This document shows, piece by piece, positions 1-64,000 of a DNA stretch of 64,000 bases; within the stretch, counting starts at the first letter, position 1; each line of letters begins with the position of its first letter. The translations under genes and the position numbers were made by a program. The notes beneath the pieces were generated by a model. The model searched no databases. It was given only the letters and a program-made list of their open reading frames with translations, and had not been told where the DNA came from. The DNA comes from an uncultured Spirochaetales bacterium (lineage in GTDB: Bacteria > Spirochaetota > Spirochaetia > JABEVK01): the NCBI GenBank assembly GCA_964624355.1, contig CAZUXL010000002.1, forward strand, positions 37,485-101,484. The letters are read 5' to 3'.

Positions 1-786
1 CAGGATGCCTGGGGTGAGGTCATTTCCCAGGGACGCACCACCCAGGAGGAAATGAAGACCTTTGCTCTGGTGTATCTCCCTGATATTCAAAGAGGAATTA
101 CCGGGATATTAGCCTCTCGGCTCATGGGGGCCTTGGATGTCCCGGCCTTGGTGCTCACCAAACAGGATGATCGAATTATCGGGTCCTTGCGGACCAATAG
201 GGGCTTTGACACCCGGAGGTTTCTCAACAGCTTCGCCGATATTTTTTCAGATTTTGGAGGCCATGATGCGGCGGCGGGATTCCATTTTCCTTTCGTAAAA
301 AAAGAAGAATTTCTAAAGCGATTAAAGCAAACGGCCTCGGATTTTCCCCTGAACAGCGGTCAAGAAGCTTATTTGGACCTGGATGCGGAAATTCCTTTGG
401 AATATATGAGCCGCAGGGATGAAAGTCCTTTGTGTCTGGATAAACTTATGGATCTCTTTGAACCCTACGGTGAGGGGAATAGGCCCCTGATCTTGGGTTT
501 AAAGGGGGCAATTTTAGAGACCGTGGACCCCGTGGGTAAAAACGGGGGAGGACATTTAAAACTTTCCCTGACCTGCGAGTCTAAAAAACCCCCTGTGCCG
601 GGGGATCCCACATTTACCGGGATCAAATGGTCCGCACTTTATTGGAACGGGATTGAAGAGTATGAAAAGGGGGGATGGAGAGCGGGGGACCGGGTCCAGG
701 TCGCCTTCTCCCTCGGCCGTAATTTTTATGGTAACCGGGAAAACCTTCAGCTCACCGTGGTGAATATTCAGAAAATGAAGGATTAA
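1..786 (+). CDS. recJ: Single-stranded-DNA exonuclease RecJ, C-terminal part. The gene starts upstream of the window; the open frame runs from position 1.
   Basis: Frame is open from nt 1. DHHA1-type GGHxxAAG motif (FGGHDAAAGFHF). C-terminal RecJ-like tail. Confidence 0.6.
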   Translation, partial: QDAWGEVISQGRTTQEEMKTFALVYLPDIQRGITGILASRLMGALDVPALVLTKQDDRIIGSLRTNRGFDTRRFLNSFADIFSDFGGHDAAAGFHFPFVKKEEFLKRLKQTASDFPLNSGQEAYLDLDAEIPLEYMSRRDESPLCLDKLMDLFEPYGEGNRPLILGLKGAILETVDPVGKNGGGHLKLSLTCESKKPPVPGDPTFTGIKWSALYWNGIEEYEKGGWRAGDRVQVAFSLGRNFYGNRENLQLTVVNIQKMKD

Positions 787-1745
787 TGGTAAAACTTCTT
801 CCCATCCTCTGGAACGTGTTGGCCTTACTTCAAACACCCCTGGTGCTCTCGTCCCCGGAAAAACTCAGCCCCGGGGATGTGGGAGTGGTTTTCTTATGGA
901 TTCCCCAGGGTGAACTTCAACCTAGGGTGGCTTTGCTTAACTCACAAAATAAGACTTTAGGGACCTTTCCAACCTTTCCTTGGGCTAATACCCAGGGTTA
1001 CCGGGGTTTTCGTGTCGCTCTCGTAGGACTGGGACCGGACTTTCTTCCTGGAACCTATGAATTAAAAGTTGATCTTTCCACTGTTGAGAATGGCAACCTC
1101 TACAAGGGCGGAATCTCCAGGTTGGAAGTGGTACCTCGGAAATTTAAAGAGACCATTCTACGGGTAACTCCGAGGATGAGGGCTGCCCAGACCACCCCGG
1201 ACCCCCGGCGGCAAGAACAATCCCGTCGTCTCACCCAGGTTTTAGAAACTTTTAACATGCAAGCTCTCCAAAATCAGCAAAATTTTCAACTTCCCCTAAA
1301 AATCACTTTTCGCTGGACCTCAGATTACGGGGACCGGAGAAAGGAAATTTACCCCAGAGGGGGAAATTCCACAGTCATTCACCATGGGAGCGACCTGGCA
1401 GCTCCTAAGGGGACCAAGGTTTTTGCCCCGGCTGCTGGGCGGGTGGTATTAGTGGAAGATCGGATTCTCACGGGGTGGACCCTCATATTGGAACATCTGC
1501 CCGGGGTTTATTCCATGTTTTACCACATGGACTCCATTTCTGCCCAGGTGGGTATGCTATACCGGGGAGGGGACTATTTGGGGGAGCTAGGCTCCACGGG
1601 ATTTTCCACCGGACCCCATCTACATTGGGAGGTGAGGGTGAACACCCAAGCGGTGGATCCTGTGGCTCTCCTAGGGGGTTCTCTGATTGACAAAGAGCGG
1701 CTGATCACTATAATGACCCAGGCATTCTTGCAAAAAAGGGGGTGA
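786..1745 (+). CDS. M23 family (LytM-type) metallopeptidase, secreted
   Basis: N-terminal signal-like segment. M23 motifs [20 protein letters not shown]...[12 protein letters not shown]. Confidence 0.8.
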
Positions 1746-1960
1746 TTTTTATCGCCGTCATTCATGTAGACGACACCGAGATCCTGGAAAAAGCTATCAA
1801 GCGTTTCAAAAGGCTCGTAGAAAAAGAGGGCATCATCCGCGAATGGAAAAAGCGGGAGTACTTCGAAAAGCCTTCCACCATTAACAACCGGAAGAAGAAA
1901 GCTATGGAACGAAAACAACTCAAAAAGTTGCGGAAAGTAGCCACCTCCACCCGGGGATAG
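1742..1960 (+). CDS. rpsU: 30S ribosomal protein S21. The true start is probably a few codons inside the ORF.
   Basis: [28 protein letters not shown]...RKKK matches the S21 consensus (ALRRFKR...REFYEKP). Confidence 0.85.
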
Positions 1961-2045
1961 TTAAACCCAGGAACGGGGAACAATTCTATGAATTGTCCCC
2001 TTTCTTTTTTTAAAGTATTCCAGATTCAAATCAGGACTAATAAAT

Positions 2046-2426
2046 TTGAAGAGACTGTTTTTTTACCTTTTTCTCCATCTTCTCACCCCCTACCTGTTCT
2101 CCCAAGAGACAGAAGTACCTCCCGATCCTTATACTACTTACGAAGGACTCTCCCAGACTTTGGAGCACAAACCGAGGAACTTTTATCTGGTGGATTGCAG
2201 AACCTCTACAGAATTTAGAGCAGGTCACATACCGGGAGCCCTGAGTGTTCCTGTGGAGCGGATGTACAGCTATCCACCCACTAGGGATCTCAATGCCATT
2301 ATTGTCCTTTACTGCCGGTTCGGAAATCGAAGTGACAGAGCCCGGGTAATTCTGGAAAGTATGGGGTATAAAAACGTTCATGTTTTCGGGAAATTCATAA
2401 ATTGGAAAGGTCTCATAGTTAAATAG
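2046..2426 (+). CDS. Secreted rhodanese-domain sulfurtransferase
   Basis: Signal peptide. Rhodanese active-site loop C-R-F-G-N-R-S (YCRFGNRS). Confidence 0.75.
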   Translation: MKRLFFYLFLHLLTPYLFSQETEVPPDPYTTYEGLSQTLEHKPRNFYLVDCRTSTEFRAGHIPGALSVPVERMYSYPPTRDLNAIIVLYCRFGNRSDRARVILESMGYKNVHVFGKFINWKGLIVK

Positions 2427-2461
2427 TGGCCATTTTTCTGTAAATCATATATCTTGCATTC

Positions 2462-5386
2462 ATGGCAAATATCGGCGACAAACTTCAGGGATTCATCCTC
2501 CAATCCCAAGACAATTTATTAGATATCCGTTCAACCGGGGAATTGTGGATCCATGAGACCACCGGAGCCCAAGTTTATAAAGTTTCCAACAATGACCCGG
2601 AAAACCTATTTTCTTTTGGTTTTAGAACTCCCCCCACGGACTCCACAGGAGTAGCTCACATCATAGAGCACGCCGTTTTAGCGGGAAGTCGCAGTTATCC
2701 CACCAAAGATCCCTTTTTGTATTTGTTAAAAAGTAGTCTTCAAACCTTTTTAAACGCCATGACCTATCCGGATAAAACCTTGTATCCCGCCTCCAGTATG
2801 GTGGAAAAGGATTACTTCAACCTCATGGAAGTCTACGCCGATGCGGTGTTTTTTCCTCTTTTGAAACAGGAAATATTTTCCCAGGAAGGTCACAGGCTCG
2901 CCTTTACTCCCGAGGGAGAGCTGGAATATACAGGCGTGGTTTTCAATGAAATGAAGGGCAATTATTCTTCCGCTGAAAGTGTCATGGGTGAGAGCTGCCT
3001 CCAGTCTCTTTGTGAATCGGGACCTTACAGCCATGATTCCGGTGGAAATCCCCTGGATATTCCCGATTTGACCTATGAAGCGTTTAAGGCTTTTCATTCC
3101 ACGAATTATCATCCCTCCAATTGTCAAGTTCTTCTCTATGGCTGCTTCGATTTGGAGCCTCAGCTGGAACTTCTAAACCGACGATTTTTTTCCAACTTTA
3201 AAGCGCAGGAACCATCTCCCATTCCCACAAAACAAAAACCCTGGTCACAAACCAAGGAACTGAGGATTCCCGTTCCTGCTCAGGAAGGGGATTCCGGAAC
3301 GACTTTAGCCATGAATTGGCTTACCTGCGGTCCTTTGGATCAGGAGAACTATTTTCTCCTGGATCTCCTATCGGACCTGCTGTTAGGAGATGCGGGTGTT
3401 TTGGCTCGGGTTTTAATGGACTCGGGATTGGGGGAAGATATTAGTCCCCTTTCAGGCTATGAAACCGATGTTCTGGAGGGGAATTTTACCATTGCTCTCC
3501 GGGGTTGTAAGGAAGATTCCTTGGAAGCCTTCCGAAACTTGGTTTTGGAGAGCCTGGCCTCCTATGTAAAAGATGGTCTTCCTGAGGATTTGGTGGAAGC
3601 CACCCTCACGGCTTATGAATTTTCCTTGAAAGAGGTGAGGGGTTCCGGAAGGGGGTTACGGGTACTTCGCCGTCTGTATCGAAGCTGGAATTACGGTATT
3701 TCTCCCGGGGTCTGTCTGGCTTTCTCCTCCCAGTTGGACTGCTTACGGGAGCGGCTGGCAAAAAAAGAGCCGGTAATTCAAAATCTGATCCAAACCCTGC
3801 TTTCGGACAATTCCCATCGGGCAGATATGATTTTTTATCCTGATAATGGGTACGCCGTGGGTTTGGAGAAAAAGCTCTCCGATCGTTTGATACGCGAGAA
3901 AGAGACTCTGACAGAATCTAAAATTCAGGCCATTCGTAAAAATTCCGAACTCTTGGACCAATTCCAGACAACCCCGGATACTTCAGAAGACCAGGCGACC
4001 TTGCCCCAGCTAGGCAGGGCTGATCTCCCCAGGAAAATTGAAATCCTCCAGTCCCAATTTCATAATCCGGGATTTCCCTTATTTATCCATGAGGGGTCCA
4101 CCAACGATGTGGCCTATTTAGACCTGGCTGTGGATGCCAGTGGTCTTACGGAAGAGGATTATTTTTATACCGCCCTTTTGACCAGAGTGGCCGATGGATT
4201 GGGGTTGGTGGATTTGGATTACGACCTTTTGGCCAGGAAAATACAACTGACCACCGGAGGTCTATCTTTTCGGTTCAATGCGGATCAGGGGTTTTCCGAT
4301 GGACAACTAAAAGAAATCTTTTGGATCCGCATGAAAATGTTGTCCCGGAAAATTGAACCTTCCTTTGACCTGCTAAAAGACATTCTTTTTCACCAGGATT
4401 GGAATAATTTATCCAGACTTAAAGATCTGGTTATGGAATTAAAAAATCAATACCAGTCTGCTGTGATGCCCCAAGGGCATCATTTTACATCCCTGCGGGC
4501 TTCCTCACAGTTTCATCTTCCCAGTTGGCTCACCGATAGAATGGGCGGGCTCGGGCAATTGGCCTTTCTTCAGGAGCTTTCTCTGACCCTGGAAACCAAC
4601 GGTGCCCTCGAGGGTCTGAGGGACAGGCTAAAAAGTGTTTGGGAGAAACTTCTGATCCGCGGGCGGATCCGGGCGAATATTACGGGTGAGGAAACCTTTC
4701 TTCCGGATTTTCAGAATTCCCTGGAAATCTTGGTTCAAAGTATTCCCGAAGGGAAAGTTTACGCACAGATTAAATCCCTCCCCCCCATGGAAGATCAAGC
4801 CCAAGTTTTTCTCGCCCCGGTGAGTGTGGGGCATAATGCCTGGGCTTTTCCCTCCACAGGGGATACCCGATCCCATCCCGGTGAGCTATTTTTAGCCCAT
4901 CTTTGGCGGACCACGACCCTCTGGGAAACCATTAGAATGAAGGGCGGGGCTTACGGCGCATTTTCATCCGCTCATCCTTCAGAAGGGTACTTTAGTTTTG
5001 GTTCCTACAGGGATCCCAAGGTAATTGAAACCTATCAAAGTTTTATTTTTGCCCTGGAACAATCTGCCGCTAAACTTTTAACCAAGTCAGAGCTGGATTT
5101 GGCCCTGGTGGGTGTGGTGGGACAGGAGTTGAGTCCCCTCTCTCCTGGGGAAGAAGGATATCTCTACTTCAGCCGCTGGCTGCGGGGTATCAGCGATGAA
5201 CAAAGGCAGGAGCGTCGGGATGGATATTTTAATTTGAGTGCCAAGGACCTCCAAAAAATAACTATGCAACTGCTGGAACTTTCCAAGGAAGGTTTTCAGG
5301 CACTCATAGTTTCACCTGAAACCTGGGAGACCCAGTCTTCTGGATGGAAGGGGCGACCTCCAGTCATTCAAAAGCTCAATCTTTAA
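2462..5386 (+). CDS. M16 family zinc metallopeptidase (PreP/M16C-like), 974 aa
   Basis: Inverted zinc motif HxxEH (HIIEHAVLAG). Size and two-halves architecture are typical of the M16C presequence-protease-like group. Confidence 0.75.
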   Translation: MANIGDKLQGFILQSQDNLLDIRSTGELWIHETTGAQVYKVSNNDPENLFSFGFRTPPTDSTGVAHIIEHAVLAGSRSYPTKDPFLYLLKSSLQTFLNAMTYPDKTLYPASSMVEKDYFNLMEVYADAVFFPLLKQEIFSQEGHRLAFTPEGELEYTGVVFNEMKGNYSSAESVMGESCLQSLCESGPYSHDSGGNPLDIPDLTYEAFKAFHSTNYHPSNCQVLLYGCFDLEPQLELLNRRFFSNFKAQEPSPIPTKQKPWSQTKELRIPVPAQEGDSGTTLAMNWLTCGPLDQENYFLLDLLSDLLLGDAGVLARVLMDSGLGEDISPLSGYETDVLEGNFTIALRGCKEDSLEAFRNLVLESLASYVKDGLPEDLVEATLTAYEFSLKEVRGSGRGLRVLRRLYRSWNYGISPGVCLAFSSQLDCLRERLAKKEPVIQNLIQTLLSDNSHRADMIFYPDNGYAVGLEKKLSDRLIREKETLTESKIQAIRKNSELLDQFQTTPDTSEDQATLPQLGRADLPRKIEILQSQFHNPGFPLFIHEGSTNDVAYLDLAVDASGLTEEDYFYTALLTRVADGLGLVDLDYDLLARKIQLTTGGLSFRFNADQGFSDGQLKEIFWIRMKMLSRKIEPSFDLLKDILFHQDWNNLSRLKDLVMELKNQYQSAVMPQGHHFTSLRASSQFHLPSWLTDRMGGLGQLAFLQELSLTLETNGALEGLRDRLKSVWEKLLIRGRIRANITGEETFLPDFQNSLEILVQSIPEGKVYAQIKSLPPMEDQAQVFLAPVSVGHNAWAFPSTGDTRSHPGELFLAHLWRTTTLWETIRMKGGAYGAFSSAHPSEGYFSFGSYRDPKVIETYQSFIFALEQSAAKLLTKSELDLALVGVVGQELSPLSPGEEGYLYFSRWLRGISDEQRQERRDGYFNLSAKDLQKITMQLLELSKEGFQALIVSPETWETQSSGWKGRPPVIQKLNL

Positions 5387-5432
5387 GGTTTCAGACCCTT
5401 GAAATTTAGCCCTAGGCCACTAAACTATTACT

Positions 5433-7412
5433 ATGTCAGATGAACTGGTTTTTGCCCAAGAGGTAGAAGTTACAAATCCTGCGGTGTCCAATCCTCCCTG
5501 GAAAATTCTCGTATCCGACGATGACCAAGCCGTTCATCTGGTTACCAGACTGGCCTTGGGGGAATTCACCTTTGAAGGCCGAAAACTTCAACTTTTCAGT
5601 GCCTATAATGAAGAGGATACCCGAAACGTCATGGTTGCCCATCCTGACATGGCCTTGGTCCTTTTAGACGTGGTCATGGATACGGTGAACTCTGGTTTTG
5701 ACTTGGTGCGTTATATCCGTCAAGATTTAAAAAATAAAGACGTGCGGATAGTGATGCGTACAGGGCAGTCGGGAAATGCCCCCGAAGACCGGGTGATTAT
5801 TGATTACGATATCAATGATTTTAAGGACAAGACGGAGTTGACGGTTTCAAAGCTCCGGACAACTATCATTTCTTCTCTCCGGGCTTTATCTCACCTAAAA
5901 ATAATAGAAAAAGAACGGCAAAAGCTATCAGATTCCCGCAGCTATTTGGAACAACTTCTCAATACATTGCCGTCCTTGGTTATCACAATCAATGCCAGGG
6001 AAGAGGTGGTCCTGTGGAACAAAACGGCAGAACGCTGGATTGGGAAGGAATCCCATCTAATACAAGGTCTCAAGCTTTGGGATATAACGAGGGAGTTTGA
6101 TCCTTTAAAAAAAATCATCCAAGACAGCCTTGGGGGACACCGGGTTTTTGAGCAAAATGGTGTCCCTTTTCTAAAAAATAGACAGGTTTTGGTGAACATG
6201 TTTCTTTATCCCCTTTCCCTGGGAACGGAGGCACAGCTCATCATTAGAATGGACGATGCGACATTAAACCGAAAGCAGGAAGAACATAATTCCCGATCCC
6301 GCCGATTTCAAGCCATGAGTGTTTTTACCGAAGGCTTTTCCCGGGAGATGAGTCATATTTTAGATTTAGCCGAGCAAGGTTTGGGGCCAGAAGGGGCTTG
6401 TATCGATCCTCAGCCTGCCTTCAATGCCCTAAGGGGTTTGAAGGAAGAAAGTACAAAAGTAATTAACTCCTTGAAAATTTTAAGCAAGAAGTCCGAGGAC
6501 GAGAGAAAAGATATAAACTTACGATCCCTTTTGGAGCAGACGTTATCCACCTTGGCTATTCCTGAAAGCTTATCTCTGAACAGCCATTTCTCTGAGCTCC
6601 CTTCGCGAATTCTAGGTAATGTGGATGATGTTCGCCAATCCTTACTCCAAGTCGCGGGGAATGCCCTGGAAGCCCTGAAAGCAAATAATATAAAGAAGGG
6701 AACCCTTGACGTGTTTCTTGAAAGAACCCTCCCCACCAAGGAGATCAAGGTCGAACATCCTGAGGCTGAGGATCGATTTTACTGGGTCGTCAGGTTTCGG
6801 GATAATGGTCCGGGAATGGGCGCTGAGATCCTGGAGAGGGTTTTCGATCCGTATTTTTCCACAAAAAATACCACCCCGGGGAGCGGCTTAGGTTTGAGTA
6901 TGGTGTTTAATATTTTAGGACTCCACGGGGGCTTTGTTCATGTCCAATCTGAAGTGGAAAAAGGAACCGAGGTGCAGCTTTATTGGCCAGAGGAATTCCC
7001 TGTAGATGCTGAAAACCGTACGCCCTTAAGCCATTTTCGAGGGACGGGAACGATTTTAGTTTGCGATGATGAAGCTATGATGAGACAGTTGGCCTCCTCC
7101 ATCCTACAACGGTTTGGTTTCACTCCCTTGCAAGCCTCTGAAGGGTATTCCACCTTGGAAATATTCCAAGAAAAAATCCAGGATATTCGCCTGGTGATCA
7201 TGGATATGCTCATGCCTGGGAGGCAGGGTTTGGAGCTTTTTAGAGCCCTGAAAAAGATTGATCCCCGGGTAAAGGTTTTACTTTCCTCGGGGTTTGGACA
7301 GTCCGATCAAGTCGAAGCAGCCTTGAAAGAGGGGGCCTCTGGATTTCTACAAAAACCCTACGGCTATGAAAAATTAGGAAAGAAAATCTTAGAAATCCTG
7401 GATGGTGAATAG
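5433..7412 (+). CDS. Hybrid sensor histidine kinase with N- and C-terminal receiver domains
   Basis: N-terminal REC (ILVSDDD...LLDVVMD). Central PAS-like and dimerisation region. HATPase_c N/G1/G2 boxes (RDNGPGMG...GSGLGLSMV). C-terminal REC (ILVCDDE...IMDMLMPG). Confidence 0.8.
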   Translation: MSDELVFAQEVEVTNPAVSNPPWKILVSDDDQAVHLVTRLALGEFTFEGRKLQLFSAYNEEDTRNVMVAHPDMALVLLDVVMDTVNSGFDLVRYIRQDLKNKDVRIVMRTGQSGNAPEDRVIIDYDINDFKDKTELTVSKLRTTIISSLRALSHLKIIEKERQKLSDSRSYLEQLLNTLPSLVITINAREEVVLWNKTAERWIGKESHLIQGLKLWDITREFDPLKKIIQDSLGGHRVFEQNGVPFLKNRQVLVNMFLYPLSLGTEAQLIIRMDDATLNRKQEEHNSRSRRFQAMSVFTEGFSREMSHILDLAEQGLGPEGACIDPQPAFNALRGLKEESTKVINSLKILSKKSEDERKDINLRSLLEQTLSTLAIPESLSLNSHFSELPSRILGNVDDVRQSLLQVAGNALEALKANNIKKGTLDVFLERTLPTKEIKVEHPEAEDRFYWVVRFRDNGPGMGAEILERVFDPYFSTKNTTPGSGLGLSMVFNILGLHGGFVHVQSEVEKGTEVQLYWPEEFPVDAENRTPLSHFRGTGTILVCDDEAMMRQLASSILQRFGFTPLQASEGYSTLEIFQEKIQDIRLVIMDMLMPGRQGLELFRALKKIDPRVKVLLSSGFGQSDQVEAALKEGASGFLQKPYGYEKLGKKILEILDGE

Positions 7413-7437
7413 TGGGTTTCCAGTGGTAATCCATGGG

Positions 7438-8430
7438 TTATTTAGCGGGCACCACGCAGTTTCTTCCCGCATTCTTACCCCGGTAAAGAGCTTCATCGGC
7501 TTTCCTTAGAACTTCTTCTATGGATTGCCCGTCAAGTGCATCGGCTACTCCAAAGGTGAGGGAAATGCGCATTTCCTTTCCTCGGTAGAGGAATTTACCC
7601 GCATTAAGCTTGGTTTTTAGCTTTTCGGATACGTCTATCCCGTGTTTTTTGTCGGTTTCTGGAAGAATCATCAAGAATTCTTCTCCTCCCCAGCGGGTTA
7701 CATGGTCGTGGACCCGGACTTCTTTTGCCATTACTTTTCCCACTTCACTTAAGACATAGTCCCCACATTCATGGCCGTAGGTATCGTTGAATATTTTAAA
7801 GTGATCGATATCCGCCATGACCAGACAATAGGATTTCTGGTTCCGATGGTACCGGCTCTCCTCTCTTTTTAGTAAATCCATGGCTTGACGGCGGTTTTCT
7901 AATTTCGTCAAAGGATCGATTTTTGCCAAATTTTCCAAATCATTCAAGGTGACCTTAAGTTGGTTTTCCACCTGTTTTCTCTGGTCGATCTCTTTTACCA
8001 GATCATGATTCACCTTTTCCAGGAGTTTTTGGGATTTTTTTAAGGTAAGTTGGGTTTGTACCCGGGCTAAGAGTTCTGCACTGCTGGAGGTTTTGGAAAC
8101 GTAATCCACACCCCCCACTTTAAAACCCCGAACGATATCCTCAGGTTCAGAGAGTGCTGTAAGGAAAATCACGGGAATTGAGGCGGTTTTTGGATTTCCT
8201 TTCCAAATTTGACACATTTCATATCCATTTAAATCAGGCATCATCACATCTAAAAGTATGAGGTCAAACTCCTGCTGACCCACCAGGTGGAGAGCTTCCG
8301 AACCTGATTCCGCTTTGTAAACTTCGATACCGCGGTTTTCCAGTTGAACCCCAATTTTTTCCAAGTTGATGAGGGAATCATCCACCACAAGGACTTTCTG
8401 TTTTTCTTCACTCATCGGGGTATCGCTCAT
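7438..8430 (-). CDS. Response regulator with diguanylate cyclase domain (REC-GGDEF, PleD/WspR-like). Start trimmed to the internal ATG at 8430.
   Basis: REC motif KVLVVDDS...LLDVMMP. Active GGEEF (RWGGEEF). The first 98 codons of the listed ORF run antisense through the HD-GYP gene, so the real start is most likely at 8430 or 8415. Confidence 0.85.
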   Translation of the reverse strand: MSDTPMSEEKQKVLVVDDSLINLEKIGVQLENRGIEVYKAESGSEALHLVGQQEFDLILLDVMMPDLNGYEMCQIWKGNPKTASIPVIFLTALSEPEDIVRGFKVGGVDYVSKTSSSAELLARVQTQLTLKKSQKLLEKVNHDLVKEIDQRKQVENQLKVTLNDLENLAKIDPLTKLENRRQAMDLLKREESRYHRNQKSYCLVMADIDHFKIFNDTYGHECGDYVLSEVGKVMAKEVRVHDHVTRWGGEEFLMILPETDKKHGIDVSEKLKTKLNAGKFLYRGKEMRISLTFGVADALDGQSIEEVLRKADEALYRGKNAGRNCVVPAK

Positions 8431-9634
8431 TGATTTGTTTGATGGCAGGAAGGGCTTCAAAGAAGATTTCCACCAGTTCCGGGTCAAATTTTGTTCCAGA
8501 CATTTTTCGGATCTCCTCCAATACATCGGATTCGCCCCAGGCTTCCTTGTAAACGCGTTTGCTGGACAGGGCGTCATAAACATCCGCAACGGATACAATT
8601 CTACCCCAGATGGGAATCTCCTCGCCCACACGCCCCAGGGGCTTGCCCTGGGCATCAGCTTTGATAACCGCATTGGTAAAAGGATCAATCCAACCGGGGT
8701 AACCAGTCCCATCCCAATTCTCATGGTGGGTTAAGGCCACTTCCGCTGCCACTTCGTCAAAGGTGGACTGTCGATCGCTAAACAGCTGGGCACCCGAAAC
8801 CGTGTGGGTTTTCATGACTTCATATTCTTCCGGGGTGAACTTCGCAGGTTTTTTTAAAATGAGGTCGGAGATCGCGACTTTACCCACGTCGTGGAGCATG
8901 GCGGCCATTCTAAAGGTATCCTGGTTCTTTTGAAGTTCTTTGTCCGTAATCCCGCGGCGCCGGGCCCATCTTTCGTAGATCAAAGCTGCGTATCCCGCAA
9001 CCCGGTTTACGTGGGGGCCTGTTTCCTTGGGGTCCCGGAGTTCTGCCATGCGGATCATCCGGAGAATGATGGTTCTCGTCAGTTTTGCTCTTTCGAGGGA
9101 AACCACCGCATTACTGGCAAAATGGGTGATCAAAAGCTCGTCTTCACTTCCGAAAGGTCTAACTTGATTGTTTTCATCCCTGGCGTTGATGATTTGAATG
9201 ACCCCTACGATTTGGTTGTGCCCTGCCGTAAGAGGAATAGTCAAAATGGAGGTGGTTTTGTAATCCGAAAGTTTGTCGTAGATGGGGTTGAAATTATAGG
9301 GGGTATTTTTTCTTATTTTGTAGGCATCGGGAATATTTAATACTTTTCCTGTACTGGCCACGTATCCGGAGATGGATTTTTTATCCATGGGAATTTTAAA
9401 AATGGAGTAGATTAATTTCTCTCCGGAGGGGAGCTCCTTTTCCTTGGTTTCGTTTTGTGAATATTTAATCACCAGGTGGTTCCCTTCGACCAAATATAAG
9501 GATCCCGCGTCAGCCCTACAGGTACTTCTGGCACCCCGGAGTATTTCTTCCAGAACCAGGTCAAGATCCTGAATCTGGTTCAGCTTGGAGTCCAGTTCCA
9601 CAAGCATGGCCAGCCGAGCATTTTCTGTAATCAT
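8408..9634 (-). CDS. GAF-domain HD-GYP c-di-GMP phosphodiesterase
   Basis: N-terminal GAF. HD...HHENWDGTGYP signature (HD-GYP). Overlaps the start of the downstream REC-GGDEF gene, which suggests an operon. Confidence 0.85.
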   Translation of the reverse strand: MITENARLAMLVELDSKLNQIQDLDLVLEEILRGARSTCRADAGSLYLVEGNHLVIKYSQNETKEKELPSGEKLIYSIFKIPMDKKSISGYVASTGKVLNIPDAYKIRKNTPYNFNPIYDKLSDYKTTSILTIPLTAGHNQIVGVIQIINARDENNQVRPFGSEDELLITHFASNAVVSLERAKLTRTIILRMIRMAELRDPKETGPHVNRVAGYAALIYERWARRRGITDKELQKNQDTFRMAAMLHDVGKVAISDLILKKPAKFTPEEYEVMKTHTVSGAQLFSDRQSTFDEVAAEVALTHHENWDGTGYPGWIDPFTNAVIKADAQGKPLGRVGEEIPIWGRIVSVADVYDALSSKRVYKEAWGESDVLEEIRKMSGTKFDPELVEIFFEALPAIKQINERYPDE

Positions 9635-9703
9635 GGAGTAATTTTAATTTGCAGGGGGGATATGGTCAAATGGTTTTCGCCCCAGATGTGTATAAAATCG
9701 AAA

Positions 9704-9726
9704 GAAAACCAAAGGAAAACCAAAGG
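9704..9726. promoter_or_regulatory. Tandem direct repeat (aaaaccaaagga x2) in the divergent promoter region between the HD-GYP operon and the OmpA-like gene
   Basis: Perfect 11–12 bp repeat seen directly. Its position between divergent starts is compatible with an operator, but that is unproven. Confidence 0.2.
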
Positions 9727-9772
9727 ACTTCAGTTTATCACCCCAAATGTCCGATAATCTAGCTAGAGTCCC

Positions 9773-10432
9773 ATGAATGAGTGGACAAGTGTGCCCAATA
9801 GGGACATATTAAATAGAGGGGAGTTAAAAATGCCAGATCCGGAATCCATGTTGTGGAATAAAAAAGACAATAAGGGGCCACCTGTCCCTCTTATCATCCT
9901 GATAATTGCAGTAGTTTTAGGTTTGGCAATTTGGGCCATTGTGGGTATGGCAGGACAGAGTTCTCCAGCACCAGTTCCTGCGGTGGAGGCACCGGTTCCC
10001 GCTCCGAAAAACGTGACTGCTCCCGTGGCCGCTCCCGTAAAGACAGCGGAATGGACCTTGGATAAACTTAGGGAAGTGGTAGCAGCGAATACCCCTATTT
10101 ACTTCGTAAAGGATTCCATAAAACTTCTTCCTGGGGAGATGAAAAAAGTAGAGACCATGGTGGAAGCCATGAAGAACTACAAAAACATCATGCTCAACTT
10201 CCGGGGACACACCGCGGATGTGAACACCAAGGCCCGTCAGGTCGCCTTGGCAAAAGCCAGAGCCAATAGAATACTTTGGGCCTTCGAGTACCGGGAAGGT
10301 TGGAACATCATTGCCACCGAAAAGGTGGGTTTAGGTTCTAAAGAGTTAGTATCTAAGGGTAATACGGAAGCCCAACGAGCTCCTAACCGCCGTGTAGAAG
10401 TGATTGTTCAGGCTGCTGAAGCGGCTAAATAA
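9773..10432 (+). CDS. OmpA/MotB-like C-terminal domain protein with an N-terminal TM anchor and a Pro/Ala-rich linker
   Basis: TM helix LIILIIAVVLGLAIWAIVG. PAPVPAVEAPVPAP linker. OmpA-like C-terminus (NRRVEVIV). Confidence 0.6.
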   Translation: MNEWTSVPNRDILNRGELKMPDPESMLWNKKDNKGPPVPLIILIIAVVLGLAIWAIVGMAGQSSPAPVPAVEAPVPAPKNVTAPVAAPVKTAEWTLDKLREVVAANTPIYFVKDSIKLLPGEMKKVETMVEAMKNYKNIMLNFRGHTADVNTKARQVALAKARANRILWAFEYREGWNIIATEKVGLGSKELVSKGNTEAQRAPNRRVEVIVQAAEAAK

Positions 10433-10450
10433 GATCTTTTTACACTAATC

Positions 10451-10480
10451 GAAGCCCCCAAGGTTTAGCCCGGGGGCTTT
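10451..10480 (+). terminator. Probable rho-independent terminator of the OmpA-like gene
   Basis: GC-rich inverted repeat aagccccc...gggggctt followed by a T-rich tract. Confidence 0.4.
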
Positions 10481-10481
10481 A

Positions 10482-10658
10482 TTATCCCTTCAGAAAGTGA
10501 GTTAGGGTACGGAAGGCTTCGGCGGCTTTATCTTGGGGCACCTGTACTTCAAACCATGATCCTGCCTGTTGAGTCTGGGAATTAATTCCGTCTTTGGTGA
10601 GTAAGTCCGACAGCCGCTGGGCTTCGCTTTTATCTTCTGTGGAATAAATCGTTTCCAT
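10482..10658 (-). CDS. Small 58 aa protein absent from the ORF track, DUF2007-like (a family annotated as putative signal-transducing protein)
   Basis: ATG at 10658 with an AGGGGA Shine-Dalgarno 7 nt upstream. Protein METIYSTEDKSEAQRLSDLLTKDGI... fits the hY.[ST]...EA..L...L...GI pattern of DUF2007. The family assignment is from memory. Confidence 0.35.
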   Translation of the reverse strand: METIYSTEDKSEAQRLSDLLTKDGINSQTQQAGSWFEVQVPQDKAAEAFRTLTHFLKG

Positions 10659-10667
10659 TAAAATCCC

Positions 10668-11576
10668 CTAAAGTATGGTTTTTCCTAAAAGGCTGGCTAT
10701 CATTTCCACCGCAGTTTCAGCAGTTTTATTTTGAATATCCAAAATTGGGTTGACCTCGACAACCTCCGCAGACCCCACCATGCCGCTGGCGGCCAGGTGC
10801 TCCATAATGAAATGGGCTTCCCGGTAGGTAAGTCCCCCGGGGACAGGCGTACCCACTCCCGGTGCAAAGGTAGGATCAAGGCTGTCCACATCAAAACTCA
10901 GGTGAATAACATCCACCCTCTGCTTGAGGTATTCCAAGGTTTCGGCCATGACGGAATCGATTCCTTTTCTGTCTATGTCCGCCATGGTAAAGGTCTTAAC
11001 TTTTTGATTTTTTAGATTTTGTCTTTCCCCCAGGTCCACATCCCGAAGGCCGATGATCACCACATGGGAAGGATCAACTTTCGTAAAATCCCCATGAAGA
11101 CCCGTGAGTTCAGGACTTCCAATGCCAGTGGATGCGGCGAGGGGCATCCCATGGATATTCCCCGAAGGAGAGGTTTCAGGGGTATTGTAATCCCCATGGG
11201 CATCGAGCCAAACCACCCCCCATCGAATGCCCTGGGCTCGGTAGTAGGCTCCCAGGCCTGCTAAGGTTCCTACGGCTATACTATGATCGCCTCCCATCAC
11301 CAGGGGGAAAAGACCCTCCTGCTTTGTGGCTTCCACTCTCTGGGCTAGCTTTCGACAGCCTGCAAGGATGGCGGGAAGAAATTTGAGGGTACTGTCGTAT
11401 TCTTGGGCTATTTCTTGGATGGGAACGAAGATCGGCTGTTCATCTTCTTCGGGATGGTGGCCTAACTCCATGAGTTTTTCTTTGATACCAGCCAGTCGGA
11501 GGGCTGTGGGCCCCACATTGACTCCCCTGCGGGAGGCACCGAAGTCCATGGGAACTTCTATCAAACGGATCTTCAT
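10668..11576 (-). CDS. rocF: Arginase (ureohydrolase family)
   Basis: GGDHSIAVG, DAHGDYNTPETSPSGNIHGMP and SFDVDSLDP...GTPVPGGLTYRE closely match the arginase signature (GGDHSLAIG / SGNLHGQP / SFDVDGLDP). Confidence 0.7.
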   Translation of the reverse strand: MKIRLIEVPMDFGASRRGVNVGPTALRLAGIKEKLMELGHHPEEDEQPIFVPIQEIAQEYDSTLKFLPAILAGCRKLAQRVEATKQEGLFPLVMGGDHSIAVGTLAGLGAYYRAQGIRWGVVWLDAHGDYNTPETSPSGNIHGMPLAASTGIGSPELTGLHGDFTKVDPSHVVIIGLRDVDLGERQNLKNQKVKTFTMADIDRKGIDSVMAETLEYLKQRVDVIHLSFDVDSLDPTFAPGVGTPVPGGLTYREAHFIMEHLAASGMVGSAEVVEVNPILDIQNKTAETAVEMIASLLGKTIL

Positions 11577-11651
11577 ACGCTAATAGTACTCTCAACTTCG
11601 CCTTTATGACAAGTAAAAGCTCATCTTAAAAATTTCTTGACCAGTGATGCC

Positions 11652-12974
11652 CTAGAGCTCTTTTGCAAAGATTTTACTTTTCCGCTGACGGTTATAGTTC
11701 ACTTGTTTTTTCTCCGGGAGGGTTTCCAGGTCCGCTTCTTTGAACCCCATCTGGTGGAACCAATCGGTGGTTTGGGTCGTGAGGACAAAAACCCTTCGCA
11801 GTTCTAGTTTTATAGCCCGGCTGACCAGGAATCCCAAGATCTTTTTTCCCATGGATAGATGGGCATAGGAGGGGTTTGTGGCGATGGCAGCGATTTCACC
11901 CTGACCATCTTGGTAGGTATGCAGGGCTCCACAGGCATGAATCGCCCCGTCCACTTCATAAACCACATAGTCATGATAGGTTTCAATCAGGTCCTCTTCC
12001 GTTCTGTTCACGAGAATCCCTTGATCGATGAGGGGCTTCATTAGCCGGTGAACATCACTCACATCCCCGGGGGTCATGGAACGGATGCTTTCGTAGTCAT
12101 CGGAATAGATCATGGTTCCGATTCCTATGTTGGAGAAGATTTCTTTCAAAATAACCCCCTCGGTCCGGCCATCCACCAAGTGAACCCGTTCCACACCTTT
12201 TTTACAGGCGGCCAAAGCTTGTTTGATGTAATGGAGATCCACATCTTGGACCCCTTGATTTAATTCCAAGAGGGCCTGGGCTTGGCTTACGGACATCCGG
12301 GGTACCCGACCGTCCGGGAGTCTTTCCACATCGGGGGTAACATCGTATCCCCGGCCGTCGATCCCTTCGCTTTCGCTGATAAAAAATAGTTTTTCTGCCC
12401 CCAAAGTTTCACACACTGCCAAGGCCAGGTCATCGGAGGAGATGTTGTAGGCTTGGCCGGCGCTGGACCAACCAATGCAGGGGAGGATGGGAATATGCCC
12501 ACCATCGAGCATCTGCTCCAAAAGTTCCGCATTAACTTTTTCTACTTTTCCCGTGAATTGGTAGTCCACACCGTTTATCACACCCAATCCCCGGGCTCTC
12601 ACCCAGTTACCGACCAAGGCGTTGACCTTAAAACCACTCAAGGGCGTCATGAATTTATTCACCACGTCAAAAGCCGCCATTTTGATGAAGGGTAAGTCTT
12701 CCGCTGTGGAGATTCGAATCCCCGCTTCCACATGGCTTTCTTCCCCGTATTCCTTTAAAACCTCATCGATCCGCTCTTTTGCCCCGGGGACAATTACCAC
12801 ATGGATACCGGTTTGGTGAAGGAGGGCCAAATCCCGCAGGAGATTGGGAAAATGCTTTTCCATCACCATGGGATAATCAATTTTAAAAACAAAAGTTTTA
12901 TCTTGGAAACGATGGGAGTAATAAAAAACTTCCCGAATTAGTTCCACGTGCTCTCTGAGTCTTACTTCATCCAT
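11652..12974 (-). CDS. argA: Amino-acid N-acetyltransferase (N-acetylglutamate synthase): amino-acid-kinase fold plus C-terminal GNAT
   Basis: 440 aa. N-terminal AAK-family domain, C-terminal GNAT. Size and architecture match ArgA. Confidence 0.75.
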   Translation of the reverse strand: MDEVRLREHVELIREVFYYSHRFQDKTFVFKIDYPMVMEKHFPNLLRDLALLHQTGIHVVIVPGAKERIDEVLKEYGEESHVEAGIRISTAEDLPFIKMAAFDVVNKFMTPLSGFKVNALVGNWVRARGLGVINGVDYQFTGKVEKVNAELLEQMLDGGHIPILPCIGWSSAGQAYNISSDDLALAVCETLGAEKLFFISESEGIDGRGYDVTPDVERLPDGRVPRMSVSQAQALLELNQGVQDVDLHYIKQALAACKKGVERVHLVDGRTEGVILKEIFSNIGIGTMIYSDDYESIRSMTPGDVSDVHRLMKPLIDQGILVNRTEEDLIETYHDYVVYEVDGAIHACGALHTYQDGQGEIAAIATNPSYAHLSMGKKILGFLVSRAIKLELRRVFVLTTQTTDWFHQMGFKEADLETLPEKKQVNYNRQRKSKIFAKEL

Positions 12975-12997
12975 GGGTGAAGTTTAAAGGGAATCCC

Positions 12998-13663
12998 TTA
13001 ACACAGCAAGCCCGATTCCTGAAAGCTGTAAAAGGAAGTCTGGGTAAAAATGAGGTGATCCAGGAGGGGAATTCCCAGGATCTGGCCAGCCTCCCAAATT
13101 CTTCTGGTAATATCCCTGTCCTCCCGGCTGGGATCTAAATTCCCCGAAGGATGGGAATGGGCCACAATGACTCCGGCGGATCTGTCCTTGATAGGGCCTG
13201 CAAATACTTCCCTTGGATGGATCAAAGTTCTGTTGAGCAAACCAATGGTCAACAGCCGGGTTCTAAGCACCTCATGGGCCCCGTTTAATGAAAGACAAAG
13301 AAAATGCTCCTGGGGGCGGTCGGCGTACCTGCGAAGAATGGTATAGGCATCCTGGGGGAGTCGAATTTTTGGTCTATGGGGAAGGTAGATCCTTCGGGTC
13401 AGCTCCAAGGTCCCCACAATTTGGCCAGCTTTGGAATGTCCTATACCTTTAATTTGAATAAGCTTTTTATAGGCTTCCAAACCTTGGTGTTTATCTAAAA
13501 CTGCCAGGCAAGCAGGGGCAAGATCTTCAATGGAAGCTTGTGCACACCCAGAAGAGAGAATCAAGGCCATGAGTTCCTGGTCAGAAAGTCCCTCGGGACC
13601 CAATTGTTTTATTTTTTCCCGGGGTCTGAGGTGGGGTCGGGGGGAGCGTAGTTCTTCATTCAT
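12998..13663 (-). CDS. radC: RadC-family JAMM/MPN+ protein (UPF0758)
   Basis: JAMM motif HSHPSGNLDPSREDRDIT. N-terminal HhH region. Confidence 0.85.
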   Translation of the reverse strand: MNEELRSPRPHLRPREKIKQLGPEGLSDQELMALILSSGCAQASIEDLAPACLAVLDKHQGLEAYKKLIQIKGIGHSKAGQIVGTLELTRRIYLPHRPKIRLPQDAYTILRRYADRPQEHFLCLSLNGAHEVLRTRLLTIGLLNRTLIHPREVFAGPIKDRSAGVIVAHSHPSGNLDPSREDRDITRRIWEAGQILGIPLLDHLIFTQTSFYSFQESGLLC

Positions 13664-13754
13664 TTCATTATAGAGAAGGAAAAAAAGAGGGTTCTGCTTT
13701 TACTTTTGATAAAAAAAGCTGGACAATTGGCCAATTGAGGATAAAATAGCTGGC

Positions 13755-14300
13755 ATGAGAAAGTTTGTACTCCTGGGAATTCTGATTTTTACCGCTTGTA
13801 CCCCCCAGGATCCCTGGTCCCGAACTCGGACAGAAATAAGGCAAATATTTGAACTCCCCCTGGTGGAGATGAATTTCCGACAAGTAATCTATCATTCTCG
13901 GGATAGGGAATGGTGGAATATTTTGGAATCTAAAAAAGAAGCTCTTTTTGCCGTTCCCGTGCGCGTACAGGCGGGATTTAATCTTCAATCTGGGTTCACC
14001 ATCCTCCCTTCGGATAATCAACATACAGTGGAAATAATTTTTCCACCCCCTTCAGTTTTACTCGCCGATGCCCTGGATGAAAAACTTCAGCAGTACTTCA
14101 GTCTTCCCCCCACCGGGTCCGTGACACCCCAGGAGCTTCAAAGCCTCCTGTCTCAGGCGGTGAAATCTGCCACAGAGGAAGCTCTTGAAGCGGGAATTTT
14201 AGAAACAGCATCTACGAATGCACAGAATTTCCTTACCTCCTTTTTTGGGGTGCTGGGTTTTCAGACGGTGATTTTCCGTATCCAGGAGATAAAAATATGA
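13755..14300 (+). CDS. Hypothetical lipoprotein
   Basis: Signal peptide plus lipobox (LIFTAC). No recognisable domain. Confidence 0.5.
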   Translation: MRKFVLLGILIFTACTPQDPWSRTRTEIRQIFELPLVEMNFRQVIYHSRDREWWNILESKKEALFAVPVRVQAGFNLQSGFTILPSDNQHTVEIIFPPPSVLLADALDEKLQQYFSLPPTGSVTPQELQSLLSQAVKSATEEALEAGILETASTNAQNFLTSFFGVLGFQTVIFRIQEIKI

Positions 14301-15022
14301 GAAAATCCCATATTTTATTAGGAATTCTTCTCTTGGGACTGAGTTTGGGGGCAGGGGGATGGGCCTATTGGGTCTACAGACAGGATCAGCAGGAACTCGT
14401 GCGCTTTTCTCTGGCCTCCCAGGTGCTCACAGGAGTTTATAATCAAACCAGGATTCAGACGGCGGATGCCTTTTATCAGGTCCTCTTTCCCTTTGACTTT
14501 TTGCCCTACGATACCTCTGCATGGAAGACCCTGAAGGCCCAAAGTACGGCACGGCGGCCTATTCCCCCGGTGGATTGGGAAACCCTGGAGTTGGTGAGAT
14601 TGGCCAGAAAAATTGGGTTTGACCCAGAGTTAGGGAAATTTGGATTTCTCGTTCTGAATATCCGGGTGAGAGCTGGTATGGATTTGGAAAAAAATCCCAT
14701 GGAGATTGAGCTGGAACCCTCAGAACGCGGTCGGGTACTGGTTCTGAGACTACCCACCCCGAGGATTACGGATTTCCAGGTTTTGGATTTTCCGGAGGGG
14801 GTCCGATTTCCTGGCATTCCCCTGGCACCATTGGACTGGAAACAGCTGATACAGCGATTAAAACCCCGGATTATTGCCCAGGTTTTAAAAGATGGCCTTC
14901 TTGCCCAAGGGCAGGAAAGTGGTGAAAAAATTTTTGATCGAATTATACGGTCCTCGGGATTTCCGAGGTATGAAATTATTTGGAAATCTCCCACGGAACA
15001 AGAACCGGGAGATCGAGGGTAA
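14297..15022 (+). CDS. Hypothetical membrane-anchored or secreted protein. ATGA overlap with the upstream lipoprotein gene.
   Basis: N-terminal hydrophobic anchor. A 4 nt start/stop overlap indicates translational coupling. Confidence 0.45.
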   Translation: MRKSHILLGILLLGLSLGAGGWAYWVYRQDQQELVRFSLASQVLTGVYNQTRIQTADAFYQVLFPFDFLPYDTSAWKTLKAQSTARRPIPPVDWETLELVRLARKIGFDPELGKFGFLVLNIRVRAGMDLEKNPMEIELEPSERGRVLVLRLPTPRITDFQVLDFPEGVRFPGIPLAPLDWKQLIQRLKPRIIAQVLKDGLLAQGQESGEKIFDRIIRSSGFPRYEIIWKSPTEQEPGDRG

Positions 15023-15024
15023 AA

Positions 15025-15480
15025 ATGGAAATACAAAAAGCAGAATGGAAGGATCTCCCCGGGATTCTGGATTTACAGAAGAGAGCCTTTTCCGAAACAG
15101 CCCAGAGGTATGGGGATCCCTTGATCGCTCCATTGACACAAACCTTAGAGGGTATTCGGGAAGAGTTCCATGACTCGGTTTTTCTTAAATTTGAAACAGA
15201 GGGCAGGCTCATGGGTGCGGTGAGGGGTAAGATAGAAGATCAAACCGCTTTTATTCACCGACTGGTGGTGCATCCAGGGTTCCAAGACCAGGGCTGGGGA
15301 CAAAAGTTACTCAATGCCATGGAAAAGGAGTTGTCCAGTGCAGAGCGACTGGTTCTCTATACAGGACACAAAGATATAAAAAGTCTTCATATTTATGAGA
15401 AACATGGATACCAAGCATTTAAAGAAGAGCGGGTAAATCCAAGATTGATACTTATCCATATGGAAAAATACCGTAATTGA
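15025..15480 (+). CDS. GNAT family N-acetyltransferase. Start trimmed to the ATG just after the upstream stop.
   Basis: Acetyl-CoA binding motif HRLVVHPGFQDQGWGQKLL (the Q/RxxGxG/A pattern). Confidence 0.7.
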   Translation: MEIQKAEWKDLPGILDLQKRAFSETAQRYGDPLIAPLTQTLEGIREEFHDSVFLKFETEGRLMGAVRGKIEDQTAFIHRLVVHPGFQDQGWGQKLLNAMEKELSSAERLVLYTGHKDIKSLHIYEKHGYQAFKEERVNPRLILIHMEKYRN

Positions 15481-15529
15481 GGCTGTCTGAAAACTACTGC
15501 GGAGAGTTTTTGGTGCGCAAAAACCTCCC

Positions 15530-17626
15530 TCAATATCCGGTTTTTTTGTAATCTTTAAGGAATTCTTGGGGTTCTATGGGTTTGGAGAAGTAGTAGCCTT
15601 GGAATCTTTGGCAACCCAGGGACTTGAGGATTTCAAATTGTTCCCGGGTTTCCACCCCTTCTGCCACGGTAATCGCATTTAAAGCCTTAGATAGTTGGAT
15701 GATGGCTTGGACTATGGAAACTGTTTTTTTATTCTCCGGGATAAGATCCACAAAGTGTTTATCGATTTTCAGATAAGTAAAAGGCAGGCCGGAAAGACTG
15801 GCAAGGGACGAATACCCTGTGCCAAAATCGTCCAGGGCAAAGCGCATGCCTTTTTCGGCATAACTGAGAATTAAAGCCCGCACATCCGATTCGTGAGCCA
15901 GCATAGTCTCGGTGATTTCAAAGTATATTCCTTCTCTGGGAAAACCGGGATTAAAAAGGGTGTCTAAAAAATTCACCCGAAATTCCCTATCTTTCAATTG
16001 CCTTAAGGAAAGATTAATGCCTATGGGAACGGAGGGCAGCTCCATGGATTCCCAAAGTTTTATTTGTTTGGCCACGGCTTTAATAGCCCAAAGACCTGCT
16101 TGGGATATTTGGCTAGATTCCTCGAGAATAGGGATAAATTCCATGGGGGATACGGGACCGTAACCAGGGCGATCCCACCGCATGAGGGCTTCGGCACTCA
16201 CCAGGCTCCCTTGCGAATCCACAATGGGCTGATATACCAGGCGGAATTCCTTTTGTACAAAGGCATGAACCAAATCTTCCCGTATTCTTGCGGATTTTTT
16301 TACCTTATCGGTCATGGCAGGGGAATAAAATACGGGACTGAATCCCAAGCGCTTGGCTTCATAAAGCGCCGTATCCGCATTTAGGGTGAGGATACTGGCA
16401 TTGGTTCCATCCAGTGGGTAAAAAGCCACCCCAATCGAGACACCGATGGGGACAGAGTGACCCTTCAGATCAAAGGGATTCCGCAATGCTTCCAGGATTT
16501 TGCTAGCCACCACGGAGGCATCCTGGGTTTGTCCCAGGGGACTAATGATGAGGGTGAACTCATCCCCGCCTAAACGGAAGACCGAATCGGTGGTGCGAAC
16601 CGCCAATTTCAACCTTTCCCCCACTTTTATTAAAAGCTCGTCCCCGGCGGCATGGCCTAAGGAGTCATTCACTTCCTTAAATTTATCCAAATCTAAAAAC
16701 ATCACCGCTACAGTGACAGGATTTTTTAATCTTTCCAAAAAAGAGATCAGCTGGTCTAATTTGTGAAAATACGCCCGTCTGTTCTCCAGTCCTGTGACCC
16801 CATCGTGGGTAGCCAGGTAGTCCATCTCCTGCGCTCTGGTTTCCAGGGCCCGATGAGATCTGGCCAAATCTGTACACATATCATTAAACGCCCTCGCCAG
16901 TTCATGGTATTCATCCTTTCTCCGGTGATGAATCCTTATGGAAAAATCCCCGGTCTGGATTTTTTTTGCAGCCCTGGAGAATTGTCCTATGGGATGTACG
17001 AGATGGCGGGATAGGAGAATGGATAATACCAGGGTTAATAAAAAGGCGGGTAAGACCCCATAACTCGCCATCCAGAGAAATTGGAATTGAAAATTTCCCA
17101 CTTCGGTTTCACGTACGTCCATAATTAATATACCACTGGGCAGGCCCTGGGAGTTTTTAATCACCGCGGTGACCTTAAAATAGGTTCCGTAAGGGGTTTG
17201 TTGGGGTTCAGGGAAATAACGATCTATCCCCTCGTGGAAAATTTGGGTGTAAACAAGGGCTGACGATTCAGGTTCTGTATGAATCCTATTTTTTTTATCC
17301 GCATCCAAGACGTATAGAAAGCTTTTGTCTTTTCCCTGAGCCACGGTATAAAGAGAAGTGATTCCTAAATTTTTGGTTTTAAATTCCCGGAGGTTTTTTA
17401 AGTAGCCTTGATAGACCGGATCGTCTAACGCTTGAGGCCCCGTGAAGCTGAGGTGACGATCCCCATCAATTGCCCCAGCCAAAGCCTGGGCTTGGATGAG
17501 TTTTTCCTGCAAATAAAACTGGACAAGAATATTTTTTCCCAAGGAAAAATAAATAAAAAAACTGGATGAGACTACCAATAAAATGAGGCCAAGGTAACCA
17601 AGAGTCAATTTTCTTTGTAAATTCAT
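15530..17626 (-). CDS. Membrane sensor HAMP-GGDEF-EAL protein (diguanylate cyclase/phosphodiesterase)
   Basis: Two TM segments flanking a periplasmic domain. HAMP. GGDEF (RLGGDEF). EAL (SAEALMRW). Confidence 0.85.
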   Translation of the reverse strand: MNLQRKLTLGYLGLILLVVSSSFFIYFSLGKNILVQFYLQEKLIQAQALAGAIDGDRHLSFTGPQALDDPVYQGYLKNLREFKTKNLGITSLYTVAQGKDKSFLYVLDADKKNRIHTEPESSALVYTQIFHEGIDRYFPEPQQTPYGTYFKVTAVIKNSQGLPSGILIMDVRETEVGNFQFQFLWMASYGVLPAFLLTLVLSILLSRHLVHPIGQFSRAAKKIQTGDFSIRIHHRRKDEYHELARAFNDMCTDLARSHRALETRAQEMDYLATHDGVTGLENRRAYFHKLDQLISFLERLKNPVTVAVMFLDLDKFKEVNDSLGHAAGDELLIKVGERLKLAVRTTDSVFRLGGDEFTLIISPLGQTQDASVVASKILEALRNPFDLKGHSVPIGVSIGVAFYPLDGTNASILTLNADTALYEAKRLGFSPVFYSPAMTDKVKKSARIREDLVHAFVQKEFRLVYQPIVDSQGSLVSAEALMRWDRPGYGPVSPMEFIPILEESSQISQAGLWAIKAVAKQIKLWESMELPSVPIGINLSLRQLKDREFRVNFLDTLFNPGFPREGIYFEITETMLAHESDVRALILSYAEKGMRFALDDFGTGYSSLASLSGLPFTYLKIDKHFVDLIPENKKTVSIVQAIIQLSKALNAITVAEGVETREQFEILKSLGCQRFQGYYFSKPIEPQEFLKDYKKTGY

Positions 17627-17666
17627 TCATAGCCAATATACTTCAATCCCGAAGGGAGTGCAAAAA

Positions 17667-19379
17667 TCAACCTTTAAATCGCTTGGACGCCTGATTCTCC
17701 AGCTTTTCCAGATCCCCCAACAAGGGGGAAAGTTCTTTCTCGGATAAAAACAACTTTTTCGTTTCCAAGGCTAGGCGGGAGTAGATGGTTTGGTACTTTT
17801 TAAAAGCAAATTTTCTTAGGGTCCAAAGAAGTCTTCTGGCGAGATTTTTTTCCTTGGGAAAGTTCTGGAGAAGATCCAGAAGAACTTGTGCTTCCTCCCC
17901 GTGATCTGAGCAGACCAGGGTTTCCAGATCCTTTGCAAAAATTTCCAAATCTTCGGTGGGCCAGGCTTCCAAGTCTTCTTTTCCCAGGTTAAATTTCCAT
18001 AGGTGTAGTGTCCCACAGGTGAAACTTCTATTATTACCCTGCCAGTGAAACGCTTCCCTCTGGTTCCATCCCCGGGATTTAATCTTTTCTGGATGAAAGG
18101 AGACCCCGAGCAGTGCCTGGATTTTTCGAAGCAGTAGAAACCGGCGAACCCTCACGGCCGATCCAGAACCTGGGACGGATGAGCGGTCCAATATGAGAAC
18201 CAGTTCGGAATTGTGAACGGCCCTGAGGGGACTTTGTCGTCCTCCCCGGTATTTTACATAGGGCTGAATGACCAGATCCACCTTACCGGATGAGGAAAGG
18301 ATTTCATACATTTCCTCAAAAGGAATGATTCCTTCAGTATTGTAGCTTAAAACGATATGCCGGGCATCGGCTTGGTCCAAAAGGGCTTTAAGGGATTTAG
18401 GTGCTTGAGTTCGTACACAGTAGGGACTGCGGCGCTCAATCCAATCCTGGCGTATTCCCGCCTTGTTTTTCAAAATTCCTTGGGGTGTGAAATTCAAATC
18501 TGCTTCCGGTTTATCCCAGAGGGTGAGGGTATTCAGCAGGTGGTAGTTTGAACCGTACTGGTGCTGATTGTAAGGGGGATCCAAATAGATCAAATCTGCG
18601 GTTTGATTCTTTAAAAATTCCTGAGCATCCAACCCAAAGACTTGGGCTCCTGGACCAGAGTCCCAAAGCTCTGGATTTTCCCATGTCATGGGATGAAAAA
18701 TCCGTTTTAATGCATCTCCCCCGTGACCTCCAAAGCCCTTATGAAAGGCTTTAAATACGCCGGAAGTATTGGAATGGGCGGAAGCTTGATAGATCAAAGG
18801 GGCGATTAAGAATACTTTTTCCCGGCGTTGCTCTTCCGGGAGTTCCCAACCGGGATACCATGATTCGATGAGGGATCGTGCTCGGTCCAGATATTGGCCG
18901 TTGGACGGGGTGAAAAACATCCGTTCTTTTGTATAATCAGCGGTGTCCAAATGGGCGGGAGAGTAATATTTTGAAAGGTACTCCTGGGCAGGAGGGGGCG
19001 AATTCAGTAGTTCCCGCAGGTGTTGTGCTCCTCCCCGGGAACCAAACCAATTATTGACCTCTTTAGGGGTGAAAGCTGTATGGGCCTCCGTAACCAGCCG
19101 GGCATAGGGTTCCCAGTCATTGGCCCCCACTTGATACCCTAAAACCCTGCCTAAACGGGCTACTGCTCCTGAACCGCAAAAAGGATCGAGAAACCTTGTT
19201 CCAGGACCGTGACCTAAACCTTGAAATATCCCTGATAAAAAGGGAAGGAGTGACCTCTTGTTTCCGATATAAGCGATGAGTTGCCTTGTGAGGTAGGGAT
19301 TTGATACAAAGGAAGGATTAACCACGGGGTAATTTACCAGAAACAGAGGGAATTTTCCAGAGCAGCAAATTTTGAACAC
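17667..19379 (-). CDS. N6-adenine DNA methyltransferase of the T4-Dam/D12 class with a roughly 250 aa uncharacterised C-terminal extension
   Basis: Motif X YIGNKRSLLPFL (T4 Dam has YTGNKQSLLPEL). Motif I DPFCGSGAV. Motif IV LDPPYN. The order X–I–TRD–IV is the alpha class. No adjacent endonuclease gene. Confidence 0.75.
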   Translation of the reverse strand: MFKICCSGKFPLFLVNYPVVNPSFVSNPYLTRQLIAYIGNKRSLLPFLSGIFQGLGHGPGTRFLDPFCGSGAVARLGRVLGYQVGANDWEPYARLVTEAHTAFTPKEVNNWFGSRGGAQHLRELLNSPPPAQEYLSKYYSPAHLDTADYTKERMFFTPSNGQYLDRARSLIESWYPGWELPEEQRREKVFLIAPLIYQASAHSNTSGVFKAFHKGFGGHGGDALKRIFHPMTWENPELWDSGPGAQVFGLDAQEFLKNQTADLIYLDPPYNQHQYGSNYHLLNTLTLWDKPEADLNFTPQGILKNKAGIRQDWIERRSPYCVRTQAPKSLKALLDQADARHIVLSYNTEGIIPFEEMYEILSSSGKVDLVIQPYVKYRGGRQSPLRAVHNSELVLILDRSSVPGSGSAVRVRRFLLLRKIQALLGVSFHPEKIKSRGWNQREAFHWQGNNRSFTCGTLHLWKFNLGKEDLEAWPTEDLEIFAKDLETLVCSDHGEEAQVLLDLLQNFPKEKNLARRLLWTLRKFAFKKYQTIYSRLALETKKLFLSEKELSPLLGDLEKLENQASKRFKG

Positions 19380-19402
19380 CTATGATTAAAGAGGCTTAAA
19401 TT

Positions 19403-19864
19403 ATGATAATTTTTGTGGATGCGGACGCTTGTCCCGTGGCGGTGAAAGAAATCCTTTACAAGGCCAGTTCCCGTTGGGGGATGAAACTTATTTTTGTGGC
19501 CAATCAGAAGATGTGGATTCCCTCATCCCCCCTCATATCCCAAATTGTGGTTTCCTCCGGTGCAGATGTGGCGGATGACCATATCGTGAGCATGGTCGAG
19601 CCGGGGGACTTGGTGATATCTGCGGACATTCCCCTGGCTGACCGGGTGATAAAAAAATCTGGAATCGTTTTGGATCCCCGGGGGGTTTTTCTTACTGCGG
19701 ATAATATCGGGCCCCGGCTGGCCTTGCGGGACCTCATGGACGGACTACGGTCTGAAGGGATGGTAACTGGGGGGCCGGGAGCCTTCGGACCAAAAGAAAA
19801 ACAGGCTTTCGCCAACCATTTGGATAGAATACTGGCGAGAGCACAAAAGGCCCAGAATCAATAA
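19403..19864 (+). CDS. yaiI: UPF0178/DUF188 family protein (YaiI/YqxD)
   Basis: N-terminus MIIFVDADACPVAVKEILYKA matches the conserved YaiI start (MxIWVDADACP). Confidence 0.75.
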   Translation: MIIFVDADACPVAVKEILYKASSRWGMKLIFVANQKMWIPSSPLISQIVVSSGADVADDHIVSMVEPGDLVISADIPLADRVIKKSGIVLDPRGVFLTADNIGPRLALRDLMDGLRSEGMVTGGPGAFGPKEKQAFANHLDRILARAQKAQNQ

Positions 19865-19928
19865 AAGGGAAATTCCACCCTTTCTCATCCCCTTGCCCCC
19901 AGCCTAGGGGTTTGGGTAGAATAAGCCT

Positions 19929-21437
19929 ATGAGAACCATGCTCCTTTCCCAGATCTTAAAAAATATGAATGTTCTAGAAAAACGTGGCCCCGATCCCCAG
20001 ATCTCAACCCTATTTTTTGACTCCCGGGAGGCTTGTCCGGGCGGATTGTTTTTTGCCTTACCGGGAGTCCACACCGATGGTCATAGGTTTATTCCCCAGG
20101 TCATAGACCACGGCGCTGTAGCCATTGTGCATTCTCAAGATCTGGACACCTACGCCCCGGAGGTTGCCTACGTGAAGGTACAGGATACGAGGTTTTTCAT
20201 GTCCCCCGTTTCTGCGGCATTTTATGATTATCCCAGCCGAGAGCTGAGGGTTATAGGCGTCACGGGAACCGATGGGAAGTCCTCCACCACCAGTTTTCTC
20301 TTTCAACTCTTGGAACTTTTGGGGCACAAGACCGGATTTTTTTCCACTGTGGAATACAAGACCGGGGATGCCGTGGAAGTTAATAGTTTCCGGCAGTCCA
20401 CCCCGGAAGCTCCCCAGATTCAGGGGCTTTTACGGGAAATGGTGGATAATGGATTGGAGTTCGCCGTGGTGGAGTCCACGTCCCATGGTTTATCGGTAAA
20501 AACCAACCGTCTGGGGGACGTGGCCTACGATGCGGCGGTTTTCACGAATGTGACATCGGAGCACTTGGAATTCCACGGTACATTGGAACAGTACCGGGAA
20601 GACAAATCCCGGTTATTTTCCCTTTTGGATACCTCGGGGAAAATGGGATTTGGGGTCGTGAACCGGGACGACCCTTGGCACGATATTTTCATCCGTGCGA
20701 CATCCCGGCCTTGTTTCACCTATAGTTTAAAGGATCCCAGTGCTGATCTTTGGGCGAATGAGATAAAGGAAGATAACACCGGACTCACTTTCACCCTCAT
20801 ATGGAAAGGTCAAAGCGTTTGCGTCACCTGTCCCTTGGCGGGGGTCTTCAATGTGCAGAATCTTATGGCCACCTTACTGACCGTGACTGGTCTGGTGGGT
20901 AAAAATCCTTTGGAATTGGCCCCCCTTCTAAAAAATATCGCTGGGGTGAAAGGACGGATGAAACTAATTAACCAGGGGCAGCCGTTTCGGGTGATTGTGG
21001 ACTACGCCCATACCCCTGGAGCCTTTGAGCGGGTTCTCCCCGATGTCCGCCTGCGTACTTCCGGTCGGCTAATGATCGTTTTTGGTTCCGGAGGGGAGCG
21101 GGATAGGGTAAAACGGCCCATCCAGGGGGCCTTAGCGGATAAATACGCCGACCTCATTTTTCTAACGGATGAAGATCCCCGTTTGGAAGATCCTTGGAAT
21201 ATCCTGGAAGAAATTGCTTCGGGAATTAAAGAAAAAACCAGGGATGAAACCCTGATTCTTCTCAGACCTCGGGTCCGGGCCTTGGAAGCAGCCCTCACCC
21301 AAGCCAAACCCGGGGATACGGTTTTACTATTAGGAAAAGGACATGAAACCAGCATCATCACGGCTTCAGGAAAGGAAGCCTGGGATGAAGAGGCAAAAGC
21401 CCGGGAAATCCTCGCAACTTTGGGTTGGAAAGAGTGA
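19929..21437 (+). CDS. murE: UDP-N-acetylmuramoyl-L-alanyl-D-glutamate–2,6-diaminopimelate ligase
   Basis: Mur ligase P-loop VIGVTGTDGKSSTT. MurE-like C-terminal domain. 502 aa. Confidence 0.9.
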   Translation: MRTMLLSQILKNMNVLEKRGPDPQISTLFFDSREACPGGLFFALPGVHTDGHRFIPQVIDHGAVAIVHSQDLDTYAPEVAYVKVQDTRFFMSPVSAAFYDYPSRELRVIGVTGTDGKSSTTSFLFQLLELLGHKTGFFSTVEYKTGDAVEVNSFRQSTPEAPQIQGLLREMVDNGLEFAVVESTSHGLSVKTNRLGDVAYDAAVFTNVTSEHLEFHGTLEQYREDKSRLFSLLDTSGKMGFGVVNRDDPWHDIFIRATSRPCFTYSLKDPSADLWANEIKEDNTGLTFTLIWKGQSVCVTCPLAGVFNVQNLMATLLTVTGLVGKNPLELAPLLKNIAGVKGRMKLINQGQPFRVIVDYAHTPGAFERVLPDVRLRTSGRLMIVFGSGGERDRVKRPIQGALADKYADLIFLTDEDPRLEDPWNILEEIASGIKEKTRDETLILLRPRVRALEAALTQAKPGDTVLLLGKGHETSIITASGKEAWDEEAKAREILATLGWKE

Positions 21438-22444
21438 GTCTTTTGGTCTGGATACTCCTGGCTTTTTCATCCGGTGCCATGGGAGGATGGTCCTGGGATC
21501 TGGGGGGGGCTGTTTTCACCTCACCCCAGGAAGGAAAGGGTAGTATTCTTTTCTCCACCCCCGAGGGAATCCCTCCCACCCTCTGGAATCTTCCCGGTCC
21601 TGGGGATTCACTTATCCAGTACGACGGGGAACTGGGCATAATTAGGTTCCTTTTTCCCTACAAAGAGGCTTTTTTAGAAGTACCTGGGGTTCAATCTCAA
21701 CCCAACGCTGCGGTTTTATGGAATGGGGGTTTGTGGATTGCCCGGGATAGGGAGTTGAAAGTGCTGTTCCCCCCGGATTCCCCTGGGGTTTTACCCCCAC
21801 TACCCCTACCCATAACGGCCTTGAGAACCCAGGAAGACCAGCTGCTAGCCCAAGTTCTCACCGGGGTTTGGTATATTTATTCCAAGGGGGAATGGGAGAG
21901 GACCGAAGTCGTACCCGCGGTGAGGGGAATCCTGCCTACGGTTTCCCTCCCTCCTCCCGAAGAGGATAAGCCACAGTCCTTCTCGGATCACCTTACCGTC
22001 ATGGAGGATCTCATGGCCCGGGACCGGTGGTCCGAAGCAAAACTTTTAGGTCTTCGGGCCTGGAACCATCCCACGTTGTTCTCTACGGAGTCCTGGAACA
22101 CCCTGGAGGCCATTCACCTCAAACTCAACGGGATTTTTCTCGGTTTTGGGAAATTAGACGCCCTGTGGGTCCCCTCAGGCCTCCAGGTCTCCTATCTCCC
22201 GGATTCCCGGGTTCCAGGTCCCTACGTCTGTCAGCTGCGGTTTCACAAAAAGGATGGGGAAGAGATCCAATCCCTTTCCCTGGGAGATACTCAGCATATT
22301 AATTGGATTTTTCCCCAAGGATGTTCTGCCTCCGATTATCTTTGGGTAGATGTGAAGGTTTTCAGAAGTGACAAACCGAATGAAATTACCATTCTGCGGT
22401 TGCCCTCCCTGATAGGCTTGTCCTTTTGGCTGAAATCAGATTAG
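21425..22444 (+). CDS. Hypothetical secreted protein (339 aa) between murE and ddl
   Basis: Signal peptide. No recognisable domain. Overlaps the murE stop by 13 nt and ends 9 nt before ddl. Confidence 0.5.
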   Translation: MERVSLLVWILLAFSSGAMGGWSWDLGGAVFTSPQEGKGSILFSTPEGIPPTLWNLPGPGDSLIQYDGELGIIRFLFPYKEAFLEVPGVQSQPNAAVLWNGGLWIARDRELKVLFPPDSPGVLPPLPLPITALRTQEDQLLAQVLTGVWYIYSKGEWERTEVVPAVRGILPTVSLPPPEEDKPQSFSDHLTVMEDLMARDRWSEAKLLGLRAWNHPTLFSTESWNTLEAIHLKLNGIFLGFGKLDALWVPSGLQVSYLPDSRVPGPYVCQLRFHKKDGEEIQSLSLGDTQHINWIFPQGCSASDYLWVDVKVFRSDKPNEITILRLPSLIGLSFWLKSD

Positions 22445-22453
22445 ATATTTCTC

Positions 22454-23518
22454 ATGAAACTGAATATTGCACTTTTTTACGGCGGTATGAGCCAGGAGCA
22501 CGAGGTCTCCCTCCGATCCGCCGCCTCCATTTACGAACATCTGGACCGGGATAAGTATGTGGTCAAGCCCATTGGAATCACCCTGGAAGGGCGCTGGTAC
22601 CTTCAGGAGGCCTTTTCTGAAGAGGGCCGACTGGCCCATGGGGATAAACTATGGATTACCCAAGATCCTGCCAAGGAAGTCTTGCTAGCACCTGGTCGGG
22701 GCTTGAATGCGGGGGGACGGTTTCTTTCGTTGGATGGGGCTTTTTTAATTACCCATGGAACCTACGGAGAGGATGGCCGGCTTCAAGGGCTCTTGGAATA
22801 CGCCGGACTTCCCTACACCGGTTCTCCTGTCCTAGGAAGTGCATTGGGAATGGATAAGGACAAGATAAAAGAAGTTTGGCAACAAAACGGTGTGAGTGTG
22901 GTTCCCTGGTTGACTCTCCGGAAGGAAGAAATAGGAAATCCTAATTTTTGGCGGAATGCGGAAAAGCAGGTGGACGCTCAGTTTTGCTGGCCTGTTTTCG
23001 TCAAACCTTCCAACTCCGGTTCCTCCGTGGGGGTCTCCAAGGTTGATTCCCCAGAAACTTTTAAATCTGCCGTGGAAGCCGCTTTTCTCATCGACTCCAA
23101 GGTTCTCGTTGAACCGGCCATCCACGCCCGGGAAATTGAAGTTGCGGTTCTTGGACCTTTAGGGAAGGAGCAGGCCTACGGACCGGGAGAAATTGTCCCT
23201 ACCCATGAATTTTACGACTATGATGCGAAATATAAGGATCCCGATGGGGCCATTCTTCAGATTCCCGCAAAATTGGAGGCTAGGCTCATTCAAGAAATCA
23301 AAGCTATGGCTTTGAAGGCCTTTAGGTCCTGCGAAGCCAAGGGTTTTTCCCGGGTGGACTTTTTCCTGGACAAAACCACGGGGAAGATTTACCTAAATGA
23401 AATCAATACCTTGCCTGGTTTTACAAGCATTTCCATGTTTCCCATGATGTGTATGGAGGATGGGGGTATGACCTATTCCCAAGTCCTGGATAGAATCATA
23501 GAAGCGGCAATTAAATAA
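22454..23518 (+). CDS. ddl: D-alanine–D-alanine ligase
   Basis: N-terminus KLNIALFYGGMSQEHEVSLRSA and ATP-grasp motifs typical of Ddl. 354 aa. Confidence 0.9.
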   Translation: MKLNIALFYGGMSQEHEVSLRSAASIYEHLDRDKYVVKPIGITLEGRWYLQEAFSEEGRLAHGDKLWITQDPAKEVLLAPGRGLNAGGRFLSLDGAFLITHGTYGEDGRLQGLLEYAGLPYTGSPVLGSALGMDKDKIKEVWQQNGVSVVPWLTLRKEEIGNPNFWRNAEKQVDAQFCWPVFVKPSNSGSSVGVSKVDSPETFKSAVEAAFLIDSKVLVEPAIHAREIEVAVLGPLGKEQAYGPGEIVPTHEFYDYDAKYKDPDGAILQIPAKLEARLIQEIKAMALKAFRSCEAKGFSRVDFFLDKTTGKIYLNEINTLPGFTSISMFPMMCMEDGGMTYSQVLDRIIEAAIK

Positions 23519-24683
23519 GTAGATTCAAAGTAATCACGGTCAATCCAGTATCCCGTACTTGATTGACCAAGGATTCAAAATGTACCCCAAGCTTGGAACA
23601 TTCTTCTGATAGGTAAGACAGGTAGTAAAGACCTAACTCCGCATTGGCCCCTGCTTCGTCGTTTCCGTCTTTGTAAAAATCCATCAAACTTTTTAGTTTT
23701 GTATTGGCACCCTTGGTGTCATCCACTGATTTTTTTAATTCCAGATATCCCGCTTCCTTATTGAAAACCCTCACGGAGAGTTTTTCCCGGCTCGCCAAGC
23801 CCTTGGTGGAGTCATTACCCACCTTCCAGGTCAAGAAAACGTTTTGGTTCCTATGGCTCATTTCTTCCACGATCATTTTCCGCATTTCCGGGTCGAACAT
23901 CACCGCATTGGGATCCAAAGTTCCCTTATACCGGGATTTGGCGAAACTTTGGATATTGGTATTTTCCGCATTAATTGCCAGTTCCATGATCATCAACGAC
24001 AGGTATTCCGCCAGCTTTGATTTTTCCATGTATTCGTGGAGGGCAATTTCAATCTGATTCAGGAGTTCCAAGTACTCATCGGAATCTTTGAACTGGGAAA
24101 GAACAAACCAAGTGAGGGGTCTGAGGTTATTGAGGAATTTTTCCGCTAAGAATAGCTGAATATTTTTTTCTTCAGGAAGTAGACTCTCGCTGGACATGAC
24201 CGTTTCCATGATGGGTCTGAGCATTTCCTGTTTGATGGACTGAATCAATACCTTATTTTTTATAAGGTTGTTGGAGAGAATCTCGGGTTTGACGCTGGTC
24301 TTTCTGTCAATGATCCCCGCAGGATTTCCCCGATTCCATTTTTTAATCAGATCCGAATCCATTATTTTGCCAAAAACGGTTTCGTCAAACCGCCGGTAAA
24401 AGGTTGCATAGGTGATGAGTTTGGAAAGATCCATGACTTCTTGGCGTTTGGACATGAATTCTGGTCGGGAGAGTTCTATATAGGAAACGTAGTTGATTAG
24501 CATGAGTTTCTGGACGGAAGCAGGGGAAAAAACGTCAAAAAAGATCCCGTATTGTTCCATATCATCTGCAAGTTTAAATTTGTTCAGTTTTTTCTTGCTC
24601 TGGATAAAAAAATTCACCCCTTCCTCGTTGAAGATGATTTTTACGGGAAGTTCCAGGTCTTTTCTTCTTTTGTCGTCAGCCAT
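23511..24683 (-). CDS. Hypothetical protein (390 aa), low-GC orphan
   Basis: Long ORF with no recognisable motif. Markedly more AT-rich than its flanks. Start is 8 nt after the nitroreductase stop. Confidence 0.5.
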   Translation of the reverse strand: MADDKRRKDLELPVKIIFNEEGVNFFIQSKKKLNKFKLADDMEQYGIFFDVFSPASVQKLMLINYVSYIELSRPEFMSKRQEVMDLSKLITYATFYRRFDETVFGKIMDSDLIKKWNRGNPAGIIDRKTSVKPEILSNNLIKNKVLIQSIKQEMLRPIMETVMSSESLLPEEKNIQLFLAEKFLNNLRPLTWFVLSQFKDSDEYLELLNQIEIALHEYMEKSKLAEYLSLMIMELAINAENTNIQSFAKSRYKGTLDPNAVMFDPEMRKMIVEEMSHRNQNVFLTWKVGNDSTKGLASREKLSVRVFNKEAGYLELKKSVDDTKGANTKLKSLMDFYKDGNDEAGANAELGLYYLSYLSEECSKLGVHFESLVNQVRDTGLTVITLNLLI

Positions 24684-24691
24684 TCCCGCTC

Positions 24692-25264
24692 CTACCAGTG
24701 CTCATAGGAAACAATCCTGCTTATAGGTAATCGTTCCGTATGTTTCTTTATCTTTTCGGCAGAATAACCCATTAACAAAAGCAGGGGAACTCTCATGGAA
24801 TGGGGAACCGTGAGAATTTCTTTTATTTCTTCTTCCCGGTAGGTGGAAAATATACAAGTATCCAGGTTTTCGTGGAGGGCTTGAAAAATCATGCTGTCGG
24901 CACAAAATGTCAGGTCGATGGGGTAGGACACCTGGCCATTGGGCATTCGATAGTCCACATTGGTACTGCAAACGGCTAAAATAAGAGGCGCAGATTTTAC
25001 CACGGATTCCCCATAGCAAGCTTCGGCAATTTTATCACGCCGGACTTTTTCCCTAATGGCGATAATTCTCCAGGGTTGTCGATTTTTAGCCGAAGGCGCC
25101 AGTCTTCCCGCTTCAAGGATTCTTTCCAAAATTTCTGGAGAAATACTTTTATCGAGAAATTCAGTGACTGTGGCCCTCCGGGCGATTTCTGGGAGAAGTT
25201 CCATGGATGTTTTCCTTAAAACATTATACATGACTTTCACAACTGGCGGAAGAACCTTGACCAA
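24692..25264 (-). CDS. Nitroreductase-family FMN oxidoreductase
   Basis: SAKNRQPWRIIAIREK signature of the nitroreductase fold. The true start may be the internal Met (MELLPEIA). Confidence 0.75.
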   Translation of the reverse strand: MVKVLPPVVKVMYNVLRKTSMELLPEIARRATVTEFLDKSISPEILERILEAGRLAPSAKNRQPWRIIAIREKVRRDKIAEACYGESVVKSAPLILAVCSTNVDYRMPNGQVSYPIDLTFCADSMIFQALHENLDTCIFSTYREEEIKEILTVPHSMRVPLLLLMGYSAEKIKKHTERLPISRIVSYEHW

Positions 25265-25286
25265 AAATTAGTAAAGTCCCTAGACT

Positions 25287-27494
25287 GTGGTAATGAATCG
25301 TCAATTTCTCCTCAGTTTCCTTCTTCTCAGTTCCCTGGCTGGTTTTTCTCAGGACGTCGTGGGTTTAAAAATGGGGGAATATTCCGATTTATATGATAAA
25401 ATTGTATCTTACGGTCCGCGAATTGAAGGTTCCCCTGGAGAAAAGTCCACTCTAAAGTTCATCCAGACCCAGTTATCCCAATGGGGAATTCCTGTTCAAT
25501 CCAGGGATTTCAGCGGATTAGCCGAGGCAGGCTCTTTTTCCAGCTCTTTGGACATTCTGATTCCTGGAAAATTGAAGGATCGGATGATCCTGGTAATACC
25601 CCTGGATCAAAAAGACGAGGCTGCTCCTGGTGGGGGCATCTCCATAACCGCCGGATTGGCCATGGCTCATTATTTTACTGAAAATCCTTTGGATATTACC
25701 CTTCAAATTTTATTTTTAGGGGGCGAAAGGGGGGGGCTGCTTCCTTATCCCCTGGGATCCCGTGCTTTTCTTCAGGATTACTATCCCGAGGCTCCCGTGG
25801 GGGTTTTTTACCTGGATGCTCAAAGTCCCCGGGGTAATTTGAGACTTCAGGTGGATTCACTCGGGCGAGCGGCTCCGATTTGGATGGTAAAAGGTTTAAC
25901 TGAATCCTTCCAGGGGGGAGATTTCACGTTTCTACTGGAGGGCAGTCATCCACCCCTCATAAGGCTTTCCTTGGCTGAAGGACAATCCGTATTGGATCAT
26001 TATTTTCAAAAAGAAATCCCAGGTATCCTGATAACCTCCGGTGACGGTACTGAACTTTCCCCTGAGGTCTGGATTCGAGAGATGATTGGCGCTGTGGAAC
26101 GTTTTATCACCCGGTATAAAGAAGGGCTGCCTGCCACCTGGGATCGACATTATTTGCTTTTTCAATGGCAAGATCAATTTATGATTTTGGATCAAAAATC
26201 TTATATTATTTTACTGCTCATCACTATTGGCATCATTTTAATTCTAATTTTTATTAGACCGGAGGTGATCCGGGAGAGGTTTTTTTCTGTAATAAAACAT
26301 AGCTGGCAGCTACCTCTGATTTTTATTGCCCTTTTTCTTTTTCTGTATGCCGCCACTTGGCTTCTGCAAAACCTCATCACTTGGAGAGATTTTCCCAGTC
26401 TGTGGAAGTTTTATCCTTCTCTGTTCCTCTCATTAAAATTGGCTGTGGGATTTTTCCTTTACTACCTTTTGTTTTTTATCTTCCGGCGTATGCCTTTGAT
26501 CCGGTGGTCGACATTTTATGTTTTTGGATCCCTGGCCGTGACCACCGTTTTGACAGTACTTTCTCTTTTTACAGGTCTGGCCAATTCCTTTTATTTTCTT
26601 TGGACCCTGGTTTTGACCGTACTTTTTGCCCTATGGAACAATAGGTATTGGCGGTTGGGGCTTCTGATTCTCATGCCCCTCTGGTTTATTAAAGCGGTGG
26701 GGGAGCTGTTTATCCAGACCCCGGATTTTACCTTGATAAACGCCGTGCTTTTTAGTCCTGTGGAAGGGAACCTGGTGCTCACGCTTTTGACTTTTCCCTT
26801 AATACTACTGGTGAGTGCTTATCACTACGTGAGTCATAAAAAACGAGGGCGGAACGAACAATCCTGGAATGAAATCTTTATGATGATTTCAGCCCTTCTG
26901 AGTATTGTTTTGGGCTTTACCGTGGCGGAGGCCAATCCCTTTCTAGAGGGGCGAAAAATACCTCTTTATTGGGTGGATGATCAATCGGAAAACTCCCGGG
27001 AGATCCGCATCTCCAGTCCTGTAGCTTGGCCTGAGGCCCTCCTTGCCATACCCGGAGAGAGTCTCCCCCTGATTCCCCAGTTACGGGAATCTCTTTATGA
27101 GGTGGAAATGATACCCGGGATCACTTTTCAATCCTCTGTGATGAATTTCCTCGACCGGAAAACCTGGAGTCTGGTTCTAAATGCTCCTGGTCAGCCCCAG
27201 CAGCTAAAGTTGCAAATTCGGTCGGAATCGGAATTGGTCATATACTCCTGTTCCTTTCCCTATCGGATACTACCGGGAAGCCGGGAAGCTGAAGTCTTTG
27301 TAGGACGCAATCCCCCCCTACCGTTTAAGGTGGATCTCACCGTGGGAAGGACCTCCTCATTAAATTTGGTTTGGAACCTGGAATATGGAAAACTTCCCTA
27401 TGGGGTAACCGGCTTGCCGGAAAATCGCGAGCTCCAGGGGACTTTAAATATACGTAAAACCCAAACACTTTCTGGAGATAAGGGTGAAATTTGA
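25287..27494 (+). CDS. Polytopic membrane protein with an N-terminal M28-peptidase-like (possibly degenerate) domain
   Basis: Signal peptide. M28-like region lacking the canonical EE pair. At least 8 TM helices in the middle. C-terminal extracytoplasmic domain. Confidence 0.45.
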   Translation: MVMNRQFLLSFLLLSSLAGFSQDVVGLKMGEYSDLYDKIVSYGPRIEGSPGEKSTLKFIQTQLSQWGIPVQSRDFSGLAEAGSFSSSLDILIPGKLKDRMILVIPLDQKDEAAPGGGISITAGLAMAHYFTENPLDITLQILFLGGERGGLLPYPLGSRAFLQDYYPEAPVGVFYLDAQSPRGNLRLQVDSLGRAAPIWMVKGLTESFQGGDFTFLLEGSHPPLIRLSLAEGQSVLDHYFQKEIPGILITSGDGTELSPEVWIREMIGAVERFITRYKEGLPATWDRHYLLFQWQDQFMILDQKSYIILLLITIGIILILIFIRPEVIRERFFSVIKHSWQLPLIFIALFLFLYAATWLLQNLITWRDFPSLWKFYPSLFLSLKLAVGFFLYYLLFFIFRRMPLIRWSTFYVFGSLAVTTVLTVLSLFTGLANSFYFLWTLVLTVLFALWNNRYWRLGLLILMPLWFIKAVGELFIQTPDFTLINAVLFSPVEGNLVLTLLTFPLILLVSAYHYVSHKKRGRNEQSWNEIFMMISALLSIVLGFTVAEANPFLEGRKIPLYWVDDQSENSREIRISSPVAWPEALLAIPGESLPLIPQLRESLYEVEMIPGITFQSSVMNFLDRKTWSLVLNAPGQPQQLKLQIRSESELVIYSCSFPYRILPGSREAEVFVGRNPPLPFKVDLTVGRTSSLNLVWNLEYGKLPYGVTGLPENRELQGTLNIRKTQTLSGDKGEI

Positions 27495-28701
27495 TCCCAT
27501 AATTTTCCATGTGGACTTGGACGCTTTTTTCGCCGCAGTGGAACAACGGGATAATCCCCAACTCCAGGGGAAACCGGTGATCGTGGGTTCCCTACCGGGG
27601 GAAAGAGGGGTCGTATCCACCTGCTCCTACGAAGCTCGGGCCTTTGGAGTACGCTCTGCCTTGCCCATTAGTCGAGCCTATGAACTTTGTCCCCAGGGAA
27701 TTTACATTCGTCCCCGGATGACTCGGTATATGGAGGTATCCCGGCAAATCATGAAAATATTTGATGATTTCAGTCCTCTGGTCCTTCCCATGTCCGTGGA
27801 TGAGGCTTTTTTAGATATGACCGGGACAACAAAACTTTTTGGTCCGCCTCTGGAAGCGGGGAAAATATTGAAAAACAGGATTTGGGAGGATACGGGGCTG
27901 AGGGCTTCGGTGGGGATTGCCCCCAACCACTACTTGGCGAAGTTGGCATCGGACTACGATAAACCCGATGGGCTTTATCAGGTGAGTCCAGAAAATATCC
28001 TTAGTTTTCTCGATTCCCTGTCCCTGGGGAAGCTCCATGGGGTGGGTGAAAAAACCCTGGAACGGCTGCATGAACTGGGAATAAGAACGGTAGCCCAGCT
28101 GAGGGAATATGCCTTGCCGGTTCTCCAGCAGTTACTAGGAAACTCTGCCGGCCAGTATCTTTACAACTCCTGCCGAGGTTTGGAAACCCAGGATTACCAT
28201 GGTGAACCGAACACCCGGTCCCTCTCCGCCGAGAGAACCTACCAGGAGGATGTCACCAGTCCTACCGCAGTTCATAAAACACTTTTGGATTTATCCCAGG
28301 ATTGTATGTTTCGGCTCTATGAGGAAGGGTGGAAAAGTCGAACCGTCCATCTCAAACTGCGGTATCAAGATTTTTCCACCTCCACGGTTCAAAAAACTTT
28401 GGGGCATTGGGTGTCCAGTACAGATGAGCTCTATAAAGCTTCCTTGGAGCTTTTAAAAACCAAGTGGAATGGTCGTCCTGCGATCCGGTTGGTGGGATTG
28501 GGTCTAGGTAATCTTCAGCGTAGCGAAGCCTTGGAGCAGGTGGAGCTTTTTGACGATCAAGGACAAAAAAACCGCCGTGTAGAACAGGCGGTTCTTAAAC
28601 TCCGGGGCAAATACCCCGGAGTGGAGGTCAATAGGGCAGGATTACTTAAACCGGGTTCTTCTTTAAATCCCACACGGACAAACCGAAGAAATAACCAATA
28701 A
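27484..28701 (+). CDS. dinB: DNA polymerase IV (Y-family translesion polymerase)
   Basis: N-terminus IFHVDLDAFFAAVEQRDNPQLQGKPVIVG is the canonical DinB start. 11 nt overlap with the upstream gene. Confidence 0.9.
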   Translation: MKFDPIIFHVDLDAFFAAVEQRDNPQLQGKPVIVGSLPGERGVVSTCSYEARAFGVRSALPISRAYELCPQGIYIRPRMTRYMEVSRQIMKIFDDFSPLVLPMSVDEAFLDMTGTTKLFGPPLEAGKILKNRIWEDTGLRASVGIAPNHYLAKLASDYDKPDGLYQVSPENILSFLDSLSLGKLHGVGEKTLERLHELGIRTVAQLREYALPVLQQLLGNSAGQYLYNSCRGLETQDYHGEPNTRSLSAERTYQEDVTSPTAVHKTLLDLSQDCMFRLYEEGWKSRTVHLKLRYQDFSTSTVQKTLGHWVSSTDELYKASLELLKTKWNGRPAIRLVGLGLGNLQRSEALEQVELFDDQGQKNRRVEQAVLKLRGKYPGVEVNRAGLLKPGSSLNPTRTNRRNNQ

Positions 28702-29572
28702 TCACAAAAGTTGAAACGGGGGAAACCCACTGGGGAACGTGGATTCCAAATCCATCGGTGACCATGATGGCACCCAAGGCGAGGACGGAATACATGGCGC
28801 CATTTTTTAGAAACCTGAATTTTTTCACCGTATCCATATTGCTTACGGTTAATTGCCGGACCAGAACCGCACCTAATCCATTTCCCGCCAAAATCAGGGG
28901 AACCGATAGGGTGAAGGCAAAGGCGCCTAAAACTCCATCGATGGAGAAGGTGGCATCAATGATTTCCAAATAGAGAATTTTAGAAATATCCGAGATCCCG
29001 GATTTACCGGAAAGCAGCCTTTGTTCCTGGGCCTCCGCATTTTGTTTAAATCCGTGGGTGATAAAAAAGGCGGTGGATCCCACCACGGCTCCGAAGGCTA
29101 AAGCACCGGAGATTTGCAAGGAAAAGTAAACAATGAAGGTGAGTACCAAGGCGGCGATGGTATAAAACCAAATCCCCTGTTCTTGAAAAAACTTTTCATG
29201 GGGGAGTCCCAGGTGCTTTTCTTCCAGAAAGAGCCAGTGGAAAAATAAGAGAATCAAAAAGACCCCACCACCCATAAGCAGGGGGGGTGCCGCTTTTTCT
29301 ATGATCTCATGGACTTTGGGATCGTTGGAGAAGGTGGCGGTCAGGGATCCTAGGAAACCCAGATCTGGGGCACTGGCCCAAATAATTATCCAGGGGAGCA
29401 GTCCTCGAACCAAGAACACAGCAATTAAGATGCCCCAAATGAGGAACCATCGCCGTGCTTTTGCCGACATGGTCCCCAGTACTTCTGCATTAATAATGGC
29501 GTTGTCGATGCTGGAAATGGTCTCAAAAAGGGCAAGGCCCACAATAGTTAAGGTGATGGCTAATATATCCAT
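28646..29572 (-). CDS. Integral membrane protein, DUF475/TerC-like
   Basis: Roughly 8 TM helices. ETISSIDNAIINAEVL motif resembles the DUF475/TerC signature. Its 3' end overlaps dinB convergently by 56 nt. Confidence 0.45.
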   Translation of the reverse strand: MDILAITLTIVGLALFETISSIDNAIINAEVLGTMSAKARRWFLIWGILIAVFLVRGLLPWIIIWASAPDLGFLGSLTATFSNDPKVHEIIEKAAPPLLMGGGVFLILLFFHWLFLEEKHLGLPHEKFFQEQGIWFYTIAALVLTFIVYFSLQISGALAFGAVVGSTAFFITHGFKQNAEAQEQRLLSGKSGISDISKILYLEIIDATFSIDGVLGAFAFTLSVPLILAGNGLGAVLVRQLTVSNMDTVKKFRFLKNGAMYSVLALGAIMVTDGFGIHVPQWVSPVSTFVIIGYFFGLSVWDLKKNPV

Positions 29573-29619
29573 GGAATCATTATAAAGTAAAAACTAGATG
29601 TTGAACAAGCCCATGGTGA

Positions 29620-30443
29620 TCACTGGGGCAGTTCCTCCTGGAGATTTGGTTGCATCTTTGAAAAATCCCAACGGTTTCTATCCAAAAGATGTTCCGGAAC
29701 CGTATTTTGTAGGGATCGGAAGATGTTTTCTACCCGTCCGGGAATTTTACTCCAGTCCCGGAGCATGAGTTTGATCACCTGGCGCTGGAGATCCGGCTGG
29801 CTGCCGCAAAGATTACAGGGGATGATGGGAAAATTCCTATCCTGGGCGTATTGCTCCAAATCCTCTTCCTTACAGTAAGCCAGGGGACGGATCACCGTGT
29901 TGCGCCCATCGTCGCTGCGAAGCTTGGGGGCCATGGCCTTGAGTTTACCCCCGTAAAAAAGGTTCAGAAAGAAAGTTTCTAAAATATCCTCCCGGTGGTG
30001 ACCCAGGGCTATTTTATTGGCCCCCATGTCCACTGCCGCCTGGTAGAGAGCCCCACGGCGCAACCGGGAACACAGACTGCAAGTGGTTTTCCCCTCGGGA
30101 ATGAGACGCTGAACCACGGAGTACGTATCTTGTTCCAGGATACGGTAAGAAACCCCGAGGGTTCCAGGTACTCTGGAAGAATATGGGAGGGGAAACCCGG
30201 TTGTTTTTGGTCCAGGTTCACCGCAATAATTTCAAAATTTCGAGGGAAATTTCTTTTGATGCTAAGCATAAGATCTAAAAGGCCAAAACTATCCTTTCCC
30301 CCGGAAAGGCAGACCATGACCTTGTCTCCCTCTTGAATCATGTCAAAGTCCAGAAGGGCATCCTGTACATTGTGGCGCAGCCTCTTAGCCAGTTTATCCG
30401 CTTCGAATTTTTCTTTTTTAAGTTTTTGGGGGGAAGAGATCAT
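29620..30443 (-). pseudogene. ttcA: tRNA 2-thiocytidine(32) synthetase TtcA, split by a -1 frameshift near 30162
   Basis: N-terminal ORF carries the PP-loop CLSGGKDS and ...[20 protein letters not shown]-terminal ORF carries LGVSYRI...[17 protein letters not shown]...CNLCGSQ. The two frames join perfectly if one A is restored in the ggaa(a)ccc run. Confidence 0.8.
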
Positions 30444-30498
30444 GGGGTCATTTTAGGAATCCTCGGACTTTGGGTCAACTGATTGACTTGGAAACTTT

Positions 30499-31503
30499 CT
30501 AAAAAGGAGCGGTTAGGGTCCACAAAGTTCCGGAGTCGCCGCTGAGGGTAAGCCGGGCATCCAGCTGTTGGATTAATATTTTGACTAAAAGGGTTCCCAA
30601 TCCTTTACTGGATTCTAAAAGCGTTCTATCGAAAGTCCCATTGTCTTCTATGGTGACGATCCAATGGGTGGGGGATCGGGATGTGACAATCTTTAAATAT
30701 CCTTCATCCAAGTGGGGAAAGGAGTGCTTAAAAACATTGGTTACCAGTTCATGAACTATCTGTCCACAGGTGAGTACTTTTGAGGCTTCCAGAATAATTG
30801 GTACACCTTCCACAGACCATTTATCCTGCCATTGGTCCGGTAGAAATGAAGCGGCTAAATAACACACAAGTTCCCTTAAAAGGTCTTTCAAATCTACCTT
30901 TGAGGGATGCCAAGTCCCATAGAGTAAATCAAAGAGGTAAGAAAGGGAAACCACTCGATCTCGAATTCTTCCCAATTCTTGGGCGGTTCCAGGTATCATA
31001 GTCTGGGAAATCTGTAGGGAAATCATGGAAGATATCATCTGGAGATTGTTTTTGACCCGATGGTTTAATTCCCGTAAAAGCAGGTCCTTTTCCCTCATGG
31101 CTTCCCGAAGATGACGATCCACAGCTTTTCTTTGGCTGATGTCTGTAAGCATCAGTAGAAGGAAATCCGGGTTGATTTCGCTGCGTCTAAGATCAGCGAG
31201 TACCCATTGAGGTCCCCCCGACCAGTTAATCTTTAATTCCTCAGATTGGATTAGGGAGCTTTTATTCACTCTTTGGATTAAATATTTAAAAATTTCATTG
31301 GAGGCCGCATCTAGTAATTCCCTGAAGTTTGCAGGAAGGCCCTGGGGGGTCAGGAGTCTAAGCAGGGCTTTGTTTGCATTGATGATGAATCCTTGGGAAT
31401 TGAGAACCCCGTAGGGAACCGGTGCCAGATTAAAAAGCTCTTGGGATTCTTCTAAGACTTTGTTCTGGCTTTCGGCTTTCCCATCCATTCTCCAATTATA
31501 CAC
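30499..31503 (-). CDS. Cytoplasmic PAS sensor histidine kinase (HisKA_2 type)
   Basis: PAS-like N-terminus. H-box HRVKNNLQMISSMISLQ (HisKA_2). C-terminal HATPase_c. Confidence 0.75.
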   Translation of the reverse strand: MYNWRMDGKAESQNKVLEESQELFNLAPVPYGVLNSQGFIINANKALLRLLTPQGLPANFRELLDAASNEIFKYLIQRVNKSSLIQSEELKINWSGGPQWVLADLRRSEINPDFLLLMLTDISQRKAVDRHLREAMREKDLLLRELNHRVKNNLQMISSMISLQISQTMIPGTAQELGRIRDRVVSLSYLFDLLYGTWHPSKVDLKDLLRELVCYLAASFLPDQWQDKWSVEGVPIILEASKVLTCGQIVHELVTNVFKHSFPHLDEGYLKIVTSRSPTHWIVTIEDNGTFDRTLLESSKGLGTLLVKILIQQLDARLTLSGDSGTLWTLTAPF

Positions 31504-31526
31504 TTAGGACAGGAACTCGTGCAAAA

Positions 31527-32153
31527 TTATTTTCTACCCCTCCATCGGTATCGAAGGTATGAAATAACACCCAAGGCTAGGAGTACACCCATATAAACGC
31601 TGGTTATCCAAGAATATCTCACGGAACCGGCGGACAATATGTGGATACCCAGGAGCAAAAGGATTACCAGGGACAGACTGTGAAATGCCCGTAAGCCCTT
31701 GTAGGTCCAGCCCCATTTTGCCTGAACCCAGGACCGCAGACCTTTTAAAGCTTTGGCGGGAGCTGGAAAATGATTTCCCATAAAGAGGATGGCGACGATG
31801 GTGATCCAAAGGGAAATATTAAGGGCTAGAAAGCCCGGGAGAGTCTGAAGACTGGGCTCATTCCCTTGGACAAAGGCCTTTAGATACCAGTGACCATGAG
31901 CCGCAGATAAGGCCAAGAGGGCTCCAAGACCGTGAAGTCTATAAAAAGCCTGGGTACCCAGAACTTTATCCACGGCAAAGGGTTTCGAGGATAAAACCAG
32001 TTGGGCAGCAAACCACGTAAAAGCCGCAATTCCCAAAAAAGATGCCCCAGTATAAATATCCAATTCCTGCCAGACCACAGAACCTGTCAAAACACTTATG
32101 AGTATTCCCGGTACGGGAAGAAGTAGATAAAGAGCCAATGCAAACAAGAATTT
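31527..32153 (-). CDS. Ferric-reductase-like heme membrane protein (MsrQ/YedZ-like). Start trimmed to the internal Met.
   Basis: Six TM helices with conserved His pairs (AHGHWY, HSLSLV...GIHIL), as in the ferric reductase transmembrane domain. The longer ORF would overlap the upstream SDR gene. Confidence 0.4.
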   Translation of the reverse strand, partial: KFLFALALYLLLPVPGILISVLTGSVVWQELDIYTGASFLGIAAFTWFAAQLVLSSKPFAVDKVLGTQAFYRLHGLGALLALSAAHGHWYLKAFVQGNEPSLQTLPGFLALNISLWITIVAILFMGNHFPAPAKALKGLRSWVQAKWGWTYKGLRAFHSLSLVILLLLGIHILSAGSVRYSWITSVYMGVLLALGVISYLRYRWRGRK

Positions 32154-32218
32154 CATCAAAACCTCGCAATAAATTATAATCACTTCCAGGTCCGAAAGGA
32201 CAGACCTGATTCCGAGTC

Positions 32219-33034
32219 TCAGGTCACAATCGCCAGAGCTTGTTGGGTCCATTCGTAGAGGAGATCCTGGAGTTCCAGATCTTGAGCGGTTTCACTGGGA
32301 AGAATTTGAATGCCCTCGGACCAATATTCCCCTGTATGCCCCTGCAAGGAAGCCTCGGTGGCGAGATAGACCGAGGTAGCCGCACCCTGGGAAAAGCTCA
32401 GTCCGGTGTCTCTGTTAAAACCGATTTTTAAAATTTTTGTGGGGATGACCCCAGGGTGGAGGGCAAAAACCCCCAAACGTAGGGGATCCGTCATTCTGGC
32501 GAGTTTGAAAGCGTAAAGGGCGTTGGCTAGTTTTGAAGCGGCGTAAGCTTTGTATCCATGGTAATCCTTCTCAGAATTGAGGTCGTCCCAGGGAATGGTT
32601 CCCCTGTTATGGGCCACAGAACTCACCCAGACAAGGCGGGATGGGGCTCCCGCATCCAGGGGTCTCATCAGGTATTCGTTTAGGAGTGCAGGGGCGAGAT
32701 GATTAACTTGCAAGGTGAGTTCCCATCCATCCTCCGAGAGAGTCCGGGTAGGTTGAAACGTACCCGCATTGTGAATGACCACATTTAACTTCGGGTAATT
32801 TTTCGCCAGGTTACGTCCCAAATCCCTCACCTGCTGAAGTTGTGAAAAGTCGGCTAAAACCCCGTTTTCCACCGATCCGGGAATCCGAGATTCCAGGTGT
32901 TCCATACTCTGGTCAAGTTTTTTCTGGGATCGCCCATGAAGAATGACGGAATAGCCCCTTCTACCCAGTACCAGGGCGGTTTCCAGCCCAATTCCATCGG
33001 TGGATCCCGTGACCAGGGCTATTCGTTTTTCCAT
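32219..33034 (-). CDS. Short-chain dehydrogenase/reductase (SDR)
   Basis: TGSTDGIG Rossmann motif. YxxxK region (YAASKLANALY). Confidence 0.8.
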   Translation of the reverse strand: MEKRIALVTGSTDGIGLETALVLGRRGYSVILHGRSQKKLDQSMEHLESRIPGSVENGVLADFSQLQQVRDLGRNLAKNYPKLNVVIHNAGTFQPTRTLSEDGWELTLQVNHLAPALLNEYLMRPLDAGAPSRLVWVSSVAHNRGTIPWDDLNSEKDYHGYKAYAASKLANALYAFKLARMTDPLRLGVFALHPGVIPTKILKIGFNRDTGLSFSQGAATSVYLATEASLQGHTGEYWSEGIQILPSETAQDLELQDLLYEWTQQALAIVT

Positions 33035-33417
33035 CAGCGGAAGGTTCCGTGACCTTCTTTGTTCAAGGCCAGCAGTTCATCCAAGGCCGCTTGGGCTTTA
33101 ATTTTATCGTTGGCTAGACAGGAGGCCACACCCTTCAAGGCTGCGGTGACAAAGGCTCCATTGATCCTATCCCACTCGGTCTTTGTTCCTTTTGGAGGGG
33201 TGTAAATGAGAATTGAACTCTGGCCTTTTGCGAATTGATAAAATTTATCCGCCGCATCCGTGAGCTTGGAGGCGCCTAAATCTGCTTTAACTCCGTTAAG
33301 CAGGGTCACATTCTGACGCATGACTTTAATCACTTCACCCCGGTCGTAGGTCTGGGCGCAGAGGGTCTGGGCGAATACCAACCCGGTCAAAGCGAGGGTG
33401 AGAATCAATTTTTTCAT
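33034..33417 (-). CDS. Small secreted four-helix protein, possibly cytochrome b562-like
   Basis: Signal peptide. Length, helical character and the C-terminal His (KEGHGTFR), together with an early Met, resemble cytochrome b562. This is weak. Confidence 0.3.
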   Translation of the reverse strand: MKKLILTLALTGLVFAQTLCAQTYDRGEVIKVMRQNVTLLNGVKADLGASKLTDAADKFYQFAKGQSSILIYTPPKGTKTEWDRINGAFVTAALKGVASCLANDKIKAQAALDELLALNKEGHGTFR

Positions 33418-33476
33418 ATATTACCTCCTTGGTAATGTTTAACAGAATAATAATTATTTTTTAAAAGTCAAATTAT

Positions 33477-34049
33477 TTAGAACGAATACCGGTAGTTTAA
33501 GCCTAGTCCAGCGTTTTGATAGTTTTTTCCATCCATACCAAAGTAACCGTAGGAGGCATAATTCCATAAGCCTTCGAGACCTAAATGATGACGCTGCTCA
33601 AGTTTTACTTCCATCCCCAAGGCTATTCTTGTATTATGTGCCAGAGCTCGTCCCGAAACTCCTGCTAGAATCCCTTGATTTAAAAGAATGGAATAGGAAA
33701 GGTATGGGAGGAAATTCCCTAGATCTCCCCAGGATTTTTTCCAAAAGTGCTGGAAGGTAAAGCCATAGGAGAAACTCATGAGTCCGGGATTGGAACCGGG
33801 ATGGAGTTCATACCGCAGAAGATTTATACCGAGAAGATAATCTTCACTTAAGTGGTAGTTGTAAGTGATCATACCGCCGTATCCCGGGGCTAAGCCACCG
33901 AAATCATCTTTATAAACATAAACCCCGGAAATTCCTAAGGTAATGCTGCGGTTTAATAGGTCCTCACTGAAGAGCGCATGGCAGGTAGTCATGAAGACTA
34001 GTAGGGTAATCATTGTTTTCATGGTTTGATAATAATACAATTTGAACAA
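33477..34049 (-). CDS. Small outer-membrane beta-barrel protein
   Basis: Signal peptide. Alternating aromatic/hydrophobic pattern. C-terminal ...YRYSF with a terminal Phe. Confidence 0.55.
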   Translation of the reverse strand: MFKLYYYQTMKTMITLLVFMTTCHALFSEDLLNRSITLGISGVYVYKDDFGGLAPGYGGMITYNYHLSEDYLLGINLLRYELHPGSNPGLMSFSYGFTFQHFWKKSWGDLGNFLPYLSYSILLNQGILAGVSGRALAHNTRIALGMEVKLEQRHHLGLEGLWNYASYGYFGMDGKNYQNAGLGLNYRYSF

Positions 34050-34097
34050 AAAGTTTACTATTGTTCAAAAATAAATGAGGGTGTCTTGAATCTCTGT

Positions 34098-34225
34098 TCA
34101 GAGCGAAGCGTCACCCGCCTTGCAGATATGGTGAAGAATGAACAATAAGGCGCCGGGCGGATCAGAGCGAAGCGTCACCCGCCTTGCAGATATGGTGAAG
34201 AATGAACAATAAGGCGCCGGGCGGA
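34098..34225. repeat. Perfect tandem direct repeat, 2 x 64 bp. Each copy ends with the 14 nt 3' end of tRNA-Cys.
   Basis: 34098–34161 and 34162–34225 are identical. The distal 14 nt of each copy (aaggcgccgggcgg) are the complement of the tRNA-Cys 3' acceptor/T-arm end. Confidence 0.9.
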
Positions 34226-34283
34226 TTCGAACCGCCGCATGAAGGTTTTGCAGACCTCTCCCTTACCACTTGGGTACGGCGCC
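34212..34283 (-). tRNA. tRNA-Cys (anticodon GCA), no encoded CCA
   Basis: Acceptor stem GGCGCCG/CGGCGCC. Anticodon loop CUGCAAA. T-arm GGCGG-TTCGAAT-CCGCC. Discriminator U73, typical of tRNA-Cys. Confidence 0.85.
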
Positions 34284-34353
34284 ATGACTTATGTCAAAAA
34301 CAATATAATGAAAAGTTTTCATTATGTCTAGGAGGTTTCTTGTGTGTTTTACC

Positions 34354-34911
34354 TCAGCGTTTAATCAAACTCATAAATTCTTCCCGGGTTTTTTGGTCTT
34401 TGCGGAAGGAACCCAGTACCGAGGAGGTGATCATCTGGGAATGCTGTTTTTCTACCCCTCTCATCATCATACACAGGTGTTTGGCTTCAATAACCACGCC
34501 CACACCCTCCGCGTCCACCGCATCCATGACTGCTTGGGCGATCTGCTCCGTCAGGCGTTCTTGAATCTGCAAACGCCGGGCGAAAAGATCGGCGATACGG
34601 GCAATTTTTGAAATCCCTAAGACTTTATCCTTGGCTATATAACCCACATGGCATTTCCCATAAAAGGGGAGGAGGTGATGCTCGCAAAGGGAAAATATTT
34701 CAATATCTTTCATAATGATCATGTGGTGGGTATGGGAGGCAAAAACCGCTTTATTCAGGATTTCCTGGGGATTTTGACCGTAGCCCTTGGTAAGGTACTC
34801 CCAGGCCTTTGCGGCCCTTCTGGGAGTTCCCAGCAGACCTTCCCTCTGGGGATCCTCACCCAGTTCCACCAATAATTCCCTCATCAGGGCTTCCACCCGT
34901 TCCTGGTTCAA
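34354..34911 (-). CDS. folE: GTP cyclohydrolase I
   Basis: CEHHLLPF and the overall FolE signature. 185 aa. Confidence 0.9.
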
Positions 34912-35312
34912 ATCTTCACCTCTCGATATCGTAATATTTCATAGGATGCCACCACCCCTTCCGGGAGGGCCCAGGGTTTGGCAATTTTTATTCGGAGGGC
35001 TTGAATCAAAGGAAACCTGTCCAGGAGATACCCCGCGGTCTGTTCTGCCAGTGTTTCTAAGAGGTCAAAGGCTGTGGAACTCATCCATTCCTTAAGCTCA
35101 CGGTAGACCAGGGCGTAATCCGTGGTATCTCCCAAGTCTCCGGTTCCTGCGGCCAAGGAAAAATGACCATAAAGGCATAGATCTATGGTGACGGGCTGCG
35201 GTTCCAGTTTTTCTTGGGGGAGGATGCCGATGAGCAGGGGAATCCTCACATTTTCCAATCTAATGTGGTCCCATTTATCCAGTAAAAATTGTTTTTCTTT
35301 TTCAGAATCCAT
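34908..35312 (-). CDS. folB: Dihydroneopterin aldolase
   Basis: About 130 aa FolB-like fold. Translationally coupled to folE by a 4 nt overlap. Confidence 0.6.
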
Positions 35313-36051
35313 AGAAACCTCCTTTCAGAAATCGCCCGCCATCCACAAAGATTACCTGACCTGTTACAAAGGGACTGTCTAAATAATAGTCCAGGGTTCG
35401 CAGTAAATCTTTGGGATCTCCCATTCGGTTAAGGGGGTTGGTTTTTTCCAAGTTATTCCAGTCTTCTTGGGACATGGTGTCGGGTTTTAGAATCAGTCCG
35501 GGGGCCAATGCGTTGACTCTCCATCCCGGGGCAGTCTCCAGGGCGAGAATCCGGGTTAGGGTGGCTAGTGATCTCTTTGCCAAATGATAGGCCAAGTGAA
35601 ATTTATCATAATCTTCCATCCGGGCATCCAAAAGATTGATCACCAAGCCTTGGGGGGATCTTCTGGCGCATTCTCTTGCGATGATAAACGGGGCAAGGCT
35701 GGTGATCTGGAACTCCCTGTAGGCGTCTTCCGTTTCCAGGGTGTCCCAAGTGCTTTGTTCCCAGCTGGAGGCGCAATTGATCACCAGGGTGGGAAAGGTA
35801 AAAGGAGGTTGGGAATTCCCAAGGGGCCCGAAAATTTTACTTAGTAGTTCCTCCACCCCTTTTGGATGGGCTAGATCTGCTTGGTGAATGCGGACCTCTC
35901 TGCGGAGGGCCTTTATTTCCCCTGCGGTAACCAGGGCATCTTCCTCGGAGTTATGAAAATGTAAATGAACATCCCAACCTAAAGAAGCCAAGTGAAGGGA
36001 AAATTCTCTACCTAATCTCCGGGATCCCCCGGTCACCAAGGCCCAAGACAT
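35302..36051 (-). CDS. SDR family reductase, pteridine-reductase/FolM-like by context
   Basis: TGGSRRLG Rossmann motif. Located in the fol cluster. Overlaps folB by 11 nt. Confidence 0.7.
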   Translation of the reverse strand: MSWALVTGGSRRLGREFSLHLASLGWDVHLHFHNSEEDALVTAGEIKALRREVRIHQADLAHPKGVEELLSKIFGPLGNSQPPFTFPTLVINCASSWEQSTWDTLETEDAYREFQITSLAPFIIARECARRSPQGLVINLLDARMEDYDKFHLAYHLAKRSLATLTRILALETAPGWRVNALAPGLILKPDTMSQEDWNNLEKTNPLNRMGDPKDLLRTLDYYLDSPFVTGQVIFVDGGRFLKGGFYGF

Positions 36052-36055
36052 AATT

Positions 36056-36961
36056 TTAAGAAATAAACTGGTGGAAATCTTCCACCGAGTTCAGTCCATG
36101 GGTCTGGGCATAGGCTAGGATCCCATCGTTTACCTTTTCAGCGGTCCGGGGATCGATGAAAGTAAAGGTTCCCACCTGCACAGCTGAACATCCTGCCAAA
36201 AGATACTGGATGGCATCTTCGGGTTTCTGAATGCCTCCGAGACCAATTATGGGGATTTTTACCGACCTTTTCGCCCTGTAAGCTGCGGCTACTCCCACGG
36301 GAAGGATGGAGGGTCCAGAAAGACCGCCAGTTCCCGCGACGAGGACTGTTTTTTTCCGTTTAATGTCGATGACCATACCCTTCAATGTATTGATGCAAGT
36401 CAGGGCATCGGCCCCTCCGGCTTCCGCCGCCATGGCAATGATCCCGATATCGGTCACATTGGGGGTGAGTTTCACAATCAGCGGTTTTTTTGTTCTGTCC
36501 CGAAGACCCCGGGTGAGCTTTTCCACCATCTCCGGTTCGGTGCCGAAGGCCAGCCCTCCGTGTTTCACATTGGGACAGGAAATATTCAGCTCGTAGCCCC
36601 AAATGCCATCCTGTCCTTCTAACCGCTCCACTACCTCGTAGTAATCTTCTTCTAAACTCCCGGCCACATTTACCACGATGGAGGGACCTAAAAGGGCGAT
36701 GGAGGGAAGCTTTTCCTTTAAAAATACTTCTACCCCCACATTGGCCAGGCCTATGGAATTGATCAGACCTGAAGGAGTTTCTACCAGCCGGGGAGAAGGG
36801 TTCCCCACCCGGGGAGAGGGGGTCACAGCCTTGGTGAAAATAGCCCCAATTTTGGAATAATCCACCAGTCCCTTATATTCGGTTCCATAGCCGAAGGTTC
36901 CCGAGGCTACCCCCACAATTCCGGCCATACTCTGGCCGCGGAGTGAAAATTTTAGTTCCAT
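36056..36961 (-). CDS. pyrD: Dihydroorotate dehydrogenase catalytic subunit (class 1B)
   Basis: GLANVGVE / SIGLAN-type motifs and a TIM-barrel signature. 301 aa. Confidence 0.9.
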   Translation of the reverse strand: MELKFSLRGQSMAGIVGVASGTFGYGTEYKGLVDYSKIGAIFTKAVTPSPRVGNPSPRLVETPSGLINSIGLANVGVEVFLKEKLPSIALLGPSIVVNVAGSLEEDYYEVVERLEGQDGIWGYELNISCPNVKHGGLAFGTEPEMVEKLTRGLRDRTKKPLIVKLTPNVTDIGIIAMAAEAGGADALTCINTLKGMVIDIKRKKTVLVAGTGGLSGPSILPVGVAAAYRAKRSVKIPIIGLGGIQKPEDAIQYLLAGCSAVQVGTFTFIDPRTAEKVNDGILAYAQTHGLNSVEDFHQFIS

Positions 36962-37722
36962 TTGACCACCCTGGAGTCGAAAACCGGTCCCTCGGTACAG
37001 ACCCGGACAATTTTCCTGTGGTCGTTGGTTTCACAGGTACAGCCCATACAGGCCCCTACCATACAAGCCATCACTTCTTCCAAGGAAACCTGACAGGGAC
37101 TGTTTGTTTCCAAGGCCAAAACGTGGGTCGCTTCCAAAAGAACGTGGGGTCCACAGGCGTAATAGGCCGCATCCCCCAAGGGGGGATTATCCCGGAGGTA
37201 CATCAGGGGATTTCCCCTATATCCAAAGGACCCGTCATCGGTGGTGTAAACCACTTCCACTTCTGCAGTAAATTCCAATTCAGGGACAAAAGAATGATTT
37301 CGAAAACCCAGAACAATCAAGGGTTTGAACCCTTTGGCGGCCAGATAATTGGCTAAAAATACCAGTGGACCGGTTCCCACACCCCCAGCCACCAGGATAG
37401 GCCGACTGCCCGGTTTTGGGGGTGTAAATCCAAAACCCCGAGGGCCCAGGACGTCCAAGATTTCCCCCGGTTTATGGGCCGCCAACAGCTCGGTGCCGTG
37501 ACCCCTTTTTTGGAAAATGATACCAGCCTCCAACTTTTCTTTGTCGAAGGAGGAAAGGGCAAAAGGCCGGCGGAGGAGGGGGGCTGTGGAATCCTCAATC
37601 CGAAGGGAGAGGATCTGGCCTGGAAGGGGTACCCGCAGATCCCGAGGCCAGGTGAACCGGGCTTCGTAATAATCCAGGGCGATTTTCTCCAATCGGAGTA
37701 GGGTGGCGGGGAACTGTTTCAT
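36952..37722 (-). CDS. pyrK: Dihydroorotate dehydrogenase electron-transfer subunit (FAD / 2Fe-2S)
   Basis: FNR-like fold. C-terminal Cys cluster CMVGACMGCTCETN. Overlaps pyrD. Confidence 0.8.
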   Translation of the reverse strand: MKQFPATLLRLEKIALDYYEARFTWPRDLRVPLPGQILSLRIEDSTAPLLRRPFALSSFDKEKLEAGIIFQKRGHGTELLAAHKPGEILDVLGPRGFGFTPPKPGSRPILVAGGVGTGPLVFLANYLAAKGFKPLIVLGFRNHSFVPELEFTAEVEVVYTTDDGSFGYRGNPLMYLRDNPPLGDAAYYACGPHVLLEATHVLALETNSPCQVSLEEVMACMVGACMGCTCETNDHRKIVRVCTEGPVFDSRVVKWN

Positions 37723-37761
37723 CGTTTTCCACCATATCTGAAAGTCTTTTATTCTTCAACT

Positions 37762-38820
37762 GTGCCCCAGCCCCTTGATCTCCTTCTGGGGAATTCATAT
37801 TTTCATACCATGGTAATCACAGGACCGGGCTGCGACATTCACCTGGAAAACTACGGGATTCTCATTCCCATTCGAGAAAGTCGTCATCGTAAGACCCTGG
37901 CTTATCTTTTGGACCTCTTTGGTCCTGGGGAATGGCTGGAGGAAATACCCTCCCATCCCTTGGATAGGGAAGCCTTGGAGCTGGTCCATGATAAATCCTT
38001 CCTCTTGAGGTTATTGGAAACCCACACCAGGGAAGAACTGATGCTCACCTATGAACTTCGGGATCCCACCACGGGAGAATTTAACAGGTATTCCCCAGAT
38101 AAAGCTCGTTTGCCCTTGGAAGATCTGCTCCAACGCCTCCTTTGCCAGGGATTTTTAACCCAAGAAACCTGCCGTCGGGCTTTAAAAACCGGATTTGAAT
38201 TTTTTTTAGGCGGGGGAATGCACCATGCCCTTTACGACCGGGGAGCGGGATTCTGCCCGTTTAACGATATTATTGTGGCCATCCGAACCCTGCAGAAGGA
38301 AAAGCTCATAAAGACAGTCTGGGTCGTGGATGTGGATGCCCATAAGGGGGATGGCACCGCCGCCCTTACCCAAGGGGATCCGGATATTTTAACCTTGAGC
38401 ATTCACACCGCCGAGGGCTGGCCCATGGATCAGGCAAAATTCCTTCCAGACGGCCAGCCCAATCCCTGTCATCTTCCCAGCACCGTGGATATTGAAGTGG
38501 GAGCTAGGGAGAATGAGACCTATTTACCCCGGTTACTCCAGGGTTTACAGACTTTGGCAGGCATTTTTATTCCTGATCTAGCGGTGGTTGTTTGTGGGGC
38601 CGATCCTTATGAAGAGGATGAGCTTCCTTCGGCCTCCGGGCTTAAACTCACCTTGGGGAAGATGCTCCAGCGGGATAACCTGGTGTACAATTTTCTCCAA
38701 GAAAAAAAGATACCCCAGGCCTATCTCATGGCGGGGGGGTATGGCGAGCATGTCTGGAAGGTTTATGCGCAATTTTTGGAAGAAAAAATAGGGGAGAAGT
38801 ATGAAAAAAGACACATATGA
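37762..38820 (+). CDS. Histone-deacetylase-family (HDAC/AcuC/AphA-like) deacetylase
   Basis: GGGMHHALYDRGAGFCPFNDI and the metal-binding D...H...D arrangement. Confidence 0.8.
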   Translation: MPQPLDLLLGNSYFHTMVITGPGCDIHLENYGILIPIRESRHRKTLAYLLDLFGPGEWLEEIPSHPLDREALELVHDKSFLLRLLETHTREELMLTYELRDPTTGEFNRYSPDKARLPLEDLLQRLLCQGFLTQETCRRALKTGFEFFLGGGMHHALYDRGAGFCPFNDIIVAIRTLQKEKLIKTVWVVDVDAHKGDGTAALTQGDPDILTLSIHTAEGWPMDQAKFLPDGQPNPCHLPSTVDIEVGARENETYLPRLLQGLQTLAGIFIPDLAVVVCGADPYEEDELPSASGLKLTLGKMLQRDNLVYNFLQEKKIPQAYLMAGGYGEHVWKVYAQFLEEKIGEKYEKRHI

Positions 38821-39595
38821 AGCGGGGTATTTTGAAGACCGCACCCCCTTTGTGACCTTTGGATCCGGAGACCGGCATTTGCTCATCCTCGAAGATCTAC
38901 GGGTGGAACACGATCTTCCCCAGGGATTGGCCTTGCAAGGGCTCCGGGACTCCTGGAAAGATTTGGGTGACCAGCTTAAAATAACCTTGTTGAGCCGCCC
39001 CAAATCCCTTAAAGAGGGCACCACCCAAAAAGATTTTGCCCTGGATGTGGTGACATATCTCCAGGCCTACAACTCTGGGCCTGTGGAAATTTTAGCCCAT
39101 GGAATCTCGGTGGCCACAGCTTTAGAGATCCAGAGATGGAATGCAGACTTAATTTCCAGGTTTTGGTTCGTTTCTGGAACCCCCAAACTTTCAGATTCGG
39201 GAAGAGTTCTTTTTGAGAAACTTCTGGAGGCTGGCAGACGGCATCAATGGAGTAAGGTTCACCGAATTTTAGCGGGAACCATGTTCAAAAGTCCTTGGGG
39301 GAAGGCCCTTGGGGGTGCCCTGGCGGCTCTTTTTGCCTCGGATCTGGGAAAACCGGAAAATCCCTGGGATTTCTTAGTCACCCTGCAGGCCGTAATGTCC
39401 TGGGATCCCCAGCCCCGGGAACTGGATGTTCCCATGAATATTTGGGTGGGTATGAGCGATCCCCTTTACCAGAGTGAGGATTGGGATAGTTGGCTGGATG
39501 TAAATCCCAGCGGGGTTTTGGAAATGAGGGATGAATCCCACGGTCTGATGAAGGTGATGGGGGATGAGATCCGTGCAGGAATCCTAAGAGGTTAA
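38801..39595 (+). CDS. Putative alpha/beta-hydrolase-fold protein, overlapping the deacetylase gene by 20 nt
   Basis: Nucleophile-elbow-like AHGISVA. Overall length of about 260 aa. No strong motif. Confidence 0.35.
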   Translation: MKKDTYEAGYFEDRTPFVTFGSGDRHLLILEDLRVEHDLPQGLALQGLRDSWKDLGDQLKITLLSRPKSLKEGTTQKDFALDVVTYLQAYNSGPVEILAHGISVATALEIQRWNADLISRFWFVSGTPKLSDSGRVLFEKLLEAGRRHQWSKVHRILAGTMFKSPWGKALGGALAALFASDLGKPENPWDFLVTLQAVMSWDPQPRELDVPMNIWVGMSDPLYQSEDWDSWLDVNPSGVLEMRDESHGLMKVMGDEIRAGILRG

Positions 39596-39609
39596 TCCGT
39601 GCTTTTCCC

Positions 39610-40323
39610 CTATTTTTTGTGTTTTGTTTTTTTTCTCTCCAGGGAAATTTCTCCCGGTGAGAGGGGCAGCCGCCTGACTTTGGGTAGATGAAGATTATAT
39701 TTCATGGCCACCAGTCTAAGGACAATGGTAAAGATGATGGTAATACTCAGGGCAATCTGTGAATCCACCCCCAGGTAATCCAATCCATAGTACACAAGAC
39801 TACCCAAGGCTGCCGCCGTGGCATAAAAGTCCGCATGAATTACCACAGGCATTTCCCTGACTAAAATATCCCGAATCACCCCTCCCCCCGTGGCGGTTAT
39901 CGCCCCGGCCATGACCGTTCCCAGGGGACCTAATCCCGCTTCCACACCTTTGGCGGCCCCCAGAGCTGCAAAGACCCCCAGACCTATGGCATCGGCAAAT
40001 TTAATCCAGTCCCACCACCGGGCAATTCTTGGAGCGAGAAAGTATACCAGGACCCCCCCCAGAAGACAAAGGACGAAGTAGCTTTCGTCGGTAAAGGGTC
40101 CGGGAGGAACCTGTCCCAGGATGAGATCCCGGATAATTCCACCACCCACCCCCGTGAACACCGCCAAAATCAGGACACCGAGGATATCCAGCTCGTATTT
40201 AACAGCTTTAAAGGCTCCCGCAAGAGCAAAAACCAGGGTTCCAAACAGGTCAAGAAAGTGGAAAAAAGTCATAATCGGGAGTATGGGGAAAAAAGTAAGA
40301 AGGTTCAAGTCGACGAGCCCCAT
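39610..40323 (-). CDS. UPF0126 (YadS/YicG-type, TRIC-like) membrane protein
   Basis: Two repeats with the GxGGGxxRD signature (GVGGGIIRD, ATGGGVIRD). Confidence 0.7.
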   Translation of the reverse strand: MGLVDLNLLTFFPILPIMTFFHFLDLFGTLVFALAGAFKAVKYELDILGVLILAVFTGVGGGIIRDLILGQVPPGPFTDESYFVLCLLGGVLVYFLAPRIARWWDWIKFADAIGLGVFAALGAAKGVEAGLGPLGTVMAGAITATGGGVIRDILVREMPVVIHADFYATAAALGSLVYYGLDYLGVDSQIALSITIIFTIVLRLVAMKYNLHLPKVRRLPLSPGEISLERKKTKHKK

Positions 40324-40369
40324 AGCCTGCGAGGTTCCCTACATTCTATTCTCTCAGTATTATTAAACC

Positions 40370-41734
40370 ATGCAGGAACAGAGAATAAATATTCATGGAC
40401 AAAAAGCTGTGGGGTCTGGTCCGGTGATCTATTGGATGCAGGCAGCAGTTCGTATCGACGACAATCCCGCCTTAAATTATGCCCTGGCCCAGGCCAAAGA
40501 GCTCAATCGTCCTTTTTTTGTATTTTTTGGTCTGGATTTTGCTTTTCCTGGGGCAAACCACCGAAGTTTTACCTTTCTTTTCCAAGGTTTGGAGTCCGTG
40601 AGAGCCCAATTTGAATCCCGGGGAATTAAATTTTTTATACTAAAGGGAACCGGGCCAGAACTACTTAAGCTTATCCCCAAGGATGTGGGACTCCTGGTCA
40701 CCGACCGGGGTTATCTTTCGCTCCAGAGGAGTTGGAGAGCCCAAGTGGCTCAGTTTCTCCCCTGCCGCTTTGTGGAAGTGGAAACCGAAACCTGCGTCCC
40801 TGTGGAAGTGGCCAGTCCCAAGGATCAGTGGTCCGCTGCCACCCTTCGGCGGCGGCTTGTCCCCTTGCTGCCATTTTTTGCGGATCCCGAGTCCCCCGGT
40901 GGAATAACCGCCATGGCGGGGGACCTTCCTTCTGGATGGTCAGATTTGGTTTTATCCCCGGAAGAAATATTAAAAAAAATACAAACCTTGGAGATCCTTC
41001 CCGGTAATGCCCGTTTAAAAGGGGGGGAGAATGCCGCCCTAGAACTTTTGGAGTCCTTTGCGGCGTGTAAGCTCGCCGATTATGACAAAAATAAAAATGA
41101 CCCGGTACTTCAGGCCTCTTCCGGACTCAGTCCCTATCTTCACTTTGGTCATATAAGCCCCCGGAGGATCAGAACCCGAATCCTCCAGGAGTCCGGGGGG
41201 GAGAATTCTGAAGCGTTTTTGGAACAGCTCATCGTCCGTAGGGAGTTGAGCTTCAATTACTCCTGGTACAATCCCTTAGCCGGTACTTATGAAGGATTAC
41301 CTGCCTGGGCTCGCAAGACCCTGGATGGCCATGCTATGGATTCTCGGGAGTACACGTATGGTTTAGAACAATGGGACAAGGGTGAGACCCACGACAGGGG
41401 ATGGAATGCAGCTCAAATCCAGCTCAGGCAAACCGGGGTCATGGCGGGGTATATGAGGATGTACTGGGGTAAAAAAATACTGGAATGGTCAAAAACCCCC
41501 CAGCTGGCCTTCGTCACAGCCCTTTATTTAAATAATAAGTACGCCCTGGATGGCCGGGATTCCAATTCCATCGTGGGCGTCGCCTGGTGTTTTGGCCTTC
41601 ACGATCGTCCTTGGGGAGAGCGAAAAGTTTTTGGTATGATCCGGTACATGAATGAAAAAGGACTCCGCCGAAAGTTTGATCTGGAGGCCTACATTCAAGC
41701 CCAGGGGAAATCTGAAAGTTCTTCCCTTGCTTAA
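40370..41734 (+). CDS. phr: Deoxyribodipyrimidine photolyase, class II
   Basis: N-terminus GSGPVIYWMQAAVRIDDNPAL...FFVFFGLD closely matches class II CPD photolyases ([21 protein letters not shown]...VVVFCL). 454 aa. Confidence 0.75.
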   Translation: MQEQRINIHGQKAVGSGPVIYWMQAAVRIDDNPALNYALAQAKELNRPFFVFFGLDFAFPGANHRSFTFLFQGLESVRAQFESRGIKFFILKGTGPELLKLIPKDVGLLVTDRGYLSLQRSWRAQVAQFLPCRFVEVETETCVPVEVASPKDQWSAATLRRRLVPLLPFFADPESPGGITAMAGDLPSGWSDLVLSPEEILKKIQTLEILPGNARLKGGENAALELLESFAACKLADYDKNKNDPVLQASSGLSPYLHFGHISPRRIRTRILQESGGENSEAFLEQLIVRRELSFNYSWYNPLAGTYEGLPAWARKTLDGHAMDSREYTYGLEQWDKGETHDRGWNAAQIQLRQTGVMAGYMRMYWGKKILEWSKTPQLAFVTALYLNNKYALDGRDSNSIVGVAWCFGLHDRPWGERKVFGMIRYMNEKGLRRKFDLEAYIQAQGKSESSSLA

Positions 41735-41763
41735 AAAGATCTCTTTTAGGATAATGTTAGAAC

Positions 41764-42741
41764 ATGAACCCCTTTGACTACCTATCTCCCGATTTGGTGC
41801 TTAACTCTGTGGAGCAATCTTTCAACCTCATTTTAGACCCGCAAATCATCCCCTTTCCCTCCTATATCAACCGGGTTTACGGAATAAAAACCGATGAAGG
41901 ACAGGATCTGGTGGTGAAGTTTTATCGCCCCGGGCGATGGTCCCCCGAGGCTTTGGAGGAAGAGCAGAACTTCATATTTGATTGTCAGGAAGCGGAATTA
42001 CCGGTGATCGCTCCCTTGCCCGATCCAGAGGGATACACCTTGGGGGAAGTAGAATTGGGAATTCCTTCCGGTGAAACCCTGGTCTATAACTTCTCAGTAT
42101 TTGAAAAAAAAGCCGGCCGGGTTTTCGACGCCGAAGGAGACGGGGATTGGCTGCGTTTGGGCAGACTCTTGGGGCGGCTTCATGAAGTAGGGCGGCGAGA
42201 GAAATTCAATCACAGGATTAAAAACAGCCCTGGTCTCACGGAAAAACAAGTGTTGAAACTCCTACCCCTGGTTCACCCGGATGTGAAATCCGAGTGGGAG
42301 GATATTATTTTCACAAGCCTGGAGTTGGTTAAAGCATCATTTGAAGGACAATCATTCCATCGAATCCATGGAGATTGTCACCGAGGTAATATCTTAAACC
42401 GGGATCCTCAAGGTCTGCTGCTCATGGACTTTGACGATTGCCAGATGGGGCCGCCGGTGCAGGATCTGTGGCTGCTTCTCCCTGGAGCCCGGGAAGAGTG
42501 TCACCGGGAGACTGTTTTACTTTCTGAAGGGTACAGGGAGTTTTCCGATTCTGGGAAATTAAATTGGGATTTGGTGGAACCGTTGCGATTTATGCGCATG
42601 GTACATTTTCTCACCTGGTGCAGCAGTCAAAAGGAGGATAAAGGATTTGATCACCATTTTCCCGGATGGGGAACCCGATCCTTCTGGATCCGGGAAACAG
42701 AAGATTTTCGGGACCAACTACGCCGGCTTAACCCAGATTAA
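41764..42741 (+). CDS. SrkA/YihE(RdoA)-like protein kinase of the aminoglycoside-phosphotransferase fold
   Basis: Catalytic IHGDCHRGNIL and DFDD motifs. About 325 aa. Confidence 0.65.
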   Translation: MNPFDYLSPDLVLNSVEQSFNLILDPQIIPFPSYINRVYGIKTDEGQDLVVKFYRPGRWSPEALEEEQNFIFDCQEAELPVIAPLPDPEGYTLGEVELGIPSGETLVYNFSVFEKKAGRVFDAEGDGDWLRLGRLLGRLHEVGRREKFNHRIKNSPGLTEKQVLKLLPLVHPDVKSEWEDIIFTSLELVKASFEGQSFHRIHGDCHRGNILNRDPQGLLLMDFDDCQMGPPVQDLWLLLPGAREECHRETVLLSEGYREFSDSGKLNWDLVEPLRFMRMVHFLTWCSSQKEDKGFDHHFPGWGTRSFWIRETEDFRDQLRRLNPD

Positions 42742-43075
42742 CCCGGTCTCCTTTAGTATGGGGGGCTGAGATCAATAAAAATAAAAGATCTTCTACCCCA
42801 TCATTCCAAAGGCTGTGGAGCATCCCTGGGGGGATTTCCAATCCTTGGCCGGAACGTACCAGTTGTTTATCTTTTCCGATGATAAAAGAACCTTCACCGG
42901 AAAGGATGAAATAGAATTCCCTGGATTTCCGGTGGTAATGCTGAATCTCCCCCCGGGCAGGGGGTATTCTTTCATAATTGATACTCAGATCCGGACGTTC
43001 TAGAAATTTCCATCCCTCGCAGTCCCTTCCCCAGGTGAATAATTCCGCATTTGACAGGTCCATGGGTCCGAGCAT
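42728..43075 (-). CDS. Cupin-domain protein
   Basis: Cupin_2 motif G(x)5HxH...E...G (GEIQHYHRKSREFYFILSGEG). Confidence 0.6.
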   Translation of the reverse strand: MLGPMDLSNAELFTWGRDCEGWKFLERPDLSINYERIPPARGEIQHYHRKSREFYFILSGEGSFIIGKDKQLVRSGQGLEIPPGMLHSLWNDGVEDLLFLLISAPHTKGDRVNLG

Positions 43076-46000
43076 TAACGGGCTCCTAACTCAAGGATCA
43101 GTTCTACCTCTCCCATACTGAGCTTTGTCGCCCGGGAGATTTCTTCTTTGGACCAACCCTGATGGGACAATTTTACCACGGTTTGGCGCATATCCATGGC
43201 GGGCGCGCCTTTTACCTTACTGGCGGAAGCGGGACTGGCTTTCACCAGGGTTCCCAGCAGCTTCACCTGCTCTTCCGCCTCTTGGCTCACTTCCTGGAGT
43301 CTGGTTTCTGTCCTAGCCAGCCATTCTCTGGCCTGTTCCATTTTTTCTGTTCGCTTTTCTATATCCACCAGAAGGGTAGAGATACTCCTAAGATTTGAGA
43401 GGGCCGATTCCGATTCTTCCTTGCCCCCTGAAAGCTCCTTAAACCGCTTTTTCAGGTTTTCTACTTCTGCGGGCATGGATCCCAAATTACCAGAAAGATC
43501 TTTCACGGATTTTTCCATTTTTTCCAAAAGGGAGTAGTTCCTATCCACCGCATCGGAGGTGGTATCCAAAATGGTTCTCTTTTTTTCTAAACGATCAAAC
43601 CGGGTTTCCACATCTTTTTCATAATCTTCCAATTTTCGGATTTTAAGCTGGATTTCCTGGAGCATGTCGTGACTTTCGGTGATCTGTTTCAATCGTTCGT
43701 CCACGCTTTGCGATACCGCCAGAACCCGGGAGAAATCTGAATCCAACAGGTCGATTCGTTTTTTCTCCGCCATGAACCGGGCAAGCTTATCTGATATCTC
43801 GTCACTCATTTTTCGGATCCGGGACATCTGGGAGTCCATTTCCACCAGGTCTTTTTTCTGGAGGTCAACTTTAGCAAGGTCATTTTTAAGATCTTCGATG
43901 GACTCTTGTAGTTCCAACTTAAGAATATCCGCTCGTTCAAAAATTTTTGTCTGGGAAATAAATGATTTCTGATTCTTGTCAATTTCTTCCAAGGTGACCA
44001 CGGGAAGATTAAAATGATCTTCAATCTTTCCAAAGAGTTTCTTCTGAAGGGCTTCTGCCTTATCTTTTGTTTCCTGGGCGGCGGAGCGGAATTCTTTCAG
44101 CCGTTGATCCAAGTCACCGGTCATCTCCCGGGTTTTTTTCTGGAAGTCCACAGTGAAGCTGTCATAATCCCTTCGGAAGGTTTCCAAAGCCGCTTCAGAG
44201 CGCTTGCTCACATCCACTTCCAATTGATTTACCGATTCTTTGAGGAGGGAAATTTCATTTTTAAGCAGGACTCGTTCCTCATTGGTGGAGAGCAGCAGGT
44301 CCTCCTTCTGCTTGGAAAAGTCTTCTTTTACAGCGGTGATTTTTTCATTGATCCCGGATTTAAAGTTTTGGTATTGGTCCAGAAGTTCGTTCTCGGTTTC
44401 TTTTACTTTCTGGGAAAATCGAGTCTGCCAAATGGTAATATCCGATTCTGCAGCGTTAACCGAGGCCTGAAGCTGCCCTTGAACCCCTTCCAGTCTTTCG
44501 GAGAATCCCTTGAGTTTTCCATCCATTTCTCTCTCGAGTTTGGTCAGGGATTCTTTTAGTTGCAGTTCGTGCTTTCCGATTTCCTGTTCCAATTTTGCCA
44601 GGGACGCTCTCTCCATGGTTCCCATTTCATCCCGAAGTGTTTTTCCGGAGTCCTCCAAACGGTTTGTGAGGGTAACCAAACTCTCCTCGACCCGGGATTG
44701 GTGGCTACGGATCTGGAGGTCCAAACGTTCGGAATTCTGGGCAGCTAAGGTTTGAAGAAAAACTTGTTTTTCCTCGAGAAGGCTAGTGAAGGATTTTTCC
44801 AAGTCCTGTCTCTTGGTTTCCGATTCTACTGCCAAATCTTTCAGACGGGTTTGCATGGTCAGATGCCATTCATCGAAGGTCCGGGACATGGAAGCGTTTC
44901 GTTTTTGGAGATCTGCAAAAAAATCATCCTCAAAAACCTGGAGTTTTTCACTCACATTGTCATAAGCCTTGGCCTTAAGATCTTCCAATTCCTTTTCCAG
45001 CGCTCCTAAGGAGGTGGATAGGGCGGTGAAATTCCCCAGAAGTTCTTGGTGTTCTTGGGTTTGAAGAACCTTCATCCGGGATTCAAAGGCTTCCAGATCC
45101 ATTTTTACCCTGGTTCCTGCTTGCGCCATTTCACTGCGGAGGTGGGCTTCCAATTGGGAGACCTCACCTTCGAAGGATTCTAGAGAAGTCAAACGGTACT
45201 GAAAAGATTTTTCTTGGTCGGCGATTTTACCATCAACCCGGGCAAGGAAGGCCTCACCCGAGGCTTCTGCGGTTTTTTGGAGGTCACTAAACCGGGTTTC
45301 CAAGGCTTCCATATCCGATTGAAGATCCTTGTGGAGGTCACGGGCGTCTTCTTTTAAAGCGTCCTGGGCAGATTTAAGGTTTTGAATTCCTGCATTCACA
45401 TCTTTTGCTGCGGTTTGAAGATTTACACCCCAGGCGGTGGCGGAGGTTTTTATTTGTTCCTGAATTTTTACCGTAAGTTTTTGTAGCAGGTCTGTATTGA
45501 ATTTTTCCGCATGGACGGCGGTATCTTCCAAGCGTTTATGGAAGGCTTTCTCTGCCCCTGACCACTCCTGTTCAAATTGCCGGCTCTTTTGCTGAAGATG
45601 TTCTTCCAGTCCTTTCATCTGAATTTGATTTTTATCCAAAGCCCGAGCTAGGAGTTCCTGAAGTTGTTTTTGACTCTCGGTCATGAAAACTTGCTTCCTA
45701 TCCTCCAAACCATCTATAAACTTTCGGTAGGCTTCAGTTTTATCCCCCGCCTCCAGAGCCTTTCTTTCCACCAGTTCCGTTTCCCTGGCGACTAGGCTCT
45801 TATACTGGTCAAGAATATGTCCCAAGGTCGCAGCATTGTCCTGGTGAAATCGGGCTTGAAGTTCGGGAAGGGATCCTTCAATTTCCTGAATTTGCTCCGC
45901 TGCTAACTTGATCCTCCGGCCTACTTTGTCCACAAATTCACTCTCGTCCTTAAGGCGGGATAAATTTTCATCCACCTGGTTGGATAGGGTGTACAGCCCA

Positions 46001-46329
46001 TCGATCCTGGTTCCATAATCTTCAATGCGACCTTTGAGAGTTTCCAGTTCTGGTGCTTTCCCGGCCAGTTCTTCTTCCACTGTTTTGATTCGTTTGATGA
46101 TTTCTTTTCCGGTTTTCTGATGAACTTCCAACTCCACAGTGAAATCTTTTATTTCCTGGGTTCTCAGTTCGATAAATCCTTCCAAGTCAGCCCTGACGGT
46201 ATCGGCATACTTTCGGATTTTATCCAGAGATCGGTTATTTTTATCCATTTGGCGGTAAATAAGCAGTACTATGCCCACCACTCCTAATATAAGGAGGTTA
46301 GAGAGATTGAAGACGTCCATTTTGCCCAC
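43075..46329 (-). CDS. Giant (1084 aa) membrane-anchored coiled-coil protein with a C-terminal HTH-like tail
   Basis: Single N-terminal TM helix. About 1000 aa of heptad-rich Glu/Lys/Leu/Gln sequence. C-terminus SHQGWSKEEISRATKLSMGEVELILEL resembles a sigma-70 region-4 / LuxR-type HTH. Confidence 0.55.
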   Translation of the reverse strand: MGKMDVFNLSNLLILGVVGIVLLIYRQMDKNNRSLDKIRKYADTVRADLEGFIELRTQEIKDFTVELEVHQKTGKEIIKRIKTVEEELAGKAPELETLKGRIEDYGTRIDGLYTLSNQVDENLSRLKDESEFVDKVGRRIKLAAEQIQEIEGSLPELQARFHQDNAATLGHILDQYKSLVARETELVERKALEAGDKTEAYRKFIDGLEDRKQVFMTESQKQLQELLARALDKNQIQMKGLEEHLQQKSRQFEQEWSGAEKAFHKRLEDTAVHAEKFNTDLLQKLTVKIQEQIKTSATAWGVNLQTAAKDVNAGIQNLKSAQDALKEDARDLHKDLQSDMEALETRFSDLQKTAEASGEAFLARVDGKIADQEKSFQYRLTSLESFEGEVSQLEAHLRSEMAQAGTRVKMDLEAFESRMKVLQTQEHQELLGNFTALSTSLGALEKELEDLKAKAYDNVSEKLQVFEDDFFADLQKRNASMSRTFDEWHLTMQTRLKDLAVESETKRQDLEKSFTSLLEEKQVFLQTLAAQNSERLDLQIRSHQSRVEESLVTLTNRLEDSGKTLRDEMGTMERASLAKLEQEIGKHELQLKESLTKLEREMDGKLKGFSERLEGVQGQLQASVNAAESDITIWQTRFSQKVKETENELLDQYQNFKSGINEKITAVKEDFSKQKEDLLLSTNEERVLLKNEISLLKESVNQLEVDVSKRSEAALETFRRDYDSFTVDFQKKTREMTGDLDQRLKEFRSAAQETKDKAEALQKKLFGKIEDHFNLPVVTLEEIDKNQKSFISQTKIFERADILKLELQESIEDLKNDLAKVDLQKKDLVEMDSQMSRIRKMSDEISDKLARFMAEKKRIDLLDSDFSRVLAVSQSVDERLKQITESHDMLQEIQLKIRKLEDYEKDVETRFDRLEKKRTILDTTSDAVDRNYSLLEKMEKSVKDLSGNLGSMPAEVENLKKRFKELSGGKEESESALSNLRSISTLLVDIEKRTEKMEQAREWLARTETRLQEVSQEAEEQVKLLGTLVKASPASASKVKGAPAMDMRQTVVKLSHQGWSKEEISRATKLSMGEVELILELGAR

Positions 46330-46366
46330 TCCCAGGGTTCTTTGAAATGTATTTTAATACGAAATG

Positions 46367-47026
46367 TCAGCTTTTGGCGAGACAGCGGAAGATATAATTT
46401 TCCAATTCTTCATAATTCTTGAAAGAAAAGTCCGCCAAGCTGTCAGACGGAGGGCGTGATGTCAGGTGAGCGGCTAAAAAGCCCGCTCTTTTTGCACCGA
46501 GGATATCATAACGATAGGAATTCCCCACATAGAGAATCTTGGAAGGTTCGCATCCCAGCTCTAGTGCCAGGCGGTGGAAGGCTTCAGGCCTGGGTTTCAG
46601 GGCACCGGTTTCTTCACTGGAAAAGACCGTAGTCCAATAACCATCCAACCCCATATCCCTCAACCGGTTCCGAATGGGGAAGTCGGACATGACTGCAAGT
46701 TTCAACCCTGCGGTCTTCAGTCTTCCCAGGGTTTCCGCCAAACCGGGAAAGGGCTTGACCTTGGTGAAGAGTTTAAACCACTGTTTGTATATTTTTTGTT
46801 CGATCAAAGCGTAGGCCCGTCCAGGATTAATACCCAAAATCCGTCCGACTTTTTCTGCCTGCATCCGGTTAAATTCCAACACCGGCCCTTGATTTCTCAG
46901 CTCAATTCTAGCTTTTTCTAAAGCCAGGAGTAGCCTTGCATGGGTTAAAACGAAGGGGATAGACCGGAGGTTCATGAATAACTCCGGGTAGAGGGTACCA
47001 TCTAGATCAAGGGCCACTGCTTTCAA
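46367..47026 (-). CDS. HAD-superfamily hydrolase (subfamily IA)
   Basis: Motif I ALDLDGTLY. Motif IV VGNSYRYDILGAKRAG. Confidence 0.75.
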   Translation of the reverse strand: MKAVALDLDGTLYPELFMNLRSIPFVLTHARLLLALEKARIELRNQGPVLEFNRMQAEKVGRILGINPGRAYALIEQKIYKQWFKLFTKVKPFPGLAETLGRLKTAGLKLAVMSDFPIRNRLRDMGLDGYWTTVFSSEETGALKPRPEAFHRLALELGCEPSKILYVGNSYRYDILGAKRAGFLAAHLTSRPPSDSLADFSFKNYEELENYIFRCLAKS

Positions 47027-47054
47027 TAATTAACCTTATGAATAAAACTTTATT

Positions 47055-47897
47055 CTACTTTGATAAAATGGTGAAAATAACTCGTCCGTGAATGTCCTGA
47101 CCATTGGTTTGAAATGTCCAATTTCTCAAAGCTTTTTCCACGGAAACCCGTAGAAGTCTCCATTCCTCCGATGTTTCAGGAGTTTTGGCTATATTGCCGG
47201 AAATACCTTTCAAAATCAAGGTTTGAGGATCTAATTTTATTAATCCGCCGGAACCGATGACAAATCTTACTTCCAATTCGCCAGTGGCTGTACCCTGGGG
47301 AACTACAGGGGGGATCAAAGGCAGCGGACGGGCGTTTATAACCCCCTCTTCAAGCTCCACCGGATTTCCCGAACCGGCTTCAAATTTTCGTTTACCCTCG
47401 GTGGGAGCCCGCCCTGAATCCCTGGAAAGCAAGTCGTTCAGGGCTTCCAAGTTTTCCAGCCCCTCCAACTTCTCGGGGGTCTGTACTTGGTTTGACGATG
47501 AGGCGGCCTGGAGTCCAGTGTCTTGAGGCCGTGGAGCCGGAGGTTTCGGCGTTTCGTATATATCGGTAGAAGGGCGGGTACTTTCAGAAACTTTTTCAGG
47601 TGGGATTGGTGAATCATTCTTCATTTGGGGTGTTTGGGGGAGCGCCGGCGCTGGAGCGGGGGAGGAGGACGCCGGAACCGTCTTGGTAGGGGGGGGAATC
47701 ACAGCCGCAGGGGTTTTCTTTTCCCCCGCCAAGTTATCCAAACCCGTACCCAATTCCACCCGAATGGCCCCCATGGGTATCCTTTCTTCTTTGGATTCCA
47801 GTGGTATCAACAATAGGAGAAGGAGTAGAAAGATATGAAGCCCCCCCCCCACTCCCAGAGCCCTGGTTAAACGGTTTCGGTCGGCAAGTTCCATCAT
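47055..47897 (-). CDS. tonB: TonB-family energy transducer
   Basis: N-terminal TM. Long Pro/Ala-rich spacer (PAPAPALPQTPQ...). C-terminal TonB_C-like domain. Overlaps exbD. Confidence 0.6.
   Translation of the reverse strand: MMELADRNRLTRALGVGGGLHIFLLLLLLLIPLESKEERIPMGAIRVELGTGLDNLAGEKKTPAAVIPPPTKTVPASSSPAPAPALPQTPQMKNDSPIPPEKVSESTRPSTDIYETPKPPAPRPQDTGLQAASSSNQVQTPEKLEGLENLEALNDLLSRDSGRAPTEGKRKFEAGSGNPVELEEGVINARPLPLIPPVVPQGTATGELEVRFVIGSGGLIKLDPQTLILKGISGNIAKTPETSEEWRLLRVSVEKALRNWTFQTNGQDIHGRVIFTILSK
47841..47850. repeat. C10 (coding-strand G10) homopolymer tract inside tonB (codons GVGGGL)
   Basis: Ten consecutive C on the plus strand. Seen directly. Confidence 0.9.
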
Positions 47898-48307
47898 TTA
47901 CCTCCGGGAACCCGGGTTTTTAGATTTATGGATTGGAAACCTGCGATTCTCAAGGCGTCCAAAACCTCTATCATCAGGGCGTAGCTCACACCTTCATCCC
48001 CCAGGACCATCACGGATTTGATCTCCCGGCGCTCCTGTTCTGAGTAGGCGGAAAGGCGAAGGGATAGGCTTTCCAAACTGTGGAGTTCCTGGTTCAGATA
48101 AATATTGTATTTATCTTTCACCGATACGGTCAGGGTCGTCACCGTGGTTTGTTCTGCGGTTTGAGAAGTGGGTAAGAGCATAGTAATGGCCGGAGCCACA
48201 TTGAAGGTGGTGGAGACCATAAAAAAGAAGAGGATGGTGATGGACACATCGATCATGGGAACCAAATCCACCGAACTTTTCGTCGATAACCGTCTCCTGA
48301 AGGTCAT
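47894..48307 (-). CDS. exbD: ExbD/TolR biopolymer transport protein
   Basis: N-terminal VDLVPMIDVSITILFFFMV TM and an ExbD fold. 137 aa. Confidence 0.85.
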   Translation of the reverse strand: MTFRRRLSTKSSVDLVPMIDVSITILFFFMVSTTFNVAPAITMLLPTSQTAEQTTVTTLTVSVKDKYNIYLNQELHSLESLSLRLSAYSEQERREIKSVMVLGDEGVSYALMIEVLDALRIAGFQSINLKTRVPGGK

Positions 48308-48936
48308 TGGGTTCCTCCCTGGGGACGCCGGGCTTTATCCAGGTAGAGCACCAGTTCATTCACCCTATTTTCCAACCGGATGATGGAATGATTGACTTTG
48401 TTGGTGAGGTAATTATAAAAAATAGTCGCAGGCACGGCGACGATGATACCCGCTGCGGTGGTGATCAAAGCTGTCCCAATTCCCCCAGCCAAGGCCGCGG
48501 GGTCACCCACACCTGCCAGTTGATTCAGCACATTGAAGGCCATAATGATTCCCTGTACCGTACCAAAGAGTCCTAAAAGCGGAGCAATGGTGGAAATAGT
48601 ACCCAGTGTAGTGATGTACTGTTCCATTTTTGGAATCTCTTGGTTAGCGGTGTCCATGACCATATCTCTAACCACGGAAACCGGCTGGTCCCTGAGGGAA
48701 ATTCCCACCTTCATCAAGTTGGTAATGGGGGATGGTTGGGCGTCGCAGATGGCCAAGGCCTCCTCATAATGGCCCTTTTCCATGGTGGATTTGAGCCGGG
48801 AAAGCAGGAGGTCTTCATTCACCCTGTTTTTCCGGAAATACATGAACCTTTCCACCACGATTGTGAGGGAAACCAATGAGAGGAACAAAAGAACATACAT
48901 CACCGGTCCACCGGAAATAAAAATCTGTATCATCAT
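48304..48936 (-). CDS. exbB: ExbB/TolQ/MotA-family proton channel
   Basis: Three TM helices. Conserved LGLFGTVQGIIMAF segment. Confidence 0.85.
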   Translation of the reverse strand: MMIQIFISGGPVMYVLLFLSLVSLTIVVERFMYFRKNRVNEDLLLSRLKSTMEKGHYEEALAICDAQPSPITNLMKVGISLRDQPVSVVRDMVMDTANQEIPKMEQYITTLGTISTIAPLLGLFGTVQGIIMAFNVLNQLAGVGDPAALAGGIGTALITTAAGIIVAVPATIFYNYLTNKVNHSIIRLENRVNELVLYLDKARRPQGGTQ

Positions 48937-48943
48937 AAACTCC

Positions 48944-50560
48944 TTAAAGATTCAATTGACCTGAAACATAAAAACGTAATCCCGGTTCTTGGTAGGGGCT
49001 GCCGGTTTCGAATCGACCCCGGGGCATGAATAGGCTGGTCCAATCTTCCACCCCCGCTTTAATGGTAACCAATGGGCTGGGGAGAAGCTGGAATCCCAAA
49101 TCACCCCGGGGAACCTCCCAACCAGATGTATAGGAAAGGGAAATTATATGGTTTAAACGCCAGTTTGACTCCAACGGACTAATTACGGTATTCCAAGAGT
49201 ACTTTTGATCCGGTGTGGAGTAAGTAGAATTAACTTCCCGTCCCCAACGGGCTTCCCAAAAGAGCTCATTTTTCCAAAGATCAAAAAGTAGGTAATGTGC
49301 TTTGATTTCCGTGGTCCACCGGTGCCCCTCCTCAAGAGTCAGGTTTTCTAATCCTGTTAGATTATTCCAGCCTTGATTTTCATAAAGCCATCCGCCCTGG
49401 TATTGAACTTTTATTTCTGAAGACCCCAGGGTTGAAAATTTCCAGTTCAGAGAAGTCTGTCCATGGGCGGAAGCCTCTGGGAGAAGAGGGATGTTTAATG
49501 GGGATCGGATTCGGGCTATCCAGAGGTTTTTAAACCGGGAGTGGAGGAAGCCTCCTTCAATTTTCCATACCCAAGTTTCGTTTTGCCAGGTGATTTTTGA
49601 TTGGGCTGGGAAGAGGAAACTTTGTTCTTCAAATTGGGCCCCGAGGGACCCGGAAAGTGCCCATCCGCTCCCCGGGTAAAGTTTCCATCCCAAGGAAAGA
49701 TCACCCGATCCAATGGTCCAGGGGGATTGAATCTGGGAAACAAAGGACCAAATCTCCCCACTTCCCTCCAGGGTTAGTTCTCCCAGGTCCCCCAGAATCC
49801 AAAGGATGCCAGGTGAAAAGGAACCCCCACCTGCAGTGGCACTGGTGGGAATGGAACCCGCTAACACTTTCTGATCGTATTGAACCCGGCCTTGGGTCAG
49901 GAAAAACCAATCTTTTGCCAAGGGAAGGCGATATTCCCCGGAGATCCAGGCTTCCCGGCTTTCGGAGGAATGATAATCCTGTGCAAGGCGTTGGAGTCCT
50001 TGACTTACCTCCACAAGCCCCAGGTTTAAGCCCCAGGAGCGGGTGGGATCCTGGGAAATATCAAAGTTCATTTTAGTTTCCCGGGAGGAAAATCCATTAC
50101 CGGGGGTATGAAATCCTTGTCCGCTCCAAAAGGAATCCAGGGTGTTATGATTAAAATTGAGACGGAAGGGCAGCACTTTTCCTATGCGCATGAGTTCCAC
50201 ATCCAGTCCAAACCGGTAGGGGATACCTAAAGTGAGACCGAGGGAGGTAAGAAGATTCCAATCCGGCGGGAGGGCTGGTGAGCCGGAGGGAAGCAAGGCG
50301 GCGGGGGAATCTAGAAGATCTTCCAGGGTCGGATATTGTAAAGGGTTAGGGGCGGGGAGGGTGTAGGTGGCATCGGGGAGAGCCACATCCCATTCCGCAG
50401 TCCACAAACCGGAGAGCACCGGACCTTCCTTATCCTGAACCTCCAATATCATACTGGGAAGTACTAATTCAGTGTCTATTTGAGCTTCAGGACTTTGGGC
50501 TGAAATCCCGGATAAGCCAGCTAAAAGAAAAAAAACAATGGCTGTATTTTTAAGTATCAA
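48944..50560 (-). CDS. Hypothetical secreted / outer-membrane protein (538 aa) encoded with the ExbBD-TonB genes
   Basis: Signal peptide. Trp/Gly/Ser-rich beta-like composition. No recognisable family. Confidence 0.45.
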   Translation of the reverse strand: MILKNTAIVFFLLAGLSGISAQSPEAQIDTELVLPSMILEVQDKEGPVLSGLWTAEWDVALPDATYTLPAPNPLQYPTLEDLLDSPAALLPSGSPALPPDWNLLTSLGLTLGIPYRFGLDVELMRIGKVLPFRLNFNHNTLDSFWSGQGFHTPGNGFSSRETKMNFDISQDPTRSWGLNLGLVEVSQGLQRLAQDYHSSESREAWISGEYRLPLAKDWFFLTQGRVQYDQKVLAGSIPTSATAGGGSFSPGILWILGDLGELTLEGSGEIWSFVSQIQSPWTIGSGDLSLGWKLYPGSGWALSGSLGAQFEEQSFLFPAQSKITWQNETWVWKIEGGFLHSRFKNLWIARIRSPLNIPLLPEASAHGQTSLNWKFSTLGSSEIKVQYQGGWLYENQGWNNLTGLENLTLEEGHRWTTEIKAHYLLFDLWKNELFWEARWGREVNSTYSTPDQKYSWNTVISPLESNWRLNHIISLSYTSGWEVPRGDLGFQLLPSPLVTIKAGVEDWTSLFMPRGRFETGSPYQEPGLRFYVSGQLNL

Positions 50561-53412
50561 GGTTTGGCCTCCAGGAGTTCCTGGGCTTTCACCACCCAGT
50601 CTGAATCAGGAAAATTGGCCGCCAAAGCTGTGAGAATTTGTCGTCCTTGAGAAGGATTTTTAGTCAAAACCGTCATCTGTATGGCTTTGTAAAGGCTGGA
50701 TGCCGTGAGGTCCCTATCTGTGGATCTGTAGGAAAGGACTTTTAAAAAGGCCTCTCCCGCAGTTTTATACTGACTGCGCCTGAACCAGTATTCCCCAATC
50801 CAGTATTGGGCGGAGGCCGAGGCTTGAGTATCTCCCTTGGTTTGCACTTGATCCAAGAGAATTTTTCCCTCTTCCTGTTTTCCTTGCAATAAATAGTATC
50901 GAGCTAAGGCTACTTGAGCTTGACGTCCTTCAGGGGTTGAAAGGTCTACCAAAGCTTTGAGTTTACTTTCCGTTTCGCTGGCCCCTTCTTGAATTAATCG
51001 TACTTCTTGGAGCCTCCGGTCCAGATTATAGGTCGCTGCTGTGCCAGGGTCTTCTTGTTTAAGTCTTGTCCACAGTTCTTTGGCAAGGGAATAATCCCCG
51101 GTGGTAAAGTAGAGTTGTCCTGTTTCAAATAGGGCGATTCCCCGGAAGGGACTGGATTTGTGGTTTTCTATGAGTTCCATCCAAGCCAGTACCGCTCCGT
51201 AGGGTTGTCCCAGGGCTAATTGGGCCGCAGCACTTTGATGGAGAACTCTGTCTTTACCGGAACCTTTGGGGTAATGGCTGCGATATTGGACGGCAGCTGA
51301 CACGGTCCTAGCCCAATCTTTGGAATCAAAGGCCGATTCCACAATTTTACCCAATGACTCTTCTCCCTGGGGAGAGAGGGGGAATCGGTTTTCGGTCTCC
51401 TGGAGGAGTTCCAGATATCCCGGAAGGTCATTTTGTGTTTTTTTCAGAAGGGCGGCTTCCAAAAGGGCCTGGGCACTCCAAAGTCCTGGTGGTCTGGCTC
51501 TTCCCAGGTCCAAGTAGGCTTGTAATGCAAGATTATGCTTACTCTGAGCCTCCAGGCATCGGGCCAGATATAAAGGGGCTTGGAGTGATTCTTGGGATTT
51601 ACCGCTGGACATGAGCTGACGGAATAAGGTCTCGGCTTCGGTCCATTTTTTTAAACTCATGGCGGTCCAACCGCCCCAGTATAGGGCTTTCTCAATAAAT
51701 TCGCTTTTTGGAAATTCTTTCACCAGGGTAGAAAAATAGGAGAAAGCCTTACCGGTATCGGAATTTTCCAACTTGAACGCTGACCACCCAGCGTAGTAAT
51801 AAATGTAGGGTAGAAGTTCTGATCGTTTGGGAAAATCGGAAATCTTTAAAAGATCCTCCAGGGTACTCAAAGCCCTGGTGAAGTTTTTTTGACCAATGAG
51901 TGCCAGGGACCGCAAATATCGATTTTGAGGGTAGATTCCAGGATTGCGTGTTTTTAAATCTGGAGCTGCTTTATCCCAAGAGTCCAGAAGATTAAGGGCT
52001 TCCCGCGAATCTTGTTTTTGGAGAGCCATGGAAATGCTGGCAATTTGAATGCTCGGGTTGCTGGGATCCAAGAGAAGAAGGGTCTTCCTAGTTTCCTCAG
52101 CCTGGGGTTTCAATTGAAGGGTGTTTTCTAATTGCCCTTGAAGGCTAAGCCATGGGAGCAGAAGGTTTTTTTCCTTGGGTTTTAAGGTGGGATCCAAGAG
52201 ATCTAAGGCTGCTCTCGGTTGTCCCATTTTTGCCAGGGCGTACGCTCGGAAAAAAGCCCTGTTGCTTGCTTGAATCCCTTGGGTGGGGGCAAGGAGACTA
52301 TAATACTTCAAGGCCTCGGGGTAATTTTCCACCTTTAGACTCAGAGAAGCCATTTTTTCCAGGAGTAAGTCCTGAGGTTCTTGCTTTCTGGCTAGAAGGC
52401 TGGCGGTCAATTCTAAAGCCTTAACCCCCTGGGAGGATTTTTCCAATTCCGCAACCAGGTAAAGTCCCCCTAGACCTGCGGCGGAATTGGAATCAATTGA
52501 GACCGATTCTTCCAGTAGTTTTAAAGCTTCTGGAAGGCGGCCGGTTTGATAATAAAGAATCCCTAAACGGGTTTGGAGTTCCGCCAAGAGACCCGGTTGG
52601 TTTTGGAGCCTTAATTTTGCCCCTGCCAGAATTCTACCCAATTCCTGGGTTTTTTTTTCCGTTTCATAATACTGAAAAAGTCTAATGTAGGCAGAAACGG
52701 TGAGGCTTCCAGTGCCTAAAATCAAACCGTTCCAAAGCTCAGCGGCCCCAGGTTTATTTCCCAGAGTCCAGAAGGCTTCCGCTTTTTCCCATATCAACCG
52801 TTGTTTTGAGTCTTCCGGCCAGGTTTCAGCGACTTCCAAGGTGGGAATAAGTACCTGTCGACCGGTACGGTTATATATTTGTGCCAAGAGAAGTTGGGGC
52901 TGGGGAGATTCTAAATATGACCTTCCCTTTTGTATCTTGAAGGTTTCCAAGGCCGATAGAGCCGTCTCCCACTGTCCCGCTAAGGCCCTGGCTCTTCCCA
53001 GATGGTACCAGAAATCGGCTCCAATCTCCGCAGAAAAAGAAGTGAGTTTTTCTAACCCTGCTAATGCAAGGTCGAGTTTTTTTGATTCCAAAAGCAGGTA
53101 GGATTTCCAGAATTGGGCTTGCACATTATTGAGTTGGGGATACCGTAGGAGAGCGGCCTCTAAAGTGCGTCCTGCCTCTTCATTACGACTTAACCGGATC
53201 AATCCGAGGGTGTTTTTCCATGCGGCGGAAGGCGCCAGTGGAGACATGGGATTTTGGGAAAGGAGATTTTGATACCGTTCCAAGGCCGCATCGATCCGGC
53301 CCTCCTGCCAAAGGCGCTCGCCTTGGAGGAAAATTTCTTGGTCGGTCACTTGGGCATGTAAGAAACTACCCCAGGAGACACTCAAAAGAAAAAGTATGAA
53401 CAATTTTTTCAT
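50557..53412 (-). CDS. Large secreted TPR-repeat protein (951 aa)
   Basis: Signal peptide. Repeated 34-residue W-LG-Y / A-F-P TPR-like units throughout. 4 nt overlap with the downstream OMP gene. Confidence 0.75.
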   Translation of the reverse strand: MKKLFILFLLSVSWGSFLHAQVTDQEIFLQGERLWQEGRIDAALERYQNLLSQNPMSPLAPSAAWKNTLGLIRLSRNEEAGRTLEAALLRYPQLNNVQAQFWKSYLLLESKKLDLALAGLEKLTSFSAEIGADFWYHLGRARALAGQWETALSALETFKIQKGRSYLESPQPQLLLAQIYNRTGRQVLIPTLEVAETWPEDSKQRLIWEKAEAFWTLGNKPGAAELWNGLILGTGSLTVSAYIRLFQYYETEKKTQELGRILAGAKLRLQNQPGLLAELQTRLGILYYQTGRLPEALKLLEESVSIDSNSAAGLGGLYLVAELEKSSQGVKALELTASLLARKQEPQDLLLEKMASLSLKVENYPEALKYYSLLAPTQGIQASNRAFFRAYALAKMGQPRAALDLLDPTLKPKEKNLLLPWLSLQGQLENTLQLKPQAEETRKTLLLLDPSNPSIQIASISMALQKQDSREALNLLDSWDKAAPDLKTRNPGIYPQNRYLRSLALIGQKNFTRALSTLEDLLKISDFPKRSELLPYIYYYAGWSAFKLENSDTGKAFSYFSTLVKEFPKSEFIEKALYWGGWTAMSLKKWTEAETLFRQLMSSGKSQESLQAPLYLARCLEAQSKHNLALQAYLDLGRARPPGLWSAQALLEAALLKKTQNDLPGYLELLQETENRFPLSPQGEESLGKIVESAFDSKDWARTVSAAVQYRSHYPKGSGKDRVLHQSAAAQLALGQPYGAVLAWMELIENHKSSPFRGIALFETGQLYFTTGDYSLAKELWTRLKQEDPGTAATYNLDRRLQEVRLIQEGASETESKLKALVDLSTPEGRQAQVALARYYLLQGKQEEGKILLDQVQTKGDTQASASAQYWIGEYWFRRSQYKTAGEAFLKVLSYRSTDRDLTASSLYKAIQMTVLTKNPSQGRQILTALAANFPDSDWVVKAQELLEAKP

Positions 53413-53503
53413 TGCTTTAGTTTACTCCCAAGGAAAATGATTACAAGTCAATATACAAACAAAACACTTTCTTTCATAATAATTACATTACAATCTAACC
53501 AGG

Positions 53504-53959
53504 ATGGGAATGAAAGTCATACGAAACTTTTATATTGGAATTGTTCTAATTTTATTCCTTCCTCTAATGAACATCTTTAGTCAAGAAGAAGAAGCGGAAA
53601 AAATAGTTCTGACCAGCCTGGTAACAGCCCGGTTAAAAAATAATCTTCCAGTCTTGACCTTGGATGAGCAGTTAATAAAAACAGCCAGGGACTACTCAAA
53701 AGAGCTGGCATTCCGGGGAGCCCTCTCCCATAGGGATCTCCGGGGAGGACGGGCGGCGGAGCGGTTTGCCTGGACACGGCGAACGGTAATTCTAGGGGAA
53801 ATTTTAGGAGCCGGAGAGGATTTGACCTCCTTAACACCAGCCTGGTTAAACTCTCCAGGTCATAGGAAAATACTTTTGGGGACTCAGTGGAAGGCTTGGG
53901 GCTTGGGGGTGACTCTCCAGGGTAAGGTCTGGATAGCCGTGGTGCTTTTTTTAGAATGA
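53504..53959 (+). CDS. Secreted CAP/SCP/PR-1 domain protein
   Basis: Signal peptide. CAP motifs (...SHRDLRGG...GHRKILLGTQWKAWGLGV). Confidence 0.6.
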   Translation: MGMKVIRNFYIGIVLILFLPLMNIFSQEEEAEKIVLTSLVTARLKNNLPVLTLDEQLIKTARDYSKELAFRGALSHRDLRGGRAAERFAWTRRTVILGEILGAGEDLTSLTPAWLNSPGHRKILLGTQWKAWGLGVTLQGKVWIAVVLFLE

Positions 53960-54016
53960 GAAATTCACCAACTTGACACACCGAATCAATTACGATATGT
54001 TATTTCCATCATTAAC

Positions 54017-54090
54017 GGGCGCTTAGCTCAGCTGGTTAGAGCGTCTGCTTTACACGCAGAATGTCGGGGGTTCGAATCCCTCAGCGCCCA
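54017..54090 (+). tRNA. tRNA-Val (anticodon TAC)
   Basis: Acceptor GGGCGCT/AGCGCCC. D-arm GCTCAGCTGGTTAGAGC. Anticodon loop TTTACAC. T-arm GGGGG-TTCGAAT-CCCTC. Confidence 0.85.
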
Positions 54091-54180
54091 TGTTTAATTT
54101 ATTATGGCATATAGACATATTGAAACGTCTGTATGCCTTTTTTTATGCCCCCACAGTTTGGGGCTTTAAGTTTGGATAAA

Positions 54181-54208
54181 TAAAAAGGCTGACCTTTTAG
54201 GTCAGCCT
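54181..54208 (-). terminator. Rho-independent terminator downstream of the ABC ATPase gene
   Basis: Perfect hairpin aaggctgacct/aggtcagcctt followed, on the minus strand, by TTTTTATTTAT. Confidence 0.5.
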
Positions 54209-54232
54209 TCCTACTATTATGCTTTTCGAGAC

Positions 54233-55351
54233 TTAGAGAGTCTTGGAAGCTTCTTCGTTGAACATAATAGACTTGTCAGTCTCGGTGTCAAAGTAATGAC
54301 ATTTTTTCAAATCAGGAACCAGGGTTACATTCTCACCCACATGGAAGTGGTGATGAGGTTCTACCTTGGCGATGAGCTGATGGTTGTCGGTGGCCACAAA
54401 GAGATGAATTTCCGCACCCAGGGGCTCAATAACTTCTACCCGGGTGTTCATGGAATTTTTGGTAGCCCCTTCGGTGAGTTTTAGATCCTCAGAACGGATA
54501 CCCAGGATTATTTCTTTTCCCGCGTAAGGTTTGAGGGCGGCAGCTTGAGCTCCCTCGGTGACTAGGGTGAAATTTCCTTCTTCCAGAACAATTTTACCCG
54601 CATCATCCTTCACCATCACGGTGAGCATGTTCATGGGTGGTGATCCGATAAATCCTGCAACAAATCGGTTGATGGGATTGTTGTACATTCCCAATGGTGT
54701 TCCAATCTGCTGAACCACGCCGTCTTTCATGACCACAATCTTATCACCCATGGTCATAGCTTCGACCTGGTCATGGGTCACGTAAATCATGGTTGCCTGG
54801 AGGCGGGTGTGAAGTCCGGAGATCTCAGCACGCATCTGAACCCGGAGCTTGGCGTCCAAGTTGGATAATGGTTCGTCGAAAAGGAAAACCTTGGGTTTTC
54901 GCACAATAGCCCGACCCACGGCCACTCGCTGACGCTGACCTCCGGAGAGGGCTTTTGGCTTACGATCCAAGAGGGACTGGATTTCCAAAATGGAAGCCGC
55001 TTCACCCACCCGGTTGTTGATTTCTTCCTGGGAATATTTACGGATTCTCAGACCAAATGCCATGTTTTCAAAAACAGACATGTGGGGATAGAGGGCGTAA
55101 TTCTGAAACACCATGGCGATATCCCGATCTTTGGGAGCCACGTCGTTCATCAGTCGGCCGTCGATAGTTAATTCACCGTCGGAAATATCTTCCAAACCGG
55201 CAACCATTCGCAAGGTAGTGGATTTTCCGCAACCGGAGGGTCCCACAAGCACGACGAATTCCTTATCCTTAATAGTAATGTTCACCCGATCAACGGCCAG
55301 AACATCCCCCTCATAAACCTTAGTAATATCCTTCAATAGCACTTCTGCCAT
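54233..55351 (-). CDS. ABC transporter ATP-binding protein, MalK/UgpC/MsmX-type with a C-terminal TOBE domain
   Basis: Walker A GPSGCGKST. Q-loop. Signature LSGGQRQR. Walker B LFDEPLSNLD. About 130 aa C-terminal regulatory domain. Confidence 0.9.
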   Translation of the reverse strand: MAEVLLKDITKVYEGDVLAVDRVNITIKDKEFVVLVGPSGCGKSTTLRMVAGLEDISDGELTIDGRLMNDVAPKDRDIAMVFQNYALYPHMSVFENMAFGLRIRKYSQEEINNRVGEAASILEIQSLLDRKPKALSGGQRQRVAVGRAIVRKPKVFLFDEPLSNLDAKLRVQMRAEISGLHTRLQATMIYVTHDQVEAMTMGDKIVVMKDGVVQQIGTPLGMYNNPINRFVAGFIGSPPMNMLTVMVKDDAGKIVLEEGNFTLVTEGAQAAALKPYAGKEIILGIRSEDLKLTEGATKNSMNTRVEVIEPLGAEIHLFVATDNHQLIAKVEPHHHFHVGENVTLVPDLKKCHYFDTETDKSIMFNEEASKTL

Positions 55352-55408
55352 GGTATACCTCCATGAAATTATATTATTTTATGATATTACATCCTCATTT
55401 CAGGACTG

Positions 55409-56629
55409 TCAACGTTTTCTTTCTTGTTCCCAACGAAGGTAAACATCTGTGAGACTGGGGTATTCGGAGTTTTGTAACTTTTTATTCAGCCATGGATAGA
55501 TTAGTTCCCCATATAGAATATTCCATTCTGCAGGTAAGGGCGGCGGAAATTCGATGGCGTTGCCAGGGGGGATAAGTCCTATCAATCGGGTATCGGCCTC
55601 AGGGATATATTTTTCACTCACATCACGCAAGGAGGATAATCCACCGGCGATCCCAAAGGATTTTACTTGATTTTTTTTACCATAATCTAAGATCTCGATC
55701 TGTGTCTTGGTTCTTAAGAGCCAGGAAGAGAAGTCTTCTGCGGCCTCTCGGGATTTCCCTTGAGACGGGATCCCTAGAAATACCACATGGGAAAGGGCCA
55801 TTACCCTATTCTCCATAGCAGGATACCTGAAATCCAACTGGGCAGACTGGTTGACAGGAAGATTCAGGTAGTTTTTTAAATCTGAGGGATAAAAGAGTAT
55901 TCTATTATCTGTCAATAATCGGAAACCATGTCCCGGAAGGTATTTTGAGGTGAATTGATCCTCAAAAACCGTGGCATTATTCTCCCGGGATTTGCCTAAA
56001 AAACCCAGAGCTTGAGTGAGGGCATCCTCATTCCAATTCAAAGGGCCCCCCATAGGATAGCGGATATCCACTTTATAACGGAATAGAATACTGGCCATTT
56101 GGTCTTCTCCCCATCGAAGGCTGTAACCCAAGTTGGGGGGATTTCTGTTGGGTTTATTAAATTTTACGCTGAAGGCTTCAATGTCGGGAAAGTTGATCCA
56201 CAAACCGGATAATTCTGAAGAGAATGTGGTTTTAAGTCCTAAGATCACGGGAAGGTTAAAACATATGGGGAGAAGAATTTGGCTGCTTCCCGCTTTTCCC
56301 ATATCCAAAAGACCGGGATAAAAATTGTCCTGGGACTGGGATGCCCGGCCAAAAACGAAATCCAGAGTGGTGAACTTGTCTCGATTTCCCAGGGGAGAGA
56401 GATTCCTGCTGACCAAAAGGTCCGGGATGTTTTGAGAATATCTGATCCGGGACCCAGGATCGGGATGAAATTCCGTCGAGATCCTGTAGGATCCTTGGGA
56501 GGCATTGTAAAGTTCGGCATAGAGGGCCATTTCCGGTATATCGGTTACCATTACACTCACCCGCGACCCCGAGGAGCACGAGGCGAGGAGGACACCCAGG
56601 AGAAAAAAAACTATTCTACTGGGGGCCAT
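55409..56629 (-). CDS. Putative lipoprotein, possibly the solute-binding component of the adjacent ABC ATPase. Start trimmed to the internal Met before the lipobox.
   Basis: Lipobox LLASC. About 400 aa mature protein with no recognisable domain. Immediately upstream of the ABC ATPase gene on the same strand. Confidence 0.35.
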   Translation of the reverse strand: MAPSRIVFFLLGVLLASCSSGSRVSVMVTDIPEMALYAELYNASQGSYRISTEFHPDPGSRIRYSQNIPDLLVSRNLSPLGNRDKFTTLDFVFGRASQSQDNFYPGLLDMGKAGSSQILLPICFNLPVILGLKTTFSSELSGLWINFPDIEAFSVKFNKPNRNPPNLGYSLRWGEDQMASILFRYKVDIRYPMGGPLNWNEDALTQALGFLGKSRENNATVFEDQFTSKYLPGHGFRLLTDNRILFYPSDLKNYLNLPVNQSAQLDFRYPAMENRVMALSHVVFLGIPSQGKSREAAEDFSSWLLRTKTQIEILDYGKKNQVKSFGIAGGLSSLRDVSEKYIPEADTRLIGLIPPGNAIEFPPPLPAEWNILYGELIYPWLNKKLQNSEYPSLTDVYLRWEQERKR

Positions 56630-57917
56630 AAAGTTCGTCGGCACACTTGAAAACGGTTTGATAGAGGGTTTTAATGTCCCGGTTATCCACACTGGCGTAG
56701 GCGATTCTTAAAAACCGGTCTCCCAGGGCGATGGTTCCGATGCCCTCATTTTTAAGCAGGTACTTCCTGAGCTCCTCCGCATTTCCTCTCTCCAGTTCAA
56801 AGCACATGAAATAACCGGAGTTGAAGGGGAGGGCTCTCATGACCTTACCAGTTTGCCTAGTTTCCAGGATTTTTTTTACTGTCCGAAACCGTTCTTCCAA
56901 GGCCTGGGCATACTTTGTTTTAATCCCATGATAAATGAGGCTGGATAACTCCTTGTACAAAAGGGTTTGTCCCACCCGACTGGAAGAAGATATGGAGGCG
57001 CGGATTGCACCGTTGATTTTCCCGTCCAAGGCTACAAACTGATCTTGAGTTAATCCCCGGGCACCCAGGGTAATGAACCCGACTCGAAAGCCCCAGACGT
57101 AGTCTTCCTTTGTAGCCCCATCCACCTTCACCGCCAGAATTTTTTCATGGGCATCGTAGAGTAGACCGAATATGGACTGTTTAAACACATCTTCATCGTA
57201 GAAAAGTCCAAAGTAGGCATCATCGCAAATAATAATAAGATCCGTACCTTTGGCGGCGATGGCTTTAAGATGGGCGGCCAGGGCTAAGGCCTCGGATTTT
57301 ACCGGAGTATATCCCGTGGGATTGTGGGGGAAATTGAGGATGATCACAGCTTTCGCAGGTGATCCCTGGGCTTCAATGGTCCGGCCTATGGATTCCAGAT
57401 CCAAGGCGTTTCCGGGGGTAAACATTTTGTAAGGAACGACTTTAGCAAACCGTTTTGTTTCGAAAATTAGGGGGTAATTGTCCCAGCAAAGATCGGGAAT
57501 CAGGACCAGATCCCCTTCATCCACAAAAAGATCCGCAGCCTGGGACAGGCCGTTGGTGATCCCGGGTACCACAGCGGGAAGACTAATTTTATCCTCTTCC
57601 AGCAGGGGATTTTTTCGCAGAAGTTCCTCTTTCCAGAGATTTCTGAGTTTCAAATCCCCAGCGGTAGGGGCGTAGGATACGGCCTCTGTAGGGGATAGGC
57701 GGGGGAGATTGTCCTGAATCGTGGGAAGGATCATGGGCTCTCCATCCACGTAGGCCATACCCACAGTAGCATTGAATGTGGTGGCCAGTTTCCCTGCTTC
57801 ACTAGCCTGGGCGACGATACCTTTGGGGAAATACAATTCCCGACCGTACCGGCTCAAGGAACGTCCTACCACGCAAGTGTCGAGAATCTTATTCCATTCT
57901 TCTGCAATTTTATTCAT
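56616..57917 (-). CDS. PLP-dependent aminotransferase, class I/II
   Basis: NFPHNPTGY motif (the NPxNPTG pattern) and an aminotransferase-like fold. 433 aa. Confidence 0.75.
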   Translation of the reverse strand: MNKIAEEWNKILDTCVVGRSLSRYGRELYFPKGIVAQASEAGKLATTFNATVGMAYVDGEPMILPTIQDNLPRLSPTEAVSYAPTAGDLKLRNLWKEELLRKNPLLEEDKISLPAVVPGITNGLSQAADLFVDEGDLVLIPDLCWDNYPLIFETKRFAKVVPYKMFTPGNALDLESIGRTIEAQGSPAKAVIILNFPHNPTGYTPVKSEALALAAHLKAIAAKGTDLIIICDDAYFGLFYDEDVFKQSIFGLLYDAHEKILAVKVDGATKEDYVWGFRVGFITLGARGLTQDQFVALDGKINGAIRASISSSSRVGQTLLYKELSSLIYHGIKTKYAQALEERFRTVKKILETRQTGKVMRALPFNSGYFMCFELERGNAEELRKYLLKNEGIGTIALGDRFLRIAYASVDNRDIKTLYQTVFKCADELYGPQ

Positions 57918-58014
57918 GGATTCAGCGTAGCCTTTTCTTTTCTTTTATGTCAATAATCCGTGACAGCCGTTGACAGGGACTGGTCACTGCCCTAGATTTA
58001 CACAAGGATTTAAC

Positions 58015-59574
58015 ATGGCCGTAGAAAAAGACAGTAATTCAACTTCTATTTTAGATCTCTGGGAAAAAATGTTGGGTATTTTTGGCCTGGGGGGAGATCC
58101 GGATAAAGAAAAAAATCGTGTACTCCGCGATGTTAAAAAAGTTCTTAAAAGAAATTTCAAAAAATATATAAAAATTGGTCAAAATCTGGTAGAACCGGCC
58201 TTTCCAAAGATCTTTTACGAAATATATTCCGTGGTTGGCCCCGCTCAATCCATCTTAGGAAATGCGGCAAATTCCGGCGCCTTAAAAACCCTTCTGATTG
58301 AATTGAACTTGAACGACCGGCAGAAGCAACTGGAAGACATGTTTCAAGAGCAGTCGATCAGAACCAGGTCCACTCAGATTCCTTTGACAGAGCTCAGTGA
58401 GGAGCTGAAAAAAGGTATGCTGGAGTTCCTCTCCAGTTTTGATGCGGAGACCGTAAAACGCATGGATGGGCTGTACAACCAAATCCTTATATTTTTGGAT
58501 TTTATAGGTTTTAACTATTATTTTCTTCTAAAAAAATTCGACTCGGGTCTCCCTGAAAGGGACTTTACCTACATTCCCCGGTGGGATGCCATCAGCGGCG
58601 ATTACGTGGTGGACGATTTGAAGGAATTCCTGGAAGTAAGCCAAGGAATATCCTCCAGCGTCTCCTGGGATTGGTGTTTGGACGTACTAAAACAGTACCG
58701 AAGTGTGGACGTGGTCAATCGGGATGCTTGGAAAAAAGTGGTGACCAACCTCTCCAGCCTGAAAAGTTCTAATCTCCTTCAATACATGGTCACTTACTTT
58801 GGACGGGAACCCGGTTTCAAGATCATGTCCAAGGCCCCCAACGAACGAATTGTGGATCCGTATTTGAATATTATCAAAACCACCGCTGATTTAACCTTGG
58901 CAAAAATTCTCAAAGAACGGAAAACACAAAAAGTGCAGCAGTTGGTCAAGCAGGTTTTTGGCACCGATGCCGTTTCCCGAACCAAGAACTATACGGAAAA
59001 AGCCAATCTCACCTTTGGGAAAAAAATGATGGGGGGCTACCTTTTTGTGGAACCTCTGAACTATCTCAAGGCCTTTTTACTGGATTACTACAAGCGGGAT
59101 GTGAGGGAATTGGCCAACTTGCTCCTGGTGAAGGGGCAGTGGTATTCTCCCCCCCTGAGTCAGCCTTTTTCCGAGTCCTTTTATGCTCTGATGGAGCTCA
59201 CGGAAAAGTTGGTGGTTTGGGATGATTCCTTGGCCGAGGATTCCGACAAGGGTTTGAAAATCAAGGGTTTTCTTATGCGTTTCGAAAGGGATGCTAATGC
59301 AAAGGCCAGTTTAAACCAAATCTTAAAGGACATAAACGCCCAAGCGAAGGTTTTTATGTTGGAAACTTCAAACCACGCCATAATCATTGCCAAAGCCCTG
59401 AAGCAGGCGATAGATGACATTGATAAACCCAAACATGATTTTATCACCAATTGGAAATCCTTGGAAAATTCCACGGACAAAAATTTAAAAGATTGGATGA
59501 CTGAAGTGTATAAAAACCTCTATTATTTCATTCAGCTGATTCAGCACTTTTTAAAAGAAGGGCCTTTAGTCTGA
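58015..59574 (+). CDS. Hypothetical protein (about 520 aa), low-GC orphan. Start trimmed to the internal MAVEKD.
   Basis: Long ORF with no recognisable motif. Strand is opposite to both flanks. Visibly AT-richer than its neighbours. Confidence 0.5.
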   Translation: MAVEKDSNSTSILDLWEKMLGIFGLGGDPDKEKNRVLRDVKKVLKRNFKKYIKIGQNLVEPAFPKIFYEIYSVVGPAQSILGNAANSGALKTLLIELNLNDRQKQLEDMFQEQSIRTRSTQIPLTELSEELKKGMLEFLSSFDAETVKRMDGLYNQILIFLDFIGFNYYFLLKKFDSGLPERDFTYIPRWDAISGDYVVDDLKEFLEVSQGISSSVSWDWCLDVLKQYRSVDVVNRDAWKKVVTNLSSLKSSNLLQYMVTYFGREPGFKIMSKAPNERIVDPYLNIIKTTADLTLAKILKERKTQKVQQLVKQVFGTDAVSRTKNYTEKANLTFGKKMMGGYLFVEPLNYLKAFLLDYYKRDVRELANLLLVKGQWYSPPLSQPFSESFYALMELTEKLVVWDDSLAEDSDKGLKIKGFLMRFERDANAKASLNQILKDINAQAKVFMLETSNHAIIIAKALKQAIDDIDKPKHDFITNWKSLENSTDKNLKDWMTEVYKNLYYFIQLIQHFLKEGPLV

Positions 59575-60300
59575 TTTCCAGATTAAAGTAGCCATACGTC
59601 CGGTTTCCCCATCCCGGCGGTAGGAAAAGAACTTCTGGGAGTCCCCGTGGGTGCACAAGCCGGACTCGGTGACATTTTTCAAGCCTAAATTTAAGAGAAT
59701 GGACTTGGCCGCCCCGGATAGATCAAAGTTCCATTTATTCCTTACATTGAGCGTGAAAGATTGGGAGGTTTGGGGGTAAGTAAGAAGGAATTGAGTTCTG
59801 ACTTCATCCCCCACTTCGTAGGCCGGTCCCGAGATTCCTGGGCCTATCCAGCCATGGATTTTTTCCGGGGTGATTTGGAGTGATTTTACTCCCTTTTCCA
59901 GAATCCCACAGGCTAAACCCTTCCATCCCCCGTGGAGGGCGGCGATTTTCCCCCCAACCTCGGACCAAAGAGTGATGGGCAGACAATCGGCTGTAAGAAT
60001 TCCCAAGACTTGGTTTGTTTTATCTGTCCAGCTCCCGTCTGCCACAGGGGGAATCTTAGTTGGGACGGCCTGAACTACCTGGCTTCCATGGCATTGGCTC
60101 AGCCAAAAAATATCCCCGGGAAGTTGGGCTTCGGTCTGAAGCCTTTTGCGGTTTTCTTCCACACGCTGAAATTCATCCCCCACGTGAGTCCCTAAATTCA
60201 AGCTTTCCCAAGGTCTTTGGGAAACTCCACCCAGGCGGGTTGTGGATAGGATATGCAATCCAGAAGGAAGGGGGAGCTCGGGTCTCAGGAATTCAATCAA
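59566..60300 (-). CDS. pgeF: YfiH/PgeF (laccase-domain, purine nucleoside phosphorylase-like) protein
   Basis: Conserved ...SQCHGSQVV...HGGWKG... features of the Cu-oxidase_4/YfiH family. 244 aa. Confidence 0.7.
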   Translation of the reverse strand: MIEFLRPELPLPSGLHILSTTRLGGVSQRPWESLNLGTHVGDEFQRVEENRKRLQTEAQLPGDIFWLSQCHGSQVVQAVPTKIPPVADGSWTDKTNQVLGILTADCLPITLWSEVGGKIAALHGGWKGLACGILEKGVKSLQITPEKIHGWIGPGISGPAYEVGDEVRTQFLLTYPQTSQSFTLNVRNKWNFDLSGAAKSILLNLGLKNVTESGLCTHGDSQKFFSYRRDGETGRMATLIWKSD

Positions 60301-61573
60301 CCATGTAATCCAAGAGTTTGGCTTTTAGGGCTTCGGTTACCGAAGCTTCCATACGGATTCCCGTATCGGTGTATTCTTCTGAAAGAACCTGGGCTTCCCG
60401 GTGAAGCAGTGCGGCCAAATCTCCCCGGGTGAGGGGGAATTCAAACCAAATACGAGGAGACAGGAGATCAATTTCAGCCTCAAATCTCCGGGCTAGGGTT
60501 TCCAGCCCTTCGCCGGTTTTAACAGAGATAAACACCGCATCGGGATAGAGGTTTTCCAGCATCCTTTGTTTCAAGGGATCCTCTTTCCAGAGATCACATT
60601 TGTTGAGAACTAGGATCATGGGTTTATCTTGAGCTCCCAGTTCCTTCAAAACTTCCAGCGAAGTTTCTATTTGGGCACTCACCTGGGGATGGTTCCCATC
60701 GGCCAAATGAATGAGGAAGTCCGCATACAGGGATTCTTCCAATGTGGCCTGGAAAGCTTCAACTAATTGATGAGGAAGCTTTTGGATAAATCCCACTGTG
60801 TCCGTGACTAATAGTTCCCGTCCTGGTCCCAAGGACACTTTTCTAGTGGTGGGATCCAAGGTGGCAAAGAGTTTATCCTCTGCCAGGACACCGGCATCGG
60901 ACAGGGCGTTGAGCAGGGAAGACTTCCCAGAATTGGTGTATCCCACTATGGCCCCTTGTAAAAGGGAACTCCCCACCCTTTTTTTTCTGGTCAAAGCCCT
61001 TTGTTCCCGGATTTTTTTCAGTTCATCCTTCAGAACCACAATTTTATCCAGAACAACCCGTCGATCCAATTCTAGCTGGGTTTCGCCGCTTCCCTTAGCA
61101 CCCTTCACCCCCCCCCTTTGTTGGCTGAGGTTCACAAACCGCCGGGTAAGCCGGGGAAGGGAATAAATCATGCGGGCCAAGCCCACTTGCAGAACCGCTT
61201 CCCGGGTTTTGGCCCTTTGAGCAAAGATTTCCAAGATCACTTCCTGGCGGTCTATCACCGCACAGGAGGCGATGGCTTCCCAGTTCCGCTGCTGGCTTGG
61301 GGAGAGGGAATCATCAAAAATAATGAAATCCAGGTCTGCATCCCGGGCAATTTGAACCAGTTCATCCACTTTTCCGGTACCCAATAAGAATTTAGGTTGA
61401 GGTTCCCTAAGACGCACAAGGAGCTTTTGTTGGGCCATGACCCCCATGGTTTCACACAAACCTTCCAACTCTGCTAAATGGTAGTTTCCAGTTTCTTCGG
61501 TCATGGACCCGGACATAAGACACACGAGCAGGGCTTTATCCTGGTGCGCCGAGGTATTCGTTTGTACTATCAC
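60293..61573 (-). CDS. hflX: GTPase HflX
   Basis: HflX N-terminal domain. G1 GYTNSGKSSLLNAL. G3 DTVGF. 426 aa. Confidence 0.9.
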   Translation of the reverse strand: MIVQTNTSAHQDKALLVCLMSGSMTEETGNYHLAELEGLCETMGVMAQQKLLVRLREPQPKFLLGTGKVDELVQIARDADLDFIIFDDSLSPSQQRNWEAIASCAVIDRQEVILEIFAQRAKTREAVLQVGLARMIYSLPRLTRRFVNLSQQRGGVKGAKGSGETQLELDRRVVLDKIVVLKDELKKIREQRALTRKKRVGSSLLQGAIVGYTNSGKSSLLNALSDAGVLAEDKLFATLDPTTRKVSLGPGRELLVTDTVGFIQKLPHQLVEAFQATLEESLYADFLIHLADGNHPQVSAQIETSLEVLKELGAQDKPMILVLNKCDLWKEDPLKQRMLENLYPDAVFISVKTGEGLETLARRFEAEIDLLSPRIWFEFPLTRGDLAALLHREAQVLSEEYTDTGIRMEASVTEALKAKLLDYMVD

Positions 61574-61690
61574 GGTGCCAGCATAAGAGGGGGGCTTTAT
61601 CCTGTCAAGGATGGAAAGTTATATAAAAGTCACAGGGGAAATACTCTCGCCCCCCTTGGTATCTAACCAAAATCCTAGCATTATATTATT

Positions 61691-62686
61691 ATGGATTTAA
61701 TGATGAAATTGATATTTGGTTTAAGTATTCTTACTAGTCCTTTATTTTCCCAAGCCCCGGAGATGCCTTTAGACTGGAATCCCCAGAACCAGGAGTTTCG
61801 GAAGTTTTATGGTTGGTCCGAGGCTGTGGGATCCTGGGAATGGGTTAAAACAGAGCAGGGGATTTCTATCCATATTTTTACCCCACAAGAGCCCTCCCCA
61901 GCGGGTCCTAAGGGAACCCTCTTTGTGGTGCACGGGTACCTGGAGCACGCGGGTACCCAGGTTCAAAATATAGAGCTTGCGGTGCTTCAGGGATGGCTGG
62001 TGGTGGCTTTGGATCTCCCCGGTCACGGACTTTCCGAGGGGGAGAGAGCTGCAATTGGGGACTTTAAAGCGTACGCACAAGCTTTCTCCGCCATGACCAC
62101 ATTACGTCCCTGGGGTCAACCTTGGGCCGCCATGGGTCATTCCACCGGGTGCGCCACTATCATGGAAGCCCGGCAGGAAGGTCTTCACCAGATTCAGAAA
62201 GTCTGGTTTACCGCACCCTTGGTACGCACCTGGATGTGGGCTCCTTCCATGGCCTTTCATCCCTTAGTTTATACGGTAACACCCACCCTTCCTTCCCGAT
62301 ATGGGGCCTCAAGCCGAAATAATGAATATAATGAGTTCCTCGCCAAGGATCCCCTGTTCATACCCTATGTTCCCAAATCCTGGGTGGAAGCCTTGTCCCA
62401 ATGGGAAAAAACGACCCTCCTTTGGCCTGTAAGTTACTGGCCCATAGAGGTCCTTCAAGGAACGGCGGATACGGTGGTGGATGCGAACTACAATATTCCT
62501 TTCCTTCAAAGTCGATTCCAGGGATTGACGGTACAGACCCTGGAAGGTGCCTACCATGATCCTTTTCACGATGAACCCCAAACCGCTTTAAAATCCAAAG
62601 AGTTATTTCTTCATTGGCTTTCCACTCCGGACTTGGAATTTCAACAGAATATAAGTCATACTGGTAGTTATGAACCTCAGTCATGA
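61691..62686 (+). CDS. Secreted alpha/beta hydrolase (lysophospholipase/monoglyceride-lipase-like)
   Basis: Signal peptide. HG oxyanion motif (VVHGYLEHAG). Nucleophile elbow GHSTG. Confidence 0.65.
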   Translation: MDLMMKLIFGLSILTSPLFSQAPEMPLDWNPQNQEFRKFYGWSEAVGSWEWVKTEQGISIHIFTPQEPSPAGPKGTLFVVHGYLEHAGTQVQNIELAVLQGWLVVALDLPGHGLSEGERAAIGDFKAYAQAFSAMTTLRPWGQPWAAMGHSTGCATIMEARQEGLHQIQKVWFTAPLVRTWMWAPSMAFHPLVYTVTPTLPSRYGASSRNNEYNEFLAKDPLFIPYVPKSWVEALSQWEKTTLLWPVSYWPIEVLQGTADTVVDANYNIPFLQSRFQGLTVQTLEGAYHDPFHDEPQTALKSKELFLHWLSTPDLEFQQNISHTGSYEPQS

Positions 62687-63947
62687 TTCCCTTTCTTTTA
62701 TTTCGCTTATTGAACAATGTCCCACCGCTGTCCATACCCGGGATTTTTTGGCAAAACAACTTCTTTCCCGGGGATTTTTACCCCTAAAAGAAGAAGAGTC
62801 ATGGGTTTTAGCCCCGGGGAAAGGGTATTTTGTCCATCGTGGGCAGAGCGGTCTGGCCGCTTTCAGGGTGGGTGACGGAAATCCTGCGGAAACCGGGGTG
62901 TCCATCGGTGTGGCGCATACGGATTCCCCGGGGCTGAAGGTTAAAATTCTGAGCCAGGAAAAGTCAAATAACCTGCTCAGGGTGGGGGTGGAGGTTTATG
63001 GGAGTCCCATTCTCTCCACCTGGTTTGATCGGGAGCTCTCTCTCGCCGGACAGATCGTGACCTTGGAAAATGGCTCCATCCATATCCATCCTGTGGATTT
63101 GAAGGAGCCCTTGGGAATTATTCCCAATCTGGCTATTCATTACAATCGGGACGTGAATAAAGGGGGATTTATCATAGATCCCCAGAACCACCTCAGCGTT
63201 TTGATGACTTTGGACAAGCCTGAACAAAACTCCCTGGAGGAAATGCTCGCCTTACGTTTGGGAATTGAACCTGGAAAAATCATCGATCAAGATTTATTTT
63301 TTTATCCCCTTCAAAAACCCAGCACCTTGGACGGTCGCCTACTGATTTCCGGGAGAATTGATAATCTTTCGGGGTGTCACGCCCTTTTAGAAGGACTGAC
63401 AACTACCCAACCTGGGGCTAAAACCCAAATGGCCTTCTTTTTTGAAGCCGAAGAAGTGGGCTCCTTGAGTTTAGGAGGCGCCCACTCTAGTTTTCTTCAG
63501 GATACGGTCTCCAGGATTGTTTTAAGTTTTGGCGGTGGGGATGAGGATATTTACCGGTCCAGAGCCGGGGGATTCGTCATCTCCGTGGACGCCGCCCATG
63601 CCCTTCACCCCAATTTTACCGATCGGCACGATCCCCGGTACTCCCCTTTATTGGGAGGCGGCCCGGTAATAAAACTCAGTGCAGGGGCGAAATATGCCAC
63701 CTCAGGATACTCGGCTACCCGGTTTGAACAGCTGTGTAGGACCACGAACACCCCTTGTCAAAGGTACATTATTCGCTCTGATTTGACTTCGGGTTCCACA
63801 GTTGGTCCCGTGACGGGGGCCTTGGGGGGGATGGAAACCGTGGATGTGGGAATTCCCATTCTGGCCATGCATTCCGCCAGGGAAACATGCTCCTTAGATG
63901 ATCATAATGCTTTAATTCAAGTCCTGAGAGCTTTTTACGCGGAATAG
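62670..63947 (+). CDS. M18 family aminopeptidase (aspartyl aminopeptidase-like)
   Basis: Length and conserved His/Asp/Glu-containing blocks of the M18 family (...HTDSPGLK..., ...FEAEEVGS..., ...AMHSARE...). Confidence 0.75.
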   Translation: MNLSHDSLSFISLIEQCPTAVHTRDFLAKQLLSRGFLPLKEEESWVLAPGKGYFVHRGQSGLAAFRVGDGNPAETGVSIGVAHTDSPGLKVKILSQEKSNNLLRVGVEVYGSPILSTWFDRELSLAGQIVTLENGSIHIHPVDLKEPLGIIPNLAIHYNRDVNKGGFIIDPQNHLSVLMTLDKPEQNSLEEMLALRLGIEPGKIIDQDLFFYPLQKPSTLDGRLLISGRIDNLSGCHALLEGLTTTQPGAKTQMAFFFEAEEVGSLSLGGAHSSFLQDTVSRIVLSFGGGDEDIYRSRAGGFVISVDAAHALHPNFTDRHDPRYSPLLGGGPVIKLSAGAKYATSGYSATRFEQLCRTTNTPCQRYIIRSDLTSGSTVGPVTGALGGMETVDVGIPILAMHSARETCSLDDHNALIQVLRAFYAE

Positions 63948-64000
63948 ACGGTTCTAAGACTCTTTGGGGTACTTTTTATAGAATTTTTCCCACTGCTGGG

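Follow-up and report, generated by a model that had tools for sequence, protein, structure and literature searches.

The methyltransferase gene described here, located in the window (the whole 64-kb stretch of DNA that was analysed), is a typical representative of a large family of stand-alone adenine DNA methyltransferases, which spirochaetes as a whole retain and which had been catalogued before. Its product is likely to be an orphan Type II alpha/D12 N6-adenine methyltransferase of this Spirochaetia family, with RAATTY as its host mark, an accessory C-terminal domain and no tie to the neighbouring yaiI gene.

The coordinates of the gene, its parts and its neighbours are collected in Table 1. 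The 570-aa open reading frame that begins at GTG 19379, on which an earlier sequence-only reading was based, is real, but the start of the gene is probably the GTG at 19325, which would give a protein of 552 aa. This start was preferred because the identical protein in the public annotation (P0001) is 552 aa long and starts at GTG 19325, and because the aligned homologues start 9-20 residues ahead of the PYLT motif, which fits GTG 19325 better. With the start at 19325, the divergent gap to yaiI, previously put at 23 bp, becomes 77 bp. A promoter and terminator scan of this gap (19326..19402) gave no significant signal above background level.

Table 1. Features of the methyltransferase locus, in window coordinates.
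Feature	Coordinates	Strand	Basis or remark
Methyltransferase ORF	17667..19379	(-)	ORF call; probable start 19325 from P0001 and homologue N-termini
Catalytic core, residues 27-400	18180..19301	(-)	D12/alpha-class N6-adenine methyltransferase by sequence; the target-recognition insert that separates motif I from DPPY is enlarged
Motif I DPFCGSGAV, residues 65-73, AdoMet-binding loop	19161..19187	(-)	D65, F67, G69 and G71 invariant in 40 homologues
Motif IV LDPPYN, residues 266-271, catalytic DPPY	18567..18584	(-)	D267, P268, P269 and Y270 invariant in 40 homologues
Family-specific C-terminal domain, residues 401-570	17670..18179	(-)	Long helix, small three-stranded sheet, five-helix bundle
Divergent 5' region, methyltransferase start (19325) to yaiI start (19403)	19326..19402	.	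Two RAATTY sites
yaiI/DUF188 gene	19403..19864	(+)	Neighbour only; adjacency not conserved
murE	19929..21437	(+)	Identified by the Mur ligase Pfam domains of the identical gene (L081, L082)
HAMP-GGDEF-EAL gene	15530..17626	(-)	40 nt downstream of the methyltransferase, same strand

On sequence grounds, the gene product is a D12-class N6-adenine DNA methyltransferase. It was matched by PF02086 (D12 class) in Pfam in two stretches, with 71.8 bits (cut-off 22; E 9.5e-20), and it fits the Class I Rossmann methyltransferase fold. The motif set reported in the sequence-only reading was located in alpha-class order as YIGNKRSLLPFL (residues 37-48), DPFCGSGAV and LDPPYN, so that the AdoMet loop FxGxG is followed by the recognition insert and then by the catalytic DPPY. 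Within the N-terminal ~400 residues the AdoMet loop and the catalytic DPPY are intact, the strongly conserved target-recognition insert lies between them, and DPFCGSG (residues 65-71) and DPPY (267-270) are invariant across 40 homologues. The earlier label of a 'T4-Dam-class' enzyme is correct in the broad D12 sense of PF02086, but does not extend to the Dam subfamily: the NCBIfam model TIGR00571 gave 25.9 bits, well short of its cut-off of 114.85, and matched only residues 33-74, and T4 Dam itself matched only the first ~60 residues (E 0.1). Searches of PDB sequences with the protein and with the family profile gave no useful relative, and the profile found no PDB sequence.

The end of the catalytic core was placed near residue 400 because three kinds of evidence stop there: the conserved core motifs SYNTEGIIPF, Y..YRGG+QS and EL.L.LDR extend to about residue 399 in the homologue alignment, a short-form methyltransferase profile of 343 positions covers residues 27-399 (E 8e-81), and plasmid and phage relatives align only to residues 25-404. 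The region beyond the core is about 170 aa long (residues ~401-570), rather than the roughly 250 aa (330-570) first proposed. As that proposal also held, it carries no recognised motif, being unannotated and without a match in Pfam or PDB. Its fold, assigned with confidence, is a helix/β/five-helix module. The region is basic in most members of the family, contains the conserved motifs SF.P, C..D..EE..VL, LRKFAF+KY and A..RF.G, was found solely at the C-terminus of this methyltransferase family and is absent from the short plasmid and phage relatives. It belongs constitutively to a methyltransferase family that is known and catalogued and is no peculiarity of this gene. The last ~170 residues may act as an accessory module for DNA binding, clamping or oligomerisation, rather than having a separate enzymatic or reader function. 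There is an outside chance that the domain is a genuinely new functional module, for instance a DNA clamp that alters processivity or specificity or else a docking surface coupling methylation to the cell cycle or to a cell-wall programme, the last being hinted at because the methyltransferase is widely found back-to-back with murE-ddl. If it were such a module, the family would be the spirochaete counterpart of CcrM or Dam.

Membership of the family extends over the full length of the protein. The PADLOC profile PDLC03345 (Type II methyltransferase, 581 positions) aligned at positions 12-575 with residues 24-569 (E 7.4e-160), and because this match is end-to-end, the whole architecture is that of a known family. 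Scores were obtained for 3239 homologues, of which the 120 best all have lengths of 511-667 aa. Full-length relatives were found in more than 590 species-representative genomes, a scan for which the alignment had to be used as the query because a single-protein query gave no matches. Almost all of these genomes belong to Spirochaetota (nearly all of the best 80), and Marispirochaeta, Sediminispirochaeta, Oceanispirochaeta, Treponema and Rectinemataceae are represented among the best 80; T. pectinovorum, T. parvum and T. berlinense were also matched in a Treponema profile search. The recognition insert is almost invariant across the family, from Treponema to Spirochaeta. The family has probably been inherited vertically through Spirochaetia.

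The surroundings of the gene were compared across 80 related loci, in which the recurrent neighbours are housekeeping genes and no cognate endonuclease gene adjoins a family member. In the usual arrangement murE-ddl lie on one side, often with queD directly upstream of the methyltransferase, and hflKC or metG lie downstream. Upstream and divergent murE was present in 52 of the 80 loci (within 200 bp and in back-to-back orientation at 26 of the 51 loci with a full murE), ddl in 31 and queD directly upstream in 25, and hflC/hflK, metG and a FemAB-like gene were also frequent. The member in the isolate Thiospirochaeta perfilievii has the context murE|queD-MTase-RlmG, likewise without a nuclease. 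A QueD-methyltransferase 'fusion', P0049, was rejected as a sign of functional coupling, both of its junctions appearing frameshifted. In the window, Pfam and PADLOC identified no restriction endonuclease or defence protein among the neighbours tested (~12998..28701), in agreement with the sequence-only reading, which had also correctly placed a GGDEF-EAL gene on the same strand just downstream. Of the two interpretations offered in that reading, the orphan or epigenetic regulatory methyltransferase is the one upheld by a lineage-conserved family with housekeeping synteny that is free of nucleases in the window and in the 80 related loci.

The other interpretation was a pairing of the methyltransferase with yaiI as an effector, which would make the two genes a modification-plus-effector or toxin-antitoxin-like pair. 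The neighbour is indeed yaiI/DUF188 (E 8.5e-43, above the equivalog cut-off of NCBIfam NF001095), its starting point lies close to that of the methyltransferase and divergent from it (23-77 bp, depending on the start), and the suggestion that DUF188 is grouped with PIN-like nuclease folds agrees with its published classification, which places it in the NYN-like part of the PIN-like superfamily as a putative nuclease (PMC5499597). Against this, the pair is not conserved across taxa: yaiI adjoined the methyltransferase in none of 80 related loci, this methyltransferase was found at none of 80 metagenomic yaiI loci, where the neighbours of yaiI are variable, and in the closest relative (63% identity) the genes upstream are different ones. 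The slot held here by yaiI is empty or occupied by queD in other genomes, and yaiI had no match in PADLOC. A functional pair is therefore highly improbable; yaiI has been inserted between the methyltransferase and murE in this genome specifically and lies outside the system. Neither this local insertion nor that of the GGDEF-EAL gene has a functional link to the methyltransferase. Somewhat less remote, though still very unlikely, is that the protein supplies the modification activity of a Type II restriction-modification system, with the endonuclease gene lying in another part of the genome. Type II systems in which 36 kb or more separate the R gene from the M gene have been documented (Blow et al., PMC4752239), the visible DNA is 64 kb of the genome, and PADLOC files PDLC03345 as 'MTase_II' and not as an orphan; however, housekeeping synteny over hundreds of species is a signature of orphans and not of mobile restriction-modification genes, and the spirochaete RAATTY enzymes, which are classed as orphans, methylate incompletely, at 6.5-75% in three Spirochaeta strains (PMC4752239). 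Finally, the recurrent queD-methyltransferase operon could suggest that the protein acts with QueD on RNA or a small molecule and not on DNA, a reading that is scarcely credible.

With the gene taken as an orphan, its family is most probably the RAATTY m6A orphan family of Spirochaetaceae methylomes, a link drawn from class, taxonomic distribution and orphan status. The RAATTY family is present in 6 of 6 Spirochaetaceae methylomes (Blow 2016, PMC4752239), although none of the six named strains was among the matches listed in the homologue, genome, Treponema profile and Sediminispirochaeta searches. The published set comprises M.SsmMII (Spirs_2892), M.TdeV (TDE0706), M.Sth6578II (Spith_1825), M.Saf8902I, M.Tca7334II and M.Tsu2489I (Blow et al. 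2016), to which M.Spe19205I was added subsequently (Fomenkov et al. 2020). Like the window protein, these enzymes belong to the D12-class Type II adenine methyltransferases, lack a cognate nuclease and are conserved in both Spirochaeta and Treponema, and a family member occurs in T. perfilievii, whose SMRT methylome shows RAATTY (PMC7380536); the window locus differs in having gained its yaiI and GGDEF-EAL neighbours. The RAATTY enzymes of S. thermophila and S. africana are annotated as D12 class or as adenine-specific methylase, Spith_1825 being annotated as D12 class (PMC4752239).

The same orphan family might instead methylate ATTAAT or TTATAA, since T. perfilievii and O. crateria, which are close to member-bearing genomes, methylate these two sequences as well as RAATTY (PMC7380536), and since the likeness to the RAATTY enzymes is one of class, distribution and orphan status. 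This alternative is considered unlikely. RAATTY alone occurs in all six methylomes, whereas the ATTAAT mark occurs in one of the six (PMC4752239); the recognition insert stays almost unchanged in a family that covers both Treponema and Spirochaeta; and S. thermophila and S. africana list the RAATTY enzyme as their only candidate of this class, Spith_1825 and Spiaf_1714 being the sole non-IIG Type II m6A methyltransferases listed for the respective genomes (PMC4752239).

Under the preferred reading as a RAATTY orphan, the enzyme would flip and methylate the adenine in each strand of a short palindromic site, most probably 5'-RAATTY-3'. Without a cognate nuclease the mark would serve the host, either in gene regulation through protected unmethylated sites or, as literature on Campylobacter CtsM suggests, in the marking of self DNA. 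CtsM (M.CjeNI/M.CjeFI, Cj0208) is a RAATTY orphan that marks self DNA for natural transformation, and it is D12 class like the window protein (PMC4294202). The 343-position short profile, which is similar in length to CtsM, matches the window core at 8e-81. CtsM differs in its length of 364 aa (PMC8627207), by which it would be without the ~170-aa C-terminal domain, and in belonging to another phylum; the role in transformation is that of Campylobacter. The length of the Campylobacter enzyme matches the short form.

Dam of E. coli and T4 (GATC) shares with the window protein the Pfam family, the alpha order, the N-terminal Y-x-G-x-K, FxGxG and DPPY, and is also an orphan; the window protein, in contrast, falls below the Dam subfamily cut-off and has a much larger recognition insert and the extra C-terminal domain, and the latter two differences indicate that its specificity is probably not that of Dam. 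CcrM of Caulobacter is a lineage-conserved orphan adenine methyltransferase with an extra C-terminal DNA-binding domain, of the beta class (PF01555), and recognises GANTC. The likeness is one of concept, in that both are core-genome orphan adenine methyltransferases with a C-terminal extension past the catalytic domain, whereas the class differs and the C-terminal domains are without sequence or structural relation; the NCBIfam CcrM model gave a marginal match to the window protein (E 0.082).

The orphan family is already covered by REBASE-type catalogues and by the published methylome survey, which leaves little for discovery, and the idea of a methyltransferase plus PIN-like effector was refuted. 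Modest value lies in the very wide spread of the family in Spirochaetota with stable synteny to murE, ddl and queD; in a confidently folded, family-exclusive C-terminal domain without a Pfam family or solved structure, which may help to explain how spirochaetes set an epigenetic mark across their whole lineage; and in the contrast between the long spirochaete form and the short CtsM-like form. In the window, 167 RAATTY sites were observed against 194.5 +/- 11 expected, a mild under-representation that is not diagnostic of methylation, and the two in the divergent 5' region lie at 19350-19355 and 19367-19372.

The methyltransferase reading frame was recovered with its three motifs in the order described by the sequence-only reading (table). 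The product matched the D12-class N6-adenine methyltransferase family PF02086 of Pfam at 71.8 bits (cut-off 22), and was aligned over residues 24-569 with the PADLOC profile PDLC03345 (Type II methyltransferase, 581 positions, E 7.4e-160) and over residues 27-399 with PDLC03257 (343 positions, 8e-81); therefore the whole architecture, C-terminus included, belongs to an already catalogued family, whose core also exists in a short form. Judged by its profile matches, the enzyme belongs to the D12 class and to the catalogued long-form Type II methyltransferase cluster. Its initial description as T4-Dam-class holds for the D12 class but not for the Dam subfamily, membership of which was rejected at 25.9 bits for TIGR00571 (cut-off 114.85), with the alignment to T4 Dam limited to the first ~60 residues (E 0.1). 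None of the PDB sequences matched the family profile. A total of 3239 homologues were scored, and the best 120 were all 511-667 aa long with full query coverage. In a 40-sequence alignment, the AdoMet-loop and DPPY residues were invariant, the recognition insert H.NTSGVFKA.HKGFGGHG was highly conserved, and the core motifs extended to about residue 399. One homologue (P0049, 667 aa) looks like a fusion of QueD with the methyltransferase but is probably an artefact of assembly or annotation: at its C-terminal end and where the two parts join, the sequence leaves the family consensus in a frameshift-like manner.

Features of the methyltransferase region, with positions in the window unless residues are stated
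Feature	Position	Strand	Remarks
Methyltransferase ORF	17667..19379	-	570 aa from GTG start
Motif YIGNKRSLLPFL	residues 37-48
Motif DPFCGSGAV	residues 65-73
Motif LDPPYN	residues 266-271
yaiI (DUF188/YaiI)	19403..19864	divergent from methyltransferase	153 aa; Pfam E 8.5e-43
HAMP-GGDEF-EAL gene (Pfam)	15530..17626	-	698 aa; 40 nt downstream of methyltransferase, same strand
GNAT acetyltransferase ORF	14980-15480	+	166 aa; TTG start; 43-nt overlap with DUF4230 gene
DUF4230 gene	14297-15022	+
339-aa protein	21425-22444	+	no Pfam/PADLOC family
390-aa protein	23511-24683	-	no Pfam/PADLOC family
735-aa protein	25287-27494	+	no Pfam/PADLOC family
RAATTY site	19350-19355		methyltransferase 5' region
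RAATTY site	19367-19372		methyltransferase 5' region

The identical public protein P0001 is annotated as 552 aa in groundwater-metagenome assemblies, starting at the GTG at 19325, which fitted the homologue N-termini better than the GTG at 19379. With this start, the divergent gap to yaiI is 77 bp rather than the 23 bp first reported.

The C-terminal extension, previously put at ~250 aa, was also shortened. An AlphaFold2 model built with the 40-sequence alignment was confident (pLDDT 85.4, pTM 0.86), and plasmid (81 records) and phage (10 records) relatives were aligned by tblastn to residues ~25-404 only, the tail never being aligned in either set. The catalytic core ends near residue 400, and the unexplained extension is therefore ~170 aa. 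The sequence-only reading was largely correct, the two corrections being this boundary and the start codon. Beyond residue ~399 the alignment was less conserved yet clearly homologous (SF.P, C..D..EE..VL, LRKFAF+KY, A..RF.G). Residues 400-570 modelled separately (pLDDT 94.4, pTM 0.86) gave a predicted fold of a long helix, a small three-stranded sheet and a five-helix bundle. Pfam returned no consistent family for the extension across 25 members. When a profile of the domain was compared with 1.84 billion representative proteins, 232 clusters were matched at E <= 0.001, and in the best 150 of these the domain was C-terminal in every case (150/150). Seven shorter matches were inspected, and five are fragments of the same methyltransferase family because the core end stands upstream. 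The domain is basic (median net charge +7, pI 9.4; core +2, pI 8.1), and an accessory role in DNA binding, clamping or oligomerisation is inferred. It is family-specific, without a Pfam family or solved structure.

Relatives were found in more than 590 genomes (one genome per species), and neighbours were counted by tblastn in the best 80 loci, nearly all from Spirochaetota (including Marispirochaeta, Sediminispirochaeta, Oceanispirochaeta, Treponema and Rectinemataceae). The contigs of L006 (Clostridia bacterium), L057 (Collinsella sp.) and L074 (Parabacteroides distasonis) also carry methyltransferases of the spirochaete family, and probably reflect mis-binning of spirochaete DNA, not horizontal transfer; the Collinsella and Parabacteroides sequences grouped with Treponema during the Treponema alignment. 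A murE match was present in 52 of the 80 loci, mostly directly upstream and divergent (1-2 kb away in a few), and ddl in 31. Where murE was full-length (51 loci), it lay back-to-back with the methyltransferase within 200 bp in 26 and stood at a distance of 400-560 bp in 20, the larger gaps containing a queD/6-pyruvoyl-tetrahydropterin synthase gene (PF01242) on the methyltransferase strand. This gene stood directly upstream, between murE and the methyltransferase, in 25/80 loci (for example L029:5582-5995 and L013:5554-5979) and also at L165:6609-7001, overlapped the methyltransferase by one base in T. perfilievii, and had no match within the 64-kb window. Other recurrent neighbours were hflC/hflK, metG, a FemAB-like gene, a nitroreductase and an RlmG-like rRNA methyltransferase. 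The window order murE, 339-aa protein, ddl, 390-aa protein, nitroreductase, 735-aa protein matched that of other loci. The 390-aa protein is conserved beside ddl in 6 related spirochaete loci, and a ~746-aa membrane protein occupies a position comparable to that of the 735-aa protein in 21.

The earlier proposals were an orphan enzyme or a pair with a yaiI-encoded effector. The grouping of DUF188 with PIN-like folds was confirmed, the family being placed with the NYN-like, PIN-like putative nucleases, its function unassigned (PMC5499597), and the yaiI product exceeds the NCBIfam NF001095 equivalog cut-off. Pairing was refuted by context, on the terms set by the sequence-only reading: yaiI was matched in 0/80 methyltransferase loci, neither this methyltransferase nor murE occurred in 80 metagenome yaiI loci (44-70% identity), whose neighbours were variable, and the adjacency is confined to this genome. 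Downstream, the closest relative (63% identity) has the GNAT-DUF4230-DUF4230-RadC-NAGS-arginase block in common with the window, with GNAT directly after its methyltransferase, but it lacks both yaiI and the GGDEF-EAL gene. The latter, present in the window as first described, was matched in none of the 80 related loci either and, like yaiI, looks like a local insertion. The real start of the window GNAT gene is probably further downstream, because public gene calls give 151 aa. The reported lack of a nuclease partner was upheld: none of ten window neighbours matched a defence system, and no nuclease was recurrent in related loci. Membership of a restriction-modification pair was likewise rejected, and the orphan interpretation is supported; the enzyme probably resembles Dam, CcrM and CtsM-type orphan methyltransferases in mode of action.

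An orphan family forming RA(m6A)TTY was reported in all six Spirochaetaceae sequenced by Blow et al. 2016 (Spirs_2892, Spiaf_1714, Spith_1825, Spica_0084, TDE0706 and Tresu_2158), with regulatory roles proposed; Spith_1825 is annotated as D12 class, and no further non-IIG Type II m6A enzyme is tabulated for S. thermophila or S. africana (PMC4752239). M.CjeNI/CtsM, which methylates RAATTY in Campylobacter, likewise falls in the D12 class (PMC4294202; PMC3526280), and at 364 aa (PMC8627207) it has the size of the short form. The SMRT methylome of Thiospirochaeta perfilievii contains RAATTY, ATTAAT and TTATAA (PMC7380536), and its family member P0046 (43% identity) lies in a murE|queD-methyltransferase-RlmG context without a nuclease. 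That the window enzyme targets ATTAAT or TTATAA instead is unlikely. Taken together, the spirochaete orphan methylomes, T. perfilievii and the Campylobacter enzyme make it most probable that the window methyltransferase is a member of the RAATTY family, the named enzymes being compared by description. The window contains 167 RAATTY sites, on average one per ~380 bp, compared with an expectation of 194.5 +/- 11; this count is not diagnostic. Nor are the two sites in the 77-bp gap, which may bear on autoregulation should RAATTY prove to be the enzyme's target, or may result from the AT-rich composition of intergenic DNA.

Follow-up and report, generated by a model that had tools for sequence, protein, structure and literature searches.

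The closest known analogue of the locus described here is the tyrT/tyrV-distal repeat array of Escherichia coli. In the K-12 genome (NC_000913), which was checked directly, the array lies downstream of tyrV and consists of 3.1 copies of a 178-bp unit with 95% identity; it starts within the tRNA gene itself. At the head of each unit is AATCCTTCCCCCACCACCA, which corresponds to the final 19 nt of tRNA-Tyr, beginning in the T-loop. The K-12 annotation places the small RNA rttR and the small ORF tpr inside these repeats.

Two other kinds of known structure are also relevant for comparison. Spontaneous short tandem duplications, which are produced by replication slippage or illegitimate recombination at microhomology, can likewise be perfect, arranged head to tail and present in two copies, with 0-1 nt of microhomology, and can lie between genes where they disrupt nothing. 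The attL/attR pairs of tRNA-targeting elements (prophages, ICEs and islands) consist of an intact tRNA followed by a same-strand direct repeat of its 3' end, and the pair brackets the element. An intact tRNA with a displaced 3' fragment in direct repeat is used as the mark of an island end (Islander, PMC4383910; PMC9897764).

The DNA analysed here is a 64-kb stretch (the window) from an uncultured Spirochaetales bacterium. A tRNA-Cys gene and a short tandem duplication of its 3' end and trailer are located in the window, with the following features in the direction of the tRNA:

34302..34330, minus strand: promoter-like site TAGACA-17-TATATT (consensus scan, 10/12 matches), ending 19 nt upstream of the tRNA
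34212..34283, minus strand: intact tRNA-Cys(GCA), 72 nt, without encoded CCA (ARAGORN; Rfam RF00005, 65 bits, full-length)
34162..34225, minus strand: tRNA-proximal unit copy, with the genuine tRNA 3' end TCCGCCCGGCGCCT at 34212-34225 and the trailer at 34162-34211 (TRF, exact matches)
34098..34161, minus strand: distal unit copy, with the orphan 14-nt tRNA 3' fragment at 34148-34161 and the second trailer at 34098-34147 (TRF, exact matches)
34066..34116, minus strand: weak terminator-like element, with a hairpin at 34079-34116 and then UCAUUUAUUUUUG at 34066-34078 (fold -12 kcal/mol)

The preliminary description of this DNA reported a perfect 2 x 64 bp tandem ending in the 3' end of tRNA-Cys, which was accurate according to ARAGORN, Rfam, TRF and exact matches. 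TRF placed the array at 34098-34226, with a period of 64, 2.0 copies, 100% matches, 0 indels and a score of 258; no other tandem repeat was found in the window by the tandem-repeat scan. In the tRNA orientation, the unit is composed of TCCGCCCGGCGCCT (14 nt) and the 50-nt trailer TATTGTTCATTCTTCACCATATCTGCAAGGCGGGTGACGCTTCGCTCTGA. The 14 nt run from the final T-loop base, U60, through the 3' strands of the T stem and the acceptor stem to the discriminator U73. The order of the locus is the tRNA body, the first 14 + 50 nt, the second 14 + 50 nt, and the downstream DNA. Both copies of the 14-nt end are on the same strand (34212-34225 in the tRNA, 34148-34161 in the orphan). This end and the 50-nt trailer each occur exactly twice in the window, compared with no occurrence in any shuffle; a 22-nt tRNA 3' end gave a single match in the window with up to 3 mismatches allowed. 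The distal copy could not make a tRNA, because the remaining 58 nt are missing there. The whole repeat measures 129 nt at period 64, with one additional base (A, in the tRNA orientation) common to the junctions. Since the repeat runs one base beyond two units, the junction microhomology is 1 nt.

Comparison with the E. coli array showed several similarities. In both cases, head-to-tail units extend from the 3' part of the T-loop through the 3' strands of the T-stem and the acceptor stem into the trailer; the units are on the strand of the tRNA and contiguous with the gene, and no integrase is involved. Because the units begin inside the tRNA gene, every additional unit carries an orphan tRNA 3' end at its start, of 19 nt in E. 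coli and of 14 nt at the present locus. The two arrays also differ: E. coli has 3.1 diverged copies (95%) of 178 bp with an encoded CCA, rttR and tpr; whereas the present locus has two perfect copies of 64 bp, with no CCA and no ORF. No homology to the rttR/tpr repeat was found, and the Rfam matches were to tRNA only (E-values up to 10; gathering score). The host lineage and the tRNA are different as well. The resemblance is one of architecture and not of homology, and the tRNA-Cys locus is like a younger and smaller version of a tyrT-type array. It provides a second, independent case, from a distant lineage, of a tRNA 3' end and its trailer being repeated in tandem.

The duplication is not confined to one assembly. 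Protein look-up of the gene downstream of the duplication yielded five more assemblies from the same spirochaete-like population in groundwater, and identical copies with equal spacing were present in 5/5:

ERZ27254732 (ENA): k141 contig of 40 kb, both copies present
ERZ909588: SRR1658462, PRJNA268031 groundwater metagenome, k127, both copies present
ERZ28564339: 100-kb scaffold, both copies present
JGI 3300025030: both copies present
ERZ909590: SRR1658465, both copies present

The assemblies carrying the duplication differ by 1-24 SNPs. The four long ones show 8-24 SNPs pairwise per 6.5 kb and no indels; the region 34003-34368 is free of both, containing 0/32 of their variable sites. No single-copy version, and no empty or occupied variant, was found at the locus among the six assemblies. 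The duplication is real: several strain consensus sequences contain it, and it is fixed in the population sampled.

The tRNA-Cys gene follows pyrK, pyrD, a short-chain dehydrogenase (SDR) gene, folB and folE, all on the same strand. In the species-representative genomes, the best FolE matches were from Spirochaetales MAGs (up to 73% identity), and none of them has a tRNA-Cys adjoining folE. The closest relative found (L090) has a FolE with 90% identity (about 70% nucleotide identity) and keeps the order pyrK-pyrD-SDR-folB-folE. The synteny stops exactly at the folE stop codon (34354 in the window vs 6558-6564 in L090). In L090, a DUF2161 gene begins 6 nt past folE, followed by MCP, M20 peptidase and FecR genes; 0/4 of these are present in the window, and no tRNA was found within the 6 kb of sequence downstream of the L090 locus. 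The tRNA-Cys is therefore at a synteny breakpoint. The two genomes are further rearranged, with an FG-GAP gene in L090 only. The homologues of the 178-aa protein encoded downstream of the duplication are on short contigs without a tRNA, and their upstream DNA could not be aligned. A single-copy ancestral state was not recovered from these relatives (the FolE matches, L090, and the homologues of the 178-aa protein), and the direction of change (a copy gained) is therefore assumed.

The reading that we consider probable is a single spontaneous 64-bp head-to-tail duplication at 1 nt of microhomology, which would be neutral or nearly so and is now fixed in the sampled population. The duplicated block would comprise the final 1-2 T-loop bases of tRNA-Cys, the tRNA 3' end and the 50-nt trailer. 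It probably arose while the DNA was replicated, by template-switching or slippage, or else by unequal exchange between sister chromatids. The tRNA gene stays normal because the duplication is tandem: the proximal copy completes the gene, and the distal copy leads into the original downstream sequence, which includes a possible terminator hairpin and U-tract. This geometry keeps both the whole tRNA and the original downstream sequence, so that nothing functional is lost, and would explain why the duplication is tolerated. If the trailer is transcribed and terminated downstream, as we infer, the sole new product would be a 3' trailer longer by 64 nt, in which the orphan 14-nt tRNA fragment could base-pair with an upstream GGCGGGU, giving a new hairpin.

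The perfect tandem, the lack of any DNA between the copies, the intact tRNA, and the E. coli K-12 precedent without an integrase all support a local duplication, as do its recurrence in the five other assemblies, the lack of a third copy in the data searched, the lack of mobile-element genes in the 21 kb downstream, and the lack of any Rfam match other than tRNA. The 1 nt of microhomology is no more than expected by chance. Compared with the known spontaneous short tandem duplications, the locus is distinct only in having one end inside a tRNA gene and in being fixed in the sampled population; otherwise it is indistinguishable from them.

Both breakpoints are located in the loops of small inverted repeats, the T-arm (T-loop) and CTCTG-AA-CAGAG. 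A mechanism based on hairpin-loop breakpoints was considered, but the DNA fold of the reconstructed single-copy sequence gave no confident structure (MFE frequency 0.004, z = -1.0). These loops were therefore not used as evidence for the mechanism.

The possible terminator has the form GGGUG...CUCU-GAAC-AGAG...CACCC, and its stability is not significant by RNA fold (z = -1.4). The consensus terminator scan did not call the hairpin at 34079-34116. This hairpin and the U-tract may act as a terminator. Since the distal breakpoint (34097/34098) falls in its apical loop, the hairpin is complete only behind the distal copy. Upstream of the gene, the promoter-like site at 34302-34330 is the only such site preceding the tRNA; these sites are no commoner than in shuffles, and this one is not evidence of function. 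The interval between the folE stop and tRNA-Cys also contains a perfect 10+10 palindrome at 34305-34325 (ATAATGAAAA c TTTTCATTAT), which overlaps the promoter-like site and is followed by ATTGTTTTTG on the minus strand. The palindrome could be an AT-rich terminator of the folE operon, or an operator; tRNA-Cys may or may not be co-transcribed with folE. Another inverted repeat is located at 34041-34069, between the duplication and the 178-aa gene and just upstream of the latter. It is perfect over 9 bp (TTTGAACAA / TTGTTCAAA, 11 nt apart), and may be an operator or a terminator.

An alternative is that the duplication is functional, either through a longer trailer giving rise to a small RNA, or through altered 3' processing or termination of tRNA-Cys, by analogy with the tyrT-distal RttR of E. 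coli. Processing would then also take place at the second tRNA 3' end and set free a 64-nt RNA bearing a T-arm-like hairpin. The E. coli analogue indeed has rttR and tpr annotated inside its repeats (PMC3318445). At the present locus, the junction of the copies forms a new hairpin between GGCGGGU in the trailer and AUCCGCC in the orphan (-15.8 kcal/mol); however, its stability does not exceed that of shuffled sequence (z = -0.54), and the same is true of the whole region (z = -0.63). The Rfam match to tRNA only also speaks against a functional reading. A coding role is disfavoured too: the unit length of 64 is not divisible by 3, and the ORFs along the tRNA strand are all trivial (up to 36 aa). 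Tandem repeats are prone to loss by slippage. The fixation of this one in every sampled strain despite such loss is a slight hint in favour of function and could reflect weak selection, but the perfect identity of the copies fits a recent origin equally well. With no structural, coding or conservation signal, and with the locus absent from the relatives found, a functional duplication is considered unlikely. A more specific form of the idea is very unlikely, namely that selection keeps the trailer because the second tRNA 3' end serves as a 3'-processing signal, the discrete 64-nt RNA being an independent counterpart of RttR or a decoy for tRNA 3'-end enzymes. Such an RNA is predicted to consist of the trailer and a T-arm-like hairpin with a single-stranded acceptor tail.

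Another alternative is that the repeat is an attachment site, either a relic or a live attB: a tyrosine-integrase element targeting the 3' end of tRNA-Cys would have integrated and left, or would still use the site. The direct repeat of a tRNA 3' end beside an intact tRNA is the same feature by which island ends are recognised, and the tRNA-Cys is located at the synteny breakpoint with L090. Moreover, the unit begins at the T-loop edge, a region that some integrases are said to use (as Williams reportedly described in 2002). The details of the repeat are different from those of an att pair. Whereas attL and attR bracket an element, the present copies abut; the stretch between the two tRNA ends holds no element DNA but just the repeated 50-nt trailer, and the unit itself is mostly non-tRNA trailer (50/64 nt). 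The identity block of an att site should span the crossover region, which for T-loop sites is the whole 7-nt loop. The repeat starts at A59/U60 and includes only 1-2 nt of the 7-nt T-loop TTCGAAT, and a T-loop crossover would therefore lie outside the identity block. When a tyrosine integrase excises its element precisely, one attB is regenerated and never two abutting copies; the excision scar that the preliminary description had proposed among other origins is therefore not supported.

The searches for an element associated with this repeat were also negative. A third copy of the unit, which the preliminary description had recommended looking for next to integrase or phage genes, turned up neither in the window nor among 241 million records of JGI metagenomes, nor in IMG/VR (trailer 25-mer). 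The 19-mer of the tRNA-Cys 3' end is on no IMG/VR contig, and the similarity detected in the phage database was to the tRNA body only. No attP copy was thus present where searched. The same description had suggested comparing the locus among strains and had held that relatives all carrying two copies, with no element ever inserted, would argue against its proposal; the six assemblies have the same two copies, with no insertion and no occupied/empty polymorphism, which comes close to that outcome. Together with the lack of a third copy, this speaks against the live attachment site that it had also put forward. Its remaining suggestion, a slipped-strand duplication of an attB core, stands in part: a slippage-type duplication is favoured, but the unit, mostly trailer and with 1-2 nt of the T-loop, does not resemble an attB core.

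The genes downstream of the tRNA give no indication of a mobile element either. Beginning near the duplication, they encode the 178-aa protein, a 127-aa protein, a dehydrogenase, a membrane protein and an HWE-type histidine kinase, followed by a PP-loop protein, a TerC-family protein, a Y-family DNA polymerase (Pfam IMS/impB) and a nitroreductase. Farther away are a D-Ala-D-Ala ligase, a Mur ligase, a GGDEF/EAL protein, a D12 methyltransferase, DUF4230 proteins and RadC. The genes in these 21 kb are housekeeping or signalling genes. The Pfam scan of 20 ORFs of at least 150 aa and one ORF of 127 aa found no integrase, transposase or phage gene in the approximately 21 kb downstream (12998-34022). 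The mobile-element interpretation of the duplication is not supported by these observations, and an attachment site, whether relic or live, is most improbable.

Two genes in this region, located 15-21 kb from the tRNA, encode a RadC-like JAB protein (12998-13663) and a 570-aa D12-class adenine methyltransferase (17667-19379). Both families are frequent on mobile elements. No integrase or other mobile-element gene was seen beside them.

An assembly artefact was also considered, in which contigs were joined without trimming of the k-mer overlap, or a repeat with a copy number other than 2 was mis-resolved. The repeat is perfect, and its length is near the common k-mer sizes. The data come entirely from short-read metagenome assemblies, and arrays of at least three copies would collapse in de Bruijn graphs; the true copy number may thus exceed 2 if a longer array was collapsed by the assemblers. 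On the other hand, both copies are internal to the contigs in the five other assemblies, which carry different SNPs and derive from at least two sequencing runs (SRR1658462 and SRR1658465) and several pipelines (MEGAHIT k127 and k141, JGI). The 64-kb window has no other such repeat. Recurrence at one place in all assemblies is not expected of a joining artefact, which is therefore ruled out, and an artefact of either kind is very unlikely. The search with the trailer 25-mer revealed one JGI metagenome contig, Ga0209518_1041102 (2.1 kb), which is the same locus with 99.95% identity and has both copies internal. A multi-copy intergenic repeat family (REP/MITE-like) is not supported, with just two adjacent copies in 64 kb and the lone metagenome contig bearing the trailer 25-mer being the same locus.

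A local duplication of this kind has little significance beyond annotation. It shows that an integrative element should not be deduced from an orphan tRNA 3' end beside a tRNA gene alone; methods that find islands by such tRNA fragments should require DNA between the repeats. If the trailer does yield a stable RNA, the two arrays would suggest a recurrent route by which small RNAs arise from tRNA trailers.

Several minor observations were made on the surrounding genes. The gene at 33477-34022, downstream of the duplication, encodes a product of 178-181 aa with a signal-peptide-like N-terminus and the C-terminal sequence ...YRYSF. No Pfam family was found for this protein, and a search of 5.8 billion proteins returned just two homologues (52-54% identity), which are both on Logan contigs from runs that also contain the relative with the 90% identical FolE. 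The start of folE (34354-34911) is ambiguous: the longest ORF begins with TTG and encodes 185 aa, vs a 176-aa product in three other assemblies; the 185-aa ORF agrees with the Logan gene call and with the 90% relative. A folE-bearing Logan contig (L001, from SRR1658462) ends at 34249, in the anticodon loop of tRNA-Cys and not at a repeat boundary. This contig is uninformative on the duplication because of the position of its end, and the break was likely caused by k-mers common to the tRNA-Cys of other organisms in the metagenome. In the mechanical ORF list, the minus-strand ORFs at 7438-8724 (428 aa) and 8408-9634 (408 aa) overlap by about 317 nt; the pair may be a frameshifted gene or the result of an over-extended start.

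What the first reader, a model, noticed from the sequence alone, without database searches (positions are those of the whole stretch)
43075..46329. 1084 aa membrane-anchored coiled-coil protein ending in a sigma-region-4-like HTH
The architecture is a single N-terminal TM helix, then about 1000 residues of near-continuous coiled coil, then a C-terminal roughly 30 aa segment (SHQGWSKEEISRATKLSMGEVELILEL) that resembles the DNA-binding HTH of sigma-70 region 4 / LuxR-type proteins. A membrane-tethered filament with a DNA- or RNA-polymerase-facing tail is unusual. It could be a chromosome or nucleoid tether, a cytoskeletal scaffold, or an anti-sigma-like anchor. The gene is flanked by a cupin gene and a HAD hydrolase gene, which gives no functional context. 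Several long antisense ORFs inside it are low-complexity artefacts.
Basis: partly seen in the sequence, partly recalled or inferred. Interest (0 to 1): 0.5.

Follow-up and report, generated by a model that had tools for sequence, protein, structure and literature searches.

The report
Giant spirochaete SwrB/FipA-tailed membrane rod
This gene encodes a very long, membrane-anchored helical rod found across spirochaetes, and its small end domain matches the one that two known flagellum-assembly proteins (SwrB of Bacillus, FipA of Vibrio) use to dock partner proteins, so it more likely helps build or place flagella than binds DNA.

Summary
The ORF is real (43075-46329, minus strand). The maximal ORF is 1084 codons, but the CDS most likely starts at the ATG at 46320 (1081 aa).

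It is a catalogued but unstudied family, NCBIfam "SpiroCoCo family coiled-coil protein". Both domain models score far above cut-off, and relatives occur in at least 559 species genomes; the 80 best loci returned are all Spirochaetota.

- One N-terminal TM helix, predicted N-out/C-in.
- About 1000 residues that are roughly 90% helical.
- A 40-residue three-helix tail with an HTH fold.

Two corrections:
- Only the rod ends (aa 50-125 and 755-1030) have heptad periodicity. The central ~600 aa have 3.6-3.67 periodicity, like apolipoproteins, and look internally repeated.
- The tail is not sigma-70 region 4 or LuxR by sequence. Its best matches are Pfam DUF6115, which I show is B. subtilis SwrB, and DUF2802 (FipA, the FlhF partner).

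Three profile-profile comparisons agree in one register. SpiroCoCo G1058/E1074/L1077 align with SwrB G136/E152/L155 and FipA G110/E126/L129, which include the residues needed for SwrB or FipA function. Helix 3 carries net charge -3, so DNA binding is unlikely.

The gene is the last of a conserved TPR/ExbB/ExbD/TonB-like/HAD block, not a flagellar operon. The flagellar role is therefore inferred (confidence about 0.45).

The parts
43075..46329 (-). Maximal ORF (1084 codons, GTG start). The probable CDS is 43075-46320 (1081 aa, from the ATG at codon 4).
   Evidence: NCBIfam SpiroCoCo_N 194.5 bits and SpiroCoCo_C 332 bits.
46255..46314 (-). N-terminal transmembrane helix (aa 6-25), predicted N-out/C-in. 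It carries conserved F7, G10 and a polar N/D11.
   Evidence: KD19 = 2.49 and it is the only such window. The family averages about 0 K/R before the helix and 5.2 K/R in the 15 residues after it. N/D11 is present in 44 of 50 sequences.
46207..46257 (-). Nearly invariant cytoplasmic juxtamembrane motif YRQ(L/M)D(K/R)NNRSL(E/D)K(V/I)(R/K)(R/K)Y (aa 25-41).
   Evidence: One of the two most conserved 20-aa blocks of the protein (3.57 bits; the tail block 1061-1080 scores 3.59). Per-column counts.
45955..46182 (-). N-proximal heptad coiled-coil zone (aa 50-125). It lies inside the SpiroCoCo_N / LA_3659 model match (aa 12-199).
   Evidence: Periodicity 3.44-3.51.
44095..45942 (-). Central variable zone (aa 130-745) with 3.6-3.69 (11/3-like) amphipathic periodicity. 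It contains four long helices (121-273, 282-457, 467-649, 657-773) that resemble each other.
   Evidence: for periodicity. for helices (pLDDT 70-82 in parts); hhalign A-B 94%, B-C 95.5%, B-D 93.6%. Sub-threshold Pfam Apolipoprotein match (27.6 bits against 90). Lowest conservation and most indels in the protein.
44890..45009 (-). Conserved island inside the variable zone (aa 441-480, ...LKAKAYDNVSEKLQVFEDDFFADL...).
   Evidence: 3.07 bits per column against about 1.5 in the flanking sequence. Invariant L451, K452, V459, L463, E467, F470, L474.
43240..44067 (-). C-proximal heptad coiled-coil zone (aa 755-1030), inside SpiroCoCo_C (aa 779-1079). It includes the invariant AREWLARTETRL motif (aa 1000-1011).
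   Evidence: Periodicity 3.42-3.48.
43195..43245 (-). Flexible Gly/Ala/Pro/Ser/Lys-rich linker (aa 1029-1045).
   Evidence: pLDDT below 50 in both models. Length varies in the alignment.
43087..43194 (-). C-terminal three-helix SwrB/FipA-type (DUF6115/DUF2802) domain (aa 1046-1081), with G1058, E1074 and L1077.
   Evidence: Pfam DUF6115 30.4 bits (cut-off 27) and DUF2802 20.9 bits. hhalign to SwrB P=2e-6 and to FipA P=1e-5. Reciprocal HMM searches. Models.
46367..47026 (-). HAD-family hydrolase gene, 37 nt upstream. It is the conserved immediate neighbour.
   Evidence: Pfam Hydrolase 75.6 bits. At position -1 on the same strand in 45 of 78 loci, median gap 51 nt.
47055..47897 (-). 280-aa protein with an N-terminal TM and a Pro-rich region. 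It looks TonB/TolA-like but has no Pfam hit.
   Evidence: Sequence. A gene of 347 aa without Pfam hit occupies the same position in L081.
47894..48936 (-). ExbD/TolR-like gene (47894-48307) and MotA/TolQ/ExbB-like gene (48304-48936), overlapping by 4 nt.
   Evidence: Pfam ExbD 88.5 bits and MotA_ExbB 109.4 bits. Conserved at positions -3 and -4 in 28 and 35 loci.
48944..53412 (-). 538-aa secreted protein of unknown family (48944-50560) and a 951-aa TPR protein (50557-53412). Together they head the conserved block.
   Evidence: Conserved at positions -5 and -6 in 37 and 38 loci. Same order in L081.
42728..43075 (-). Cupin gene whose start overlaps the SpiroCoCo stop by 1 nt. This neighbour is not conserved.
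   Evidence: In other loci the downstream gene is grpE-dnaK-dnaJ (26-37 loci) or a convergent ispF.

Best explanation
The protein is a giant, spirochaete-specific version of the 'TM + HTH' flagellum-associated membrane proteins typified by SwrB (Bacillus) and FipA/FlrD (gamma-proteobacteria).

Shown here:
- A single N-terminal helix, predicted to insert N-out/C-in, would put the whole rod in the cytoplasm.
- A nearly invariant juxtamembrane motif follows the TM helix.
- The rod has heptad coiled-coil zones at both ends and a length-variable, internally repeated central section with 11/3-type periodicity.
- A flexible linker presents a 40-residue three-helix domain homologous to the C-terminal domains of SwrB and FipA.

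Inferred:
- The tail is a protein-docking module, not a DNA binder.
- It captures a cytoplasmic or membrane-proximal flagellar assembly factor. Candidates are FlhF (as FipA does) or a basal-body or export-gate component (FliO, FliF-FliG), which have been proposed but not shown as targets of SwrB and reported for FlgW.
- The membrane anchor and rod fix where, and how far from the membrane, that factor is held. This would help set the number and subpolar or mid-cell placement of periplasmic flagella.
- The conserved operon partners (ExbB/ExbD/TonB-like, TPR) hint that the anchor sits next to a Tol/Exb-type envelope machine.
For: Tail family assignment:
- The isolated tail passes Pfam's gathering score for DUF6115 (30.4 and 27.7 bits against 27). 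DUF2802 is the next best family, E=4e-4.
- PF19610 is precomputed on many family members.
- DUF6115 is the SwrB family: B. subtilis SwrB (P0277) carries PF19610. DUF2802 is FipA.

Profile-profile comparisons:
- SpiroCoCo tails against SwrB: 89%, P=2e-6. Against FipA: 82%, P=1e-5. SwrB against FipA: 90%, P=1.7e-6.
- All three share one register, giving G1058/E1074/L1077 = SwrB G136/E152/L155 = FipA G110/E126/L129.
- FipA G110A and L129A abolish FlhF binding. SwrB L155P is a loss-of-function allele.

Reciprocal specificity:
- An HMM built only from Bacillaceae SwrB tails ranks all 78 SpiroCoCo ORFs above 931 other ORFs. 60 score E<=1e-3, and the best other ORF scores 0.91.
- It picks this ORF as the top hit of the six-frame window, E=2.8e-4.

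Shared architecture and topology:
- All three families have the TM at the extreme N-terminus, about 0 K/R before it and 3-5 K/R after it, and the domain at the extreme C-terminus.
- N-out/C-in topology was shown experimentally for SwrB and FipA.

Literature:
- Flagellar superoperons carry a 'TM + HTH' gene.
- C. jejuni FlgW, reported as a distant SwrB relative, binds FliO, and its mutant loses polar flagella.
- In B. burgdorferi, FlhF and FlhG place flagella at the poles and mid-cell. I found no described membrane landmark for FlhF in spirochaetes.
Against: - The gene is not in a flagellar operon here or in any of 78 related loci. Its conserved partners are TPR, ExbB, ExbD, a TonB-like protein and a HAD hydrolase. 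swrB and fipA, by contrast, sit at the end of flagellar operons.
- No flagellar gene turned up among the 20 larger window ORFs scanned with Pfam. The rest of the window was not scanned.
- Homology is limited to about 40 residues of a simple fold, and the hhalign probabilities are 82-90%, not above 95%.
- The window protein's own tail is weaker than the family consensus: SwrB HMM E=3.5e-4, FipA HMM not significant.
- N-terminal homology to SwrB is not supported (P=0.11), and to FipA it is marginal.
- The full-length protein misses the DUF6115 cut-off (20 bits against 27).
- No interaction or phenotype data exist for any family member.
- I could not test whether spirochaetes also carry a short TM+HTH gene in their flagellar operons. 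If they do, this protein would be a paralogue with a different job.
Confidence: 0.45

Rival explanations
1. It is an envelope or division-site scaffold that works with the co-encoded Tol/Exb-type system (TPR, secreted 538-aa protein, ExbB, ExbD, TonB/TolA-like, HAD) and has nothing to do with flagella. In this reading the SwrB/FipA-type tail is simply a reusable docking module with a different partner.
For: - The same-strand, tightly spaced block is conserved in 28-45 of 78 loci, and SpiroCoCo is always its last gene.
- In the window the gaps are 37, 28, -4, -4, 7 and -4 nt.
- The TM helix carries a conserved polar N/D and is followed by an invariant juxtamembrane motif, which fits an intramembrane or membrane-proximal partner.
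Against: - Gene order alone does not show a physical link.
- Both experimentally studied families that share the tail domain (SwrB, FipA) are flagellar, as is FlgW, which is only reported to be a distant SwrB relative.
- The residues conserved across the three families are the ones needed for SwrB or FipA function.
Confidence: 0.25
2. It is a generic cytoplasmic cytoskeletal or membrane-shaping filament, like crescentin, CfpA or Scc, or an apolipoprotein-like protein lying on the inner leaflet. It would contribute to spirochaete cell shape, with the tail serving only for self-assembly.
For: - About 90% helix, heptad zones, and a 600-aa central zone with 3.6-3.67 amphipathic periodicity.
- Sub-threshold Apolipoprotein, ApoLp-III and crescentin-rod matches.
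- The family is restricted to a phylum defined by its cell shape.
Against: - The most conserved parts are the two termini, not the rod. That points to specific partners at each end.
- In FipA, self-interaction does not need the residues equivalent to G1058 and L1077.
- No membership of any filament family reaches its cut-off: Rod_CreS scores 16 bits against 100.
Confidence: 0.12
3. The tail is a DNA-binding (sigma-70 region 4 / LuxR-like) HTH, making the protein a membrane-to-nucleoid tether, or it acts as an anti-sigma-like anchor.
For: - The tail model has an HTH fold with close superpositions on sigma region 4, NarL/RcsB, Pax and transposase HTHs.
- It has 39-41% local identity to the Pax paired sub-domain.
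- Scc, an unrelated Leptospira coiled-coil protein, binds nucleic acids. This is from my own knowledge and was not tested here.
Against: - No Sigma70_r4 or GerE match, and generic HTH families stay below cut-off.
- The PDB profile search gave no significant match to a DNA-binding HTH domain.
- Helix 3 is E-V-E-L-I-L-E with net charge -3 and no conserved basic or polar DNA-contact residues.
- In FipA, one of the two homologous domains, the published role is a protein contact; SwrB's target is unknown.
Confidence: 0.06

Closest known systems
SwrB (B. subtilis swarming motility protein; Pfam DUF6115/PF19610)
   Same: - Single TM at the extreme N-terminus, predicted N-out/C-in as shown experimentally for SwrB.
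- Cytoplasmic helical region of low conservation.
- C-terminal three-helix domain, aligned in register (P=2e-6); SwrB L155 corresponds to L1077.
- The isolated tail passes the DUF6115 gathering score.
   Different: - SwrB is 150-180 aa; this protein is 1081 aa, with about 950 extra helical residues.
- swrB is the last gene of the fla/che operon; this gene is the last of a TPR/ExbB/ExbD/TonB-like/HAD block.
- SwrB's critical TM His13 and junction residues L48/F51/L53 have no demonstrable counterpart (N-terminal hhalign P=0.11).
FipA / FlrD (VP2224; Pfam DUF2802), the membrane partner that recruits FlhF to the pole in Vibrio, Pseudomonas and Shewanella
   Same: - TM, then coiled coil, then C-terminal domain, all cytoplasmic.
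- The G/E/L triad sits at identical spacing (G110/E126/L129 = G1058/E1074/L1077).
- hhalign P=1e-5.
   Different: - The DUF2802 gathering score is not reached (20.9 bits against 33.5).
- fipA sits next to the flhAFG-fliA-che operon.
- FipA is 120-175 aa.
- The FipA paper states that homologues are absent from spirochaetes and Bacillus.
- FlhF binding is untested for this protein.
FlgW (C. jejuni CJJ81176_0198) and the 'TM + HTH' gene of flagellar superoperons
   Same: FlgW is reported to be a distant SwrB relative that binds FliO and is needed for flagella at both poles. The 'TM + HTH' architecture class is described.
   Different: I had no FlgW sequence in hand, so the relationship was not tested. 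Those genes are short and lie in flagellar operons.
Polar landmark coiled-coil membrane proteins (Caulobacter TipN, Vibrio HubP); analogy only
   Same: These are membrane-anchored, coiled-coil-rich proteins that mark poles or division sites and direct flagellar placement. TipN positioning depends on Tol-Pal. This is from my own knowledge and was not tested here.
   Different: No sequence relationship was detected. The localisation of SpiroCoCo is unknown.
Sigma-70 region 4 / LuxR-type HTH
   Different: No sequence-family match. The third helix is acidic, and the domain sits at the end of a membrane-anchored rod.

Membership tests
NCBIfam SpiroCoCo family coiled-coil protein (NF047514 N-domain, NF047515 C-domain) | Scores above the curated cut-offs of both domain models | tested here: met
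   SpiroCoCo_N scores 194.5 bits (cut-off 75) over aa 12-199. SpiroCoCo_C scores 332 bits (cut-off 125) over aa 779-1079.
NCBIfam SpiroCoCo family coiled-coil protein | Found in Spirochaetota, full length about 1000-1400 aa with conserved termini | tested here: met
   120 homologues of 948-1456 aa were listed. At least 559 species genomes matched, and the top 80 are all Spirochaetota. Termini are the most conserved parts.
Pfam DUF6115 (SwrB family) | Pfam gathering score (27 bits) | tested here: inconclusive
   The full-length protein scores 20 bits, below the cut-off. The isolated tail scores 30.4 and 27.7 bits, above it. hhalign gives 89%, P=2e-6 over 40 columns.
Pfam DUF6115 (SwrB family) | N-terminal single TM, N-out/C-in, with a cytoplasmic C-terminal domain | tested here: met
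   Positive-inside analysis gives the same pattern in 119 SpiroCoCo, 112 SwrB and 107 FipA sequences. This is a prediction only for SpiroCoCo.
Pfam DUF6115 (SwrB family) | Small protein (about 130-180 aa) encoded at the end of the flagellar (fla/che) operon | tested here: not met
   The protein is 1081 aa. Its neighbours are HAD, TonB-like, ExbD, ExbB and TPR genes in the window and in 78 loci.
Pfam DUF6115 (SwrB family) | Functionally critical TM His13 and junction residues L48/F51/L53 | tested here: not met
   There is no His in the TM helix. N-terminal profile comparison gives P=0.11.
Pfam DUF2802 (FipA/FlrD) | Pfam gathering score (33.5 bits) | tested here: not met
   20.9 bits, E=4e-4. 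hhalign gives 82%, P=1e-5.
Pfam DUF2802 (FipA/FlrD) | Invariant G...E..L triad of the domain (VpFipA G110, E126, L129) | tested here: met
   G1058, E1074 and L1077 sit at identical spacing. E and L are invariant and G is at least 90% conserved in the family.
Pfam DUF2802 (FipA/FlrD) | Direct binding to FlhF and co-occurrence with flhF/flhG | not testable with these tools
   No multimer prediction or whole-genome access was available. flhF is not in the window.
Sigma-70 region 4 / LuxR (GerE) HTH | Sequence match to Sigma70_r4, Sigma70_r4_2 or GerE | tested here: not met
   None of these is listed at E<=10 for the tail. The PDB profile search found no sigma factor or LuxR protein at E<=10.
Sigma-70 region 4 / LuxR (GerE) HTH | Three-helix HTH fold | tested here: met
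Sigma-70 region 4 / LuxR (GerE) HTH | Basic or polar DNA-contacting recognition helix | tested here: not met
   Helix 3 is GEVELILEL with mean net charge -2.97, and the domain's net charge is -0.45.
SMC / 'chromosome segregation ATPase' (the JGI name given to relatives) | Full-length SMC model score; ATPase head domains | tested here: not met
   TIGR02168 scores 41 bits against a cut-off of 567, matching coiled coil only. No SMC head domain appears in Pfam.
Apolipoprotein A1/A4/E | Pfam gathering score (90 bits) | tested here: not met
   27.6 bits. Only the 11/3-type periodicity is shared.

The most novel reading that the evidence does not exclude
SpiroCoCo is a membrane landmark for spirochaete flagellation; I found none described for FlhF in spirochaetes. 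Its TM helix and invariant juxtamembrane motif would dock onto the co-encoded ExbB/ExbD/TonB-like (Tol-type) envelope machine at division sites and new poles. Its ~1000-residue rod would act as a spacer or ruler. Its SwrB/FipA-type tail would recruit FlhF or the export gate. Cell division would thereby be coupled to the subpolar placement of periplasmic flagella, making it a functional analogue of TipN/Tol-Pal or HubP/FipA built into one polypeptide.
Probability: 0.12. Interest if true: 0.8.

Novelty: new variant of a known kind. Interest (0 to 1): 0.55.

Why it matters
Spirochaetes place their periplasmic flagella at fixed subpolar positions and build new ones at mid-cell before division. FlhF and FlhG are known to be involved, but I found no description of a membrane landmark that positions FlhF in spirochaetes.

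The paper that defined FipA states that spirochaetes and Bacillus lack homologues, and the SwrB authors call SwrB narrowly distributed and without homologues of known function. The comparisons here link SwrB, FipA and a phylum-wide giant spirochaete protein through one C-terminal domain whose conserved residues include those needed for SwrB or FipA function.

That gives two things:
- A concrete, testable candidate: delete the gene, or mutate G1058 or L1077, in T. denticola, Leptospira or Borrelia.
- A natural experiment on what a ~1000-residue spacer adds to a TM+HTH assembly factor.

If the flagellar link is wrong, the finding is still a conserved, unstudied last gene of a spirochaete Tol/Exb-like operon.

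Tried and rejected
- Literature searches for 'SpiroCoCo', 'LA_3659' and 'DUF6115' found no papers. Locus-tag guesses (BB0512, BB0520, TP0214, TDE0625/0626) gave nothing on function. The only relevant result is that TDE0626, the gene upstream of grpE in T. denticola, is not co-transcribed with grpE-dnaK-dnaJ; its orthology to this gene is unverified.
- An exact-protein contig look-up for P0001 found no record.
- A single-sequence scan of species genomes found no close relative. The alignment-based scan worked.
- A 35-aa FipA fragment rebuilt from published mutagenic primers was too short to search. The padded version returned only partial Vibrio proteins. I used those to seed the exhaustive profile search that returned 149 candidates, mostly FipA-family proteins of 120-175 aa.
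- The afdb50 fold library was unavailable.
- N-terminal homology to SwrB was rejected (P=0.11). N-terminal homology to FipA was judged to be driven by the TM and coiled coil (49%).
- The promoter and terminator scan was no better than shuffled sequence.
- The SMC/Rad50 and 'chromosome segregation ATPase' labels were rejected as coiled-coil cross-hits.
- The supplements of the FlgV paper hold nothing on TM+HTH.
- The grpE-dnaK-dnaJ adjacency (26-37 loci) was judged to be synteny rather than an operon. It is absent here and in L081, and gaps are mostly around 100-190 nt.
- I could not see the coordinates of the full-length model, so the packing of the central helices is unknown.

Full report
OBSERVATION

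The ORF 43075-46329 (minus strand) is present with 1084 codons from a GTG. The ATG at codon 4 (46320) is the likelier start:
- A GGGAG lies 8 nt upstream of it.
- 38 of 50 aligned homologues begin one aligned position later, at position 5.
- The identical public protein (OHD13550.1, hypothetical protein of the MAG 'Spirochaetes bacterium GWB1_48_6') is 1081 aa.

There is one hydrophobic segment only: the Kyte-Doolittle 19-residue mean is 2.49 at aa 6-24, and no other window exceeds 1.6. The composition is L/E/K-rich with six prolines. The flanks are a cupin and a HAD hydrolase. Five S/F/L-rich antisense ORFs of 81-181 aa lie inside the gene.

WHAT FAMILY IT IS

NCBIfam already names it 'SpiroCoCo family coiled-coil protein'. 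The C-domain model scores 332 bits (cut-off 125, aa 779-1079). The N-domain model, which matches identically to the 'LA_3659 family' model, scores 194.5 bits (aa 12-199). No paper in the library mentions the name.

Full-length relatives of 948-1456 aa are abundant. The tail motif is encoded in at least 559 species genomes, and all 80 best loci are Spirochaetota, including Marispirochaeta, Sediminispirochaeta, Treponema/Treponemataceae and Breznakiellaceae. JGI's label 'chromosome segregation ATPase' is a coiled-coil cross-hit: the SMC model scores 41 bits against a cut-off of 567.

ANATOMY

Conservation is concentrated at the ends:
- The N-terminus reads M-x-F-[ST]-x-G-[ND], followed by a hydrophobic helix and then the almost invariant YRQLD[KR]NNRSLEKV[RK][RK]Y.
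- The C-terminus reads AREWLARTETRL ... linker ... R..V.KLAHQGW..EIA..TKLSRGEVELILEL.

Family-averaged hydrophobic periodicity divides the rod into three zones:
- aa 50-125: 3.44-3.51 (heptad).
- aa 130-745: 3.6-3.69. This is 11/3-like, and goes with the sub-threshold Apolipoprotein matches.
- aa 755-1030: 3.42-3.48 (heptad).

The full-length AlphaFold2 model is about 90% helix but of low confidence (pLDDT 63.6). It shows long helices at 121-273, 282-457, 467-649 and 657-773. These resemble each other in profile comparisons (89-95.5% for four of the six pairs, 71-75% for the other two). That suggests internal duplication, with the caveat that coiled-coil composition inflates such scores. 'Near-continuous coiled coil' is therefore only partly right.

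THE TAIL

Modelled with 28 homologues, the last 100 residues form three parts:
- a long helix;
- a disordered linker (pLDDT below 50);
- three short helices (pLDDT 80-90).

By sequence the answer differs. Against all of Pfam, the tail's best family is DUF6115 (30.4 bits, above the 27-bit gathering score) and the second is DUF2802 (E=4e-4). Generic HTH families stay below cut-off, and Sigma70_r4 and GerE do not appear. A profile search of PDB sequences found no DNA-binding HTH domain at a significant E-value; its one hit below 0.001 (8vd6_A, 'CAP repeat') had no single stretch that passes on its own.

IDENTIFYING THE TWO DUFS

DUF2802 is FipA/FlrD, the membrane partner that binds FlhF and recruits it to the pole. 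It has a TM helix at aa 6-28, a cytoplasmic coiled coil, and then DUF2802. G110A and L129A abolish FlhF binding, and the TM helix is essential.

I rebuilt the relevant VpFipA stretch from the published mutagenic primers, confirmed it against database fragments, and collected 149 candidate sequences, mostly FipA-family proteins of 120-175 aa, with an exhaustive profile search.

For DUF6115 I tested a recalled B. subtilis SwrB sequence. It is 99% identical to database SwrB, which carries PF19610. SwrB is the last gene of the fla/che operon. It is a single-pass N-out/C-in protein needed for basal bodies to proceed to hook assembly, and L155P is a (conditional) loss-of-function allele.

HOMOLOGY TESTS

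Profile-profile comparisons gave:
- SpiroCoCo tails against SwrB: 89%, P=2e-6.
- SpiroCoCo tails against FipA: 82%, P=1e-5.
- SwrB against FipA: 90%, P=1.7e-6.

All three fall in one register, so that G1058/E1074/L1077 = SwrB G136/E152/L155 = FipA G110/E126/L129.

Reciprocal searches confirm the link:
- An HMM made only from Bacillaceae SwrB tails ranks all 78 SpiroCoCo ORFs above the 931 other ORFs of the fetched loci. 60 score E<=1e-3, and the best other ORF scores 0.91.
- A FipA-tail HMM finds 77 of 78.
- In the six-frame window, the SwrB-tail HMM's top hit is this ORF, E=2.8e-4.

The window protein's own tail is weaker than the family consensus, and its FipA HMM score is not significant.

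All three families share the same layout: the TM at the extreme N-terminus, about 0 K/R before it, 3-5 K/R after it, and the domain at the extreme C-terminus. Homology of the N-terminal regions is not supported: P=0.11 against SwrB, and 49% against FipA, which is probably driven by the TM and coiled coil.

IS IT A DNA BINDER?

This is unlikely. Helix 3 is the invariant E-V-E-L-I-L-E with mean net charge -2.97, and the domain as a whole is neutral to acidic. In FipA the homologous domain mediates a protein contact; for SwrB no direct partner is known.

CONTEXT

In 78 related loci the gene is the last of a same-strand block:
- a TPR protein (38 loci);
- a secreted protein of about 550 aa with no known family (37 loci);
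- MotA/TolQ/ExbB (35 loci);
- ExbD/TolR (28 loci);
- a divergent Pro-rich TonB/TolA-like protein;
- a HAD hydrolase (45 loci, median gap 51 nt).

In the window the gaps are 37, 28, -4, -4, 7 and -4 nt. The downstream side varies. It is grpE-dnaK-dnaJ in many loci, the cupin here, and a convergent ispF in L081.

No flagellar gene belongs to the conserved block, and none turned up among the 20 larger window ORFs scanned with Pfam. This is the main evidence against a flagellar role.

MECHANISM

Shown:
- An N-terminally anchored helical rod, predicted to lie in the cytoplasm.
- A constrained membrane-proximal motif.
- A flexibly linked SwrB/FipA-type terminal domain.

Inferred:
- The tail docks a flagellar assembly factor, either FlhF or an export-gate or basal-body component.
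- The anchor and rod determine where that factor is held.

Supporting literature:
- Flagellar superoperons carry a 'TM + HTH' gene.
- C. jejuni FlgW, reported as a distant SwrB relative, binds FliO and is needed for polar flagella.
- In B. burgdorferi, FlhF and FlhG position flagella at the poles and mid-cell. I found no described membrane landmark for FlhF in spirochaetes.

I put this explanation at about 0.45. The rivals are a Tol/Exb-associated envelope or division scaffold (0.25), a generic cytoskeletal or membrane-lining filament (0.12), and a DNA tether (0.06).

NOVELTY

The family is catalogued but unstudied. The link to SwrB and FipA is not in the literature I could search, and the FipA paper states that spirochaetes and Bacillus lack homologues. 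I file it as a new, giant, differently encoded variant of the TM+HTH flagellar-associated kind. It is not a member of DUF6115 or DUF2802 in the strict sense, because defining features (size, operon, and the full-length or DUF2802 cut-offs) are not met.

Noticed in passing
P0277 (B. subtilis SwrB) against alignment A3 (FipA family); not in the window: SwrB (DUF6115) and FipA (DUF2802) share their C-terminal three-helix domain in register (hhalign 90%, P=1.7e-6), with SwrB L155 (L155P, loss of function) matching FipA L129 (L129A, loss of FlhF binding). The FipA paper says Bacillus lacks homologues, and the SwrB authors say SwrB has no homologue of known function.
   Followed up: partly
window 46367-53412 (minus strand): A tightly packed putative operon of TPR protein (951 aa), secreted 538-aa protein with no Pfam hit, ExbB/TolQ-like, ExbD/TolR-like, Pro-rich TonB/TolA-like (no Pfam hit) and HAD hydrolase. 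It is conserved in order and strand across many spirochaete loci and may be a spirochaete Tol/Exb-type system.
   Followed up: partly
window 46320-46329: The mechanical ORF starts at GTG 46329. The ATG at 46320 has a GGGAG 8 nt upstream and matches both the homologue N-termini and the public 1081-aa annotation.
   Followed up: yes
window 44095-45942 (aa 130-745): The central zone has 3.6-3.69 hydrophobic periodicity (hendecad or apolipoprotein-like) instead of heptads. It consists of four mutually similar long helices. A sharply conserved island sits at aa 441-480 (LKAKAYDNVSEKLQVFEDDFFADL).
   Followed up: partly
window 46255-46314 (aa 6-25); SwrB TM in P0277: The SpiroCoCo TM helix carries a conserved polar N/D at position 11 (44 of 50 sequences). 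SwrB's TM has S9-x3-H13, which resembles the S-x3-H of the TonB/TolA 'SHLS' motif that contacts ExbB/TolQ (from my own knowledge). This is intriguing because the gene follows ExbB/ExbD genes.
   Followed up: no
window 5433-8724 and 15530-17626: A cluster of signalling genes: a hybrid histidine kinase with a receiver domain, a receiver-GGDEF protein, and a HAMP-GGDEF-EAL protein (c-di-GMP turnover).
   Followed up: no
window 25287-27494 (+) and 23511-24683 (-): Large ORFs of 735 aa and 390 aa with no Pfam family at E<=1e-5.
   Followed up: no
window 17667-19379 (-): A 570-aa protein with a D12-class N6-adenine DNA methyltransferase domain. It is unusually long for a stand-alone Dam-type enzyme.
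   Followed up: no
PMC13640089 (literature): C. jejuni FlhF is reported to bind TonB2 directly. This is a possible precedent for cross-talk between FlhF and TonB-type systems, given that this FipA-like-tailed protein is encoded next to ExbB/ExbD/TonB-like genes.
   Followed up: no
window 44001-46000: Strong AT skew (-0.22) on the plus strand, reflecting the purine-rich (GAA/AAG) coding strand of the rod. It goes with the S/F/L-rich antisense ORFs.
   Followed up: yes
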